From Patescibacteria group bacterium (GTDB lineage Bacteria > Patescibacteriota > Patescibacteriia > Magasanikbacterales > GWA2-37-8): DNA of 64,000 nucleotides. How positions within the stretch are numbered: position 1 is the first letter of the stretch; every line of letters starts with the position of its first letter. The notes beneath the pieces are model-generated. The model was not told the origin of the DNA. It worked only from the letters and a program-made list of their open reading frames with translations, and searched no databases. Made by a program: the position numbers and the translations under genes. Below are positions 1-64,000 of the stretch, one piece after another. The stretch spans positions 750,594 to 814,593 of the forward strand of contig JBAZNA010000001.1 in assembly GCA_041649475.1 (NCBI GenBank), in the 5' to 3' direction.

Positions 1-793
1 AATGGTTTTTATAGCTGTTGTACTTGATCAATTCCGACTGTGTCTGTTTATTTTTAGCCGCCGAAGTGTCTTTTAGCTCTTTTGGTCCGGCCGCGGAGCG
101 ATCATGAAAGGCCACAGCATCCAAAACCGTATAAGATTTCCAGCCGGCCGAAGCCAATCTGAAAGCCAAGTCAACATCTTCTTTATAAGATCCATAAAGG
201 TCATCAAAAATGGTTTCATCCTCATAGGCCACATTTTTTAAGGCCGACCATCTGTACATTGGCAGGGCGCCGGAAACGCCAAACACAGGCATCGCTGACT
301 TTCCAACCGGCGAATCTTGTATATCAACCACCCTCCCATTTTTAAAAACTTTAAGTCCAAGCGAATCAATGTCTTGAGTAAAGGATGTATCCAAACTATT
401 TTTTTCATCAATCGCCGAAAAATTCCATTTTAATAATTTTGGAGTGACCGCTCCCGCGTCTTGATTTTTATCCAAAAATTCGGTTAATTTTGCTATACAA
501 TCAGCCATTAAATACATATCCTGATTTAGAAGCAAAACATAATCTGAATTATTTTTTAAAAATAATTGATTATGAGCGCGGGCAAAACCGATATTTTCTT
601 TACTCTCAAAAAATTCTGTATGAACACTAAAGTTGTTCAATTGATTTTTTATCTGTTCTACAGTGTCATCCTGCGAGCCATTGTCAAAAATGTATAATTG
701 CCAATCTTTATAGGTCTGATTTCGCAGGGATTCAAAAAGAAAGGGCATATACTTTCCCCCGTTCCAGGTGACCAGTTGAATGGAAAGTTTCAT
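1..793 (-). CDS. GT2 glycosyltransferase, rhamnosyltransferase-like. The 5' part is present; the ORF runs off the window start.
   Basis: Hand translation of the reverse complement from an ATG at 793, which shares an ATGA with the upstream stop. It reads MKLSIQLVTWNGGKYMPFLFESLRNQTYKDWQLYIFDNGSQDDTVEQI..., with the GT2 DxD-region signature (VTWNG, DNGSQD). It is absent from the ORF track, probably because no stop falls inside the window. Confidence 0.6.
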   Translation of the reverse strand, partial: MKLSIQLVTWNGGKYMPFLFESLRNQTYKDWQLYIFDNGSQDDTVEQIKNQLNNFSVHTEFFESKENIGFARAHNQLFLKNNSDYVLLLNQDMYLMADCIAKLTEFLDKNQDAGAVTPKLLKWNFSAIDEKNSLDTSFTQDIDSLGLKVFKNGRVVDIQDSPVGKSAMPVFGVSGALPMYRWSALKNVAYEDETIFDDLYGSYKEDVDLAFRLASAGWKSYTVLDAVAFHDRSAAGPKELKDTSAAKNKQTQSELIKYNSYKNH

Positions 794-1563
794 ACGCCCC
801 ATTTTGTAAAATATTTAAGCATGCTGGAAAAAAATTGCCATTGTTTCCAAAGCAAATTTTGCTTCTTAAAGCTTTGCCCGACATAATCAACACAGCTCAC
901 CACCGGTGTGTACATAACCTTAAGACCCATTTTTTTAACTTCCCGACAGGTATCAACGTCTTCAAACCAGAGAAAATACCTTGGATCAAACGCCCAGCCC
1001 AACTTTTCATAAACCTTACGACGCATCAGCATAAAAGACCCGCGCACCGAATCAACCTCCTGTTCCTTGTCCGGATCAAAATTTTTATAGGTATAATGAT
1101 TCAAAACACTTGGAAATATATGCGGAATTTTTAAAAAAATAGCCAGCTGATTCCAAAAATTGGGAAAACGTCTGGGTTTGGCTTTCTCATTAAATTTTCC
1201 ATTTTCATCAACCAATTTACAACTGGCCAAACCCACATCAACATGTTTCCGCATCCAATCAACCATAACATCCAAACTGCCGGCTTGGACGCGCATGTCC
1301 GGGTTTAAAAAAAGCAAAAACTCGCCTTGGGCGAGCTTCGCGGCCTGATTATTGGGATACCCAAAACCGGTGTTTTTACCCTCTTTTATCAGCTTAACTT
1401 CAGAAAAATTTTGTTCAATAATCTCAACCGTTTTGTCAGCAGACCCGTTATCGGCAATAATCTGTTCAAAACTAACATTTTGACAGCCGCTTTTTACGGA
1501 TTTGATTTGTTCAGTTATCAAATCAGCCGCATTCCAAGTAACGGTAATAACACTTAAATCCAT
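790..1563 (-). CDS. Family 2 glycosyltransferase (GT-A fold)
   Basis: MDLSVITVTWNAADLITEQIKSV...IIADNGSADKTVEII is a GT2 N-terminal signature. Its stop overlaps the start of the downstream GT2 as ATGA. Confidence 0.75.
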   Translation of the reverse strand: MDLSVITVTWNAADLITEQIKSVKSGCQNVSFEQIIADNGSADKTVEIIEQNFSEVKLIKEGKNTGFGYPNNQAAKLAQGEFLLFLNPDMRVQAGSLDVMVDWMRKHVDVGLASCKLVDENGKFNEKAKPRRFPNFWNQLAIFLKIPHIFPSVLNHYTYKNFDPDKEQEVDSVRGSFMLMRRKVYEKLGWAFDPRYFLWFEDVDTCREVKKMGLKVMYTPVVSCVDYVGQSFKKQNLLWKQWQFFSSMLKYFTKWGV

Positions 1564-1564
1564 A

Positions 1565-2641
1565 CTATTTCTTTAGTTGTGCTTTAAAGAAGTCAACAAA
1601 TGGTATGGCGGTTGGGTCAATCCCCTCAAGCATGGCGCTGTAAAAACTGACATAACTGCTTAACATTAAGACCTCACAGACCTGCCCCAGCGGCTTTTTT
1701 TCAACGCATTTATAATCCAAATAATTAATACCATTTTTTGTTAAAACCTCGCGCGTCACCGTGTATCTTTTTTGCACCCGTTTATCATATAAATCGGACT
1801 CCAAGAGCACAAATCTCAACTCCTGTTTATTTGCTTCCGGATAAAGCATACCCTCCATCAAATGGTGGTTGAGTTCGGGAATTATAAAATAGCCGGCGAA
1901 TCTCTTCGCATTCTCATTCATCTGGTTGGCGGCAATATGGACACTGCCGGACAAATGTTCGGACGCAACATACCAGACCGTCTTATTTAAAAGTTTTATT
2001 GCAAACTGTTTGGCCGGATTACTGGCCTCCGGACTTCCCACACCAAATTCTTTTTCATAAAAAGCGATATGTTTTTTGATGTTATCTATTTCCTTTGCGC
2101 CAATTTTTAGTAACTTCAATTCAGACAACATGGCCATCTGACCAAAAATGGAATAACCCAAACCCATGCGCGGTGAATTTGAGGGATTAAATTCAGTTGG
2201 AAAAACCAAAGCCGGTATTTTGTTTTTCTTGGCCCAAAACGCCAGAGTACCGCCGGCGGAAATTACAATGAGTTTTGCTTTTCTGGCTTTGGCCTCTTGA
2301 GCGGCGCTGATTATCTCTTCTGTGGTTCCGGAATAGCTGGAAGCAATAACCAGTGTATTTTTATTTACATATGCCGGCAAATTGTAATGGCTGACAATTT
2401 CAATTGGCTGTGCCAGTTCTTTTTTAAATAATTCTTTAATCACATGCGCGCCCAAAATTGATCCGCCCATGCCAAGGACCGCAATATTATCAATCTTTTT
2501 ATACGCGGCCGGGATTTTTAATTTTTTGGCCACATTCCAAACCTGTTCTATCTGTTTACTAAAAAGCTCTATACTGCCCAGCATGTTTTTGGAGTCCAGC
2601 TTCTTAATTTCATTTTTGTTATCAAGAATTGTTTGGCTCAT
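1565..2641 (-). CDS. Bifunctional phosphoglucose/phosphomannose isomerase (SIS-domain PGI/PMI family)
   Basis: Two SIS-like segments (IAVLGMGGSILGAHV, LVIASSYSGTTEE); the length and motifs are typical of the archaeal/CPR bifunctional PGI/PMI family. Confidence 0.55.
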   Translation of the reverse strand: MSQTILDNKNEIKKLDSKNMLGSIELFSKQIEQVWNVAKKLKIPAAYKKIDNIAVLGMGGSILGAHVIKELFKKELAQPIEIVSHYNLPAYVNKNTLVIASSYSGTTEEIISAAQEAKARKAKLIVISAGGTLAFWAKKNKIPALVFPTEFNPSNSPRMGLGYSIFGQMAMLSELKLLKIGAKEIDNIKKHIAFYEKEFGVGSPEASNPAKQFAIKLLNKTVWYVASEHLSGSVHIAANQMNENAKRFAGYFIIPELNHHLMEGMLYPEANKQELRFVLLESDLYDKRVQKRYTVTREVLTKNGINYLDYKCVEKKPLGQVCEVLMLSSYVSFYSAMLEGIDPTAIPFVDFFKAQLKK

Positions 2642-2662
2642 ACAATTTGTTTAATTCTTATT

Positions 2663-3499
2663 TTATTGTTTTGCCAACTTATATTTCTCCAAAACATCCC
2701 TCACCGCTTCCTTCACCGGCCGCATCCTAATCCCTAATTTTTCTAAATTTTCTGAAGATAAAATCGTGTTAGACCTGGTTTTTTTGGCCAGCCCTTCGTT
2801 CACCAATTCCTGGGCCGTGATCCAAACATTAGTATGGTTCGGGTCAACAATTTCATTATACATCTCTATAATTTCTTTATGTTTTATTGAACCCGGATTG
2901 GTGACATGAAAAATTCCGGTTGCCCGCTTTTCTAAAAGTTCGCCAAAAACTTTAACCATATCATCAACTATGGTCACGCTGTTTTCTACATCTATCACGC
3001 GCGGGAAAGAAGCCAATTTGGTAATCAAGTTGGCTGGCGAGGGCTGGCTGTCTATCGGCATCCTGATTCGGGCAATACCGACATTAGGCAGGGTGGACAA
3101 AACCAAATCGGCCGCGTATTTACTGCGGGTATAAACTGCCGACGGATTGGCCATATCGCTTTCTTTCCAGCCCTTAGGATCGGAAGAATAGCCATAAAAA
3201 ACACAGCCGGTGCCCATATGTAACAAGTATACGCCCTTTTTCTGACAGGCCTCGGCAATCATAATCGGCAAAGTAGTGTTACCGGCTATGGTTTCAAGCT
3301 GATGGTCTTCACACCAGTCAACATTGGGCTTACCAACTATTCCGGCCGCGTTTAAAACCGAATCCGGTTTATGTTCGTCTAATAAATCCTCAACATCTTT
3401 AACTGAATTTAAAATCTTGCCTGACAAAATCGCCTCCGGCCAGGCCTGCGCGCATCTTGTACCAAGAAAACCATTACCGATAATCAAAACTTTATTCAT
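2663..3499 (-). CDS. NAD(P)-dependent sugar-nucleotide reductase/epimerase, RmlD-like (possible dTDP-4-dehydrorhamnose reductase)
   Basis: MNKVLIIGNGFLG Rossmann N-terminus and a YxxxK catalytic motif (AVYTRSKYAA). Its 278 aa length matches RmlD, and it sits next to rmlB. Confidence 0.5.
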   Translation of the reverse strand: MNKVLIIGNGFLGTRCAQAWPEAILSGKILNSVKDVEDLLDEHKPDSVLNAAGIVGKPNVDWCEDHQLETIAGNTTLPIMIAEACQKKGVYLLHMGTGCVFYGYSSDPKGWKESDMANPSAVYTRSKYAADLVLSTLPNVGIARIRMPIDSQPSPANLITKLASFPRVIDVENSVTIVDDMVKVFGELLEKRATGIFHVTNPGSIKHKEIIEMYNEIVDPNHTNVWITAQELVNEGLAKKTRSNTILSSENLEKLGIRMRPVKEAVRDVLEKYKLAKQ

Positions 3500-3502
3500 A
3501 AT

Positions 3503-4510
3503 TTATCGTTCTTTATACTGTTTTTTATAATAATTCAAATATTCTCCGCTTTTTAATTTTTTCCACCAATCCGTGTTATTTTTATACCACTCAATTGTTT
3601 CTTTTAAACCGGCTCTAAAATCCTTAACCGGCTCCCAGCCCAAATCATGAGTTAATTTATCATGGTTTATAGAATACCTGCGGTCGTGCCCGGCCCGATC
3701 TTTCACCGGCTCAATCATTTCCTCGCCCAAGCCCATTTCCAATAAAATTAATTTTGTCAGTTCAACATTCTGTACTTCATGCCCGGAACCGATATTATAT
3801 ATCTCGCCAACGCCGGCCTTGTGCAAAATCAAATCTATGGCCCGGCAATGATCGCTGGTATGAATCCATTCGCGCACATTTTTGCCGTCGCCATAGAGCG
3901 GTACTTTTTTGCCTTCCAACAGATTAGTTATAAACAAAGGAATAATTTTTTCCGGATATTGGTTGGCGCCGTAAAAATTACAGCTATGCGTGACAATAAC
4001 CGGCGTGCCGTAGGTGACAAAGTAAGCCCGGCACAGATGGTCTCCTCCGGCCTTAGACGCCGCATACGGGCTATTAGGCGCGAATGAGGACTCTTCGGTA
4101 AAGCTCCCCTGGTCAACACTGCCAAAAACCTCATCAGTAGAAATCTGAATCATTTTTTGCAAGCCGAATTTTTTAGTCGCTTCCAGCAAATTATATGTTC
4201 CCAAAACATCGGTTCGCAAAAAAGCATCCGGATCCATAATTGACCGGTCAACATGCGTTTCGGCCGCGTAGTTTATAATCACGTCAATCTTGTTTTCAGC
4301 CACGGCTTTTTCCACTTCCGCCGCGTTACAAATATCCCCTTTTACAAATTTATATTGGCCATTTTTTTCCACTTCGCGCAAATTCTCCAAATTGCCGGCA
4401 TAGGTCAGTTTATCAAAATTTACCACAAAATAATCCGGATATTTTTCCAGAATGTATTTTATAAAATGTGAACCCATGAATCCTGCCCCTCCGGTAATTA
4501 AAATCCGCAT
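3503..4510 (-). CDS. rmlB: dTDP-glucose 4,6-dehydratase
   Basis: MRILITGGAGFMGSHFIKYIL...NFDKLTYAGNLENL...YAAETHVDRSI...SPYAASKAGGDHL matches RfbB/RmlB closely along its whole length. Confidence 0.85.
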   Translation of the reverse strand: MRILITGGAGFMGSHFIKYILEKYPDYFVVNFDKLTYAGNLENLREVEKNGQYKFVKGDICNAAEVEKAVAENKIDVIINYAAETHVDRSIMDPDAFLRTDVLGTYNLLEATKKFGLQKMIQISTDEVFGSVDQGSFTEESSFAPNSPYAASKAGGDHLCRAYFVTYGTPVIVTHSCNFYGANQYPEKIIPLFITNLLEGKKVPLYGDGKNVREWIHTSDHCRAIDLILHKAGVGEIYNIGSGHEVQNVELTKLILLEMGLGEEMIEPVKDRAGHDRRYSINHDKLTHDLGWEPVKDFRAGLKETIEWYKNNTDWWKKLKSGEYLNYYKKQYKER

Positions 4511-4513
4511 AAA

Positions 4514-5611
4514 TTATATTTTACTTTGTTTACTAATATTAGCCACAATACCAAAAGCAGTCAAGACCACCAGTAACGCCGAACCGCCATGGCTGATAAA
4601 CGGCAAAGGCACGCCGGTAAGCGGTAAAAGCCCGATTATGGCGCTAATATTCAAATATGACTGCCATAGAAACCATATCATAATACCACTGGCGAGTAAA
4701 CGACCAAACTGGTCAGGCGCCCCTTTGGCGATTTTAAGCCCCCGAAATCCCAAAAACGCGATCAACACCACTAACCCGGCGGAAATAATAAAGCCCATCT
4801 CTTCGGCAATTACCGCAAAAATTGAATCGGCTTGCACCTCGGGCAAGTACTGATATTTTTGCCTAGAATTACCCAGGCCCAAACCAAAAACTCCGCCGGA
4901 GCCGGTAGCCAAATAGGCCTGGTTAATTTGGTACCCAATTCCTTGCGGGTCCAACTCCGGATGCAGAAAAGTGGTCAATCTTTGCACCCGATAAGGACGA
5001 AGCAAAAGCAAACCCGCAAAAATCACCGCCCCGGCCAGACCAATAATGAGCAGGTGCGATTTTTTTACGCCGGCCAGATACAGCATCAAAAATACGGTTA
5101 CAATTAAAATTGACAGGGTACCGACATCCTGGGCCGCTATGATCAAAAAAAATGGAGCCACAATCGCCAAAACCGGTAAAAGCCCGGTCTTCCAATCTTG
5201 CAGGTTCTCTTTGGCTGATAAAAGCATTGCTAAAATTATTACTATCGCCAGCTTGGCAAATTCCGAGGGTTGGAAACTGAAACCCAGAACGTTAATCCAG
5301 CTTCTGGAGCCGTTTATAACCATGCCAATGCCGGGAACAAACACCAGTATTAACAAAACCAAAGCAAAAAAATAGATCAACCAGCTTAATTTTTTCCAAA
5401 TCTGAAAATTCAAATGTCCGGCAATAATAAAAAAGATGATACCCGGTATCAGCCCCAATAAAATTTGTTTTTTAATAAAATAATAAGTATCCCCAAAATT
5501 AGCGTAACCGACCGGGGCGCTGGCCGAAGCCAGCATAATCAGACCGAAAATAACCAAAGTAAAAGTCAGCAACAAAAACAGCTTGTCCGCTTTTTTTTCA
5601 CTGTTTGGCAT
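4514..5611 (-). CDS. ftsW: SEDS-family peptidoglycan glycosyltransferase (FtsW/RodA/SpoVE)
   Basis: About 10 predicted TM segments; the conserved periplasmic-loop motifs read ...AYLATGSGGVFGLGLGNSRQKYQYLPEVQADSIFAVIAEEMGFI. Confidence 0.75.
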   Translation of the reverse strand: MPNSEKKADKLFLLLTFTLVIFGLIMLASASAPVGYANFGDTYYFIKKQILLGLIPGIIFFIIAGHLNFQIWKKLSWLIYFFALVLLILVFVPGIGMVINGSRSWINVLGFSFQPSEFAKLAIVIILAMLLSAKENLQDWKTGLLPVLAIVAPFFLIIAAQDVGTLSILIVTVFLMLYLAGVKKSHLLIIGLAGAVIFAGLLLLRPYRVQRLTTFLHPELDPQGIGYQINQAYLATGSGGVFGLGLGNSRQKYQYLPEVQADSIFAVIAEEMGFIISAGLVVLIAFLGFRGLKIAKGAPDQFGRLLASGIMIWFLWQSYLNISAIIGLLPLTGVPLPFISHGGSALLVVLTAFGIVANISKQSKI

Positions 5612-5614
5612 AAC

Positions 5615-5998
5615 TCAAAGATTTAACCGGACCAACAGCACAACCCCGACCGTTAAAAAGATATGAAAAAACAAAACCCAAAAACTTAACAGCCGGGCTA
5701 AAAATTTATCCGATCCGTAAAATAAGAAAGACAAAAAATAATTTACCAGCAGAACCAACAGGCCGGCCAGGGGCAAATAAAATATTTTCCACCAATCACC
5801 GACCAGATCAACTCCGAAAATAATATTATAATGCAAAAAAATCTGCCCGGAATCGGGATGAATATTGGCAATTAAATCCCACCAGATATATATTTGAATC
5901 AAAATAACGCTGATTATCGGCACCGAAATCCACAGGTCTTTTAAATACAATCTTGGCGAATAAAACATATTAAAGGATATTTGGCTAAGTGTTGACAA
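5615..5998 (-). CDS. Small integral membrane protein of unknown function
   Basis: 127 aa with 3 hydrophobic segments and no recognisable motif. The true start may be an internal Met, because the 5' end overlaps the rpmA promoter. Confidence 0.3.
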   Translation of the reverse strand: MSTLSQISFNMFYSPRLYLKDLWISVPIISVILIQIYIWWDLIANIHPDSGQIFLHYNIIFGVDLVGDWWKIFYLPLAGLLVLLVNYFLSFLFYGSDKFLARLLSFWVLFFHIFLTVGVVLLVRLNL

Positions 5999-6020
5999 TT
6001 ACTTAGGGATATATTATACT
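5992..6020 (+). promoter_or_regulatory. Sigma70-type promoter, TTGACA-17-TATACT, upstream of rpmA
   Basis: TTGACA at 5992-5997, a 17-nt spacer, then TATACT at 6015-6020, about 37 nt upstream of the rpmA ATG. Confidence 0.45.
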
Positions 6021-6056
6021 ATTTTTACCAAATAATCAATAATAATTTAGCATAAT

Positions 6057-6329
6057 ATGTCACATAAGAAAGCCGGCGGTTCCACCCGGTTGGGTAGGGA
6101 CTCAAATGCCCAGCGTTTAGGCGTTAAATTACATGATGGTCAGGCCGTAAAAACCGGCATGATTATTGTGCGCCAGCGCGGTACGCGCATAAACCCCGGA
6201 AAGAATGTCAAAAAAGGCACTGACGACACCCTGTTTGCCGTAGCCAATGGCAAAATAAAATTCAGCCAGCACAAAAAGATGAGTTTTAACGGCAGTTTAA
6301 AACCGGCAAAGTTTGTCAGCGTGGTGTAA
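6057..6329 (+). CDS. rpmA: 50S ribosomal protein L27
   Basis: [51 protein letters not shown]...[12 protein letters not shown] closely matches the L27 (rpmA) N-terminal consensus along its length. Confidence 0.9.
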
Positions 6330-7707
6330 AACCCTTCAAAAATGGAGAACCGACAGCCAGAATATCATACCCGGCTGTTTGTAATTTTTGGTAGCTATGA
6401 GAAACCATGCGCCGACCGTCCGCGATTACAAACGGCGGCGGACAAATTTTTGTGATCAGCTGATCCAAGGTGCTAAATTGGGGCCAGTCAGTTAAAATAA
6501 AACAACCGTCCGTATTCGCCAGCGCCTCTTCCTCACTTTCACAATAACTAAAAACCGGATTAGACCCGGCCCAGGATTTAAATTGTTCCACACAAGCCGG
6601 ATCGTAAACTTTAATCTGCCCCGCTCCATCTTTCATCAATTTTTCAATAATCATAATCGCTCCGGAATTACGTATATCGCCGGTATCACGCTTAAACGAA
6701 AGCCCTAAAACGGCTATTTTTTTATCCTTGACCGAAAATCCGGCTTCTTTGATCACGCGATCGTAAAAATGATCCCGCTGGAAACAGTCCCCTTCCAAAA
6801 CTTTTCTCATTTGCTCGGTATCAACCCCCGCTTTTTCAAGTTGGCGGGACAGGGCGGACGTGTCTTTCGCCAGACAACTGCCGCCGGCATAAAAGCTATT
6901 ATAGAATCCATATCCGCCAAGGCGGCGATCGGAGACGATGATTTTCCTAAGCATTTCAAAATTTATTTTTGATAAGGATTCACTTACTCTTCCGACCACG
7001 TTAAAAGTGGTAACTAATCGGGAAAGTAAAATATAATTTGATAAAAGCTTTCCAGCCGCGGCTTCGCGCGTATTAACTTCAATATAATTTACGCCCGGGG
7101 AATAATAAAAACGCTGATAGTAAGCCCTCATTATTTTGAAATCCTCTTCCTTGGAGGCGCCGACCACTACCCTGTCCGGACTGAATGAATCTTTAATTGC
7201 CTGCCCCTCCACCAAAAATTCCGGATTGGAAACAATGCCAAAATTTTTGACCCCGGCTTGCGTCATGTCCGCTGACGCAATTTCGGGCGTGTCTATCGGC
7301 ACTGTGCTTTTGACCACCACCGTGATGTACTTTGTTTGTGCGCCAAGATTTCTCTTAAGTAACGCCTCCATCAGTGCCCGGAGTGCCTCATAAAACATGG
7401 ATAAATCATATTCCCCGTTTTCACTTATCGGAGTCGGCACGCAGATAAAAAGCAAATCCGCATCGTCAAGATGGTGTGTAAACGCCTGATAGTCATCTAA
7501 AAACGTCATCCTCTTTTTGTTCTGGGCCACCAGGCCGCCAAGATCCTGCTCAAATAAAAACTTTTCAATCTTATCTCGGTCAAAGGTGTTAAAAGCGGAA
7601 ATTTTTTCCTTATTCGTGTCATAAACCACAACCTCATGGCCGAACTTGGCCATGACTGCCGCGGAGGCCGCGCCAACGTATCCGGCGCCGATATATAGTG
7701 CCTTCAT
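6316..7707 (-). CDS. Nucleotide-sugar dehydrogenase (UDP-glucose/GDP-mannose 6-dehydrogenase family)
   Basis: [30 protein letters not shown] is the N-terminal NAD-binding fold of the UDP-sugar dehydrogenase family, and the catalytic Cys region reads GGSCLAKD. The start is set at the internal Met at 7707, which makes an ATGA overlap with the upstream stop, rather than the track start at 7758. Confidence 0.75.
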
Positions 7708-8537
7708 AGAGCATTCAAGATTAAAGCGATAGCCAGCCGAAATTTTATCCCCGTCCAAATAAAAAAACTGACAACCGGATTGTATTTTTTATAAAAATGT
7801 TTTTTCCAATAAAGCCACATCGCCTCATAAAAATTCGCAATGGATTTTGTTTTGCGTTTTTTCGTGCTGGACCCGCCCAAATGCACTATCTTGGCATCGG
7901 CAACGTAAACCGTCTTCCAACCTTTGTCCAGAATTCTTTTGCAAAAATCCAAATCCTCGCCGTACATAAAAAACGTTTCGTCCAACCCGCCGATATCTAC
8001 CCAAACCTTGCGCCGAAACATCATGGCCGCGCCGGAAAGGGCTTCGGTTTCTCCGCTAATGTCCGGACTGTCGTTCATTCTTTTATAGGCGGACAATTTT
8101 CCCAAGCCGAACAAATGCATAAACGAGTTTAACGGGTTGGGCAGATTCCGACGGCAAGCGTGTTGAAAAGTTCCGTCAGAATTAAGCAAACGCGGTCCGA
8201 CCATCATCACGTCCGGATGCGTGTCCAAATAATTCACCAGTTTACCAATTGCGCCATCCTGGACAATCACATCGCTGTTTAGGAGCATCAGATAATCACC
8301 CGAGGCCAGAGCCAGCGCCTGGTTGTTGGCTTTGGCAAATCCCAAATTATCGTCATTTTCAATTAAGCGCACTTGCGGGTATTCCTTTTTTAGACGGGCC
8401 ACGCTGTCATCCGCAGAATGATTATCAACCACAAAAATTTCAAAATCAAGCCCTGGGGTCTGCTTATAAACCGAAGCCACCGACTGTATGGTCAACTCGG
8501 CCGTGTTCCAGCTGACTATGATTACTGACAACTTCAT
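7704..8537 (-). CDS. Family 2 glycosyltransferase
   Basis: MKLSVIIVSWNTAELTIQSVASV...FVVDNHSADDS is the GT2 signature. Confidence 0.75.
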   Translation of the reverse strand: MKLSVIIVSWNTAELTIQSVASVYKQTPGLDFEIFVVDNHSADDSVARLKKEYPQVRLIENDDNLGFAKANNQALALASGDYLMLLNSDVIVQDGAIGKLVNYLDTHPDVMMVGPRLLNSDGTFQHACRRNLPNPLNSFMHLFGLGKLSAYKRMNDSPDISGETEALSGAAMMFRRKVWVDIGGLDETFFMYGEDLDFCKRILDKGWKTVYVADAKIVHLGGSSTKKRKTKSIANFYEAMWLYWKKHFYKKYNPVVSFFIWTGIKFRLAIALILNAL

Positions 8538-8548
8538 AAGGAATAAAT

Positions 8549-9100
8549 TTATTTGACCAAGGTCACGGAAACATTACAGGCCGGAAATAATCTTGACCAG
8601 CCGGTAGCTTCATAAATCATCTGGGCGCGCGGCCCCAGATTGACCAGCCACTCTAAAACCGGACTCAAAAAAAACACGGGTGAATCGTGCTCAAATATGA
8701 TCTTGGCCTCGGATAATTTTTCAAAAACAAAATCAAAATAATAAGGGCGGCTATCATGGTGGTATGAATTCTTAACAAAAAAATTAAAGGTGTTAATGGA
8801 GAACATTCTCTTATGAGTTGGATCAACGAAATTGAACCGGGAAGTGAAATGCGGAACGCGAATACGCAGCACTCCTCCTTTTTTTAGAATCCGATACAAA
8901 TCACGTAAAACTGGCATGTAATCTACATGCTCTAAAACGTCCTGACATAAAATTTCATCAAATTGTTCATCCGAAAAAGGGAGCGGGAGTTGGTTAACAT
9001 CATGAACAATATCAACACCCGGCAGGGCGGAAATATCTAAATTAACCCATCCGGGCAATATATTGGTTCCACATCCTAAATTTAATTTATTGACTGACAT
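8549..9100 (-). CDS. Class I SAM-dependent methyltransferase
   Basis: LNLGCGTNILPGWVNLD...CQDVLEHV (SAM-binding motif I and post-I), Methyltransf_11/23-like. Confidence 0.6.
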   Translation of the reverse strand: MSVNKLNLGCGTNILPGWVNLDISALPGVDIVHDVNQLPLPFSDEQFDEILCQDVLEHVDYMPVLRDLYRILKKGGVLRIRVPHFTSRFNFVDPTHKRMFSINTFNFFVKNSYHHDSRPYYFDFVFEKLSEAKIIFEHDSPVFFLSPVLEWLVNLGPRAQMIYEATGWSRLFPACNVSVTLVK

Positions 9101-9107
9101 GGCTCAA

Positions 9108-10091
9108 TTATACAGAAATTACTGATTTTGGCAAGTTAAGCAGCCCGGCGCGCCTTTCATAAACTCCCACAGGCCAGCCGGACATTTTGGCCAAATCGCC
9201 ATAAGCCACGACCAGGGGCAGAAGGATAAAGCCAAAAATTTTATTAAATAAAGAAAGTTTGGCAGAGAAAACCAACCATCTTGACCAGAATTTTTTCATA
9301 TAGCCAAGCAAACCCGCTAATATAGCCAATCCGAACCACCAGCTAACTTCGAAAGTTAAAAACAACAAAATTATAGCTAGGGCATAGAAAATATACCTGA
9401 TCATTTGTCTATAAAACCATAACTTACCATGACCATCGCTTCGAGTATAACCGAACAGCTGTTTAAAGTAGGATCTTAAATTTGCGCGCGGGCGCCAAAA
9501 GACCAGCGGTTCGCGGATATACTCTGTTCTGATCCCCAACTGAAGAATTTTTAAATCAAAAATTACGTCTTCACAAAGCGGTATCCATTCCGGATATCCG
9601 CCCACTCGCTGCCATAATTCTTTCTTAAAAGCCACGGAACGGCTCGATGGCAACCAATTTTGTTTAAATTCAGCCGGAGCCGGAGTAGTTGCGGCCGCTA
9701 TTAAATATCGCGCCAAACCATCGTCCGACTTAAGCCATGGTCCAAAACCAGTGGCCGAAAAACTGCTTTTTCCGGACAAAATCGGTTCGGTCAATTTTTT
9801 AAACCAGTTCACATCATAAGTACAGCCGGCATCAGTGACTGCGATTATGTCCCCCGCCGCATGCTCAATCGCAAAATTTCTGCCCACAGAGATATTGCCC
9901 GGGTGTTGCCACAGTTTTATCAGGTTGTTGTTGGTATGTGTCTTTGAGAGGAGCATCTCCCAGGTGCCGTCATTTGAACCCCCGTCTACAACAATTATTT
10001 CATCCGGCAAAATGGTTTGAGACAAAATACCGCTTAACCAAGCGGATATATTGTTTTTTTCATTTAAAACGGTTATAATTAAGGAAATCAT
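9108..10091 (-). CDS. Family 2 glycosyltransferase with a C-terminal membrane anchor
   Basis: MISLIITVLNEKNNI...IIVVDGGSNDGT is the GT2 N-terminus; the C-terminal 80 aa are hydrophobic. Confidence 0.7.
   Translation of the reverse strand: MISLIITVLNEKNNISAWLSGILSQTILPDEIIVVDGGSNDGTWEMLLSKTHTNNNLIKLWQHPGNISVGRNFAIEHAAGDIIAVTDAGCTYDVNWFKKLTEPILSGKSSFSATGFGPWLKSDDGLARYLIAAATTPAPAEFKQNWLPSSRSVAFKKELWQRVGGYPEWIPLCEDVIFDLKILQLGIRTEYIREPLVFWRPRANLRSYFKQLFGYTRSDGHGKLWFYRQMIRYIFYALAIILLFLTFEVSWWFGLAILAGLLGYMKKFWSRWLVFSAKLSLFNKIFGFILLPLVVAYGDLAKMSGWPVGVYERRAGLLNLPKSVISV
10051..10079 (+). promoter_or_regulatory. Candidate sigma70 promoter (TTGTTT-17-TATAAT) for the plus-strand GT4 gene
   Basis: TTGTTT at 10051-10056, a 17-nt spacer, then TATAAT at 10074-10079, about 38 nt upstream of the ATG at 10117. 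It lies inside the 5' end of the divergent GT2 gene. Confidence 0.3.
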
Positions 10092-10116
10092 AATTCACCG
10101 CTAATTGTACAACAAT

Positions 10117-11292
10117 ATGGAGTATTTGAAAAGAGGCATCACTATCGCGGTAAATGCCCGCATGCTTCTCAAAAACCGGCTTGATGGTATCGGCTGGATC
10201 GCCTACCACACACTCAAACGCATGGTCAAAGAACACCCTGAAGTGAACTTTATTTTTTTGTTTGACCGGCCTTACGATAAGGAATTTATATTCGGCCCGA
10301 ATGTAACCCCCTATGTTGTATGGCCACCGACCCGGCATCCGCTTTTATCTGTTATCTGGTTCCAGATAGCGATACTGCGTATCTTAAAAAAAATTAAGCC
10401 GGATTTATTTTTATCACATGATGGCATAATCACGCTCGGAGCCCACTACAAACAACTGTCGGTTATCTGCGATATTAATTTTTTTCATTACCCTAAGGAT
10501 CTTCCATTCGCTTACCGCACTTTTTTTAATTATTTTTTTCCACGCTACGCGTCCCAAGCAACCAGAGTAGCAACGCTATCTAACTTCTGTAAAAAAGACA
10601 TTGTGGATAGTTACCATATAAACCCTGATAAAGTAGATGTGATGTGCGTTGGTGTAGATAACACCTTTATACCACTGACGGAAGAAGAGCAAACCGCGGT
10701 TCGTGCCACACATACTCAAGGAAAAAAATACTTTATTTTTGTGGGTTCTCTTCATCACCGAAAAAATATTGTCCGGCTAATGCTGGCATTTGATCAATTT
10801 AAAGAAAAAAGCGGTAGTGATATGAAGCTGGTTCTGGCCGGATCTTTTTTCTGGGGCAAAGAAGAAATTGATAAAACGCTCCAAAAAATGCGTTATAAAG
10901 ATGATGTAATCTTCACCGGGCGGGTTTCCGACGAAGCGATGCCAAAACTGCTCGCATCTGCCTTTTGCCTGACCTTTGTTTCTTACTTTGAAGGTTTCGG
11001 CATGCCTCTCATTGAAGCGATGAGGGCACAAATTCCTATTATTACCTCAACTGTCACTTCTTTACCCGAAGTTGCCGGCAACGCGGCCTTATGCGTTGAC
11101 CCTTTTAGCGTTGAAGAAATCAGTGAGGCCATGCTCAAAATTTATAAAGATGAAGCTCTGCGACATTCACTCATACAAAACGGCATCGAGCAATGCAAAA
11201 AATTTACCTGGGATGCCTCAACTCAAGACCTCTGGTCAAGTATTGCAAAAACTCTTTCCGGCGGTTCGGGGGGTACTAGCCCAACAGTGTAG
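10117..11292 (+). CDS. GT4 (group 1) glycosyltransferase
   Basis: EGFGMPLIEAM...PIITS is the GT-B/GT4 C-terminal motif. The track ORF begins at a TTG at 10105; the ATG at 10117 (MEYLKRGITIAV) is preferred. This is one of only two plus-strand genes in the window. Confidence 0.75.
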   Translation: MEYLKRGITIAVNARMLLKNRLDGIGWIAYHTLKRMVKEHPEVNFIFLFDRPYDKEFIFGPNVTPYVVWPPTRHPLLSVIWFQIAILRILKKIKPDLFLSHDGIITLGAHYKQLSVICDINFFHYPKDLPFAYRTFFNYFFPRYASQATRVATLSNFCKKDIVDSYHINPDKVDVMCVGVDNTFIPLTEEEQTAVRATHTQGKKYFIFVGSLHHRKNIVRLMLAFDQFKEKSGSDMKLVLAGSFFWGKEEIDKTLQKMRYKDDVIFTGRVSDEAMPKLLASAFCLTFVSYFEGFGMPLIEAMRAQIPIITSTVTSLPEVAGNAALCVDPFSVEEISEAMLKIYKDEALRHSLIQNGIEQCKKFTWDASTQDLWSSIAKTLSGGSGGTSPTV

Positions 11293-12349
11293 TGGGCTCT
11301 CCCGCACGCCGGCGCCGAATCCATTCGGCAGTTTTTAGAATTCCCTCCTGAAGAGATACGTTGGGACGCCAGCCGATAGCGCGCTCCAGTTTTTCCGCGA
11401 TCATTTCGCGGCGCTCCGCTGTCACCGCCTCTGTTTCTATAACTCTGTATTGGAACGGCCTTCCGTCTCCTAAAAGCTCCCAGACCAACTTGGCCGCGTC
11501 AACAATTTTGGTGGCTTCGCTCGGGCCCACGTTAAAATCAGTGTTCATCACGACCGGATCACGAGAAACCGCTTTTTCCATAATCGCTACCGTGGCAGAG
11601 ACGGCGTCATCCACGTATGTAAATGGCCTGGTGGCCTCCTCGCCTCCCAAAAGTTCAAGCGGATATTGCCCTGACAGGACTTTTTCAATAAGCGCAGGGA
11701 GAACATGGATATCGCCCGGAGTTGATCCTTTAGCGTCCTCTCCGGGTCCATATATGTTGTGGTAGCGCAAGATTACAAACGGCATCTTGTGCTGCGTGAA
11801 ATAGGCATTGCAAAAATATTCTCCCACCAACTTTGACATGCCATAAACGTTGGTCGGAAGATAAACTCGCGACAAATCCTCCTCGCGATACGGAAACACG
11901 GTTGATCTTTGAAACACCATGGAACTGCTTGAATAAATTATACAGGGTTTACCAGCGCTAATTACAGCCGGATAGACCGCCGCGTCAATAGCCGCGTTTT
12001 CCTGTAAAATCTCCGCCTGGTGTTCGTGCATATAAGTCAGCGACCCGATATTCGCCGCCAGATGCATAATTGTATGTGCGTCAGAAAGCGCTTCCTTCGC
12101 GAAATTTTGATCCCGAAGATCGCCCTGCCGGATTAAAACGTTTTCATTAAAAGTGAGACCTCGCTCCTTTGGATGGACCTTATCTACCACTACCACCGGA
12201 TACCCTCGTTTCTCAAGCTCAATGACAACACGGCTGCCAACATAGCCGCTCCCTCCGGTGACGATAATTTTTTTACCTGGCCCCAAGTCCTTCATACGCG
12301 ATGTTATAAGATTTAACAATTTCCGGACTGAACAAATGCCAACCATCAA
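11276..12349 (-). CDS. NAD-dependent epimerase/dehydratase (extended SDR, UDP-hexose 4-epimerase-like)
   Basis: KIIVTGGSGYVGSRVVIEL Rossmann fold and NVYGMSKLVGE (YxxxK). The true start may be the Met at about 12295 (MKDLGPGKKIIVTGG). Confidence 0.7.
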   Translation of the reverse strand: MMVGICSVRKLLNLITSRMKDLGPGKKIIVTGGSGYVGSRVVIELEKRGYPVVVVDKVHPKERGLTFNENVLIRQGDLRDQNFAKEALSDAHTIMHLAANIGSLTYMHEHQAEILQENAAIDAAVYPAVISAGKPCIIYSSSSMVFQRSTVFPYREEDLSRVYLPTNVYGMSKLVGEYFCNAYFTQHKMPFVILRYHNIYGPGEDAKGSTPGDIHVLPALIEKVLSGQYPLELLGGEEATRPFTYVDDAVSATVAIMEKAVSRDPVVMNTDFNVGPSEATKIVDAAKLVWELLGDGRPFQYRVIETEAVTAERREMIAEKLERAIGWRPNVSLQEGILKTAEWIRRRRAGEPTTLLG

Positions 12350-13595
12350 AAAAGAATGCGTTGGGATTTAAATATGGAAGAAATCTTTCGTAATCAAAAC
12401 TGTCATACCCCTCGTGATTATTCATGAAGAGGACACAGTCGGCGCCGCGTAACCCTTCCTCCAGAGTGCAGGGTGTGATTCCCAAACCGGCAATCGCTTC
12501 CCGTTTAACTACAAAATCATGACCGAATATGTTTTGTGCGCCGGCTTCCTTGATACAATTTAGAAAATCCACTGTCGGAGAGCCCCTCAAATCGTCGGTT
12601 TCCGGTCTACCCTTGAAGGCGAGACCGGAAATGAAAATTTTTGCGCGCGTTATATCCTTGCTGTGAGCAGCTAAATGAGATTTCATGAGACCCGCCGTAA
12701 ACGCAGGCAGAGATTCATTGACCTCCCGTGCCATAGAAACTAAACGAGGCGTGTAACCGGCTGCCGTTGCGAAATCAACAAGAATATGTGGATCCTTTTC
12801 CAAACAAGCCCCTCCTACAAATCCTGGAACTGGAACGTTTGTTCTGGAGTACCCAAAATTGGCTGCTTCAATAAGTTCTACAGCATTGAGTCCGAGCTTT
12901 CGGGCAACCATTCCCATCTCATTCGCGAAAGCGAAGGTCAGATCCCGGAAGGAATTATCCAAAATTTTAATCATCTCCGCCGTTTCCAGAGACGAAACCC
13001 GGATAATGGTTTTAGTAACTTGAATAAAAATTTCCGAAGCTAAGTTTAAGCTATCCTCGTCCAGGGCTCCGATTACTTGTGGTAAAAATTTTAACTCCGA
13101 AAGCGCTTTTCCTTCAATGGTGCGCTCAGGCGCGAAGGCCAAATAAAATCGCTCTGGTTGATATTTCTGCAAAATCGGCAACACGTAGCTTCTGGTAAGC
13201 CCGACCGGAACCGTGCTGCGCAAGACCACGAGATTCCCCGGCCGCAGACGCTTGGCGACATCCGTTACGGCGCTTTCAATATGGTTAATGATAGGTTTTT
13301 TGGTAATCTTATCAAGGGGCGTCCCTACTGAAATGATAAAGACATCCATCGGCACGTCTTCTGGTATGGCCGCCGAGATAAACAGATTTTTGTTGACAAA
13401 CTTTTTTAGAAGCACGTCAAGACCCCGTTCGTGAAAGTGGGGCATGCCGTTTCTAAGTCTTTCCGCGAGACCTTCGTCATTGGTACTGCCATAAACACGG
13501 AACCCTTTTTCCGCCAAGACAACGGATAAAGTAAGACCCACGTAACCCAGACCCACTACACAAATATTTTTTGGCGCTTTAGTTGATTCTGTCAT
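12273..13595 (-). CDS. Nucleotide-sugar dehydrogenase (UDP-N-acetyl-D-mannosamine / UDP-glucose dehydrogenase family, WecC-like)
   Basis: KNICVVGLGYVGLTLSVVLAEKGFRVYG is the N-terminal NAD-binding fold of the UDP-sugar dehydrogenase family, with the catalytic Cys region GGACLEKD. Confidence 0.7.
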   Translation of the reverse strand: MTESTKAPKNICVVGLGYVGLTLSVVLAEKGFRVYGSTNDEGLAERLRNGMPHFHERGLDVLLKKFVNKNLFISAAIPEDVPMDVFIISVGTPLDKITKKPIINHIESAVTDVAKRLRPGNLVVLRSTVPVGLTRSYVLPILQKYQPERFYLAFAPERTIEGKALSELKFLPQVIGALDEDSLNLASEIFIQVTKTIIRVSSLETAEMIKILDNSFRDLTFAFANEMGMVARKLGLNAVELIEAANFGYSRTNVPVPGFVGGACLEKDPHILVDFATAAGYTPRLVSMAREVNESLPAFTAGLMKSHLAAHSKDITRAKIFISGLAFKGRPETDDLRGSPTVDFLNCIKEAGAQNIFGHDFVVKREAIAGLGITPCTLEEGLRGADCVLFMNNHEGYDSFDYERFLPYLNPNAFFFDGWHLFSPEIVKSYNIAYEGLGAR

Positions 13596-13634
13596 AGACC
13601 CTTTATCTTACACTCTTCCTTATAAATCTGTCAA

Positions 13635-14489
13635 TTACATCTTTCTAGCCACCAAAAATAAGGTATCCCCGACATTAATCGGTATAGCACAACCTTTGAC
13701 AAAACTTTTAGCGGTCCAACTCGCAAATCTTGAAAACATACCCGCGCCTGTCCAGCTGTACAGTAATCTTAAAATATAAGGGACGGTAAACCACTTACCG
13801 TGATGGGACGCATAAATAATTTTAAAACCGCTTTTCTCCAGCATTTTTGAAATATTTGTAGCGGAGAAATAAAACAAATGCTGAGGCGGAACAAAGGCAT
13901 GCCAGCGTTTTCCCATAACTCGTGCCCACAAACTGCCGGCATCAGGCGTAGTCAAGGTCAGAAGCCCGTTTTGCTCAAGCATCTCTCCCGCCTTTTTGAT
14001 TACCCCGACCGGATCTTTAACGTGTTCAATCAAATCCTGCATAACCACGGCGTGATACTTTTTTGCCGGCAAAAAATTTTCAAATGATCCGGCAGTCACG
14101 GACAACCCCTTTTCTACGGCCTTAGCCGCGGCGTAATCGGAAATGTCCATGCCCTCGGTCTGCCAGCCCCTGCCTCTGGCCAGGTCCATAAAAAATCCGG
14201 TCGCGCAACCGACTTCAAATAAAGAAATATCGTTTTGTTTCTGAAGATGATCACTTAATATATCAAGAATATTAATATAAGTTTTTCTGCTTACTTCCTT
14301 ATCCAGATCATAATCCATGTATCCGTCCAAGGTTGTATCCCCCTTAAAGTAACCCTCGGTGTAACACTTACTTAAATCTTCGCCGGCATTTACCACAGCC
14401 ATAAGATTACACCGCGGACAACGGACAATTTCAAAATTTCTCTTGATAAAATACGGCTCCATTTGTGTTTCGCAATTCACGCAATTCAT
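13635..14489 (-). CDS. Class I SAM-dependent methyltransferase with an N-terminal Zn-ribbon
   Basis: CVNCETQ...CPRCNLM (Cys4 ribbon) followed by VGCATGFFMDLA (motif I). Confidence 0.6.
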   Translation of the reverse strand: MNCVNCETQMEPYFIKRNFEIVRCPRCNLMAVVNAGEDLSKCYTEGYFKGDTTLDGYMDYDLDKEVSRKTYINILDILSDHLQKQNDISLFEVGCATGFFMDLARGRGWQTEGMDISDYAAAKAVEKGLSVTAGSFENFLPAKKYHAVVMQDLIEHVKDPVGVIKKAGEMLEQNGLLTLTTPDAGSLWARVMGKRWHAFVPPQHLFYFSATNISKMLEKSGFKIIYASHHGKWFTVPYILRLLYSWTGAGMFSRFASWTAKSFVKGCAIPINVGDTLFLVARKM

Positions 14490-16687
14490 ATTTTCTCCAA
14501 CAAAAAAACGGTATACTTATAAATATAGCTGGGATAATGAAGAATTTTTTCCCGTAATTTCGCCAAGGTCGGATCAAGAGGCACACTGTCATATCTCTCC
14601 AGAATTTTGTACCCGGGTGGAATTTTGGTATCAGTGCCCATGGCTTCACCGGTAGCGTCAGAAGCGGTCGTAAAATACCAAATCTGCACTCCTTTTGGTT
14701 GGGATTCAACTTTTTCAAATTGCACAGGCAATAAATCGCTGAAATATTTTTGTTTATAAAAATTATATAAACCTTCGCTGGCATCCGGACCGGTCGCCAA
14801 GTATTGGCCTTTGCGAGAATGATCGCGCACAAAATCAAATACCGCAAACGTCCGGAAATAACTGGCGTTTAAATAATTTTTCGCCTGATAAAAATTTATC
14901 AGCCCCATGGCGGCCACTACCACCCACAGTGCATAAAACAACAGCTTGGCTCCACGCGAACGCAAACTATTTAGACAAAAAACAAACGACATTATAAAAA
15001 GCGGAAAGGCCACGAACCCGAACTTCGGATAAACGATAAAGTTGTAGCGCGGGTCGGCTTTGTTCATGAATAAAGTATTGATAATTACCAAAGCCACCGA
15101 GAGCAGGATTATAAACATCTGCGGTTTGCCGATATTTTTTTTACTCACGCCGTAGATTAATCCGTAAATTATAGCCCCCAAGACAACACATCCCAATCCA
15201 AAAATGACAAAATTCCATGGCAAAATATTTTCACCGAAAAAGAAACTGTAAATATGAAAAAATACTCCGGCTGTTAGGCTTAGCCAGGAATTGGCTAATA
15301 AGTTCACTTTGTCCCATCCGCCATCGCCCTGAACTGCAACGCGTTGATAAATCATCCAGACCAAGGGTAAACAAGCCGCGGCCGCAATCAACTGGCCAAT
15401 AACCCATCGCCAAAATGAAGTGATGGATTTTTTACGAATTAGGCGATACAGGAACAAAACATTGGTAATCAAAGCGACATAAACAAAATGCGGATAATCG
15501 CTATACCCAACTAAAACCAAAGTAATCAAATACCAAATCAAAGTCCGCCGGTCATACCCTTCAAAATAAAGCCGGTAAAAAAAATAAAAACATAATAAAG
15601 AAAAAAATGCGGCCAGACCGTGATAACGCGCCATCTGGGAGATTAATACGAAGTAAGATGAAAAGGCGGTAAAAAACGCGGTGACCAAAGCAAGATTTTT
15701 ATTTTGCGTCACGCGCTTGGTAAAAACGTAAACCAGCGCCACAATTCCCAATCCCGATAAAATTGAAACCAAACGCACGGTCAGTTCGCTCCAGGGTAAT
15801 ATTTTACTAAACAATAAAACCAAAAAATAATACAGGGGCGGATGATTGTCGGGCTTCACCCAATAATCAGACAAAAATCCTCCCAGCGAATCTTTAAAAT
15901 AATTTAAAACCATGGTTTCATCCATCCAAAAAGTCCGATAGCTGACGCGGAAAAATAATAATCCGGCCGCGAAAATCACTATCAGCCAGAACAACCAATT
16001 TTTTTTGATTTTATACCAGCTGTAAATGAGGATCTGTTTTAAAAACAATCCATATTCGCTGGAATCCAATTTCGAGGTGGAAAACTTTCTGATGCGGAAA
16101 CGAAAAGGAACTTCCTTTACTTTTTTTTGATTTCCTTTGACCAAAATCTCCAGTAAAATTTTATAACCCTTTGTATCAAGTTCAACTCCTTCAATCACTC
16201 CCCGGCGCAAAAAGAAGAAGCCACTAAGCGGGTCCTTGACTCCGGTCAAAATATAAGTGATACCAACTCCAATTCGGGAAATTATCTTTCGCCACCACTT
16301 CCACTGTTCTACCACGCTCCCCTTTTGAAATCGGCTTGCCAGAACAAGATCATAATCATTTAACAAATCTATCATTTTGCCGATCTCCGCCGGGTCATGG
16401 CTCAAATCCGCATCCATCACCCCCAAAAGCGGCCGGTCGCTATGGCTAAATCCTTCTCTCACCGCGCTGCCCAAACCCAATTTACCCGACCGATGCACCA
16501 CTTTAACCGGATATTTTTGAGCGAGTTCTTCCGCCACCTGCCCGGTCCCGTCTGGAGAATTATCATCAACAAAAATTATTTCCAAATCAACTCGCGCCCG
16601 GTCAATGTGACTAAAAATTTCTTCCACTAGTGGTGGCAGATTTTTGGCCTCATTGTAAGTTGGAATTATTATTGAAACTTTGACCAT
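14486..16687 (-). CDS. Fusion of a Dpm1/GtrB-like GT2 polyprenyl-phosphate sugar synthase with a GT39/ArnT-like GT-C membrane glycosyltransferase
   Basis: N-terminus MVKVSIIIPTYNEAKNLPPLVEEI...IIFVDDNSPDGTGQVAEELAQKY...GKLGLGSAVREG is Dpm1-like. The C-terminal ~480 aa have at least 10 TM segments and ArnT/PMT-like architecture. Confidence 0.7.
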   Translation of the reverse strand: MVKVSIIIPTYNEAKNLPPLVEEIFSHIDRARVDLEIIFVDDNSPDGTGQVAEELAQKYPVKVVHRSGKLGLGSAVREGFSHSDRPLLGVMDADLSHDPAEIGKMIDLLNDYDLVLASRFQKGSVVEQWKWWRKIISRIGVGITYILTGVKDPLSGFFFLRRGVIEGVELDTKGYKILLEILVKGNQKKVKEVPFRFRIRKFSTSKLDSSEYGLFLKQILIYSWYKIKKNWLFWLIVIFAAGLLFFRVSYRTFWMDETMVLNYFKDSLGGFLSDYWVKPDNHPPLYYFLVLLFSKILPWSELTVRLVSILSGLGIVALVYVFTKRVTQNKNLALVTAFFTAFSSYFVLISQMARYHGLAAFFSLLCFYFFYRLYFEGYDRRTLIWYLITLVLVGYSDYPHFVYVALITNVLFLYRLIRKKSITSFWRWVIGQLIAAAACLPLVWMIYQRVAVQGDGGWDKVNLLANSWLSLTAGVFFHIYSFFFGENILPWNFVIFGLGCVVLGAIIYGLIYGVSKKNIGKPQMFIILLSVALVIINTLFMNKADPRYNFIVYPKFGFVAFPLFIMSFVFCLNSLRSRGAKLLFYALWVVVAAMGLINFYQAKNYLNASYFRTFAVFDFVRDHSRKGQYLATGPDASEGLYNFYKQKYFSDLLPVQFEKVESQPKGVQIWYFTTASDATGEAMGTDTKIPPGYKILERYDSVPLDPTLAKLREKILHYPSYIYKYTVFLLEKI

Positions 16688-16700
16688 ACTGCTTTCTTGG

Positions 16701-17582
16701 CTACTCCCTTACACAAAATATATTCGTGCCGTTATCTAATTCTACCGTATATTTATTCAGAAAATGTTCGATGGGGCATAATCTTGTCTCTTTGGCCGGC
16801 TCGTCTATGTCATATAATTTAAAACCGAGATCTAAAAATGACGCCAGCGTCTGTTTGGAATCAGTGTGAAATATCCATTCGCCCTTCGGCCAAAATTCAG
16901 TAATTATCTTAGTATTTTTACATTGATCCTTCTGTAAGGTGGAGAGAAATCCTGAAATTACCGCACCTTCCGCTCCCTGCGTATCAATTTTAACAAAATT
17001 AATTTTCCCCGCATAATCTTGAAAATAATCATCCAACCGCACGGTTTCAATCTCAACGACCTTACGGACATCGTCCGGCCCGGAATCATATATTCTGTGA
17101 TCGCCCTTATTAATTTCCGATACATAGAGTTTAGCCGTCTCCGACTTTTCCGAAACGGCCTTCTGAACCAAAACAACATTCTTATACCCATTTATTTCAA
17201 TATTTTTTTTAAGTAACTCAAAATTAATCGGATCCGGCTCGAAGGCAAAAACTTTTCCTCCCTCCCCCACAAGTCTGGCGAAGATCAAGGTAAAGTATCC
17301 GATGTTGGCTCCGATGTCCAAAACCACGTCGTTTTTCCTAACTTCTCTATTTACAATTTCTAATATACAAGGTTCATAAACTTCATTGACCGAAAGGCAC
17401 AAGCTATCCAAAGAATCCAAAAACATTTTATGACCTTGCACTATGGCAAAATTTGTTCTTAGACAAGAAATTATGAAATAATAAATAGGTCTGATAAAAA
17501 ATACTGATTTAATACTGTTTCTTTTCTCCGCAGGGATAAGATTGACAAAAAACTTATAAATGGAAAGTAATAGCTTTTTCAC
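16701..17582 (-). CDS. FkbM-family methyltransferase
   Basis: VLDIGANIGYFTLIFARL...VFAFEPDPINFELLKKNIEINGY is characteristic of FkbM. Confidence 0.7.
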   Translation of the reverse strand: MKKLLLSIYKFFVNLIPAEKRNSIKSVFFIRPIYYFIISCLRTNFAIVQGHKMFLDSLDSLCLSVNEVYEPCILEIVNREVRKNDVVLDIGANIGYFTLIFARLVGEGGKVFAFEPDPINFELLKKNIEINGYKNVVLVQKAVSEKSETAKLYVSEINKGDHRIYDSGPDDVRKVVEIETVRLDDYFQDYAGKINFVKIDTQGAEGAVISGFLSTLQKDQCKNTKIITEFWPKGEWIFHTDSKQTLASFLDLGFKLYDIDEPAKETRLCPIEHFLNKYTVELDNGTNIFCVRE

Positions 17583-17608
17583 ATGATTACGGATAACTTC
17601 ATAAAATT

Positions 17609-18775
17609 TTAAACAAGGGATCGATAAATCCCGGCCATCTTGCGGGCATACTCTTCAATCGCAAATTTTTTCATTTCGGTCTCACAAGCGTTTTTTAAAT
17701 TTTTATAAATTATTGGATCATCCAAACTGAACAGGGCGTCGCGAAGTGCGACTGGATTGGCCGGGGTCACCAAAATTCCGGCCCGGCCCACGGTTTCTGG
17801 TATGGCGCCACAATAAGTTGAAATTACCGGCGTGCCGGCACTGATGGATTCGGCCAACACATACCCAAATTGTTCCTGCCAGATCGGATTGGGGATGCTG
17901 TTTAAGACCAGGCACTTGGCCGCTTTGTAGTAACCCAAAATTTCACTGTATGGAACCTGATCAATAAATAAAAACTTGTCTTCCATGCCCCACTCTTTGA
18001 TAATTCTCAACATGTTTTCTTTTTCCGGCCCGGTGCTGATGCTTACAAAAATTTTCTTTTCGGGATTGCTGGTTTTGTTCAAGTACATTCTCCAGGCGTA
18101 CAGAACATCATAAACACCTTTTTCTTTAACCAGCCGGCTGACCATCAGATAAATTTCTTTCCCGGCCAATTGCGGAGGCAGTGGCTTATCTTCAGCGGGT
18201 GCGGGAATAACTCCGGGCACGACAATTTCTATATTTTTCTCCGGCACGCCAAAATCCAAAAGCAGCTCGGCCGCATCTCTCGTAGTCGGTAAAAACTTAT
18301 CGACCCCTTGAGCATTGGCGGAGATTATCTGTCTCAATTTTCTTCGCCAATAAAGAGGCGGCATTTTAAAACCGGGCCAATAATTATATTCAAATCTGCC
18401 GAAGCTGTTCTCCCAGACAATAGCCACTACCTTTAGTTTCTTGTTCAATTTTTTTGCCGCCACGGCCTGATAAGTATAGTAATTATAGATCTCACCGACG
18501 TGCGCAATATCAAAATTTTGCAGATGCTTCTCCAACCCGAACATTCTTTTGTACTGTCCAAAAAAGTATTTATAAAAATTCTTAAATAAAAAATTATCAC
18601 TGCTGGCCGGCAATGTAATTGATGGAAAGGGCAAGGATGACTGGTGATAAACATTCTTTTTTGCAAAAAAAACGGTTTGTTCAAAATCCTTGGGGAAATA
18701 CTCCCAGGCTTTTGTTTCACGATCACCCAAACCATCCCCGCGGATTTGCGCAATCCTTATTTTATTTTCGCTCAT
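17609..18775 (-). CDS. GT4 (group 1) glycosyltransferase
   Basis: EQFGYVLAESISAGTPVIST is the GT-B E-x7-E region. Confidence 0.7.
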   Translation of the reverse strand: MSENKIRIAQIRGDGLGDRETKAWEYFPKDFEQTVFFAKKNVYHQSSLPFPSITLPASSDNFLFKNFYKYFFGQYKRMFGLEKHLQNFDIAHVGEIYNYYTYQAVAAKKLNKKLKVVAIVWENSFGRFEYNYWPGFKMPPLYWRRKLRQIISANAQGVDKFLPTTRDAAELLLDFGVPEKNIEIVVPGVIPAPAEDKPLPPQLAGKEIYLMVSRLVKEKGVYDVLYAWRMYLNKTSNPEKKIFVSISTGPEKENMLRIIKEWGMEDKFLFIDQVPYSEILGYYKAAKCLVLNSIPNPIWQEQFGYVLAESISAGTPVISTYCGAIPETVGRAGILVTPANPVALRDALFSLDDPIIYKNLKNACETEMKKFAIEEYARKMAGIYRSLV

Positions 18776-18802
18776 AATTTTTAATTACTAGCCGCAAGGC
18801 GT

Positions 18803-19909
18803 TTAATTGGTTACGATATAATGCTGGGCCAGACCCTCTAAACGGCTGAAATTTTCCTTATACCAGGCCAAGGTGCGATCCAAACCCTCGGCAAAAGTAA
18901 TTTCCGGTTTAAAACCAAGAGCCCTGATCTTACTGGAATCCAAATATTGATTGGGGATCTCAATAAAATTCGGCGCTTTTTCTTGCATAATCGGTTCAAT
19001 GTCTTTTATTTTTTTACGCAACATATCAATCACCATGGTAACACTGCGGATCTTGTCGCATTTGGATACATCCGCCAATTCCGCTTGCGAGTAAGAACCC
19101 AGATTATACGCCGCCCAGCCATAAGTTTCCTTGCCTGATTTGGGCATTAAACTGTTATTTTCTCCATAAATAGATTTTATCTTTTCGGCCGCTAAAAGAT
19201 ACCCGGTGACAACATCTTCAATATAAAGGTATTCTCTCAAAACGTCGGCATTACCAGTGTTAATATGAGGAGGCAGGTCTGAAAGCAAACACATTATGGT
19301 CCGCGGTATCAAACGGGAAAAATTCAGATCGCCCGGGCCATACATATTACAAGGCCGCAAAATAACAACCGGTAACTTAAACTGATAAGAATATGTCTGG
19401 CTAAGCATGTCCACGCAAACCTTGGACGCGCTATAAACATCCAGCCCGCGCAGGGCGTAATTTTCTCTATAAGGCAAGCTTTCCAAATTATCGTTCGCAT
19501 GATCCCCATACGACTTATCCGTGGAAGCGATGACCACCCGGGGAATTTTATTAACCCTGGCAACTTCTAAAATATTTAAAGTGCCGGCCACATTGTTTTC
19601 AATGGTTGACATCGGCGCATTGCTGGCGTCGCTCACAATAGCCGAAGCGGCCAAGTGAAACATGGTGTCTATCTGATGGCGGTCGCAAATCCTGCGCAAA
19701 GCATAATAATCAAGGAGGTCACAATATTCAACATCGGGGGCGCTATCTGCGCCGATTAAATTAAGCATGTTAAACGGACGGGTGTGGCGCACGGTAATAG
19801 TTACACAAGCGCCGCAATTCAAAAGCTGTTTTACTAAATTTGATGCTAAAAAACCATCCCCTCCGGTAACAAGAACTCGTTTGCCATGCCAAAAATCTTT
19901 TCGTTCCAT
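18803..19909 (-). CDS. NDP-hexose 4,6-dehydratase, CDP-glucose 4,6-dehydratase (RfbG/DdhB)-like
   Basis: MERKDFWHGKRVLVTGGDGFLASNL mirrors the RfbG hallmark N-terminus FWxGKRVFVTGHTGFKGSWL. YxxxK is present (DVYSASKVCVDML), and the 368 aa length is similar to RfbG. Confidence 0.55.
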   Translation of the reverse strand: MERKDFWHGKRVLVTGGDGFLASNLVKQLLNCGACVTITVRHTRPFNMLNLIGADSAPDVEYCDLLDYYALRRICDRHQIDTMFHLAASAIVSDASNAPMSTIENNVAGTLNILEVARVNKIPRVVIASTDKSYGDHANDNLESLPYRENYALRGLDVYSASKVCVDMLSQTYSYQFKLPVVILRPCNMYGPGDLNFSRLIPRTIMCLLSDLPPHINTGNADVLREYLYIEDVVTGYLLAAEKIKSIYGENNSLMPKSGKETYGWAAYNLGSYSQAELADVSKCDKIRSVTMVIDMLRKKIKDIEPIMQEKAPNFIEIPNQYLDSSKIRALGFKPEITFAEGLDRTLAWYKENFSRLEGLAQHYIVTN

Positions 19910-19911
19910 AG

Positions 19912-21111
19912 TTATAATTTGTATTTAAAGTAGAGAACATCGCCGGTAGTGCTAAAATTTGTTCTATTCTTCCAGAAGTAATCCCAGGTGCACGAAATGT
20001 TATTTTTACACAGGTCCATAATGGTGAAAAGGGTCGCGTAACGCAGGGTGCTTTGGATGATGTATGGCGTAATCATAGCCAAAACGACCATGCCCACGGC
20101 AATATGTCTGTACCAGCGGCCTTTCATATATACCCTATAAATGCCATAGCAGGCAATAGGGACAAAAAACCAGGCGGAAATAAATACTGTCCGGGCGACA
20201 AACAGCGACCACAGGTAATAAGACATGCTTGAAGGTATAACCGCCAATAGATAAATTTTTATGTTTCTATCAAGCGTCCGCCAATTTTTAATCAGAAAGT
20301 ATAAACCAACTATAATAAACAGCCACAAAATGTTATAGGTGCTGGCATGGACGCCAAACCATTTGAACAGGGTGTAATTGTCCGTCGTGTATGTTTGCCA
20401 GTTGAATGTAAACCATTGCAGGGAGCTGTAATGAATGGCGCTCCCCCGAAACGAGTTAACAATGATTGTCGCCAGCGGAAAAACAGAAAATCTGATAAAA
20501 TTAAACGCTCTTTCTTTCCAGGAAACTTTATCAAGCAGAAATAAAATACCGACAAACAGCGCGCCCATGCAACCGCTTTCCTTTGTCAGTACCCCAAAAG
20601 CCACCGCGATGCCGCCTAAAAAAAGCCAATTCTTATTTTTAGTATTTTCCCACCATCTCCAGCCGGCGTATATGGTGAGTAAAAACCAGAAATAACCGCC
20701 AATATCCTGAACCTGGGTCAAACCGTAACGTACCATGGCGTATCCACTTATCACAATCAGGGCAGAAGTGAAGCCGATGAAATTACTTTTAAATACCCGT
20801 CTGATCAGACCATAAGTTAAAAACACGAGGCCGTAATAAAAAATGATATTGGTCATGATTAAACCCTGTTCCGCGGTCAAAAATCTGAAAATGGTCGCGC
20901 CCATTACCGCATAAAAGGGATTAAGATACCGGGCCGGGACGAAAAAGAAAAACGACATGTGTTCACCTCGAAAAAATCTGATGAATTCAATAAAACTGTA
21001 AGTGTCGTTGTTTGGGTGAAAACCATACAACGCGGCGAATAGGGCCAAGTTCAGAGAAGCCAACAAAAAGAGCCAAATAAGTATTTTATGTTTCTCAATT
21101 TTTTCTAACAT
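19912..21111 (-). CDS. Polytopic membrane protein, possible GT-C-type glycosyltransferase or polymerase
   Basis: 399 aa with about 11 TM segments, aromatic-rich, no soluble domain. Confidence 0.35.
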   Translation of the reverse strand: MLEKIEKHKILIWLFLLASLNLALFAALYGFHPNNDTYSFIEFIRFFRGEHMSFFFFVPARYLNPFYAVMGATIFRFLTAEQGLIMTNIIFYYGLVFLTYGLIRRVFKSNFIGFTSALIVISGYAMVRYGLTQVQDIGGYFWFLLTIYAGWRWWENTKNKNWLFLGGIAVAFGVLTKESGCMGALFVGILFLLDKVSWKERAFNFIRFSVFPLATIIVNSFRGSAIHYSSLQWFTFNWQTYTTDNYTLFKWFGVHASTYNILWLFIIVGLYFLIKNWRTLDRNIKIYLLAVIPSSMSYYLWSLFVARTVFISAWFFVPIACYGIYRVYMKGRWYRHIAVGMVVLAMITPYIIQSTLRYATLFTIMDLCKNNISCTWDYFWKNRTNFSTTGDVLYFKYKL

Positions 21112-21125
21112 AATAAAAAATTATT

Positions 21126-21815
21126 TTATATTTTTATTCTATATTTTAATAATGTCCAAATTGCGACTAACTCATCACGCCAACAAATTTTCTTGCCTTC
21201 TGCCTTATGCCGGGGCCGGTAGGAAATAGGCACTTCCGAGATTTTTATTCCGCGCAGGGCCGTAAGCGCGGTCACTTCGGGGCAGAACTCAAAACGGCGG
21301 CAATGCAAATCTAAATTTTTTAGAAAATCGGTTTTAAACATTTTATAACAAGTCGGCTCGTCGGTTAATTTTTGTCCGTATAATAGGTTGGCTAAAATCG
21401 TGAGCAACCATCCACCAAAATAATACAACAGTCCTGAATATTGTGTATTTTCTTCTTTTAGGCGTCTTGAACCATAAAGAACCAACAACCCCTCGCTGAT
21501 CATTTTTTCCATCATCGGTTTAAAATCACTTGGATCATACTCCAAATCAGCATCTTGGATCACAACATAATCGCCGGTGGCTTCTTTTAATCCGCTTCGA
21601 ATCGCCGCCCCCTTTCCCTGGTTCTGGTCATGAAAAAGCACTCTGCCCCAGCCATTTGAACTCTTAAGAAATTCGCGCGTCCCGTCCACGGAGCAATCAT
21701 CAACAATAATTATTTCTTTTTCAACGCCGGCCAAATCCAAATCACTCAATTTTGTTAAAATCTCGGTGATGGTACTTTTTTCGTTATAAACCGGAACGAT
21801 TACTGAAAGCTTCAC
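21126..21815 (-). CDS. Family 2 glycosyltransferase (polyprenyl-phosphate sugar transferase-like) with a C-terminal TM
   Basis: MKLSVIVPVYNEKSTITEIL...IIIVDDCSVDGT. Confidence 0.7.
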   Translation of the reverse strand: MKLSVIVPVYNEKSTITEILTKLSDLDLAGVEKEIIIVDDCSVDGTREFLKSSNGWGRVLFHDQNQGKGAAIRSGLKEATGDYVVIQDADLEYDPSDFKPMMEKMISEGLLVLYGSRRLKEENTQYSGLLYYFGGWLLTILANLLYGQKLTDEPTCYKMFKTDFLKNLDLHCRRFEFCPEVTALTALRGIKISEVPISYRPRHKAEGKKICWRDELVAIWTLLKYRIKI

Positions 21816-21821
21816 AGGCCT

Positions 21822-21965
21822 TTAAAATATCGTGTAAATAAAGGGCGCGAGCGGCGAGGTCTGGGCAAAAACCAAAAGAACACCAAACAAAATCAAAATA
21901 ATTAAAATTGGCGCCAGCCACCAGGCCTTTCTGATTTTTAAAAAATTCCAGAGCTGCTTTAACAT
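21822..21965 (-). CDS. 47-aa conserved small membrane protein (DUF5989-like; a typical partner of O-carbamoyltransferase loci)
   Basis: Not in the ORF track because it is under 60 aa. Hand translation gives MLKQLWNFLKIRKAWWLAPILIILILFGVLLVFAQTSPLAPFIYTIF*. It has an amphipathic N-terminus, a single TM segment and a ...APFIYT(I/L)F C-terminus. Confidence 0.5.
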   Translation of the reverse strand: MLKQLWNFLKIRKAWWLAPILIILILFGVLLVFAQTSPLAPFIYTIF

Positions 21966-22009
21966 GTTGATCATAAAATTATTTACTAGCCCGAAGGGCG
22001 TTTAAAAGC

Positions 22010-23191
22010 TTATTTATAAAAAGAATCAAAAATAAATTTCGCTAATACATCGGATACCACATCGTGTCCACCTTGTGAAAAGTGCCCCCACCCATTTTTA
22101 TACATCTCCTTGCCGTCAGATACTTCTTTCTCCATTGTTTCCCGTAAATTTATCATTTTTATCGAAGGATCTAATCCGGCAATTAATCTGTCTTCAAATG
22201 CCTTTGGATTAAAATCAACATTTTTTAATCCGGGATACTGATCGAGGTATGAATTTAATACATTTTTATCAACCGTCATGCCTTGCGGAATAAACATGAG
22301 CGCGAACTTAACGCCATCTTTGTCCAGCTGTTTTTTTAAATTATCCAGAAGATCAATACTAAATTGTAAATACTTCGAACGCTGCTCATCCAACGGAGTA
22401 ATGTAATAATAATCATCATAAGGAATAACCAGTCCATTTTCACCCTTAGCCGGCGGACGATATAAACCGAATTTAACGGCAAAATCATACAATACCGGAC
22501 TGCCCCTTACTATCCGATCAAAAAACCTGATAATGGCTGACATTCTGTATATCCTATCCTTAACTGATACAAAGTTATTTATCTGTGTTGAGGCGTATTG
22601 AGGAAAAGTGTTCCATGATTCTTTTGAAGCCAACATCGCATCCTTGTATTTGTAGCTATAACTATTATCAGTAGCGTCATTTTGAAGATAAAAAGCTAAA
22701 ACCACGACATCGGGATGATATTTTTGGGCGTACTTTTCATAATATTTCATCTGGTCCACTGTTCCCGTACCGCCAATACCGAAGTTTAATACTTCAACTT
22801 TATTGTATGTTGAACTGGGATTTGTAAAAAGTAAATCTTGAAATTTTTTGCTTAATTGATATACAAAAGTTCTATTGTAATCGACCCCGGTCGCCTCAAC
22901 ATACGAATCTCCCAAAACCACGATTCGCAAGGTGCCGCTGGCCTTTTCTTCGCTAAAATCATCACCTAAAAATCCTAAACTATTAGATTTAACATGGAAA
23001 TATTTTAATTCTTCATTATCAAACAAGTTCCTGTCTAAATTTGGTTTCAAAACCGCCATGCCGTCTTTGTTTATTCTCCAAATTGAGACATAAGTTTGAG
23101 TTTCAAAGAGGTGGAGAATACATTCAATCGCGACCAAGGTCAGTAAAACCGAAATAATCAAAGTTAGCCACCTTTTTTTAGTTTCGCTCAT
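22010..23191 (-). CDS. Membrane-anchored SGNH/GDSL-like protein (possible polysaccharide O-acyl-transferase or esterase, AlgX/AlgJ-like)
   Basis: N-terminal TM helix, then RIVVLGDSYVEATG (GDS(x) block I) and a C-terminal GWGHFSQGGHD. Confidence 0.4.
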   Translation of the reverse strand: MSETKKRWLTLIISVLLTLVAIECILHLFETQTYVSIWRINKDGMAVLKPNLDRNLFDNEELKYFHVKSNSLGFLGDDFSEEKASGTLRIVVLGDSYVEATGVDYNRTFVYQLSKKFQDLLFTNPSSTYNKVEVLNFGIGGTGTVDQMKYYEKYAQKYHPDVVVLAFYLQNDATDNSYSYKYKDAMLASKESWNTFPQYASTQINNFVSVKDRIYRMSAIIRFFDRIVRGSPVLYDFAVKFGLYRPPAKGENGLVIPYDDYYYITPLDEQRSKYLQFSIDLLDNLKKQLDKDGVKFALMFIPQGMTVDKNVLNSYLDQYPGLKNVDFNPKAFEDRLIAGLDPSIKMINLRETMEKEVSDGKEMYKNGWGHFSQGGHDVVSDVLAKFIFDSFYK

Positions 23192-23244
23192 AAATTAAGT
23201 AAAAATATGCCTATATTGTAGCACTTAAAAACGCTTTCTGTCAA

Positions 23245-25032
23245 TTAATCAAGTTTAAATTTGCCCAAATAAGTTCTCATTTTTTCCTCATCCACCAGAT
23301 GCTGGTTGTCTTTCTTGGAAATCAGATAATTACCCAGAACCAGATAGTCCATGAAGGTGTTTAAAAACGTGCTCAACGCGTCTTTGGGCGACATCACTAT
23401 GGGCTCGCCGCGGACATTAAAGGAGGTATTGATAATAACCGGACAACCGGTTTTTTGGTAAAAGGCGTTAATTATATCGTAATAACGCGGATTCTGCGCT
23501 CTGCTGACCGACTGGATGCGGGCCGAATTATCAACATGAGTGATGGCCGGGATGTCCGTTCTCTTTACCTGTGCGACCAAAAGCATATAGGGCGTCGGGT
23601 ATTTTATGTCAAAACATTCGCTGTTTTTATCCTCAAGCACGGTCGGCGCGAACGGCCGGAAACTCTCCCTGAATTTGATTTTCAAATTCACCTTCTGCCA
23701 ATTTTCCTTGTTGCGGGCGTCAGCGATGATTGAGCGATTGCCCAAAGCGCGCGGGCCGTATTCCATGCGCCCACCAAAAAGCCCGATGACATTACTGCCG
23801 GTAATTAAATCAGAAATCTTATCAATCAGCTCGCTGTCATTTAAATATTGATACTTAATTTTTTCGTTATCAAGGAAATTTTTAATTTCTTCATTACTGT
23901 ATTCCGGACCCAAGTAAGCGTTGACCATTACCTTCTGGTTCGACGGCGGGAACTGGTGACTCAAAACCTGGTAATAAACATACAGAGCACTGCCGACCGC
24001 GCCACCGGCGTCGCCTGAAGCCGGCTGGATGTATAAATTCTCAAACCAGCCCTTCTCCAAGATTTTGCCATTGGCCACGCAGTTTAAAGCCACCCCGCCG
24101 GCCATGCACAAATTTTTTGACGGGTGCACTTGCCGGGCATGGTCAACAATTTTTAAAACGATTTCATTGGTGATCTTCTGCAAAGCCGCGGCAATATCTT
24201 TTTCGCGCTGGGTCGGGGCCGTGCCGAATTTTACAGCCGGACCGCCGAAAAGCTGGTCAAAATTCTTATTGGTCATGCGTAAACCAGCTTCATAGGAAAA
24301 ATACTTCATGTTCAATTTAAAACTGCCGTCGTCTTTAACTGCAACCAATTCTTTAAATTTATCGTAATATTTTTCCGGATCTCCGTATGGAGCCAAGCCC
24401 ATTACTTTATATTCGGCGCTATTAACTTTAAAACCTAAATAGTAGGTCAAAGCCGAATAAAGAAGGCCTAAAGAATCCGGGAACTCAATAGTTTCTGTCA
24501 GTGTCAGTTTATTGCCTTGGCCATAGCCGATGGTGGTGGTATCATACTCACCCACTCCATCCATCGTAACCACCACCGCGTCCTCAAAATCAGAACAATA
24601 ATAGGCGCTGGCCGCGTGCGCGTAGTGATGCTCGGTAAACAAAATTTCGCCCTTGTACCCGCCCAGGGCTTTTCTGATCCGGCTTTCGACCCAAAGTTTA
24701 CTTTTGACAAACACCATTATTGCTTTGAGAAAGGAAATAAACCCTCGCGGCCAGGTGTTGATGTAGGTTTTGAGCAGGCGTTCAAATTTTAAAAGCGGCT
24801 TCTCATAAAAAACCACGTAATCGAGACGATTGACTTCTACGCCCCCGGCCTTAAGACAATAGTCCACCGCGTTCTTCGGCAAATCAGAATCATGTTTTAC
24901 GCGCGTAAAACGCTCTTCGTGGGCCGCCGCGATTACTACCCCATTTTTGATCAAAGCCGCGGCTGAATCATGATAGTCAAACGAAAGCCCCAGAATGTAA
25001 ATATCCTGCTCGTTTATGTTAAATTCATTCAT
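23245..25032 (-). CDS. NodU/CmcH-family O-carbamoyltransferase
   Basis: ILGLSFDYHDSAAALIKNGVVIAAAHEERFTRVKHDSDLP is a NodU/CmcH N-terminal signature; the 595 aa length fits. Confidence 0.8.
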   Translation of the reverse strand: MNEFNINEQDIYILGLSFDYHDSAAALIKNGVVIAAAHEERFTRVKHDSDLPKNAVDYCLKAGGVEVNRLDYVVFYEKPLLKFERLLKTYINTWPRGFISFLKAIMVFVKSKLWVESRIRKALGGYKGEILFTEHHYAHAASAYYCSDFEDAVVVTMDGVGEYDTTTIGYGQGNKLTLTETIEFPDSLGLLYSALTYYLGFKVNSAEYKVMGLAPYGDPEKYYDKFKELVAVKDDGSFKLNMKYFSYEAGLRMTNKNFDQLFGGPAVKFGTAPTQREKDIAAALQKITNEIVLKIVDHARQVHPSKNLCMAGGVALNCVANGKILEKGWFENLYIQPASGDAGGAVGSALYVYYQVLSHQFPPSNQKVMVNAYLGPEYSNEEIKNFLDNEKIKYQYLNDSELIDKISDLITGSNVIGLFGGRMEYGPRALGNRSIIADARNKENWQKVNLKIKFRESFRPFAPTVLEDKNSECFDIKYPTPYMLLVAQVKRTDIPAITHVDNSARIQSVSRAQNPRYYDIINAFYQKTGCPVIINTSFNVRGEPIVMSPKDALSTFLNTFMDYLVLGNYLISKKDNQHLVDEEKMRTYLGKFKLD

Positions 25033-25033
25033 A

Positions 25034-25267
25034 CTAAAATTGGAATTTTAAATTCTCCAGATCGGCCGGTCGGTTTTCTTTGATTTTCCAATACGATAAT
25101 GGCTGATTTTTATGGCCTTTGAGTAACCGGACAAGGCCAAAAGGCAAAGCGTATAAACCGATGATTATAAAATAAAAAACCGTCAAAATAATAAAACCGC
25201 TAATCGTCCCCAAAACATGGCTAAATTTCATCCAATACTTATACAGTGTTTTAAAAAAATTTTTCAT
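25034..25267 (-). CDS. Small membrane protein (possible SxtJ-like carbamoyltransferase-associated protein)
   Basis: 77 aa with 1-2 TM segments; its stop lies 1 nt from the carbamoyltransferase start. The assignment is tentative. Confidence 0.35.
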   Translation of the reverse strand: MKNFFKTLYKYWMKFSHVLGTISGFIILTVFYFIIIGLYALPFGLVRLLKGHKNQPLSYWKIKENRPADLENLKFQF

Positions 25268-25278
25268 AATCGTTAAAA

Positions 25279-26223
25279 TTATACTTTTTTAAGCAGCCAC
25301 AACATAATGGCCTTTTGAATATGCATTCTATTTTCGGCTTGGTCAAAAATTATTGAGTTTTTATGGTCTATAGCATCACGGCTGATTTCATAGCCGATGT
25401 GGCAGGGCATACAATGCATAATTCTGGCCTGCGGCGCGTATTTGTCAATTATTTCGGCATTGAGCTGATACGGCTTGAGCACACGCAGACGGCGATCATA
25501 TTCCGCCTGGAATTCCGGCAGAACTTTACCGTCTTTAAAAAATTCCATATCCATCCAAGTATCAGTATGGACAAAATCGGCTCCGGCCATGGCCTCGGCC
25601 AAATTTAAATTTTTAGAAACTTTTCCGGTCGCCTCGGCCATCGCGTTAAGTTCGCCATCCACACTGGACGCGTTAACCTCCGGAGCAGCCAGGCACACCT
25701 CTATCCCCAACTGCGCGCACGCCAGTTTCAAAGTATTGGAAACATTATTTTCAATACCGAGCCAGACGATTTTTTTGATTTTATCCAATCCGCCGGCGTG
25801 CTCCATCATCGTTAATATATCGCCCAAGGCCTGGCAAGGATGATATTTTTCACTGCAAGCGTCTATTACCGGAATCTGATTAAATGAAGCGGCGGTTTGC
25901 ACATCCACGGCTTTCAAGGCCCGAAACATCAACATTTGCCCAAATCTCATTACCGCCCTGATCTCGTCTTTAAAATCGGTTAAAGAAAACTGTGAAGTGC
26001 GCGAATCCAGATAAATCGCGTGCCCGCCCAGCTCGGTTGTGCCGGCTTCAAAAGACAGACGCGTGCGGGTTGATGATTTCTGAAACAGCATTATCAAAGT
26101 TTTGTTCTCAAAATATTTTGGAAAATTATTTTCGGTTCGGTCTTTTTTGAGTTTGGCCGCCAAATCCAAAATTTCCCAAATTTCTTCCTTGGTAAAATCT
26201 TTTAAAGAAATCAAATGACGCAT
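25279..26223 (-). CDS. Ornithine/aspartate carbamoyltransferase-family enzyme (OTCase-like)
   Basis: LIMLFQKSSTRTRLSFEAGTTELGGHAIYL contains the STRTR carbamoyl-phosphate motif, plus ...YHPCQALGD... and HCMPCH (the HCLP-type motif). Confidence 0.8.
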   Translation of the reverse strand: MRHLISLKDFTKEEIWEILDLAAKLKKDRTENNFPKYFENKTLIMLFQKSSTRTRLSFEAGTTELGGHAIYLDSRTSQFSLTDFKDEIRAVMRFGQMLMFRALKAVDVQTAASFNQIPVIDACSEKYHPCQALGDILTMMEHAGGLDKIKKIVWLGIENNVSNTLKLACAQLGIEVCLAAPEVNASSVDGELNAMAEATGKVSKNLNLAEAMAGADFVHTDTWMDMEFFKDGKVLPEFQAEYDRRLRVLKPYQLNAEIIDKYAPQARIMHCMPCHIGYEISRDAIDHKNSIIFDQAENRMHIQKAIMLWLLKKV

Positions 26224-26233
26224 AAAATTCTAT

Positions 26234-27082
26234 CTACGCCGCCCCACCAGCTGCTTTTTTCTTTAAGCTCCTGTCTATCTGCCATATTTGGTAGTAAAGA
26301 GAAAAATAACAGACAAAATTCTGCAGTGCCAGACTCCACCCGTTTACGCCGTGCTTCCACAAGCCATTTTTGAGCTGGGCTAAAGTAGTTTTTGGGGGAT
26401 AAGTTATTATATAATACAGCGGGTGTTTTCTGATTTTCATAGCGTGTTTTATCCATTTGTCCGGAGTAGTATTATAGCATTCGTAAGTAAAAAGCTCTGG
26501 GAAAAATCCTTTGGCCAAAGCTGGGATCCAATAATTGGCTTTTCTCATGGTCTCCTTCCAAGAGATATTATTATAATTTGGCCGATGATGTAAAATCAAA
26601 TTAGCTTTTTTAAGTCCTCCATCCACCTCACCCACCTCTTGAACCACGCCGACATAACGATAATTCTTTCTCCGGAAAAAAAGCGGCTTCTGTATGCCGG
26701 CAAAGGCGATGGCCCGTTTACCGTCCCAAAATTCCCAGTCAAAGATATATCCGTTGACGTTATCGTCGGACCCTAAGAGCGCGCGGATTTTGCCGTGATC
26801 GGCAACATCAAAATATTCATCGGCATCAAAACGCAACAACCATTCGCAGGTGGCCTGGGCAAAGGCAAAGGCCAGATGTCCTTCAACCACGCACTGATGC
26901 TCGCGCACGAAAATTTTGTCAGTATATTGTTTAGCAATTTCCAAAGTCCGGTCGGTGCAGGGGCCGTCGTGAATTATTATAATTTCATCAGCCAGACCCT
27001 TAATGCTGCTGAGACACCTTTCAATAATTTTTTCTTCGTTATAAATCACTAAACACGCGGAGATTGTTACTGGTTTGCTCAT
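26234..27082 (-). CDS. Family 2 glycosyltransferase
   Basis: ISACLVIYNEEKIIERCLSSI...IIIIHDGPCTDRT. Confidence 0.65.
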   Translation of the reverse strand: MSKPVTISACLVIYNEEKIIERCLSSIKGLADEIIIIHDGPCTDRTLEIAKQYTDKIFVREHQCVVEGHLAFAFAQATCEWLLRFDADEYFDVADHGKIRALLGSDDNVNGYIFDWEFWDGKRAIAFAGIQKPLFFRRKNYRYVGVVQEVGEVDGGLKKANLILHHRPNYNNISWKETMRKANYWIPALAKGFFPELFTYECYNTTPDKWIKHAMKIRKHPLYYIITYPPKTTLAQLKNGLWKHGVNGWSLALQNFVCYFSLYYQIWQIDRSLKKKAAGGAA

Positions 27083-27819
27083 ATTGAAGCTGGGATATTA
27101 AACTGTTGTATTGCTTTTTGCGCGTCATTTAAAAAGTTAACCACGGTCTCTTTGGTACGAGCGGACAAAAGCGACTTGGCGATAACATCCGGCGGAATGG
27201 TGAGAATATGAGCGCCGCTCTTAGCCCATAATTCCACATTCTCCGGAGTACGAACCGCACCGACGATAATTTCAATGTTTTTATAATTATGAAAATCCAG
27301 CCACTGCCTCACTTCTTTTAATACCTTTTGGGCTTGTTCCACCCCATGCTCCTCGGAAATCCGGCCGCCAAAAATGCTGATATAATGAGTTTTTTTAACT
27401 GCTGCTTTGGCCAAACCGGCATTTATGGCTTTAGTGGCCATAATGGCCTGATTAAAAGTCATCATCGCGGTCACATTGACCGATACGCCCTCGCTGACAA
27501 GCTGATAAATAACCGGCAAAAGAGAGACGCCGTTTTGATCAGTAACTGTTATTTTTACCGTAATATTATCCGCCCAGGTATTATATTTTCTGGCCTGATT
27601 TAAAATTTCATTGGGATTATCAGTAGTCACTTCCACGCTTAACGAAAGCGGCGCGATTAATCCGGCTATTTCAACTGCTCGAGCTTTTATACCTTCTTCT
27701 CCTCCCGTAACTCCCGCCTTTAAACAAATACTCGGATTAGTAGTAACTCCGTCACAGAGCCCCCAACTAATATACTTTTCAATCTCCTTGACGTCCGCGC
27801 TGTCAATAAACACCTTCAT
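27079..27819 (-). CDS. Transaldolase / fructose-6-phosphate aldolase family (short TalC/FSA type)
   Basis: MKVFIDSADVKEIEKYISWGLCDGVTTNPS is the hallmark transaldolase/FSA N-terminus; 246 aa. Confidence 0.75.
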   Translation of the reverse strand: MKVFIDSADVKEIEKYISWGLCDGVTTNPSICLKAGVTGGEEGIKARAVEIAGLIAPLSLSVEVTTDNPNEILNQARKYNTWADNITVKITVTDQNGVSLLPVIYQLVSEGVSVNVTAMMTFNQAIMATKAINAGLAKAAVKKTHYISIFGGRISEEHGVEQAQKVLKEVRQWLDFHNYKNIEIIVGAVRTPENVELWAKSGAHILTIPPDVIAKSLLSARTKETVVNFLNDAQKAIQQFNIPASI

Positions 27820-27864
27820 AAGTTAAATCATCCTTAATAATTAAATTGATTGTCATAAAAAGCT

Positions 27865-28593
27865 CTAGATTAATCCATTTTCACGCACATACTCTTCCAC
27901 TTCTTTGTATTTCTCCAAATCGTCCATGCATTTCGTATATTCACCGCATTCATAGCTGTAAAATTTCAAACCACGGTTAACAACATCCGGCATCAAATTT
28001 TTCCCGAGTTCATAGTAAGTATTAGCCGGAACAAATTTTAAAATTTCTTTTCTTAATATAAACACGCCCTTCATCCGATAAGCATTCATGTATTTTTCTG
28101 TGTGGGGTTTGGGATGAATCGCTTTGTAACAGCCATCAGGACCGACTTCAGCCACATCCGCGTCCTGGTAGTTCTCGGTTTTCTGCATTTTCTGCATACC
28201 GATAATATCCGGGTGTTTGGCAAACTCCGCTTCCATTTTGGAGTAATCCATCAAACTGAACATGTCTCCGTAAATGACAAAAAAAGTGTCATCCAGCTGT
28301 TTCTCAAAATCTTTTACCCCACCGGCGGTTCCCAAGGGTTCCTTTTCTATAAAATAATTTATTTTTACTCCCCATTTGGCTCCGTCGCCAAAATAATTCC
28401 GGACCACATCAGGAAGATAAAAAAGGTTGATAAAAAATTCGGTCACGCCATGTTTTTTAAACTGTTCAATATTCCATTCCAAAAGCGGCTTGCCGGAAAA
28501 AGGAATCATTGCTTTGGGCATAGTATCAGTGAGCGGCCTCATGCGAGTCCCCAAACCAGCACACAGAATAACGGCTTGTTTTATTTTTGACAT
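27865..28593 (-). CDS. Sugar-1-phosphate nucleotidyltransferase, HddC-like (D-glycero-alpha-D-manno-heptose-1-P guanylyltransferase)
   Basis: AVILCAGLGTRMRPLTDTMPKAMIPFSGKPLLEW is the NTP-transferase motif. It sits among the gmhA, hddA and gmhB homologues. Confidence 0.6.
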   Translation of the reverse strand: MSKIKQAVILCAGLGTRMRPLTDTMPKAMIPFSGKPLLEWNIEQFKKHGVTEFFINLFYLPDVVRNYFGDGAKWGVKINYFIEKEPLGTAGGVKDFEKQLDDTFFVIYGDMFSLMDYSKMEAEFAKHPDIIGMQKMQKTENYQDADVAEVGPDGCYKAIHPKPHTEKYMNAYRMKGVFILRKEILKFVPANTYYELGKNLMPDVVNRGLKFYSYECGEYTKCMDDLEKYKEVEEYVRENGLI

Positions 28594-29150
28594 ATTTTAA
28601 CGGCTTCCACCAAATTTTTTACGGTAAAATCCGGCTTCACATGTTGGTATTTCTGATCCAAACGCGCGTGACCCGGGCCAGTTTTCACCAAAATCGTTTT
28701 GAGGCCGGCTTTTTTGCCCGAAACTACATCTATAAGCGCGTCACCGATCATAAAACTCTTCTTCGGGTTTATTTTTAAATCCTTTAATCCTTTAAGGATC
28801 ATCCCCGGTTCCGGCTTACGGCAACGGCAGCGCAAACGATACTCTGGCAAATTCGCTTCCGGGTGGTGTGGACAATAATATATCCCGTCAATACGCGCTC
28901 CTTTGCCGTGCAAACGCCTGATTAGCACGCCATGGATTTCGTCAACTTCTTTTGGTCCGATGATACCGCGCGCAATCACCGGCTGATTAGTCACTACAAT
29001 TACGAAAAATCCTAGTTTGTTCAGTTTGCTAATTGCCCGCGCCGTACCAGGAAGAAGGCGCAGGTCTTTAACTTTATGCATTAAGTCAACCTGTCTGATA
29101 ATCGTTCCGTCCCGATCTAAAAATACCGCTTTATGGTCTCTTTTTTCCAT
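28581..29150 (-). CDS. gmhB: D-glycero-D-manno-heptose 1,7-bisphosphate phosphatase (HAD-IIIA)
   Basis: VFLDRDGTI (DxDxT) and the Zn-binding CPHHP...C.C.KP motif typical of GmhB. Confidence 0.75.
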   Translation of the reverse strand: MEKRDHKAVFLDRDGTIIRQVDLMHKVKDLRLLPGTARAISKLNKLGFFVIVVTNQPVIARGIIGPKEVDEIHGVLIRRLHGKGARIDGIYYCPHHPEANLPEYRLRCRCRKPEPGMILKGLKDLKINPKKSFMIGDALIDVVSGKKAGLKTILVKTGPGHARLDQKYQHVKPDFTVKNLVEAVKICQK

Positions 29151-29162
29151 AAAAGTACCGCC

Positions 29163-30089
29163 TTACGCATTGATAACATTCTTTTTAATGTAATCAATCT
29201 GGATTTTAAGGCCTTCTTCAATCGTGGTTTTCGGATTCCAGCCCAAACTCTTGAGCTTGGAACAGTCACCTAAATTTACCTGGGCCTCGCCCTCCAGATT
29301 ATCTTTATAGATCGGATCTAGATTTACCCCGGTTATATCCCTGATCATTTTATAAATTTCATTAATGGAGTAATTCACGCCACAACCGATATTAAAAACT
29401 TCGTTGTTGGCTCGGTCATCTTTCATCAAGAGCAGGTGTACGTCATTGACATCGTCAACATAAACAAAGTCGCGCCTCTTTTCACCATCTCCATAAATAA
29501 TTGGGTTCTCGCCGCGTAGAAGTTTGATTATGAGGGCGGACATAACCGGCGGAATCGTTCTCCTATAATCCTGTCTGGGGCCGTAGACATTAAAATAACG
29601 TACGGCCACGGTCTTTAAATTGCGAAACTTCTGGAAGCCCTGGGCATAAATATTGGTGGTCATCTTGCTAAGCGCGTAAAAGCTGTGCGGGTGCACGTCG
29701 GATTCCGGAGTTGGGTAAATTTCTGAACCCTCATACAGAGCCGAGGTTTCGGCATAAATGATTTTTTTGATTCCCGCCCTGGCACTAGCTTCAAATACAT
29801 TGACAGTGCCGGTGCTGTTATTATCACTGGCGTCTACCGGATCCTGTTGGCACTCGCTGACACTACTTTTAGCAGCCAGATGAAACACGTATTCAACGTC
29901 TTTAAATAACGGATAAATGTCTTTTGACCTTATATCCAATTTATGAAAATCAACACCTTCCGGAACCTGGGTTACAACCCCGGCGGAAAGGTTGTCTATA
30001 CCGATTACCTCATATCCCTCCTCAAGCAAACGAACTGCTAAGTTGCTTCCTATAAAACCGGCAATGCCTGTGATGAGAACTTTAGCCAT
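29163..30089 (-). CDS. NAD-dependent epimerase/dehydratase (candidate GDP-heptose modifying SDR)
   Basis: MAKVLITGIAGFIGSNLAVRLLEEGYEV and SFYALSKMTTNIY (YxxxK). Confidence 0.7.
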   Translation of the reverse strand: MAKVLITGIAGFIGSNLAVRLLEEGYEVIGIDNLSAGVVTQVPEGVDFHKLDIRSKDIYPLFKDVEYVFHLAAKSSVSECQQDPVDASDNNSTGTVNVFEASARAGIKKIIYAETSALYEGSEIYPTPESDVHPHSFYALSKMTTNIYAQGFQKFRNLKTVAVRYFNVYGPRQDYRRTIPPVMSALIIKLLRGENPIIYGDGEKRRDFVYVDDVNDVHLLLMKDDRANNEVFNIGCGVNYSINEIYKMIRDITGVNLDPIYKDNLEGEAQVNLGDCSKLKSLGWNPKTTIEEGLKIQIDYIKKNVINA

Positions 30090-30121
30090 ATTTGTATAAA
30101 ATTATATAAAAAGGTGCAGAT

Positions 30122-30151
30122 ATTATATACTATAGCACCCACACAACGCAA
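30122..30151 (-). promoter_or_regulatory. Candidate internal promoter (TTGCGT-18-TATAAT on the minus strand) in the 77-bp gap upstream of the SDR gene
   Basis: On the minus strand: TTGCGT (complement of 30146-30151), an 18-nt spacer, then TATAAT (complement of 30122-30127). This is the largest intergenic gap in the middle of the array. Confidence 0.25.
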
Positions 30152-30166
30152 GTTTAAAAATCGAGT

Positions 30167-30781
30167 CTAAACCTTAGAAGATTGCTGTTTCCGGCTCACC
30201 AAATGATCAAAATAATCCTGAAAATAAGTTGTCATCAAATGAAGAATAACCCCATGCGCGCCTTCTACGACTCCGTATTTTCCTTTTTCGGTCCGGACCA
30301 TAATCTTTGCGTCTGCCAATTCATTGAGTTTGCCGCCATCAAAACCCGATAACCCGATTACCGGCACATGGCGGCTCTTGGCCAATTCAACCGCTTTGAT
30401 AATATTAGCTGAATTTCCTGAACTGCTGATAGCTATAATGCAATCACCCTCCCTTAAATAGTTTTGCAAGGGACCGGAGAAGACCGTATCAAAGCCAACG
30501 TCATTGGCCCAAGCCGACATCTCTTCTTCGGTGGTGGGTAAACGTATGGCTTGAAACCTTTTGGAATGTAAATCCAAATTATGACTGAAAACAGTTTTAT
30601 TAAAATCACTCACCCAGTGAGTAGCCAAGGCCAGGGATCCCCCGTTGCCAAAAATATATATGCGTCCATCCCGTTCATAAACCGATTGCACTATATTGAT
30701 GGCCTTGGCAATTTCTTCCGAGGGCAAGGCCTTGAGGGCGTAATCAGTTTCGGAAATATATTTAGAGATGTAATCTTTCAT
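30167..30781 (-). CDS. gmhA: Phosphoheptose isomerase (SIS domain)
   Basis: IYIFGNGGSLALATHWVSDF...IAISSSGNSANIIKAVELAK...GLSGFDGGKL closely matches GmhA. Confidence 0.8.
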   Translation of the reverse strand: MKDYISKYISETDYALKALPSEEIAKAINIVQSVYERDGRIYIFGNGGSLALATHWVSDFNKTVFSHNLDLHSKRFQAIRLPTTEEEMSAWANDVGFDTVFSGPLQNYLREGDCIIAISSSGNSANIIKAVELAKSRHVPVIGLSGFDGGKLNELADAKIMVRTEKGKYGVVEGAHGVILHLMTTYFQDYFDHLVSRKQQSSKV

Positions 30782-30786
30782 AAAGA

Positions 30787-31794
30787 TTAAGATACATTAT
30801 CGCTGAACAGAATATCCGTTCCGGATTGAGTAAAATTAAACGGGATAGCCTGCGCTTCCGATAGATTATTTTCCGCGGCCAACTTTTTTAAACTGGCTTT
30901 AATCTGTTCGTGTTTATCGAGCGGTGCCAAAAACAACAGACATCCTCCCCCGCCCGCGCCCAGAATTTTTCCGCCCCAGGCGCCGTTTTTGATCCCGGTT
31001 TCATACATTACGTCAATTAACGAATTTGAAACCGCCGAAGCTAAACTCCTTTTGCGCAACCAGCCCTCGTGGAGCATCGCCGCCATGCCTTCCAGATCCC
31101 CGGCCATTAGTTTGTCACGAAAATCATAAACCGAATCGGACATTTTTTTGTATGTTTCAAAATTGCTCTCAATTTTTGTTTTCTGTTCTCCCAAAACAGA
31201 GGCAGCACTTCTGGTAATGCCGGTAAAAAATAAAATGAGATGATCTTCAAATTTCGCTCTCTTCTTATAATCCAATAAAATTGGCTCAATTGTTACCGTC
31301 TCATCGGAGTTGAATTGAAATATATTAAATCCGCCGAACGAGGCCGCGTATTGATCTTGTTTGCCGATCGGTTCTTTTAATAACTCGATTTCCAAACGGC
31401 AAGCGGCTTCGGCGGCTTCAATGCGGCTCATACTCTTGCCCAACAAATAGTTTAACCCTTTAACCAACGCGACAGAAAATCCGGACGAAGAACCCAAACC
31501 GGTTTTTGCGGGAATATCCGCGGAACTGGTAATTTCCAATCCGTGTTTAATGCCTAAATCCAACAGGATTCCCCGCGCCCGGTCATGTTTCAGTTCACTG
31601 GGATCAGCTACAATTTCAGTCGTATTATATTTCATTATAAATTTATTCAAAAGTCCCGTCGGATTTATTGACAGGTAAATAAATTTATTAATTGTTGTGG
31701 AAATGACCCTGCCCGGATATTTATGATAAAAATCCGGCAGATCCGTTCCTCCTCCCACAAAGCTAATACGTAGTGGCGCTCTGACTATAATCAT
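30787..31794 (-). CDS. hddA: GHMP-family sugar kinase, HddA-like D-glycero-D-manno-heptose-7-phosphate kinase
   Basis: MIIVRAPLRISFVGGGTDLPDFY (HddA N-terminus) and the GHMP motif PAKTGLGSSSGFSVA. Confidence 0.7.
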   Translation of the reverse strand: MIIVRAPLRISFVGGGTDLPDFYHKYPGRVISTTINKFIYLSINPTGLLNKFIMKYNTTEIVADPSELKHDRARGILLDLGIKHGLEITSSADIPAKTGLGSSSGFSVALVKGLNYLLGKSMSRIEAAEAACRLEIELLKEPIGKQDQYAASFGGFNIFQFNSDETVTIEPILLDYKKRAKFEDHLILFFTGITRSAASVLGEQKTKIESNFETYKKMSDSVYDFRDKLMAGDLEGMAAMLHEGWLRKRSLASAVSNSLIDVMYETGIKNGAWGGKILGAGGGGCLLFLAPLDKHEQIKASLKKLAAENNLSEAQAIPFNFTQSGTDILFSDNVS

Positions 31795-33149
31795 AAATAT
31801 TTTGATTTTCTTAAACCCAGCATGAATAACAAGGTTTTGGCTTTTCTTTTATATTTTGAATAAGACAATTCCACCCTTTCCAACGCCGAATTACAATACT
31901 CCTTTCCAAAAAGATTTGCAAGTCGTAAATAGTACTCACTAAACCAGCCCCTGATATCGTCCTCATCCGGGTAAAAGCGTAAATTTTTATAATAATTTAA
32001 GGCCTCTTCGGGCAAAGTATGATTCTTTTCCAAATAAAGTTCCAAGAATATTTTCTCAAGAGTTTTGATGCCAAACGACGCCTCGTATCTTTGGCGAACT
32101 TCATCAAAATTCTTTTCACCCATCTTCTTAATCAGTTCGGGATGCTGGCTTAAATAATCGACAGCATAGGCCATAGCGGTTCCGCTCCTTACCACATACC
32201 CGTTTTCACCATTTTTAATTTGTTCAACGAGTCCGTTATCTTTGGTGTGGGTTCTTCCCCACGTACGGCGCGGAAACGGTGTTGACATCACTATCGCCGG
32301 TTTTTTAAACAGCATAGCTTCAACGGTCGTCCCGCCAAAACATTCGCCGATCGGACTATCATGAACGTAAATATCAATGGATGAATAAAAAAGATCCAAA
32401 TCCTTATCCGAATCCGTGAGGCCCAACATGATCAGGTTGTCCTTCCTGCCGGACGCCTCCAGTAATTTTCTCTTTGACGGCGGAACCCCGTAAATTAAAA
32501 ACTTTATTCTCGGATTCATTTTGGACAATTTTTTCCACATTATCAGCATTTCGTCATCCCATTTTTCAATAACCGGCCTGGCGCTTCTGCCTATTACCGG
32601 ACAACCCGCTATCCCCATCCGATTTTTATACTCTTCAATTTCTGCCGCTGTCGGCAATTTAGACATGAAATTATTTGCGTCAACCAGACAATATACCGTC
32701 TTGAGTTCCTTAAAATTGAACGGTAGATTATTCTGGTCGCAATATTTTACCAGATTGGTCATGCTCACAAAAACGCGTTTGCCGCATCTGGTGCCAAAAT
32801 CTCCCTTGTCTACAACACTGAAAGTATTTAGTTCCATCAGTCCGATACTGGGTGGAAGCGCCTGCGCGATTTTGTCATGAAGCGATTCGTTTCGTCCGTG
32901 TCTGTGCGCATATATAATGTCAATTTTATTTTTTTTAACCATCTCGGCAATCTCTTTGGGATCGGACGAAAAAAATACTTTCTTGTCTCTCAAAAATTTT
33001 GACCTGGCGTCATCTACGGCGCTTAGGGAAATTATGTAATGCTCAAAAATATCCTTATTAAGGTATCTGTCAACTGTTATAACTTGTCTGGCAGTGCCGC
33101 CGATTCCCATGTCATTAATCAAGGAAGCGACTCTAATTTTATCAGTCAT
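31791..33149 (-). CDS. GT4-like (GT-B) glycosyltransferase
   Basis: N-terminus GIGGTARQV (GT4 N-domain Gly-rich loop); C-terminus ECFGGTTVEAMLFKKPAIV (E-x7-E-like). Confidence 0.5.
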   Translation of the reverse strand: MTDKIRVASLINDMGIGGTARQVITVDRYLNKDIFEHYIISLSAVDDARSKFLRDKKVFFSSDPKEIAEMVKKNKIDIIYAHRHGRNESLHDKIAQALPPSIGLMELNTFSVVDKGDFGTRCGKRVFVSMTNLVKYCDQNNLPFNFKELKTVYCLVDANNFMSKLPTAAEIEEYKNRMGIAGCPVIGRSARPVIEKWDDEMLIMWKKLSKMNPRIKFLIYGVPPSKRKLLEASGRKDNLIMLGLTDSDKDLDLFYSSIDIYVHDSPIGECFGGTTVEAMLFKKPAIVMSTPFPRRTWGRTHTKDNGLVEQIKNGENGYVVRSGTAMAYAVDYLSQHPELIKKMGEKNFDEVRQRYEASFGIKTLEKIFLELYLEKNHTLPEEALNYYKNLRFYPDEDDIRGWFSEYYLRLANLFGKEYCNSALERVELSYSKYKRKAKTLLFMLGLRKSKYL

Positions 33150-33165
33150 GTTACTACTTTACCTT

Positions 33166-35370
33166 TTACTTCTTTGCCCTGCAAACAGCCACCATGAAGC
33201 GTGATTTTTTAATATTATTGTCATCTTGATAAAAGACAATATCACTGGGCTCTAAAACCGGCTTTATCCGGTTTATGATCTTTAGTTTGATAGTATTGCT
33301 TGTTTTATAACTGATGATGTTTAGATGGCGCAGGCCGAGCAAAACAGGATTTAATATCTTCCAGAACCAGCGATCATTATATACAGGCGTGCTTTGGCCA
33401 TAAAATTTTTCAATAACAAAAAATTCGCTAAGCGCGCTTTTAAATTCATCAACTGCCATCTCAAAAACATGATAAGGGTTGTTGGGTTTTTGGCCGGCTG
33501 CCGTACCCGGTGAATAAATTTCCCTATTTGGAGTTGAAATGTAAACTAGACCGTCATTTCTTACGACTCTTTTTATCTCCGACAAAAACTTTCGCCAATC
33601 CTGAACATGTTCAAATACCTCAAAAGCCGCCGCGACATCAAAAAAATTATCTGCAAAGGGAATACCTGTGCCGGACCCGCAGGAAAATTCTACATTGGGA
33701 GCGGACCAATTTTCTTTAGCATAACTGATAGCTTCAGCGGAAACATCAACACCGTATATTTTTTTGAATTTTTTGGATAATTCATGACTGCCATGTCCGG
33801 AGCCGCAGCCAATATCCAAAACAGTGCTCTCCGGGTTGCCGGAAACCAAATTATAGCGCGCCAAATGTTCAACTAAATTATTCCGGGATAAATTGCTTTT
33901 GGAATCCAATCTCTCTCCGCCGAATCTATTTCCTTCCGCTTTATTTTGTTTTGCAATATTATCTTTGGGTTTCACCCGGCAATACTTCAAAAGAAATTCC
34001 AGTATAAATTTCTCAACGCCAAAATATTTGAAATAACGCTTCCGCCATCTGATGTCGCATAGTTTTTCAAACGGTTTGACTAACCAACGCCTCATTCCGG
34101 GAAAATTGATGTCTGTTTTGGAGCCCGGCTTTTGGTGGAAATGAAAACCGGCAATATGATATACGCTTTGCATTTCGTTTGACCCGGAATTGCTGACCGT
34201 AAAATTTTCCCACTCGCTCATTCTTTCAGGCACTCTCATCCCGTGGGCTACTGCCACCGAATGCAATGTGATTCCCGGAAAAGGCGTGAAATTATATATG
34301 GGTATATTGCAATTTCCTTTGTGAATCTCATACAATTGGTCGGCAAAAGCGAAGGTTTCATTCCTCTCTGCAAGCGTTTCCGTGGGAAAACCAATAATCA
34401 AATAATATCTCGGCCTGATGTTTGAATTTTCAGATAAACATTTGGCCGCATGCAGTATGTCTTCTTTGGTTTCTGCCTTATTGATGAACTTCATTAATCT
34501 TTCACTTCCGGTTTCCACTCCCATGGCAATATCGGTAACTCCCAGTTCTGATAATTTTCTGGCAAATTCAGGTCCGTTGACTTTAAAATTATCAGCTCGA
34601 AAAGAGGGATGCCATTTAATATTTCGCTCTTTTAAAATTTTACCGACTTCCAATATTCTTGATTCCCGGCCTAAGTAATCATCTCCGATTTGTATCCATT
34701 TTATTTGCATGTGCGACAAAAGCACGTCCAGCCACTGCGCCCAAAGCTGCAAATCTAACATTCTGTATTTTTTATCCTTATCAGTGCTGTTAACGCAAAA
34801 ACCGCAACTATACGGACACCCTCTTGATGAGGGAAACATTATGTCACTCGTTTGGTTGGCGAGCTTAAATAATCTTAGAGTTTTATCTGTGATCGGGCAA
34901 ACAAAATCAACCGCATCCAGTTTACCTGCCGGTATATATTTTACATCCCGGCCCACGATGCCTTTGGGAATAATATTTCTATCCTGAAAAAAAGCTAAAA
35001 AACTCGGCAGGGTTATTTCACCTTCCCCCACGGCAACATAATCTATAAAATCTTCTTTTATGCACTGCTCCGGCATAAGAGAAGCATGGACTCCGCCAAA
35101 AATGGTGGTTTTATTATTTTCCTTCGCCAATTTTAAAATCTCCGCCGCGTACTTCAATTGTATACCGGTAAAACTTGAGACCCCGACAACATCAGACCAT
35201 TTAATCAACTCAAGAAGTTTTTCCTTTGAATCCCAGCGCTCATCCCAATATTCCACTTCATATCCCGCCTTTTCGGCCGCCGCGCCCGTATAAATAATAC
35301 TTAGAGGACTATTTTTTTGCGGGGATGACTCCGTAGGGGTTGGCTGACATAATAAAACCTTCGGCTTCAT
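33166..35370 (-). CDS. B12-binding radical-SAM enzyme fused to a C-terminal class I SAM methyltransferase domain
   Basis: N-terminal cobalamin-binding Rossmann segment; CxxxCxxC as SSRGCPYSCGFCVNS; C-terminal VLDIGCGSGHGSHEL...IYGVDVS (motif I/II). Confidence 0.75.
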   Translation of the reverse strand: MKPKVLLCQPTPTESSPQKNSPLSIIYTGAAAEKAGYEVEYWDERWDSKEKLLELIKWSDVVGVSSFTGIQLKYAAEILKLAKENNKTTIFGGVHASLMPEQCIKEDFIDYVAVGEGEITLPSFLAFFQDRNIIPKGIVGRDVKYIPAGKLDAVDFVCPITDKTLRLFKLANQTSDIMFPSSRGCPYSCGFCVNSTDKDKKYRMLDLQLWAQWLDVLLSHMQIKWIQIGDDYLGRESRILEVGKILKERNIKWHPSFRADNFKVNGPEFARKLSELGVTDIAMGVETGSERLMKFINKAETKEDILHAAKCLSENSNIRPRYYLIIGFPTETLAERNETFAFADQLYEIHKGNCNIPIYNFTPFPGITLHSVAVAHGMRVPERMSEWENFTVSNSGSNEMQSVYHIAGFHFHQKPGSKTDINFPGMRRWLVKPFEKLCDIRWRKRYFKYFGVEKFILEFLLKYCRVKPKDNIAKQNKAEGNRFGGERLDSKSNLSRNNLVEHLARYNLVSGNPESTVLDIGCGSGHGSHELSKKFKKIYGVDVSAEAISYAKENWSAPNVEFSCGSGTGIPFADNFFDVAAAFEVFEHVQDWRKFLSEIKRVVRNDGLVYISTPNREIYSPGTAAGQKPNNPYHVFEMAVDEFKSALSEFFVIEKFYGQSTPVYNDRWFWKILNPVLLGLRHLNIISYKTSNTIKLKIINRIKPVLEPSDIVFYQDDNNIKKSRFMVAVCRAKK

Positions 35371-36149
35371 AGCAATTTATGAAAAATTAGCGCTATAAAA
35401 TTTACAAATGACGTGATAAAATTCATTCTATAAATATTGGCATTTCCAAACACTTCCGGAACTGGCTCGTTGATTTTAGCTCCAATTACAAAAAATGTCA
35501 ACCTCCGCTTAGCTCTTCGGTTGCCGCCGGAGCTGTAGTCATTATCATCGGTGGAAGACCGACGCAAATGGGTCACGTGCCAGTATCGGTTGGTCATAAA
35601 ACGACTGTTTTCTTTTTGACAAAATTCTTTATTATCTTTATCCAACAAAGTATCCTGGTTATAAACGCCCTGCCAGTGCAAGCCGGGTGCGATCTTAATA
35701 AACCTGGGATAATGAAAATCGGTTTTGCCCAAAATGGTTATACTCCGCTTGCCGGCATAGACATGATAAATATCTCCGACGCATAAATAAAAAGGCGCGA
35801 TCAGACACTCTAAACTTCCGTCTAGGGCGATGGCTTTCGTTGCTTCGGCCATTGCCTTTTTTGTCCAAATTTCGTCGCCGTCTAAAATCATAAACCAGTC
35901 CGTCTTAGTTCGCTCAATCATTTCCTGTCGCAAAAGGGTATGTCTGTTCCCGTCAGCCGGACCCTTTTCCTCAAAAATAATTTTACCCGGATACTCGGCC
36001 ATTAGCTTCTGAATTAATTCCACGGTCTTGTCGGTTGAACCGGTATCAAAAACAATCACGCGGTCAACAAAATCAATCACGGATTTGATGGTGTAATAAA
36101 CAAAATTTTCTTCATTTTTAACCAGGCAATGGGCGGTAACAGTGTTCAT
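35367..36149 (-). CDS. Family 2 glycosyltransferase-like
   Basis: TAHCLVKNEENFVYYTIKSV...VIVFDTGSTDKT. Confidence 0.55.
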   Translation of the reverse strand: MNTVTAHCLVKNEENFVYYTIKSVIDFVDRVIVFDTGSTDKTVELIQKLMAEYPGKIIFEEKGPADGNRHTLLRQEMIERTKTDWFMILDGDEIWTKKAMAEATKAIALDGSLECLIAPFYLCVGDIYHVYAGKRSITILGKTDFHYPRFIKIAPGLHWQGVYNQDTLLDKDNKEFCQKENSRFMTNRYWHVTHLRRSSTDDNDYSSGGNRRAKRRLTFFVIGAKINEPVPEVFGNANIYRMNFITSFVNFIALIFHKLL

Positions 36150-37009
36150 AAATGCTTATTATTATCATCAACTACTATATAGTGATATTTTTCACGCATT
36201 CTTTTATTGCCAAACCAACGCCGATAATATTTTTTTAAAAAATCATAAACACCGATGGCGGATAAAACATTTTTAAAAAAACGAAACACTACAAAATATA
36301 CCAATCCTTGCAAATTATAAAGGTCCGTTTTCAGGCCCGGGAAATACTTTCTCGAAATAAGCCAATTCTCTTTCCTGGCGATCAGCCAATGTTTGGCTGA
36401 ATATCCTTGAGCACCGGTTTCAAACACAACCACGTTAATTTTTATAAATTTGTAACCACTGGCTATGCATTTCAGAACAAAATCACCGTCGCCAGAGACC
36501 TTATAACGGGTGTCAAATTTATATTTTTTTATTATTTCCGCTTTTACAAAAAGCGTTTCAAAAATCAATTTCATCCCCTTCCAGGCCTCTTTATTAACAT
36601 CTTCGTGGGCTTCAATCCTGGCCATGCGCCCATTAACATAGCCCACCGCGCTCCCATATACTCCATCGGCATCTATTTTTTTTCCGGCGAATATATCTGC
36701 CAATACGGTATGATTATAAAGGTAATCACCGGAAGTTAAAATTTCCACCCAGTCCCCGGTGACAAAAGATACCGCTTTATTTAAAGCATAATACAGTCCG
36801 TCATCAGGTTCGCTGACTAACACGGCAATGTCTTTCTCGTATTTTTTAATGATTTCCAAAGTACCGTCAGTGGACCCGCCGTCAATAATAATATACTCAA
36901 CATTTTTATAGGTCTGATTTAAGACGCTTAAAATCGTTTTCTCTATATGAGCAACATCATTTCTGACTATCGTAATAATACTTATTTTGGGTGCAAAAAT
37001 TTCGTCCAT
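36146..37009 (-). CDS. Family 2 glycosyltransferase
   Basis: ISIITIVRNDVAHIEKTILSVLNQTYKNVEYIIIDGGSTDGT. Confidence 0.75.
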   Translation of the reverse strand: MDEIFAPKISIITIVRNDVAHIEKTILSVLNQTYKNVEYIIIDGGSTDGTLEIIKKYEKDIAVLVSEPDDGLYYALNKAVSFVTGDWVEILTSGDYLYNHTVLADIFAGKKIDADGVYGSAVGYVNGRMARIEAHEDVNKEAWKGMKLIFETLFVKAEIIKKYKFDTRYKVSGDGDFVLKCIASGYKFIKINVVVFETGAQGYSAKHWLIARKENWLISRKYFPGLKTDLYNLQGLVYFVVFRFFKNVLSAIGVYDFLKKYYRRWFGNKRMREKYHYIVVDDNNKHL

Positions 37010-37012
37010 ATT

Positions 37013-38314
37013 TTATGCGATATTAAAATCTTTTTTCTTTAATAAATATAAAGCCCACACTAAATTCCACAAAAACAGCATGACACTGCTAAAGGCAAAC
37101 GTATAAGCCGCCCCCATAATCCCATACCGAGGAATGAAAATAAAATTGCCAACCACATTGACTAATAGTTGCGCAAAAATGAAAATGGTTGAGATGTGGG
37201 TTTTATTAAAAACAGTAATGACAAGAGAAAAGGGAATGGCCAAAACATTGAGCAGAGTGCTATAAGATAATATAACATAAAGCGGCATGGCCGCATCATA
37301 TTTCTGCCCAAAAAATAAACCGATTAAAAACTGAGACGGGTATACCAAAATTGCGATTCCTATTGTCCCAACCAGCACCCACTTAAATGCTCTTCTAACA
37401 AAAGCGACCAGTTCTATTTTATTTTTTAAACTGCTAATTTTGGGCATCAAAACAGAAGAAATGGAACCGGAAATGATCGGAAAAAACTGGAGCAATTGCC
37501 AGGCAACGGTGAAAACTGCCACCTCCACCAACCCTAGATAATGACTGATCATAATTTGATCAACCCGGCTGGAAAAAATAGCTACTAACGAAGTAATGGT
37601 GAGCCAAAAGCTAAACCGAGCTAATTGTGAATTTAATTTTTGTTTAACCTCTTGGTCAATCTCCACTTTTCTAAAATTTTTCGGTAAAACTTTAAAGTTT
37701 ACAATAAACAAAATCCAGGGAATAAAAATATAAACTGACAGATACGCAAAAACATTCTTCACGCCGAAAGCTAAAAGTGCTAGGGCTACGGCCAAACGTA
37801 AAAAACCTTTGAGCGATTGCACAGAGGCATTATATAAAAATCTTTGCTTGGCCTGTAAAAAAGTTGCCAAAAAACCCAACAAAATCACACCACCGATACC
37901 CAGAGAAGCATAGGTCAGATAAGGACCAACCTTAATTTGACCATATACATATTTAGCTATCGGATACGCAAAAATTAATCCGCCAAGGGTAAGCACCCAG
38001 GTCAGTGTCACTCGCCAGCGCCAAATTGTTTTAACCAGTTGTTTTAACTTGTCTGTCTGGTCCGTCGCTATATAATATGGCGCAAATCTTAAGAGCCCGG
38101 CGTTTAATCCAAAGTCAGACATTTCCGCGACTACGCTTAGCGCCGCAACCGCAAGGGAAAAAATTCCAAAAAGCTCCTGATTTAAAGATCTTGCCAAAGC
38201 TATATTAAGCACAAATAAAGACAGCCCGTTTATCAGCGAACCGGTCATCACATAGCCGGTCTGATGCAGGGCTTTTTTTCTGACTATCAATTTTAACCGC
38301 TCCATGATTTGCAT
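37013..38314 (-). CDS. wzx: Wzx-type oligosaccharide flippase (MOP superfamily polysaccharide biosynthesis protein)
   Basis: 433 aa with about 12 TM segments; the N-terminal ...GSLINGLSLFVLNIALARSL... pattern is typical of Wzx/RfbX. Confidence 0.65.
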   Translation of the reverse strand: MQIMERLKLIVRKKALHQTGYVMTGSLINGLSLFVLNIALARSLNQELFGIFSLAVAALSVVAEMSDFGLNAGLLRFAPYYIATDQTDKLKQLVKTIWRWRVTLTWVLTLGGLIFAYPIAKYVYGQIKVGPYLTYASLGIGGVILLGFLATFLQAKQRFLYNASVQSLKGFLRLAVALALLAFGVKNVFAYLSVYIFIPWILFIVNFKVLPKNFRKVEIDQEVKQKLNSQLARFSFWLTITSLVAIFSSRVDQIMISHYLGLVEVAVFTVAWQLLQFFPIISGSISSVLMPKISSLKNKIELVAFVRRAFKWVLVGTIGIAILVYPSQFLIGLFFGQKYDAAMPLYVILSYSTLLNVLAIPFSLVITVFNKTHISTIFIFAQLLVNVVGNFIFIPRYGIMGAAYTFAFSSVMLFLWNLVWALYLLKKKDFNIA

Positions 38315-38315
38315 A

Positions 38316-39095
38316 TTATTCTTTGATGATGTTATCTTTTACGGTCGCGCTAAGCCCGGTTACGCCCAACCTATTAATCCGACGCGTCCACTTTGCTGGC
38401 AGAAATTTGGCCAGCGTGTTTTCAATGGCATAGCCGATAAAAGAAAAAGGCAGACCTTTGATTAAAGCGTATTTCCACATCGCCAACATTTCTTTTCTGA
38501 AGCCATACAGACGAGTGGAAACATAATCCTCTTGTATAAAATGAATCACAAAACCGCCGCTTCGCCAGTCATTTATATTAAACTCATCATCTAAACAGTA
38601 CCGTCCGCTTATTTTAAAATAAAAATCCGCGGTTTGATTTAATTGTTTTATGGCAGAAAGAAGCATCATGGTCTCGCCCAAACTTTTAAAGGTGCTGTCA
38701 ACTGCCCGGCGCACTAATTTCTTATCGCCTAAATATAAATACTGATCTGCCATATCTCTAAGACCCGCCGGCAGGTCTCCTTTCAAACCCCCTTCTATCA
38801 AAACCACTTTTGCCTGCGGAATTCTTTGACGTATTGTCTCTATGGTGTGCGCGGTCTGTTCGGCCCGCTCCTGCGGGCTAAATATGGAACGCGCGCCGCC
38901 GTAAGTGACTTTTTTATTTTCTTTTGAATAAATAACCGAGGTGATTAAAAAACAAAAATCATTCGGCTCTGTTTCTTTGACGTGGCTTTTACGAACCGCC
39001 GGATAAAATATAAGAAAGGCAACCGCTTCAAACGGCCATATAAAAATAACCCGATATATTTGTCTAGCCAAAAAAGAAACGGCGTTTTTTATCAT
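38316..39095 (-). CDS. Hypothetical protein (no recognisable family; N-terminal hydrophobic segment)
   Basis: 259 aa, with ATGA overlaps to both neighbours. Confidence 0.3.
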   Translation of the reverse strand: MIKNAVSFLARQIYRVIFIWPFEAVAFLIFYPAVRKSHVKETEPNDFCFLITSVIYSKENKKVTYGGARSIFSPQERAEQTAHTIETIRQRIPQAKVVLIEGGLKGDLPAGLRDMADQYLYLGDKKLVRRAVDSTFKSLGETMMLLSAIKQLNQTADFYFKISGRYCLDDEFNINDWRSGGFVIHFIQEDYVSTRLYGFRKEMLAMWKYALIKGLPFSFIGYAIENTLAKFLPAKWTRRINRLGVTGLSATVKDNIIKE

Positions 39096-40051
39096 ACCTT
39101 ATACTCTTCTTTAAAGGATTTGTATGTAGTTAAGAGGCCATCCTCCAGTTCAATTTTGTGATGCCAGCCCAGCCGGTGAATTTTACCGGCGTCCAGCAAT
39201 TTTTGCGGCATGCCGTCGGGCTTGCTCTTATCCCACGTGATGTTGCCGGAAAAACCAACGACGCCTTTTATTAATTCTGCCAGCTCCGCAATTGAACAAT
39301 CACTCTCCGAACCGACGTTTAGAAACATCTCGCCTTTCTCATTTTGCTCTTTGCTCGGATCAAAATTATTCATCACAAAAACAGCCGCATTGGCCATGTC
39401 GTCGGTATGAAGAAATTCCCGACGCGCCTGCCCTGTCCCCCACAATTCCACCTTATCGTGTTTTTGAATTTTTGCTTCATGAAATTTGCGCAACAATGAT
39501 TGCAAAACATGACTACTGTTTAAATCAAAGTGGTCGTTTTCTCCGTAAAGATTAGGAGGCATGATGGCAATAAAATTTGTATCGTACTGCCGGTTATACA
39601 TTTCACACATTTTAATTCCGGCAATTTTGGCAAGCGCATAGCCCTCATTGGTCGGCTCCAATAACCCGGTAAGCAAATACTCTTCCTTCATCGGCTGGGG
39701 ACAAAGGCGGGGGTACACGCAGGAAGAGCCCAAAAATAATAATTTTTTAACTTTATTTAAATATGACTGGTGGATAACATTATTTTGAATCTCTAAATTT
39801 TCATAAATAAATTGTGCCGGTGATTCAATATTGGCCATGATCCCTCCGACTTTGGCGGCCGCCAGAAAAACATATTCCGGTTTTTCTTTTTTAAAAAAAT
39901 CGGCCACTGATTTCTGATCCAGGAGGTCCAGCTCTTTATGGGTCCGCAAAATCAAATTTTTGTATCCTTGTGTTGTTAAAGCGCGCGTAATCGTGGATCC
40001 GGCCAATCCGGTATGGCCGGCAATATAAATTTTTGCATTTTTTGGCATCAT
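39092..40051 (-). CDS. fcl: GDP-L-fucose synthase (GDP-4-keto-6-deoxy-D-mannose 3,5-epimerase/4-reductase)
   Basis: IYIAGHTGLAGSTITRAL...LRTHKELDLLD...FLAAAKVGGIMAN...LLFLGSSCVYP...EGYALAKIAG matches Fcl/WcaG nearly motif-for-motif. Confidence 0.85.
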   Translation of the reverse strand: MMPKNAKIYIAGHTGLAGSTITRALTTQGYKNLILRTHKELDLLDQKSVADFFKKEKPEYVFLAAAKVGGIMANIESPAQFIYENLEIQNNVIHQSYLNKVKKLLFLGSSCVYPRLCPQPMKEEYLLTGLLEPTNEGYALAKIAGIKMCEMYNRQYDTNFIAIMPPNLYGENDHFDLNSSHVLQSLLRKFHEAKIQKHDKVELWGTGQARREFLHTDDMANAAVFVMNNFDPSKEQNEKGEMFLNVGSESDCSIAELAELIKGVVGFSGNITWDKSKPDGMPQKLLDAGKIHRLGWHHKIELEDGLLTTYKSFKEEYKV

Positions 40052-42012
40052 AAATATTCTTTTTTAATTTTTTCCTGATTATGAAAAAATTTTCCGCCTT
40101 TACGGCCATACCAGATTATTTCTCTGGCGTAATCCGGTAAATTGCCGCCAAATTCTTGGATATCAGAAAAGATAAGTTTATTTTTAACTTTTATTAATTC
40201 CGGCTTGTCCGTACCTTTATAAAATTCATTAAAATATTTATTAAAATCATAATTTAATTCCAATGCCATAGTTTTCTGACAATACGGATCAATCACCATT
40301 TGACCAGTATAATTTATCAAATCGGCGATCTTATCGGCCGGGATGTTTTTAAAATAAGACAGTAAATAATTTTTTAACTCATTATAAAATGCGGCTTTAT
40401 CACTAATAAAATTTAAAAACGACCCTTCTTCTATTGTCCAGGTGACTTCGCCGAATTTGGCAATCACAAATTCCCAGCTTTTTCCTTGGGTCACACCGTC
40501 AATAATCGCCGAAATAAATTTCAGTTCGCGGCCCAGGATTGAATTGGGATTGTTCTCCGCGTAACTAATCAAATCCTGATAAAAATGCGTGTAAGAAATC
40601 TGACATTCATTATGGGCAAATATAGCTACAAATTGCATTAGGCCCAAACAATGAAAGCACTGAATCGCCCAGGAAAAAATACTGGCCTTTTTCCAGTCCG
40701 CCACCGGCATGGTTGCGGTGGCGATGACAATTTCGTCATACTCCGGAACAACCTTAGGGTCAGGCATAGAATGAGGCAGGCAGGCCGGAATGCTGACGCC
40801 TTTAATGCCGTAAAGCTCCTGATATTTTTTATCACCCATGATTGAATTGGGAAAAATTTCGCAATTATAAACATTGATGGAGCTGTGTTGGCCGTTTTCA
40901 AGCAAAATATCCAGGCCCTGGCAATATGAATCATAGGTTTCATTGGGCAGACCCAAAATAATCTCCGTGTAAGTGGGGATGCCTTCATTGTTATATTGCT
41001 GCAACAGCTCTTTAAAATTATCTATGCGCATGTTGATACGGCCGACGGCTTCAAGGGTGCGCGGATTTAAACTCTGAAAAGACAAAGTTACGCCTTTACA
41101 CATCTTGTTTTTATTAAGCTCCTTGTTCATTTCAAAAATGGTTCGATTGCTGTTTTTGGCGTAGGAAGTGCGAAATTTTTGCGGAAAACCGTATTTATTT
41201 TTTATCTCAATGAATTTTTTTATAAAACCGGTATCTCTGGGCAGAATGCCAAAATTGGAATCACAGCCAAACACAAACTCCACTTTATTTTTACCAAACC
41301 ATTCAATTTCGTCTTTGACTCTTTGCTCGTCAAAAGGCAGGATCCGTTTACAATTCATCAACGGTGAACCCCAATCACAATAAGCACAGCCATACGGACA
41401 CCCCCGGTTGGTCTCCAAACTGGCCGTAAAAGAATACGGCGATGATTGGACAATTTTATCAAATACGCCAGTCAAGTATGGCGATGGAATTTTATTAATA
41501 TCAATGTCCCCTTTTTTTATTTCCGTACGCATGGTATTGCCGTTAACGTTTATGCTCAAATTATTTATACGAGAAAAATTTTTATCATCGGATAAATAAG
41601 TTACTAGAATTTCTGAAAAAGGCACTTCGCCGTCGCCATGGACCAGTATGTCTATAAATTTACGGTTTATAAAAAAATTCTCTGACTCAAACGGAACCTG
41701 GTGGCCGCCGAACACCACCAGACAATTCGGATATTTTGATTTAACTCGCTCGGCCAATTTTTGATTATATTCAAAATTCCAAATGTAAGAAGAAAAACCG
41801 AAAACATCCGGTTCTTCCAATTTTTCCACCACTTCGTCAATGTTGTCTTTTAAAAATAAATTATCTTTAAATTCAAAATTTTCCCTGATCCGGGGAATGG
41901 TAAGACAATAACTGGTGATTACACCCGTGGAATACGGCAGAAAAACATTATTGCCGTATTTATTATTCACCTGACACATGTAAACGTTTTTCTTTATCAT
42001 AATAAATCGCAC
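40048..42012 (-). CDS. B12-binding radical-SAM enzyme
   Basis: N-terminal B12-binding-like domain; TNRGCPYGCAYCDWG (CxxxCxxC); 654 aa. Confidence 0.75.
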   Translation of the reverse strand: MRFIMIKKNVYMCQVNNKYGNNVFLPYSTGVITSYCLTIPRIRENFEFKDNLFLKDNIDEVVEKLEEPDVFGFSSYIWNFEYNQKLAERVKSKYPNCLVVFGGHQVPFESENFFINRKFIDILVHGDGEVPFSEILVTYLSDDKNFSRINNLSINVNGNTMRTEIKKGDIDINKIPSPYLTGVFDKIVQSSPYSFTASLETNRGCPYGCAYCDWGSPLMNCKRILPFDEQRVKDEIEWFGKNKVEFVFGCDSNFGILPRDTGFIKKFIEIKNKYGFPQKFRTSYAKNSNRTIFEMNKELNKNKMCKGVTLSFQSLNPRTLEAVGRINMRIDNFKELLQQYNNEGIPTYTEIILGLPNETYDSYCQGLDILLENGQHSSINVYNCEIFPNSIMGDKKYQELYGIKGVSIPACLPHSMPDPKVVPEYDEIVIATATMPVADWKKASIFSWAIQCFHCLGLMQFVAIFAHNECQISYTHFYQDLISYAENNPNSILGRELKFISAIIDGVTQGKSWEFVIAKFGEVTWTIEEGSFLNFISDKAAFYNELKNYLLSYFKNIPADKIADLINYTGQMVIDPYCQKTMALELNYDFNKYFNEFYKGTDKPELIKVKNKLIFSDIQEFGGNLPDYAREIIWYGRKGGKFFHNQEKIKKEYL

Positions 42013-43160
42013 AAAAACTCAACCTCTCCACTAGTCATCTCCGGATTGTTACCAAAATAAAAACCGTTTTTATGAATCAGGTCGGCGTTTGGACAATCAA
42101 ACTCGGTTTTGACATACTTTTTGAAAAAGGGCTGTCTGGCAATATTGCCGGCGATGATCGGCCTGATTTCAACCTCCGCTTTTTCAAATTTATCTTTATA
42201 TGCTCTAAACAATTCTTCGGTTTTAAAGATAACCGGCATGGCAAAATTGGAAACCAAATCCAGATGAGATACACCCAAAGGCAGAATATCTTTATTGGCC
42301 GCGGCAGCGACCTGAAATCTTTTAAAATTTTTGCTTCTTTTTTCCACGATCTCATCCCAGAAGTCAAGCTGTATTTGGCCGATGAATCCTTGAATTTCGG
42401 TCGGACGGGCATTATAGGCCAAGTCGTAAAAAGTATAGCGCGCGTAAAAATCATCAATCTTATTTTCTTTTCTTAGTTTTGCCTGTGAACCGGCGGATAA
42501 ATTTCTGTCCCAGCCATGAGCGCGAACCAGTAAAATCATTTCAAACAACTCTTCATCATCGATGCAGATCATTCCGCCCTCAACAGTTGAAAAATGATGG
42601 CCGACAAAACTGGAGAAGGTTGAGGCCAGGCCGAAGTTTCCCAACTGCTTTTGGCCCAGTTTTGACCCCAATGATTCACAGTTGTCTTCCAATAAAATAA
42701 TTTTTTTATCCGCACAAAATTTTTGTATCTTATCCAAGTTCGCGCAAAAACCCAAGACATTGGTCAAAAACACAGCCCTAAAATCGTACTTACTGAAAGC
42801 TTTTTCCAAGATGTCTTCGGACACATTTAAATTTTTAAGTTCACAATCCAGAATAATCGGCTCAAGCCCCAGTTCAATAACCGGCATCACGTTGGTGGCC
42901 CAGGTTAAAGAAGAAAGCGCGATTTTATCCCCCTTGCGCAGATGGCCGAGATTAAGCAAGGACTGCAGCAGAACAAGATTGGCCATACTGCCGCTACTGA
43001 CAAATACGCTATGTCGCCGGCCTTGTTTTTTGGAAAATTTTTCTTCAAAAGCCGCGCACTCCTTGCCCATGCTTAAAACAGCGGACTTTAGGATAAAATC
43101 CGCGACCGCTTTTTTGGTTTCATCTTCGTGATAAAAAGTTGATTTTATTAGTTTAATCAT
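41997..43160 (-). CDS. DegT/DnrJ/EryC1/StrS-family PLP-dependent sugar aminotransferase (GDP-perosamine-synthase-like)
   Basis: Fold-type I sugar aminotransferase motifs (...VSSGSMANLVLLQSL...). It lies adjacent to gmd and fcl. Confidence 0.75.
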   Translation of the reverse strand: MIKLIKSTFYHEDETKKAVADFILKSAVLSMGKECAAFEEKFSKKQGRRHSVFVSSGSMANLVLLQSLLNLGHLRKGDKIALSSLTWATNVMPVIELGLEPIILDCELKNLNVSEDILEKAFSKYDFRAVFLTNVLGFCANLDKIQKFCADKKIILLEDNCESLGSKLGQKQLGNFGLASTFSSFVGHHFSTVEGGMICIDDEELFEMILLVRAHGWDRNLSAGSQAKLRKENKIDDFYARYTFYDLAYNARPTEIQGFIGQIQLDFWDEIVEKRSKNFKRFQVAAAANKDILPLGVSHLDLVSNFAMPVIFKTEELFRAYKDKFEKAEVEIRPIIAGNIARQPFFKKYVKTEFDCPNADLIHKNGFYFGNNPEMTSGEVEFLCDLL

Positions 43161-43171
43161 AGATGGTAATT

Positions 43172-44140
43172 TTAATCTTTAAATAGATAAAACGTAGCCG
43201 CGTCGCCATCGTTGGCCTTGTTTAATTCTTCGGCTTTTTCCGCAAATTCTTTCATCTGCTGTTTGGAAAATAATGATTCATCGTATAATTCGGCGTATGA
43301 CCTTGGATCGCGCAAAGGGATGTCTTTTAAATATTGCTCGCTCCCCCAAAATTGAAAATCGCGGGAGTCAAACACGTAATCCATACGATTAAAACCGACA
43401 CGCTCGCTAAGTAATTTCATACTGGATATAGTGTGCAGGAATAAATGCCTGGGCGCGTCCAGCTGAACCCAATTAACTCCATAGGTCTTCCAGGCATAGG
43501 TGCCGGCCACCGGAACCCGCACCAGCGCGCAACCGCCTTTTTGAAGCAGAGCCAACGTTTTCTTTAACACCCCTTCCGGATCGGGCATATGTTCAAACGA
43601 GTGGTTAAAAATTATCAAATCATACTGGCCGGTCACCTGGTCCAGAGATTTTTTACTTATCGTGACGCCTCCCGGATAATGAATGTCTTTGGCAATGAAC
43701 GGATCTATGCCCTCCACGTTGATAAAACCGGATTTGCGCAATTTCAATAACAAATTTCCCGACCCGCAGCCCGCGTCCAGCACATGGGCGGTCAAGGGGA
43801 GTTTTATTTTCTCAAACCACTGGTAAAATTCCTCGTTATCCGGATAAAATTTGCTTAAAAATTTTCCCAAAAGATTATTTTGTTTATAAACCCGAAACTT
43901 AATCAATTGTTTTTTTAGAAAAATTTTAAACGGATTATGTTTATAGGCGACTTCAGTGAATGAATAATAATTATCCGGATAATACCTGGACAAATTCGCG
44001 GGAACATTAATCAAACTCAAACATCCGCACCGACCGCATTCCAGATAATTGAATTTATCCCTGAACCCGAACATCATCTCCCGGGCCTCATGCATCTTAT
44101 TGTTCTCTTCATTACCGCAGATTGTGCAATGCAGAACCAT
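43172..44140 (-). CDS. Class I SAM-dependent methyltransferase with an N-terminal Zn-ribbon
   Basis: CTICGNE...CGRCGC (Cys4) then VLDAGCGSGNLLLKL (motif I). Confidence 0.6.
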   Translation of the reverse strand: MVLHCTICGNEENNKMHEAREMMFGFRDKFNYLECGRCGCLSLINVPANLSRYYPDNYYSFTEVAYKHNPFKIFLKKQLIKFRVYKQNNLLGKFLSKFYPDNEEFYQWFEKIKLPLTAHVLDAGCGSGNLLLKLRKSGFINVEGIDPFIAKDIHYPGGVTISKKSLDQVTGQYDLIIFNHSFEHMPDPEGVLKKTLALLQKGGCALVRVPVAGTYAWKTYGVNWVQLDAPRHLFLHTISSMKLLSERVGFNRMDYVFDSRDFQFWGSEQYLKDIPLRDPRSYAELYDESLFSKQQMKEFAEKAEELNKANDGDAATFYLFKD

Positions 44141-44149
44141 AATCTTTAA

Positions 44150-45169
44150 TTAATTCAATTCCGCTTCGACCATTATCTTAACCAGTTCTTTAAATTTAAC
44201 TTTGGCTTCCCAACCCAGTACCCGTTTGGCTTTTGACGGATCACCCAACAATAATTCAACTTCGGCTGGACGGAAATATTCAGGATCAATCTCAACCAAA
44301 ACCTGGCCGGTGGTTTTATCTATTCCCTTTTCTTCCAAGCCGCTGCCTTCCCATTTCAAATCAAAGCCAAAATAGCGCGCGGTTTCTTCAGTAAACTCTC
44401 TGACGCTATGGGCTTCGCCGGTGGCAACCACATAATCATCGGGCTGGGGCTCTTGGAGCATCAGCCACATTGCTTCCACATACTCTTTGGCATAACCCCA
44501 GTCGCGCCTGGCTTCCAAATTACCCAAATAAATTTTATTCTGCTTACCGGCCTTAATTTGCGCGAAGCCGTGAACAATCTTTTTAGTCACAAACGTGCCG
44601 CCGCGCCGGGGCGATTCATGGTTGAATAAAATACCATTACAAATAAACATTCCGTAGGATTCGCGATAATTAACCGCCAGATTATGGGCAAAAACTTTGG
44701 CGCAGCCGTATGGACTCCGGGGATAAAATGGAGTGGTTTCGGTTTGGGGGGTTTCCTTAACTTTACCAAACATTTCCGATGACCCGGCCTGATAAAATTT
44801 AACCTTCAGACCGCTTTCCCGCACCGCGTCTAAAACCCGCAGAGTGCCCAGGCCGACCGTATCGCAGGTATATTCCGGAAGTTCAAAACTGACGCGCACA
44901 TGGCTCTGTGCTCCCAAATTATAGATTTCATCCGGCTGAACCTTTTCTAAAATTCTGTTGATATTACTCCCATCGGTCAAATCTCCGTAATATATTTTCA
45001 ATCTGGCGTCTTTCTCATGTTTCTCCTGAAAAATATGATCAATGCGGCCGGTATTAAAACTGCTTGAACGCCTGATGATGCCGTGGACTTCATAGCCCTT
45101 GCCTAATAAAAATTCAGCAAGATAAGAACCGTCTTGCCCGGTCAAACCAGTGATAAAAGCTTTTTTCAT
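44150..45169 (-). CDS. gmd: GDP-mannose 4,6-dehydratase
   Basis: [46 protein letters not shown] closely matches E. coli Gmd. Confidence 0.9.
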
Positions 45170-46686
45170 ATTATATTTTCTTCATTTTTATATCCAATTT
45201 TTCTCAATTTAAACAGATTATAGGCCGGATAAGCAAAAATACTTATAACCATATACCAATAAAACCACAATTGGGCGTTTGCATCGCCACCGGTCAGCTT
45301 GAAATTGATTAACCAAATTACATGAAAAAATATCGGGGATAAAATAATCCAGATCGCTGCCCTTTTTAGGTATTTGCTGACATTAATGACATTGGCGATA
45401 ATGGCCAGCGGGAAAAACCAAAGCATGTACCACGGCCAAACCCATTTATGCCAGAAAATCATGTAAACAAGCAAACTGGCTAATAACACAGAGATGAACT
45501 CCGTTTCGCTCCAACTGGCTTTTTTAAACAAAATTAAAAACATTTTTTTAATAATCGGATACATCATGAATAAAACTAAGGCGATTAAACTGAACTGCAC
45601 AACTCTGGTCAGATACCAATGAAAATTCGCGCCGATCAAAAACTGGAACAACGGCTTTAGAGAATAGTAAATAGCGGCGAAGGTGCTGCCGCCCGCCGTC
45701 TTTGACATTTTGCCAAGGGTGGTAAAAACTCCCAAACCATTCCAAAAATGACCCCAGGATAAAATAGTGATTAGTACAGAAAGTGCGACTCCAATTATTT
45801 GCTGGCCTACCAGCTTGGTCCAATTATCTTTATGAACATCCTGCCACCATTTAACTATGAAGAACGGGATAAAAAAAGCCGGAATAATTTTAATCCAGAT
45901 GCCCACGGTTAGGGCCGGCAATACCAGCCACCACTTTTTTTTCTGGGCGAACAAAATAGCCAAAATCACAAAAACCAGCCACAAAATATCTTGATGACCG
46001 GTCGAGAGTCCTTCAAACAGCATGAGCGGCTGCAAACACCACAGTAACCAAAAACCGTTTCGGCTAAAATCGCAACCCATTGATTTCAAATATTTATAAA
46101 CTAACCATCCGCCAAACAGAAAAAGAATCATGACTGTTATTTTCCATAAAACTATAAAGGCCAGTACATTATCCTGGCTTAACTGATAAACAGCGCCAAA
46201 CGTCCTGGCCATTAACGGTCCATAAGGAAACCGCTCATTGAAATATTTCACGGGAGGGTTTACAAAATAATTATCCCGATACCAATCTTGAGTAAATAAA
46301 TTTAGATCAGTGTGCTGTTCGGCTTTTCCGGCATAAAAATAGTAAACTATGTCACCCGAGGAAAAAGGCACAACCAACAAAGCCAGGAACAAAAAAAGAA
46401 TAACCGTGACTATGGTCTTTTTTGTTGAAATTTCTTCTTTGGCTTTAAATGACTTCCAGATAAATATTCCTGAACACACCAGACAGATTATACTAAATGC
46501 GAAAGATAAAATCAGGATCGCCTTAAGCGGTGAGTTTAAATTCTCCGAACAAAAAAGCCAGCTCTGACCAAAATAACACGATTTCGCCAAAATTTTTGAA
46601 TACTCCGCGACCGAAAACCCGGCCAGAGTTCCCCACCCCAACAGCCCAAAAATTACCGCTTTTTTGAAATTGGACATACTACTCAC
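45166..46686 (-). CDS. Large polytopic membrane protein (possible GT-C glycosyltransferase)
   Basis: 506 aa with at least 12 TM segments and no soluble domain. Confidence 0.35.
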
Positions 46687-47983
46687 GATTAGTTAAAAAC
46701 TCCGCAAAACTATTTATAATAAAATCCAGCATTTCCTTGCTGAGCCCCGGATAACAGCCGATCCAAAAAGTATTATTCATGACCAGATCAGTATTTTTTA
46801 AATCCCCCACTGTCCGATACTTAACTTTATTGTCAATAAAATACGGCTGTTTGGTTAAGTTGCCGGCGAATAAATATCGCGTCGCAATTTGCTGGTCCTG
46901 CAAAAACTGGACCAGTTCGGCGCGCTTAAACGGCGCGTCTTCTTTGACTGTCAGTAAAAAGCCAAACCAGCTCGGGTCTGCTTTTTCGTGCCACACCGGC
47001 AAAATAAAATATTTCTCAAATTGTTTTAAGCCCTCATACAAATACTGAAAATTGTCTTTGCGTTTTTGGATAAAACCGTCCAGTTTTTCCAATTGAGCCA
47101 CACCTAAAGCGGCCTGGATGTCAGTGGCTTTTAAATTATAACCGATTTCGGAATAAATATATTTATGATCATAACCAAACGGCAATTCCCCCAGCTGCCA
47201 ATCAAACCTCATACCGCAGGTGTTATCATTGCCGGTTTTGCACCAGCAGTCCCGTCCCCAATCGCGCATTGATCTGACCGCTCGGTTTAAAACATCGTCA
47301 TTAGTAAAAACCGCCCCCCCCTCGCCCATGGTGATGTGATGGGCCGGATAAAAACTGCAGGTTGAGATATGGCCGAAAGTGCCGGTATATTTACCGCCAA
47401 ATTTTGAACCCAGAGCGTCGCAATTATCTTCAATAAACCACAAATTATTTTCCTGACAAAGTTTTACTATGGCATCTAAGTCACATGGGTTCCCCATGGT
47501 GTGAGCAATCATTATAGCTCGGGTCTTCGGGCCAATCGCCTTTTTAATTTCTTCAACATTCGCATTATAGCTTCCCAAATCTATATCAACAAAAACCGGC
47601 ACCAAATTATTTTGAATAATTGGATTAACAGTAACCGGAAATCCGGCCGCGACCGCAATCACCTCGTCCCCATCTTTTAGTCCTTTATCCTCCAGCTTGG
47701 CAGATTTCAAAGCCGACAAAGCCAATAAATTGGCTGAAGAGCCGGAGTTGACCACACTGACATGATTAATTCCCAGCCATTTTCCAATTTTTGCCTCAAA
47801 CAAATCAGTAAAACGGCCTTCTGTCCACCAGCCATCCAAAACCGCTTCAGTCATTGATAAAATTTCTTGAGCATCAAAAACCTTGCCTGATACCGGCACG
47901 GGCGACTGCCCGGGAATGAATTTTTTGGCTGAAAACTTGGCTCTATACGCCTCTTCTAGAGCTTTTTGCAAACTTTCTTCCAT
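46679..47983 (-). CDS. RfbH/DdhC (E1)-like NDP-4-keto-6-deoxyhexose 3-dehydratase (DegT superfamily)
   Basis: KFIPGQSPVPVSGKVFDAQEILSMTEAVLDGWWTEGRFTDLFEAKIGKWLG mirrors the RfbH N-terminus (...YIPVSGKV...ASLDGWLTTGRFN...); 434 aa. Confidence 0.65.
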   Translation of the reverse strand: MEESLQKALEEAYRAKFSAKKFIPGQSPVPVSGKVFDAQEILSMTEAVLDGWWTEGRFTDLFEAKIGKWLGINHVSVVNSGSSANLLALSALKSAKLEDKGLKDGDEVIAVAAGFPVTVNPIIQNNLVPVFVDIDLGSYNANVEEIKKAIGPKTRAIMIAHTMGNPCDLDAIVKLCQENNLWFIEDNCDALGSKFGGKYTGTFGHISTCSFYPAHHITMGEGGAVFTNDDVLNRAVRSMRDWGRDCWCKTGNDNTCGMRFDWQLGELPFGYDHKYIYSEIGYNLKATDIQAALGVAQLEKLDGFIQKRKDNFQYLYEGLKQFEKYFILPVWHEKADPSWFGFLLTVKEDAPFKRAELVQFLQDQQIATRYLFAGNLTKQPYFIDNKVKYRTVGDLKNTDLVMNNTFWIGCYPGLSKEMLDFIINSFAEFLTNRE

Positions 47984-48033
47984 AATAAAAAAGGCAATGA
48001 ATGGCTAAATTCTATCATTTCTACCTAAAAAAA

Positions 48034-48408
48034 TCAAATTTTGAAGACAAACCTTTTGTTTAAAAAGAAGGCGACAAAGGCCATCGGCAAAATCAGAATC
48101 GCCCCGCCAATATAAGCGCTTATTTGTGCCAAACTGAACAAATACAACCCCAAAACATTTAAAATATAGGTCACTCCGTAAACTCCAAAAAACTTGAAAA
48201 TAAGCCAATTGTTATGGGAATTGAAAACAATGACGCCGGTAGTTTTAAAATTAAACAAGATTCCCAATATTGTGCCCAGGAACGCCGCCAGCGCGTAGTG
48301 CAGGCCGACAAACAATAATAAAGCAAAAACCCCGTAGCCAAACAGAGTATTAATCCCCCCCACGATTAAGAACCGAATGAATTGATTTTTAAACAATTCT
48401 TGCCACAT
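48034..48408 (-). CDS. gtrA: GtrA-family membrane protein (polyprenyl-P-sugar flippase accessory)
   Basis: FIRFLIVGGINTLFGYGVFALL; 4 TM segments in 124 aa. Confidence 0.7.
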   Translation of the reverse strand: MWQELFKNQFIRFLIVGGINTLFGYGVFALLLFVGLHYALAAFLGTILGILFNFKTTGVIVFNSHNNWLIFKFFGVYGVTYILNVLGLYLFSLAQISAYIGGAILILPMAFVAFFLNKRFVFKI

Positions 48409-48410
48409 AA

Positions 48411-49355
48411 TTAATCAAAATTTATTCGTTCCTTTTCTATTACTAACGGTTTGTGCTTAACTTGCGTATAAATTGCCCCAATATATTCGCCCAGGACCCC
48501 GATAAAAAATAACTGGACCGAACCTAAAAAGAAAATCCCAATTGTTAAAGGCGCCAGGCCGGCTTCAAACCGACTCCAGAAAAGCAATTTATAAATAAAA
48601 TATATCAACCCGACCAGTAAGCTAACCAAGGATAAGCCAAAACCAATAAAACTGGCCAAGCGCAGCGGTATTTTGGAGTGATTGACAAATCCCAACATGG
48701 CCATGTCATACAGGGTATAAAAATTATTTTGTGACTTCCCTTTTTTTCTTTCGGCCTGGGTGTATGTCACTTCAGCGCGCGGAAACCCGATTTCGGTAAT
48801 GAGTCCCCGAAAATATGGATACGGATCGTCAAACTTTCGTAGGGCCTCAATAAATTTTTGGTCATACAGCCCAAAGCCGTTAAAATTTTTAATTTGCTCA
48901 TTCTCGGCAAATTTGCCGATCAAACCATAATATATTTTGCGAATCGCGAACATTACAGGGTTTTCATCGCTTTTATTTTTTATGCCAATAACGACCTTAT
49001 AACCCTCTTCCCATTTTTTAATGAAGTCATTTATAACCGCGGGCGGTTCTTGTAAATCAGCGGCCAACATAACAACCGCGTCCCCTTGCGCTTTAAGCAA
49101 AGCATAATATGGCGAACGGATATGGCCAAAATTTCTGGCATTGACAATAATTTTTACATTTTTATCTTCCTTGGCGATATTTTTCAAAATATTTACGGTT
49201 TCATCTTTGGAATCATTGTCAATAAAAATATGCTCATAATCGTACTGCGGAAAATTGGCAAAAAGCTCTTTTACCTGCTCTCGCGCGGCCGCCACATTAT
49301 CCTGTTCATTATAAGTAGGTGTAATGATGCTGATTTTTTTGCGAAATTCAGACAT
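48411..49355 (-). CDS. gtrB: GtrB/ArnC/Dpm1-like GT2 polyprenyl-phosphate sugar transferase
   Basis: ISIITPTYNEQDNVAAAREQV...IFIDNDSKDETV plus two C-terminal TM segments; sits next to gtrA. Confidence 0.75.
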   Translation of the reverse strand: MSEFRKKISIITPTYNEQDNVAAAREQVKELFANFPQYDYEHIFIDNDSKDETVNILKNIAKEDKNVKIIVNARNFGHIRSPYYALLKAQGDAVVMLAADLQEPPAVINDFIKKWEEGYKVVIGIKNKSDENPVMFAIRKIYYGLIGKFAENEQIKNFNGFGLYDQKFIEALRKFDDPYPYFRGLITEIGFPRAEVTYTQAERKKGKSQNNFYTLYDMAMLGFVNHSKIPLRLASFIGFGLSLVSLLVGLIYFIYKLLFWSRFEAGLAPLTIGIFFLGSVQLFFIGVLGEYIGAIYTQVKHKPLVIEKERINFD

Positions 49356-49359
49356 ATAT

Positions 49360-49827
49360 TTATTTTAAATATTTTTGAATTTTTTCCCACAATTCTTTAT
49401 GATTTTCAATAATATTTTTTGGCATTTTTTTAAAAAATTTACCCTGTTTGGGGGTCATAAATGTTTTGCAAAGAAAAGTTAGAGAAACAACGTGACCGCG
49501 GGAGGCCTGGCTGCAATCTTTGGCAAATAAAAATTTAGCACTTTCCAGGTTAACGCCGAGTTCTTTCCAAGCCACCGCATCTATGCGTTCCTCAAAAGTT
49601 TCCCGGAAACGCATCAAGCCACCGGGAAAATGCCAACCTCTCCACCATTTATCACTGCGCCAGGTAAGCAGGAGTTCGCCTTTTTTATTCACCACCGCCA
49701 GTTCACAAGCCACAAACGGAACAATACCTAACAAGGCATCAAAAACCGGCTGGGGCAGGCCCTCATGCGGATTGTCTATTTTTTTGAGCAGTGAAGATAA
49801 TTGTTTTAGCTCTTTGGCAGTAAGCAT
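49360..49827 (-). CDS. NUDIX hydrolase (possibly GDP-sugar glycosyl hydrolase, NudD/Gmm-like)
   Basis: 155 aa with a NUDIX-box-like GGLMRFRETFEERIDAVAWKELG; the box is degenerate. Confidence 0.4.
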   Translation of the reverse strand: MLTAKELKQLSSLLKKIDNPHEGLPQPVFDALLGIVPFVACELAVVNKKGELLLTWRSDKWWRGWHFPGGLMRFRETFEERIDAVAWKELGVNLESAKFLFAKDCSQASRGHVVSLTFLCKTFMTPKQGKFFKKMPKNIIENHKELWEKIQKYLK

Positions 49828-49831
49828 ATCT

Positions 49832-51505
49832 TTATTCTTTATACATCCCCGCTAACCATTTTTCCAGCATGGGTTGACTGGGATCAAGCATCAGCTCGCA
49901 GACAATCGGACCATTATGATTCATAACTTTTTTTAACTTGTCCAACTCATTATCGTTGTTTATCCGTTCATAAGCCAAACCCCAGGCCGGAATAAGCTTG
50001 CTGAAATCCGGCAGAGTCACACCTGAAGACGGATCGGCGGCAAAAATCTTCTTGAAAAAATTTAAATGGGTGTTCCTAATTGAGTAATAACCATTATTAT
50101 TAAAGATAAATATTTTTAACGGCAAATTATGGTGGACAACTGTTTGCAATTCTTGAATATTGAACATGATTGAACCGTCGCCTTCACAGCATATAACCGG
50201 TTTTTTATTTTCAGCCACGCAGGCGCCAATGGCCAAAGGCAAACCAGAACCCATATGTCCTAACCCGGCATTGGTGATAAATCGATGACCATGCGATATC
50301 TTAAGCGCCTGATGAGAAGTCAAACTGGCCATGCCATTGGCTGTGGCCACATCCATTTTTTCCGGCCAATTATTTAATTCATTGAAAAATCTATAAACAT
50401 TAAGATATTTTTTATCGCCGACATAATTATCCGGATTGATTGGCTCAACCGGCACATCCCACCTGTTTAAATTAATATCCTGTTTATATAATTCTTCCAA
50501 AAATAATTTGGCATCACAATGAACCGGAACATCTATTTTAATGGTTTTTTTATGCATTTCATTTTCATCTATATCAACCATTATTTTTTTTGCCTGGACC
50601 GCAAATTTTTCATGTTCCCAGGAAACTTGCGTGAGCTGTATGCGTTCACCCGCAATTAATAATAAATCACAATTATCAATCGCATAATTGGCTGCTTGAT
50701 TTCCCGGCATCCCCTGCCTGCCTAAATAATACGGATAATCATAGGTAACCAAATCATCAGCAGTAAAAATCGGCGTAACCGTATTGATTTTAAATTTATC
50801 CAGAACTTTCCATAAAATTTCCTCGCCGCCGGCCAAACGAATGCCATTACCGGCCAAGAGCAGCGGTTTTTTTGCCTCCCGCAATAGTTGGGCTATTTTT
50901 TCCATTAAAGCCGGATCCAAAACCGGTTCTTTTTCATCAAACTCGGCCGGGTCAAAAGATTTTAAATTTTCCGGTTCTATTTCCGCGGCCTGCATATCCA
51001 ACGGAATTTCCACAAACACCGGACCGGGTCGATTATGGGTTGATAAATATAGCGCTTTTTCCAAATGATAACGAATTTCTTTTTCATCTAACACAGTCAC
51101 GGTATATTTGGAAACCGGTCTGACCACATCCACTACATTTAATTCTTGCATACCAATTTGTCTGACAACCGGAACTCCGTTTTGGCACGGAGCAATATCA
51201 GCTCTTTTTACTTGCCCGGCAATAACCAGCACCGGAATACTATCAAGCCAGGCGCCGGCCATGCCTGTCAAAGCATTTGTCCCGCCCGGACCAGTGGTAA
51301 CCAAAGCCACACCTGGAGAATTTTTTATCCGGCCATACCCCTCGGCGGCAATGGCCACGGCCTGTTCATGATGACAACAATAATTTTTCAGACCGGATTT
51401 TCCCAGAGAATCAACCAGATGCATAATTCCGCCGCCTGATACCAAAAAAACTGAATCAGCCACTTTTTCCTTTATAAATTGAAAGACATAATCGCTAAGT
51501 TTCAT
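49832..51505 (-). CDS. Thiamine-diphosphate-dependent enzyme of the acetolactate-synthase large-subunit family (YerE-like candidate)
   Basis: N-terminal Pyr domain (HEQAVAIAAEGYGRIKNSPGVALVTTGPGGTNALTGMAGAW) and C-terminal PP domain (GLGHMGSGLPLAIGA...GDGSIMFNIQEL); 557 aa. Confidence 0.8.
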   Translation of the reverse strand: MKLSDYVFQFIKEKVADSVFLVSGGGIMHLVDSLGKSGLKNYCCHHEQAVAIAAEGYGRIKNSPGVALVTTGPGGTNALTGMAGAWLDSIPVLVIAGQVKRADIAPCQNGVPVVRQIGMQELNVVDVVRPVSKYTVTVLDEKEIRYHLEKALYLSTHNRPGPVFVEIPLDMQAAEIEPENLKSFDPAEFDEKEPVLDPALMEKIAQLLREAKKPLLLAGNGIRLAGGEEILWKVLDKFKINTVTPIFTADDLVTYDYPYYLGRQGMPGNQAANYAIDNCDLLLIAGERIQLTQVSWEHEKFAVQAKKIMVDIDENEMHKKTIKIDVPVHCDAKLFLEELYKQDINLNRWDVPVEPINPDNYVGDKKYLNVYRFFNELNNWPEKMDVATANGMASLTSHQALKISHGHRFITNAGLGHMGSGLPLAIGACVAENKKPVICCEGDGSIMFNIQELQTVVHHNLPLKIFIFNNNGYYSIRNTHLNFFKKIFAADPSSGVTLPDFSKLIPAWGLAYERINNDNELDKLKKVMNHNGPIVCELMLDPSQPMLEKWLAGMYKE

Positions 51506-51508
51506 ACA

Positions 51509-52441
51509 TTACACATCTTTAAGCAAATATTCTACAGCGCTATGCACTCTGCCTATCGGAGAAAGTTCTAATCTGTGTAAAAGATAAGGAGGTTTTTCCA
51601 AATCATTCTTCGTTGTTAAAAATTCCTCCGAATTTGTAAAGCTATAGGGGAAACTCAACAATCCTATATCATTTCCACCGGGCATATCCCCAAAAGTGGC
51701 CACCTGAAAATTATCCAATCCTGTCAATTTTAAAATCGTTTTAATTGCCGTCGCCTTGCCGTCCTCTCCGAATTTTTTGGTAATCTCCATAAAATTTTTT
51801 CCTGATATGGCAACAAACTCTTTTCCAAGTTCAATTCTAACTCTCGCTGTTATATCTTTGCCCAAACTTTTATCCTTCGGTAAAACAAAAGTAACTTTTG
51901 CATTCTCTGTAAATATTTCTCCGTTATAAGGCCGGCAGACTGCCAAAATTTCAACCGGAATATAACCTTCCCAATCTTCCTGCAAAAAATTACTAAATGT
52001 CTCTAAACCTTCCTCTGATAAGTCGCCCCTGCTAATACCTAATTCTTGATACACTTTTCTTCCGGCGGCAACCGCGTGAATAATTTGTGGTAATTCAAAA
52101 CCATGATTATAGATTTCAACCATTTCATCCTGTTTCACTTCGTAGAGAATCGCACCGTTGCCTCCGGAAATAAATACGGGAGTAACAATATTCTTTCTCT
52201 TTAACAATTGCTGCAATGGCGGCCCCAGGGTCTTTAAGGCCGTAGCGGCCCGGCCGGTGATAAAAGCAATTGATTTATTCTTATCCAAAATTTTTTCCAC
52301 CAATCTAATTGCTTCATCAACCTTATAATCAATGCCATTATAAACAGTGCCGTCATAATCCAAACCAAACAATTTTATTTTTGCTACGGCCTCTGCTAGT
52401 TTGGTCCTGGTTACGGCAAAATGTTTTTCCATGTTAGACAA
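51509..52441 (-). CDS. HAD-IIB (Cof-like) sugar-phosphate phosphatase
   Basis: LFGLDYDGTV is HAD motif I (DxDxT); a C-terminal GDMPGGND matches HAD motif IV. Confidence 0.55.
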   Translation of the reverse strand: MSNMEKHFAVTRTKLAEAVAKIKLFGLDYDGTVYNGIDYKVDEAIRLVEKILDKNKSIAFITGRAATALKTLGPPLQQLLKRKNIVTPVFISGGNGAILYEVKQDEMVEIYNHGFELPQIIHAVAAGRKVYQELGISRGDLSEEGLETFSNFLQEDWEGYIPVEILAVCRPYNGEIFTENAKVTFVLPKDKSLGKDITARVRIELGKEFVAISGKNFMEITKKFGEDGKATAIKTILKLTGLDNFQVATFGDMPGGNDIGLLSFPYSFTNSEEFLTTKNDLEKPPYLLHRLELSPIGRVHSAVEYLLKDV

Positions 52442-55025
52442 TCCAATATGTTAACGTGGTCTTGCGATTTTTATTGCCCAGTATGCTCTCGTCGTCATAA
52501 TAGGAATCCCCGGGAATGTGGGTGGTTGAAATCTCTTCAAAAACACAGCCATTTTTACTGCCGAATGAATGCTTGGTTCCGCGTTCCAAGGTAACAATAT
52601 CCCCGGCTTTGCTTTCAATCGGTTTGCCGTCAACAACGAAGGTGGCATCCCCATACAAAACATGAAATGTTTCTTCTTTTATTTTATGGTAATGACACGG
52701 ATGCTGTTGGCCGGGCAAAAGAACAATTAATTTTTTGCAATATTCCCGGTTAAGACAAGTGATTAAACTGGCTCCGTATTCATAAAATTTATCTAAACCA
52801 TAATGATGGGAAAGATCAAAATCCCATTTGTTGGAGATGGCGATATTGGCTTGCCTTAAAAGTTTATTAATTTTTTCCACAGCCTCATAAACTTTCTCGC
52901 GGGATTCCATTTTGGCAACATCCGCAGCCATAATCGGTTCTTTGGCCTTAAAATCCTTTGTGGCCGTAAAAATCGTATATTTTGACAGTTCGTTAGCCAA
53001 AATTTGCCCATCCTGATTGGGGAAGGCAAAAAAGGTATTTTTCATATCAACTTTCTCGCCGGCTTTAATATCAACAGCGGCATATGCTCCTCTTTGAAAT
53101 TGGCGTATATCGGCCAGCTCTTGTGGGGCAAAGTCATGTCTTTTTCCGCTAACCCCGCGCATTCGGTAGGCCTGCCGGGCAGATTCCAGCCATTTTTTAA
53201 CTTGCTCGGGCAGAGCTGAATAGGCATTAAGCGCATATTTATCGGTTTTGACTCCCACATGCTTTTCAAAAATTCGCGCGCCTTTAGCCACGGCCATTTT
53301 TATGGCCTCAAAATTATCAGGCGCTTCATGGGTGGAATAACCGATGGTAACTTCAGGATATCTCTCCCGCAGTAAAGTTATCTGATTAAATTGCAGTTGA
53401 TCTTCCGGAGTCGGGTATTGGCCAACGCAATGCATGATGGCAAATTTTTTATTGCGATGCTCCAGGAAACTGACTACCTTATCAATGTCCTCCAACTTCA
53501 CTCCGCCAGTGGAAGCGATAATCGGTTTGTCATATTGAGCAATCTTTTCCCAAAGCGGCCAGTCGGTAAAAGAGGCGCTGGCAACTTTTATAATATCGTA
53601 ATCATGACTGACCACATTTTCCACTGACTTTTCATCAAAGGGAGTACAAATGGTTAGAAAACCAAAATTTTTGGCTTCATTTTTCAACATTAAAAATTGT
53701 TCCGCAGACAGCCGCGTCTCGGAAAAACGTTTAATATATTTCAAATCCATTCTGTCTTTATAATCAGGATGAATAAAGGTATCCAAATCCCGGTACTGAA
53801 ATTTAAAGGCAAACTGAAACTCGGGAAAATCCTTGCTGACTTCATGCATTTCCCTGATAATTTTTAGCCCATGTTCAACATCACCCATGTGATTATTGGC
53901 CATCTCAAAAATGAATAACGGCTTGGTCTCCTTCTCTCCTTGCGGGCTGAATATTTGTTCAATATTTTCCATAATATTAGTAAAATCTCCTTGTAAAAAA
54001 TTAATTGTTCGTTTAATTGCTTCTTCCAGGCCAACCGTTTCCTTAAGACCTAATTCTGTCTGCGCTCTTTCGGTGGAGGGCACATATTGTTCCGGCGGCC
54101 CATCTTTGGCTGTTTGAGCTATTTTAACTTCAACCGGACGCTTTAGACATTGTGCCACCTTTTGGGCCAATTCCGCAATAGTGACACACATTTGCGAACC
54201 GACATTATAGGGCCGGCATGATTGTCCTTTAAAAAGAATTGTCCATAACCAAACCATCAGGTCAGCCGCGTAGAGATATGAACGAACGGTTGTGCCATCA
54301 CCCTTAACCTGAATTGGACCGCCGTTTGAACCATCCCGGATAAAATTGCCGACCGCATAATGAACATCCAAGGGCAGATGAGGACCAACGAAACTGAAAC
54401 AACGCGCAATTTTTATTTCTATGCCATATTTATTGGCATAATATCCGCAGAGAAACTCGGCTGCTCTTTTACTCTCTCCCCAAACCGAGTTAATATCTGT
54501 CGGATCAGGCGCGCCATTATATTCTTCCGGGATATTACTGATATCAGCTGGCTGTTTCCCATAAACAACCCCGGAACTGGTATAAAGAAATTTTTTAGCT
54601 CCGGAGTGGACGGCAAAATCCAGAGTGTGTCTTGTTCCTTCTACTACCGTCTCAAATTTCACCAATGGATCTTCATTATTAAAGGTGGCTACAGCCGAGG
54701 TGGCGGCGGCGTGGATAATATGTGAAAATTCTCCAACCGGAAACTCAAAATTTCTGACATCGCCAATCTGAAATTTTATTGCCGAATTATCGGCCAGATG
54801 CGGCGCTTTCTTTTTAAATTCTTCCAAACTTCTGGTCAAAACAACGGCCTCGGCCTGCAGATCAAATTTTTCATTGGCTCGGATAAAACTTTCCAAAAAC
54901 CAACAGCCAAAAAATCCGGTACCGCCGGTGATAAACAAGCGCTTGCCTCTAAGTTCTTCCCAAAGGCCCGGAGTCAAATTTAAAATTTGATCCAAATCGT
55001 TTGTAAGCGGGTTTATATCACTCAT
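52434..55025 (-). CDS. Four-domain fusion: extended-SDR epimerase/dehydratase, NeuB-like ulosonic-acid synthase, SAF domain and C-terminal cupin
   Basis: SDR: LFITGGTGFFGCWFL. NeuB: PLFIFEMANNHMGDVEHGLKII...IMHCVGQYPTP. SAF: ...KAGEKVDMKNTFFAF. Cupin: HPCHYHKIKEETFHVLYGDATFVVDGKPIESKAGDIVTLERGTKHSF. Confidence 0.7.
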   Translation of the reverse strand: MSDINPLTNDLDQILNLTPGLWEELRGKRLFITGGTGFFGCWFLESFIRANEKFDLQAEAVVLTRSLEEFKKKAPHLADNSAIKFQIGDVRNFEFPVGEFSHIIHAAATSAVATFNNEDPLVKFETVVEGTRHTLDFAVHSGAKKFLYTSSGVVYGKQPADISNIPEEYNGAPDPTDINSVWGESKRAAEFLCGYYANKYGIEIKIARCFSFVGPHLPLDVHYAVGNFIRDGSNGGPIQVKGDGTTVRSYLYAADLMVWLWTILFKGQSCRPYNVGSQMCVTIAELAQKVAQCLKRPVEVKIAQTAKDGPPEQYVPSTERAQTELGLKETVGLEEAIKRTINFLQGDFTNIMENIEQIFSPQGEKETKPLFIFEMANNHMGDVEHGLKIIREMHEVSKDFPEFQFAFKFQYRDLDTFIHPDYKDRMDLKYIKRFSETRLSAEQFLMLKNEAKNFGFLTICTPFDEKSVENVVSHDYDIIKVASASFTDWPLWEKIAQYDKPIIASTGGVKLEDIDKVVSFLEHRNKKFAIMHCVGQYPTPEDQLQFNQITLLRERYPEVTIGYSTHEAPDNFEAIKMAVAKGARIFEKHVGVKTDKYALNAYSALPEQVKKWLESARQAYRMRGVSGKRHDFAPQELADIRQFQRGAYAAVDIKAGEKVDMKNTFFAFPNQDGQILANELSKYTIFTATKDFKAKEPIMAADVAKMESREKVYEAVEKINKLLRQANIAISNKWDFDLSHHYGLDKFYEYGASLITCLNREYCKKLIVLLPGQQHPCHYHKIKEETFHVLYGDATFVVDGKPIESKAGDIVTLERGTKHSFGSKNGCVFEEISTTHIPGDSYYDDESILGNKNRKTTLTYWIV

Positions 55026-55028
55026 AGT

Positions 55029-56120
55029 TTAGTCGCGATACAGTTTGCGCTCTTCCGGCTTAATATAATCTTCCTCATTAAACACTTCATTATATGACAC
55101 CGGTAATGGCTTGCCATATACCTTTGGGACAATATATTTATTAATAAAATCTTTATCCTCGGCCATATAACAGGACTCATAATACTGGCCAAAATATTTT
55201 ATATTTAGTCCTCTCTCAATAATGTCTTTAAGCGGTTCCTTGAAAAAATTCCCCAAGGAAACATGCATATACGGACAGGGCATCACGTCGCCATATTTGG
55301 TGATGGATATCATTCTCTTGACGGCAATACAGCCCAAATCCATGCCATATGACGGGGTTAAATGGGTGAAAGCATCGCACTCTTTTTCCAACCCGCGCAT
55401 ATAATTCATATCGTCTTTGTCCACCATGGCCTCAAAGTTCCCTTCCCAATCCCCGACCGGTTTGGCATAGGTGACAAAAACCGGCACGCCTTTTTGATTT
55501 AAAAATTTTAAAAAATCTTTAAATTCTTCCGACTTCAAGCGCTGTTTGGTAACAACGGTTTGCACAATAATATATAACCCGACTTTCTGGCAGGCCTCAA
55601 TTGCCCGCAAGGCGTTTTGGTACGCACCCGGTCTCTTTCTAAAATCATCATGGGCTTGGCTGTCCAAACTGTCCAAACTTAACTGGACTTTATCAACGCC
55701 AATATCTTTTAAATGTTTGGCTTTAGCTTCATCCAAAAACCAGCCGTTGGAATCGGAAACAATATAAAATTTCTGCGGATCAATGGCTTTAATTATTTCA
55801 TCAAAATCCGGAAACACCAGGGGTTCGCCGCCGGTAAGCACAATCTGCGCCAAACCCATCTCATCGGCTTGCCTGGCCAATTCTTTTACATCAGCCGGGG
55901 TAAAAGCCCGGTCTCCGGCCGGACGCCGCAGTTTGGTAATGCAACAGTGCTCACAACGAAAATTACAGGTGTAATCATACTGAAACTGAAGCATGGCAAT
56001 ACTTTCGCCTTTCTTGATCTTTTCTTCAAACTTCATTATTTTTTCATAAACATACGGTTTCGTTTCTTTTAATGTGTTCCTCCGGCTGGTTTCCGCTGCC
56101 TTTAATTCTGGTTGAGTCAT
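55029..56120 (-). CDS. Radical-SAM enzyme with a Cys-rich C-terminal (SPASM/twitch-like) extension
   Basis: YDYTCNFRCEHCC (CxxxCxxC), plus additional C-terminal Cys (...DVMPCPYMHVS...ESCYM). Confidence 0.65.
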   Translation of the reverse strand: MTQPELKAAETSRRNTLKETKPYVYEKIMKFEEKIKKGESIAMLQFQYDYTCNFRCEHCCITKLRRPAGDRAFTPADVKELARQADEMGLAQIVLTGGEPLVFPDFDEIIKAIDPQKFYIVSDSNGWFLDEAKAKHLKDIGVDKVQLSLDSLDSQAHDDFRKRPGAYQNALRAIEACQKVGLYIIVQTVVTKQRLKSEEFKDFLKFLNQKGVPVFVTYAKPVGDWEGNFEAMVDKDDMNYMRGLEKECDAFTHLTPSYGMDLGCIAVKRMISITKYGDVMPCPYMHVSLGNFFKEPLKDIIERGLNIKYFGQYYESCYMAEDKDFINKYIVPKVYGKPLPVSYNEVFNEEDYIKPEERKLYRD

Positions 56121-56124
56121 AATT

Positions 56125-57255
56125 TCAATTTAAGATTAAAACGGCCATCCCATTGTACTTTTCATGTATGATTTTAGCAACCTCATCAGCATAACTGCCG
56201 GCCATAATAATAATCGCCTCAACCGGATCAGAATTTAATTTTTCCGGAGCCACAATTGGTATATGCGTGGCCGGGGTGAATTTGCCCTGTTTAAAAGACG
56301 CGGAGTCAACAACATATTTAATTTTTCCTTCCAGATTCAATAAAGCCAGAGTCGCAAACGCCTGATGCCCGGCTCCCCAAACCGCTACCTTGCCGGGCGC
56401 AAACCGATTAATATAGTCCTCAATCTCTTTTTTAAGTTTTGCCTGTTTGTCGGAAAATAAAGCCAGGTCGGTTTTTCTTCTTTTTTTAACGACAGCGGAA
56501 ATTATATAATCATGCCAAACCTCTTTGCACTCCAAAACCTCAAAACCATTTATTTGCAAGGTTGTTTTCAGGGTTTCTTTGGTAAAATAAAACAGATGGT
56601 CGCGCATGAATTCTGAAAAAAGATTGTCCCGCAAAATCATGTCAAAGTTCGGCACCTCCACTATGCCAACCGCGCCGTCAGCCAAATTATTACTTATTCC
56701 GGCAAGCATTAGATTAAGATTTGGCAGATGTTCCAGCCAGCTTAAAACAAAAAAAGCGTCAAAGGGCGAATTGTCTATTTTGTAATCTTCTGTTTCTACA
56801 AATCCTTTACTAACTTTTAAACCATTTTTTAAGCACTGCGCCGCCGAGTCATCACCGTATTCCAAACCATAGGCATCGGCACCGGTTTGAGACATTATGG
56901 TCAAATACTCTCCCCTGCCACAGCCAATTTCAATGATTTTTTTACCGGCGAGAGAATATTTTTTGACAAAATCTTTAAACTGGCCGGATCGAAACTCTTT
57001 CATCTCCGGTGAAATCCCGGCCGCGCGTATGACTTCTCTATAATAAGAAACTGGTTCGCCAACCAGTTGCACTAGACCGCAACCCGCGCACTGATAAATT
57101 TCCAAATCCATCCCTTTATCCCGCGCGATTGTTGCCTCATCCGGTAAATGCTGGGCAACCATTGGCATGTTCTCATATTTTAACAGGGGTTCCGCCAACA
57201 ATGCCTTACCGCAAACCCGGCAATTATTTTTTGATAAAATGCTGGTACCATGCAT
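56125..57255 (-). CDS. NDP-hexose C-methyltransferase (TylCIII/Methyltransf_13-14 family)
   Basis: N-terminal Zn-binding CRVCGK...YQCAGCGLVQL, then IIEIGCGRGEYL (motif I), and a C-methyltransferase C-terminal domain. Confidence 0.65.
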   Translation of the reverse strand: MHGTSILSKNNCRVCGKALLAEPLLKYENMPMVAQHLPDEATIARDKGMDLEIYQCAGCGLVQLVGEPVSYYREVIRAAGISPEMKEFRSGQFKDFVKKYSLAGKKIIEIGCGRGEYLTIMSQTGADAYGLEYGDDSAAQCLKNGLKVSKGFVETEDYKIDNSPFDAFFVLSWLEHLPNLNLMLAGISNNLADGAVGIVEVPNFDMILRDNLFSEFMRDHLFYFTKETLKTTLQINGFEVLECKEVWHDYIISAVVKKRRKTDLALFSDKQAKLKKEIEDYINRFAPGKVAVWGAGHQAFATLALLNLEGKIKYVVDSASFKQGKFTPATHIPIVAPEKLNSDPVEAIIIMAGSYADEVAKIIHEKYNGMAVLILN

Positions 57256-58186
57256 AGGTTTCTTTTACTGCCGACTCAAAATCAGAATGTGGCGACCATC
57301 CCAAAATTCTGTCCGCTTTGGCAAAATTCAAACTTTGGCCCGGTATCTCATTTTTCTGATTATTTAAAATCTTATAATTTATTTTTACATCAATAACTTT
57401 AGAAATCTTTTCAATGAGATCCAGCACGGAAACATTTAAACCGGAACTGAAGTTAAAGGCCTCGCCTTGTGTTTTATCAATATTTTCCGCCAAAGACAGA
57501 TATCCATCCACAACATCTTTCACATAAATATAATCCCGTTTAAACGTGCCGTCACTGCGCAAATCCAAAACATTGCCGGTTATTGCGGCCATCATGATTC
57601 CCGGAACAATCCTGTCCATATTTAAATCCCCGGGGCCGAAAATATTACCGCAACGGCTGATAGCCACCGGCAATTTATAGGTTCTGTAGTAAGTGCGCGC
57701 GACTAAATCAGTGCAGGACTTGGAAACATCATAGGGATGATCGCCGGACAAAGCAAAATTCTCATCGGCATTCTGGCAATTTTTTCCGTAGGCCTTATCG
57801 CTGGAGGCCACTACCACGGCCTTGATATACGGTGAGTGTCGGGCCGCTTCCAAAACATTAACCGTTCCCATTATATTTGAAGCAAAGGTCTCGTATGGAT
57901 TTATAAAAGCGGCAGTGACAATCGGCTGGGCCCCGATATGAAAAACATGGCTGATTTCATACTTTGTCAAAATTTCAAACATCCGGTCTTTATTTTTAAG
58001 ATCGCCGTTTACACGAACTACTTTAGAACCAAAATTATTTGTTTCAAAATATGAATTCGGATCACAGCTGCGACTCAAACAAACTATTTGACGCGGTTGT
58101 AGCTTTAAAAGTTCCTCAACCAGATGAGAACCGACCAACCCGGTGGCGCCGGTTACAAAAATATTTTTTCCGGTGAGCGTGCTCAT
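57224..58186 (-). CDS. NAD-dependent epimerase/dehydratase (CDP-sugar reductase/epimerase candidate)
   Basis: KNIFVTGATGLVGSHLVEELL and HPYDVSKSCTDLV (YxxxK). Confidence 0.7.
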   Translation of the reverse strand: MSTLTGKNIFVTGATGLVGSHLVEELLKLQPRQIVCLSRSCDPNSYFETNNFGSKVVRVNGDLKNKDRMFEILTKYEISHVFHIGAQPIVTAAFINPYETFASNIMGTVNVLEAARHSPYIKAVVVASSDKAYGKNCQNADENFALSGDHPYDVSKSCTDLVARTYYRTYKLPVAISRCGNIFGPGDLNMDRIVPGIMMAAITGNVLDLRSDGTFKRDYIYVKDVVDGYLSLAENIDKTQGEAFNFSSGLNVSVLDLIEKISKVIDVKINYKILNNQKNEIPGQSLNFAKADRILGWSPHSDFESAVKETYAWYQHFIKK

Positions 58187-58207
58187 AGTCCGTTAAATAT
58201 AAAAAAT

Positions 58208-64000: not shown

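Follow-up and report, generated by a model that had tools for sequence, protein, structure and literature searches.

The window, that is, the whole 64-kb stretch of DNA analysed, contains an uninterrupted open reading frame of 863 codons on the minus strand (positions 52434-55025), whose product combines an extended SDR with a NeuB TIM barrel, its SAF-like domain and a cupin (Table 1). An open frame of this length carrying four above-threshold domain matches, in DNA of 41% G+C, far exceeds chance, and the presence of these four domains in one frame, as proposed in a preliminary description of the sequence, was borne out by the domain searches and by structural matching. In the Pfam searches, Epimerase, NeuB and Cupin_2 were matched, whereas Pfam SAF was not significant in the fusion protein and was weak in the Thermodesulfovibrio orthologue.

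Table 1. Features of the locus, in order of window position
Feature	Positions	Strand	Basis
Polytopic membrane protein, 506 aa, no Pfam match	45166..46686	-	Window ORF
RfbH/E1, CDP-6-deoxy-L-threo-D-glycero-4-hexulose 3-dehydrase	46679..47983	-	NF011936, 692.8 bits (cut-off 423)
GtrA-family small membrane protein (flippase-associated)	48034..48408	-	Pfam GtrA_DPMS_TM, 57 bits
GT2 polyprenyl-phosphate glycosyltransferase (ArnC/PgfS-like)	48411..49355	-	Profile matches
NUDIX-fold protein, degenerate Nudix box	49360..49827	-	Weakly GDP-mannose mannosyl hydrolase-like
Predicted ThDP-dependent YerE-like carboligase (ALS superfamily)	49832..51505	-	Three TPP_enzyme domains
HAD-IIB (Cof-type) phosphatase, translationally coupled to the fusion	51509..52432	-	Hydrolase_3, 39.5 bits
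D-lyxose/D-mannose-isomerase-like cupin, about residues 708-863	52437..52904	-	Pfam, PDB sequence, Foldseek
SAF/AFP-like beta domain of NeuB-type synthases, about residues 641-707	52905..53105	-	TIGR03569, 3g8r alignment
NeuB-family TIM barrel, about residues 367-640	53106..53927	-	Pfam NeuB, 3g8r match, AF2/Foldseek
Internal ATG (Met352), ancestral NeuB-cupin start codon	53970..53972	-	Start of all ~510-aa homologues
Extended-SDR domain, residues 1-351	53973..55025	-	Pfam Epimerase, 112.7 bits
T6 homopolymer at the SDR/NeuB junction	53995..54000	-	Simulated extra T; junction sequences of window and relatives
Radical SAM/SPASM enzyme, directly upstream of the SDR	55029..56120	-	Domain search
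NDP-sugar C-methyltransferase (Methyltransf_13/14 type)	56125..57255	-	Domain search
CDP-glucose 4,6-dehydratase-like SDR (YDVSK)	57224..58186	-	TIGR02622, 197 bits (below cut-off 278)
Glucose-1-phosphate cytidylyltransferase (RfbF-like)	58208..58996	-	TIGR02623, 277.9 bits (cut-off 300)

The middle domain was assigned to the NeuB family by a Pfam NeuB match of 147 bits at residues 407-625, and Foldseek matched the barrel model (AF2 pLDDT 90) to PDB entry 3g8r with a TM of 0.91. The TIGR03569 alignment (fusion residues 371-696) covers positions 3-327 of 329 and therefore includes the C-terminal SAF/AFP-like part of NeuB; the 3g8r sequence alignment extends to residue 705, and strands 295-356 of the predicted model lie in this domain. 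Judging from the model, on which 3g8r superposes with the same TM, the SAF domain is structurally present. Membership of the core in the NeuB superfamily, as first described, was confirmed and its metal/PEP residues are intact (NeuB equivalents E25, K129, S132, S154, S213, H215, E234 and H236), with the sugar-side residues E134, N184 and R314 replaced by Ser, Gly and Phe, respectively. The core scores 397 bits against 3g8r versus 91 against NeuB. An equivalog of the NeuB, PseI or KDN type was ruled out (146 bits where the cut-off is 400 and 133 bits where it is 340, with these three residues replaced). For the cupin, Pfam placed Cupin_2 at residues 767-822 and matched Lyx_isomer at 26.4 bits (cut-off 20.8). 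All four metal ligands of an HxH...KxE...H motif are present and are invariant or nearly so across 43 homologues, PDB sequence searches retrieved 2y0o and 7nzo (E about 3e-8), and the Foldseek match to 2y0o had a TM of 0.69 and an rmsd of 1.9 Å over 166 columns. On predicted fold alone, the cupin may also be compatible with a CapF-like enzyme of NDP-4-ketosugars.

The SDR (Epimerase/GDP_Man_Dehyd at residues 31-340), whose closest PDB relative by sequence is UDP-glucuronate decarboxylase (104 bits), retains the Rossmann motif TGGTGFFG, the NADP-type Arg65 and the catalytic-site residues Ser151 and Lys186, and carries Trp182 in place of the canonical catalytic Tyr (W182-G-E-S-K). This substitution, flagged in the preliminary description, is real, YxxxK being present in all eight other SDRs of the window, and among the orthologues the column reads W80/L21/Y18/V1. 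These orthologues are separate genes of 343-399 aa, the order radical-SAM gene then SDR is kept in 7 of 8 loci, and an SDR-GT2 fusion exists (P0481); gene order and this fusion place the SDR on the operon's radical-SAM, methyltransferase and glycosyltransferase side rather than with NeuB.

The fusion of the SDR to NeuB-cupin is a singleton of this genome: a length of 863 aa was seen in P0001 only, all other homologues having ~510 or ~350 aa, and a second SDR-NeuB-cupin fusion was not found in 86 related loci, among the 240 homologues listed or among 1.84 billion (1.84e9) representatives. In the relatives the SDR has its own stop, followed by a gap of 26-90 nt before the next gene, and in the window an AAGGAG lies 14 nt upstream of the internal ATG at Met352. 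The four-domain fusion had been taken as the defining architecture; instead, it joins two neighbouring genes that one T would split, as simulated addition of a T to the T6 run created a stop, yielding a 349-aa SDR whose end lies 4 nt ahead of the NeuB-cupin ATG. The join itself might be a sequencing or assembly artefact, a true T7 at 53995-54000 then encoding separate 349-aa SDR and 512-aa NeuB-cupin proteins; the restored stop, which gives the SDR C-terminus the length seen in its orthologues, and the uniqueness of the fusion among billions of proteins favour this. However, no other gene in the window appears frameshifted, the exact 863-aa product is recorded in four sources, among them Logan's independent read-based assemblies, and both domains stay intact in frame, so that an artefact is considered rather unlikely. 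The 863-aa ORF is best explained by the in-frame joining, specific to this lineage, of two neighbouring genes from a widely conserved sugar operon. The real unit is the ~510-aa protein comprising NeuB and the D-lyxose-isomerase-like cupin, which occurs in at least 577 bacterial and archaeal species and belongs to a widespread cassette not previously characterised.

The phosphatase ORF spans 51509-52441 and encodes the motifs DYDGT, TGR and GDMPGGND (DxDGT and GDxxxxND intact). Its start is likely the ATG at 52432, 1 nt past the TAA of the fusion, giving 307 aa as in the orthologues, and in CPR loci this position is likewise taken by HAD-IIB orthologues. The slot between the NeuB-cupin and ThDP genes holds a HAD-IIB in 6 loci and a ~190-aa protein in about 42; the latter has a HAD fold (AF2 pLDDT 95), and the PDB matches listed for it are nearly all of the HAD superfamily. 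The proposed phosphatase link was confirmed and exceeds what was first described, as three non-orthologous HAD types are attached to the NeuB-cupin synthase. In CPR a HAD-IIB is encoded next to it, outside CPR the neighbour is an NT5C-like HAD, and in P0379, a natural NeuB-cupin-HAD_2 fusion, a HAD-IA is part of the same protein.

Phosphatase and ThDP genes directly adjoin or overlap each other. Of the loci with full flanks, 94% contain the ThDP gene, and in 58 of 68 loci it begins within 2.5 kb downstream, on the same strand. The closest PDB match of the window enzyme was the YerE-like JanthE (8rph; 357 bits versus at most 210 for true ALS), which also scored 411 bits against the Thermodesulfovibrio orthologue (true ALS at most 259); similarity to JanthE, the closest solved relative, suggests that the enzyme is a YerE-like carboligase. 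Genes for the 4,6-dehydratase, RfbH and RfbF occur in 80%, 76% and 72% of loci, respectively, about a quarter lacking RfbF/G/H within 10 kb, and in most non-CPR loci RfbH immediately precedes NeuB-cupin (about -1.3 kb). In the window, RfbH scores as an E1 at equivalog level and has SFYPAHH, containing the His-for-Lys change, and the Fe-S motif C246xC248x7C256. E1 normally requires an E3 (AscD-type) reductase, and none was found in the window or the annotated loci. The 506-aa membrane protein is a candidate GT-C-type transferase, and locus L006 has a GT87 gene in its position. The absence of NeuA and NeuC from the window, as originally reported, held in a profile scan, in which neither CTP_transf_3 (NeuA) nor Epimerase_2 (NeuC) matched any of the ~60 scanned window ORFs, each 120 aa or longer; a KdsB probe had no match in the window, PF02348 had none in the Pfam-annotated loci, and 84 of 86 loci had no KdsB/NeuA-type CMP-transferase, NeuA/PseF-like genes lying 4-10 kb away in the other two.

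With a YerE-like ThDP carboligase and CDP-3,6-dideoxy-4-ketohexose genes as partners, the ulosonic acid is most likely an intermediate toward a branched CDP sugar, and the cassette most likely builds a long-branched CDP-linked surface sugar rather than sialic acid. In the specific scheme, to which we give about an even chance, synthase, isomerase and phosphatase make a 3-deoxy-2-ulosonic acid that the ThDP enzyme decarboxylates and attaches to a CDP-ketosugar. The cupin would convert a ketose, free or phosphorylated, that central metabolism provides into a lyxo- or manno-configured aldose, which the NeuB domain, with its metal/PEP residues intact, would condense with PEP to the ulosonic acid or its phosphate, and the adjacent HAD would dephosphorylate either the ulosonate or, ahead of the isomerisation step, the ketose. 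The carboligase would then transfer the acyl-anion equivalent of the decarboxylated alpha-keto acid to C4 of CDP-4-keto-3,6-dideoxy-D-glucose, presumably supplied by the RfbF-like, 4,6-dehydratase and E1/RfbH genes of the same operon. An SDR would reduce the side-chain ketone, the C-methyltransferase and radical-SAM enzyme would tailor the sugar, and GT2, GtrA and the membrane transferase would deliver it via polyprenyl phosphate to a surface polymer. The predicted product is a 3,6-dideoxyhexose with a long 1-hydroxy-2-deoxy-polyhydroxyalkyl branch, as in gastriose or caryophyllose. An ulosonate consumed as ThDP donor would need no CMP-ulosonate synthetase, hence the absence of a CMP-transferase. 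Precedent is provided by ErwE, MMAR_2332 and MyGE, which use C4-C8 hydroxylated alpha-keto acid donors, made by a cluster-encoded aldolase, to form branched 3,6-dideoxyhexoses (Steitz et al. 2022, PMC9306805). As a side-chain reductase the SDR would act without the catalytic Tyr in most orthologues, an observation that counts against the proposal.

The end product first envisaged, a free KDN/Neu-type keto-deoxy (non)ulosonic acid made by NeuB-cupin and HAD, with CMP-activation elsewhere and the ThDP and CDP-sugar genes unrelated, is very unlikely given the conserved ThDP carboligase and CDP-dideoxyhexose partners. The intact PEP and metal residues of the NeuB-family core, a conserved phosphatase paralleling the KDN-9-P and Neu5Ac-9-P phosphatases, a cupin resembling mannose/lyxose isomerases that would supply Man or Man-6-P, and the NeuA/PseF-like genes of two loci agree with it, but the window and the 84 other loci have no KdsB/NeuA-type gene, the linkage of ThDP and phosphatase genes across Bacteria and Archaea is much tighter than expected of an unrelated pathway, and the synthase falls far below the NeuB and PseI equivalog cut-offs with its sugar-binding residues replaced. 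It is also improbable that the NeuB domain adds PEP to the C4 keto group of a CDP-4-keto-(3,)6-deoxyhexose, giving a shewanellose-like three-carbon 2-oxo-acid branch for the ThDP enzyme to decarboxylate or extend, with the cupin acting, as in CapF, as an NDP-ketosugar epimerase or isomerase. Such an acceptor would suit the position of RfbH directly upstream of NeuB-cupin, replacement of all three ManNAc-binding residues is compatible with a very different acceptor, and CapF (SDR and cupin, UDP-4-ketosugar) is among the Foldseek matches; however, the phosphatase would be left unexplained despite the association of the synthase with three HAD types, in one case by fusion, the cupin fits free-sugar D-lyxose isomerases along the whole chain including the N-terminal helix (rmsd 1.9 Å, 27% identity) versus a TM below 0.25 for CapF, and the ThDP enzyme falls among the ketone-accepting carboligases rather than the simple 2-oxo-acid decarboxylases. 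We know of no NeuB-family enzyme with a ketone acceptor.

NeuC, PseG and LegG provide a nucleotide-sugar-hydrolase step ahead of NeuB, PseI and LegI, and exactly this role would fall to the NUDIX protein if it freed a 3,6-dideoxyhexose from the CDP sugar for isomerisation by the cupin and condensation with PEP by NeuB, the resulting trideoxy-nonulosonic acid passing to the ThDP enzyme or being exported by another route. The NUDIX gene is found in 54% of loci and weakly matches GDP-mannose mannosyl hydrolase, but with its Nudix box degenerate, the gene missing from about half of the loci, the phosphatase again unexplained and no nucleotidyltransferase for the product, which leaves GT2 without a donor, this route is considered highly improbable.

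Compared with NeuB, PseI and LegI (PF03102; TIGR03569, TIGR03586), the window synthase has the same TIM barrel, SAF/AFP-like domain and PEP/metal machinery (Foldseek TM 0.72-0.75), but only about 24-26% identity, an extra C-terminal isomerase-like cupin, and linkage to ThDP and CDP-dideoxyhexose genes instead of NeuA/NeuC/PseF/PseG-type genes. The structural-genomics entry 3g8r (Chromobacterium violaceum 'probable spore coat polysaccharide biosynthesis protein E') is of the same NeuB subclade (about 55% identity) and shares the MANNHMG motif and the E134 and R314 substitutions, with N184 as Ala instead of Gly, but has no cupin; the one cupin-less representative examined (P0458) lies in an unrelated gene context. 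The KDN-9-P synthase/phosphatase of Bacteroides, animal NANS/NANP and KdsA/KdsC likewise pair a PEP synthase with a dedicated HAD phosphatase, whereas the HADs here are HAD-IIB, NT5C-like and HAD-IA rather than KdsC-type C0, the isomerase is fused to the synthase and no cytidylyltransferase follows. D-lyxose/D-mannose ketol-isomerases (PF07385; 2y0o, 7nzo, 3kmh) share the cupin fold with its N-terminal helix and the HxH...KxE...H motif (26-27% identity, rmsd about 2 Å), but the putative isomerase here is a domain of a NeuB-type synthase. CapF/WbjC, acting on UDP-4-ketosugars, also combine SDR and cupin in one polypeptide of a nucleotide-sugar pathway; in CapF the two are adjacent and kept as a unit, whereas in the window a whole NeuB enzyme separates them and the fusion with the SDR is unique to this genome.

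The YerE (yersiniose), ErwE (erwiniose), MMAR_2332 (caryophyllose) and MyGE (gastriose) clusters follow the same logic with largely the same components, sharing the CDP-4-keto-3,6-dideoxyglucose genes, a YerE-like ThDP carboligase, reductases of the NAD(P)H type and, encoded within the cluster, an enzyme forming C-C bonds as candidate supplier of the hydroxylated alpha-keto acid. The cassette is hosted by CPR, DPANN and many uncultured phyla, from which, to our knowledge, no such branched sugar has been described. In contrast to those clusters, the window adds C-methyltransferase and radical-SAM tailoring genes, has no E3 reductase, and would obtain the donor from a NeuB-type PEP synthase with isomerase and phosphatase instead of a class II pyruvate aldolase; by analogy, the pathway would represent a version of the published scheme for acyl-branched sugars that depends on PEP.

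The preliminary description had read this region as a four-domain ulosonic-acid synthase fusion accompanied by a HAD phosphatase and lacking NeuA and NeuC, and every detail of it that could be checked (the open reading frame, the domains, the HAD gene, the Trp in the SDR and the absent NeuA and NeuC) proved correct. The frame of 863 codons is unbroken, its end is overlapped by a frame of 310 codons, and Pfam placed Epimerase (PF01370), NeuB (PF03102) and Cupin_2 in one frame (see the table). The alignment to TIGR03569 spans fusion residues 371-696 and is nearly end to end with respect to the profile, so that the SAF/AFP-like C-terminal domain of NeuB is included. However, the four-domain fusion is a singleton and the conserved entity is a NeuB-SAF-cupin protein of ~510 aa, here called NeuB-cupin. 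A search of 5.8 billion proteins identified the exact fusion protein as NCBI MFA5062291.1, from a Patescibacteria MAG and a 963-kb contig, the other matches containing NeuB and cupin only (~510 aa, fusion residues ~352-863, 58-77% identity), while a search with the SDR half returned stand-alone SDRs only (343-399 aa). Relatives with an SDR upstream encode it separately: the gene ends in a stop codon of its own, and a spacer of 26-90 nt precedes NeuB-cupin. A second SDR fusion was found in none of 86 related loci, in none of the best 120 NeuB-cupin and best 120 SDR homologues, and nowhere among 1.84 billion representatives scanned exhaustively with HMMER, a scan in which a genuine SDR-NeuB-cupin fusion would rank above all other matches. 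On these searches the idea that the SDR fusion recurs, or could serve as a Rosetta stone, was rejected; the fusion connects the final gene of one sub-module with the opening gene of the following one and, whether genuine or artefact, does not define the system.

Starting in the SDR, the frame crosses a stretch of six T residues and continues into the ATG of the ancestral NeuB-cupin gene (Met352). Simulated addition of one T to this run introduced a stop 4 nt before the Met352 ATG and gave the SDR a C-terminus of orthologue length; because a single added T restores two genes, the fusion either arose by the recent loss of one base or reflects a homopolymer error. No broken genes were found elsewhere in the 64-kb window and the exact 863-aa product is recorded in four sources including Logan, on which grounds the fusion is probably genuine. 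That it is an artefact is rather unlikely, and would bear in no way on the functional question.

Features of the window and frequency of the neighbouring genes among related loci (window coordinates unless stated otherwise)
Feature	Position	Details	Share of 54 loci
GT4 gene	10105-11292	plus strand	
GT2 + PMT_2 (GT-C) membrane-domain fusion	14486-16687	733 aa	
NodU/CmcH-type carbamoyltransferase and aspartate/ornithine carbamoyltransferase-like gene	23245-26223	adjacent	
NDP-heptose module	27079-31794	complete-looking	
B12-binding radical SAM protein	33166-35370	734 aa; fused to class I SAM methyltransferase domain	
B12-binding radical SAM protein	40048-42012		
NUDIX-fold protein	49360-49827		54%
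HAD-IIB phosphatase	51509-52441	310 codons; probable start ATG 52432	13%
SDR-NeuB-SAF-cupin fusion	52434-55025	863 codons; minus strand	
Epimerase/GDP_Man_Dehyd (extended, Tyr-less SDR)	fusion residues 31-340	Pfam	24%
NeuB	fusion residues 407-625	Pfam; 147.3 bits (gathering threshold 22.1)	
Cupin_2	fusion residues 767-822	Pfam; D-lyxose isomerase is the second above-threshold match	
T6 run	53995-54000		
Wzy_C O-antigen-ligase-like protein	59006-61051	681 aa; C-terminal TPR repeats	
Lamin-tail (LTD) domain protein	61136-63880	914 aa	
ThDP enzyme			94%
CDP-glucose 4,6-dehydratase-like SDR			80%
RfbH/E1			76%
Glc-1-P cytidylyltransferase (RfbF-like)			72%
Radical SAM			63%
C-methyltransferase			50%
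GT2			31%
RfbH-like DegT protein outside CPR	L004 8323-10008		
RfbH-like DegT protein outside CPR	L088 19072-20591		

A scan of one genome per species located NeuB-cupin in at least 577 species at 53-76% identity. Among the matches listed, the carriers include Patescibacteria, Nitrospirota, Desulfobacterota, Planctomycetota, Bacteroidota, Verrucomicrobiota and Lentisphaerota, the cyanobacteria Dolichospermum and Microcystis, and the archaeal Methanoperedens, Nanoarchaeia, Altiarchaeota and Micrarchaeota. By far the nearest solved relative of the NeuB domain is 3g8r (397 bits, TM 0.91), a structural-genomics 'SpsE' from Chromobacterium violaceum which, unlike NeuB-cupin, carries no cupin; true NeuB and PseI enzymes reach 77-91 bits and TM 0.72-0.75 (Foldseek; 1xuu, 8h2c). 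In alignment with Neisseria meningitidis NeuB (1xuu), for whose residues the PEP, metal and sugar-side roles of the NeuB literature are adopted, E25, K129, S132, S154, S213, H215, E234 and H236 are kept, and across 43 homologues the PEP and metal residues vary little or not at all. On the sugar side, E134 is replaced by Ser, N184 by Gly and R314 of the SAF domain by Phe in the window protein; 3g8r shares the substitutions at Glu134 and Arg314 and has Ala at Asn184. PDB entries 4ipi and 4ipj are R314 mutants. Scores against the N-acetylneuraminate synthase and pseudaminate synthase equivalogs fell below the cut-offs (146.1 versus 399.65 for TIGR03569, 133 versus 340.25 for TIGR03586), and a canonical sialic or pseudaminic acid synthase was rejected on these scores, the replaced sugar-binding residues and the gene context.

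The cupin domain matched part of the Lyx_isomer profile (PF07385) at 26.4 bits against a threshold of 20.8, and Foldseek with an AF2 model gave a whole-chain match, N-terminal helix included, to D-lyxose/D-mannose ketol-isomerases (2y0o: TM 0.69, rmsd 1.9 Å over 166 columns, 27% identity; 7nzo: TM 0.71). The His/His/Glu/His metal site is kept, with a Lys two residues before the Glu; the residues aligned to 2y0o (H427, H429, K432, E434 and H468 in NeuB-cupin numbering) are invariant or at least 90% conserved, and the domain is predicted to be D-lyxose/D-mannose isomerase-like. The literature search returned no paper on the function of 3g8r or characterising the cupin-fused clade, and the published nonulosonate-synthase phylogeny contains no such clade. 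The gene context of a cupin-less 3g8r-like representative was uninformative, and a plasmid search for an annotated example returned canonical PseI genes only.

The HAD-IIB gene, whose probable start lies one base past the fusion stop, scored 39.5 bits against Hydrolase_3 (threshold 20.9) with intact DYDGT, TGR and GDMPGGND motifs, and fell below the TIGR00099 subfamily cut-off (36.9 versus 137). HAD-IIB was rejected as a universal partner, since it is present in just 13% of loci and occupies the slot between the NeuB-cupin and ThDP genes only in a CPR subgroup (6 loci). This low frequency led to a ~190-aa protein starting WDVDDVLN, which fills the same slot in ~42 loci. By sequence its affiliation was faint (Pfam NT5C 23 bits, under the cut-off; profile against PDB, E = 0.05; hhalign against single window HADs, probability below 3%). 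Its AF2 model (pLDDT 95), however, drew Foldseek matches almost all from the HAD superfamily, the best being 5'(3')-deoxyribonucleotidase-like (TM 0.65-0.75), and these predictions settle the assignment to the HAD fold. One further locus has another HAD again in the slot, and P0379, a metagenomic protein of 723 aa, is a natural NeuB-cupin-HAD_2 fusion (HAD_2 124 bits). The phosphatase step is thus kept by non-orthologous displacement, and the presence of three unrelated HAD types beside one synthase gives strong evidence, by comparison of loci, for dephosphorylation as a step of the NeuB-cupin pathway, which supports the phosphatase idea of the preliminary description.

Conserved neighbours were counted by tblastn with the window proteins against the 86 loci, percentages being calculated over the 54 loci that extend 5 kb or more in both directions. 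The ThDP gene lies on the same strand and starts less than 2.5 kb downstream of NeuB-cupin in 58 of 68 loci. The usual order outside CPR is RfbF, dehydratase, RfbH, NeuB-cupin, a gene of ~0.6 kb and the ThDP enzyme, and in Thermodesulfovibrio and Microcystis the genes of the NeuB-cupin operon abut or overlap. No NeuA- or NeuC-type family member (PseF/LegF/KdsB and PseG/LegG types included) was found in the ~60 window ORFs scanned. A KdsB probe, a single sequence of limited sensitivity, gave matches in only two of the 86 loci. Of the complete loci, L023 alone, from an Endomicrobiales MAG, has NeuA/PseF-like cytidylyltransferase genes in the vicinity of NeuB-cupin (~0.2-1 kb and 6-6.9 kb in locus coordinates), and these probably represent an adjoining Pse/Leg cluster. 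The NUDIX-fold protein of the window carries a degenerate Nudix box, GLMRFRETFEERIDAVAWKELGV, which has other residues in place of the canonical R-E and of the first E in E-E.

The ThDP enzymes of the window and of Thermodesulfovibrio are 43% identical, and the best PDB sequence for both is JanthE (357 and 411 bits, respectively, versus at most 210 and 259 bits for acetolactate synthases). The second-ranked match is 5ahk, which we take to be PpYerE. The window enzyme contains the GDGS...NN ThDP motif, and it is predicted through its likeness to JanthE to be a YerE-like carboligase. JanthE (8rph/8rpj) has been characterised as a carboligase of the YerE-like type that accepts ketones (PMC12188165); YerE-like enzymes take C2-C8 donors, and the physiological substrates of JanthE are described as unknown in a review (PMC12247030). 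The nearest solved relatives of the ThDP enzyme and of the NeuB domain (JanthE and 3g8r) both come from violacein-producing Betaproteobacteria (Janthinobacterium and Chromobacterium).

An RfbF-like cytidylyltransferase, a 4,6-dehydratase-like protein and a bona fide E1 are all encoded in the window and in 72-80% of loci. The window RfbH (46679-47983) scored 693 bits against an equivalog cut-off of 423 and shows the E1 hallmarks SFYPAHH, with His replacing the Schiff-base Lys, and a CxCx7C Fe-S motif. Judged from this score and these motifs, the operon should make CDP-4-keto-3,6-dideoxy-D-glucose, a known YerE acceptor. The usual partner reductase of E1 is an E3 of the AscD type, and no such reductase was found in the window or in the annotated loci (L001-L006, L088-L090). 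RfbH-like DegT proteins outside CPR (541-561 aa) are ~110-130 aa longer than the 434-aa RfbH of the window, and this extension could hold the missing redox partner function.

The SDR (53973-55025) reads W182GESK at the catalytic position where the other eight SDRs of the window all read YxxxK. In 121 close orthologues this column contains W in 80, L in 21, Y in 18 and V in one, which marks the Trp as a clade trait and not a local mutation; the Rossmann TGGTGFFG, the NADP-type Arg, S151 and K186 are invariant in the same set. The gene is either the immediate upstream neighbour of NeuB-cupin or the next gene after a radical-SAM gene (7 of 8 loci), and in the metagenomic P0481 (694 aa) the SDR is fused to an ArnC-like GT2. 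The radical-SAM adjacency and this fusion place its function at the end of the pathway where the nucleotide sugar is tailored and transferred. P0390 (620 aa) contains two SDRs in tandem.

The ~60 genes of the window (positions 1-64000) all lie on the minus strand except the GT4 gene, and the GC skew is uniformly negative. The 64 kb form one continuous glycan-biosynthesis island in what is probably a Patescibacteria genome of ~1 Mb, so that surface sugars take up a strikingly high proportion of a very small genome. The NDP-heptose module comprises a transaldolase, a nucleotidyltransferase, a GmhB-like HAD, an SDR, a GmhA-like SIS isomerase and a GHMP kinase, and might supply sedoheptulose or heptose phosphates close to the NeuB-cupin operon. 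The carbamoyltransferase pair within the island suggests carbamoylated sugars. In L001 and L004, genes resembling these B12-binding radical SAM genes border the cassette. The LTD protein and the Wzy_C protein are encoded directly upstream of the operon, and the arrangement of Wzy_C recurs in L003.

Taken together, it is very likely that the cassette encodes a ThDP-linked branched CDP-sugar pathway and not a sialic-acid pathway. In the proposed mechanism, the cupin would turn a ketose, free or phosphorylated, into a lyxo/manno-aldose, NeuB would condense this aldose with PEP and the HAD phosphatase would strip the phosphate. The resulting 3-deoxy-2-ulosonic acid would serve as α-keto-acid donor for the adjoining YerE-like enzyme, which would join it, with decarboxylation, to C4 of the CDP-ketosugar. 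Reduction (with the Tyr-less SDR as candidate reductase), C-methylation and radical-SAM tailoring would follow, and GT2, GtrA and a membrane transferase would carry the sugar to a surface polymer. The use of the ulosonate as ThDP donor would explain why 84 of 86 loci lack a CMP-transferase, and the six steps as a whole would account for the close grouping of NeuB, HAD and ThDP genes, for the CDP-sugar genes and for the replacement of sugar-binding residues. Gene linkage, the identities of the domains, the conservation of catalytic residues and the structural assignments are shown; all substrates and the step order are inferred, and the full mechanism has an even chance of being correct. Against it count the missing E3 reductase, the NUDIX protein with its degenerate box, to which the mechanism gives no role, and the choice of a Tyr-less SDR as candidate reductase. 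That a NeuB-type synthase, an isomerase and a phosphatase were recruited to feed polyhydroxylated α-keto acids to a YerE-like carboligase, and not to sialic-acid-like ends, is proposed more tentatively.

The stand-alone KDN/Neu-like pathway favoured by the preliminary description, in which the phosphatase had suggested condensation of a sugar phosphate with PEP, fits poorly with the almost constant linkage to a ThDP gene and with the absence of a cytidylyltransferase, and is now highly improbable. Direct addition of PEP by NeuB onto the CDP-4-ketosugar would suit the change of all ManNAc-binding residues and the position of RfbH immediately upstream, but would leave both the phosphatase and the free-sugar-isomerase-like cupin unexplained, and is considered unlikely. 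Within the donor-supply mechanism, a possible variant is that the NUDIX protein frees the dideoxyhexose as the NeuB substrate, following Pse/Leg logic. The literature search returned nothing linking NeuB-type synthases with YerE-type carboligases or acyl-branched sugars; the in-silico survey of Krug et al. 2024, reportedly of more than 200 YerE-like clusters, lay outside its scope and might mention such genes.

If the proposed role is correct, thousands of genes annotated 'N-acetylneuraminate synthase' or 'spore coat protein SpsE' signal no sialic-acid-like sugars, which would affect surveys in which sialylation or host mimicry is deduced from the number of NeuB homologues. The NeuB family would gain a new metabolic role, donor supply for ThDP carboligation, with a hint at the physiological donors of YerE-like enzymes such as JanthE. 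The cassette would then represent an undescribed, widespread route to very long-branched (C13-C15) CDP-activated 3,6-dideoxyhexoses and a new class of surface sugar on CPR bacteria, cyanobacteria, archaea of the DPANN and methanotrophic groups and many further phyla (at least 577 species), an unusual, heavily tailored sugar being predicted in Patescibacteria and DPANN archaea, whose envelopes are almost unstudied. Carriers in culture are Microcystis aeruginosa and Thermodesulfovibrio. For biocatalysis, the synthase-isomerase-phosphatase-carboligase set would open a way to chiral tertiary alcohols that carry polyol chains. Beside the widespread, mis-annotated conserved cassette, the singleton SDR fusion is of little weight.

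Among known systems, ErwE, MMAR_2332 and MyGE use C4-C8 hydroxylated α-keto acids from a cluster-encoded aldolase and are followed by a reductase, the products being erwiniose, caryophyllose and gastriose (Steitz et al., PMC9306805). In YerE-type clusters the α-keto acid is supplied by a class II pyruvate aldolase (PMC9306805), which is absent from the window cassette. The acyl-branched-sugar scheme would, on the proposed role, gain a PEP-dependent branch: the cassette has a NeuB-type PEP-dependent synthase beside the ThDP gene and no aldolase of that type, and is therefore counted a variant, and not a member, of the YerE-type scheme.
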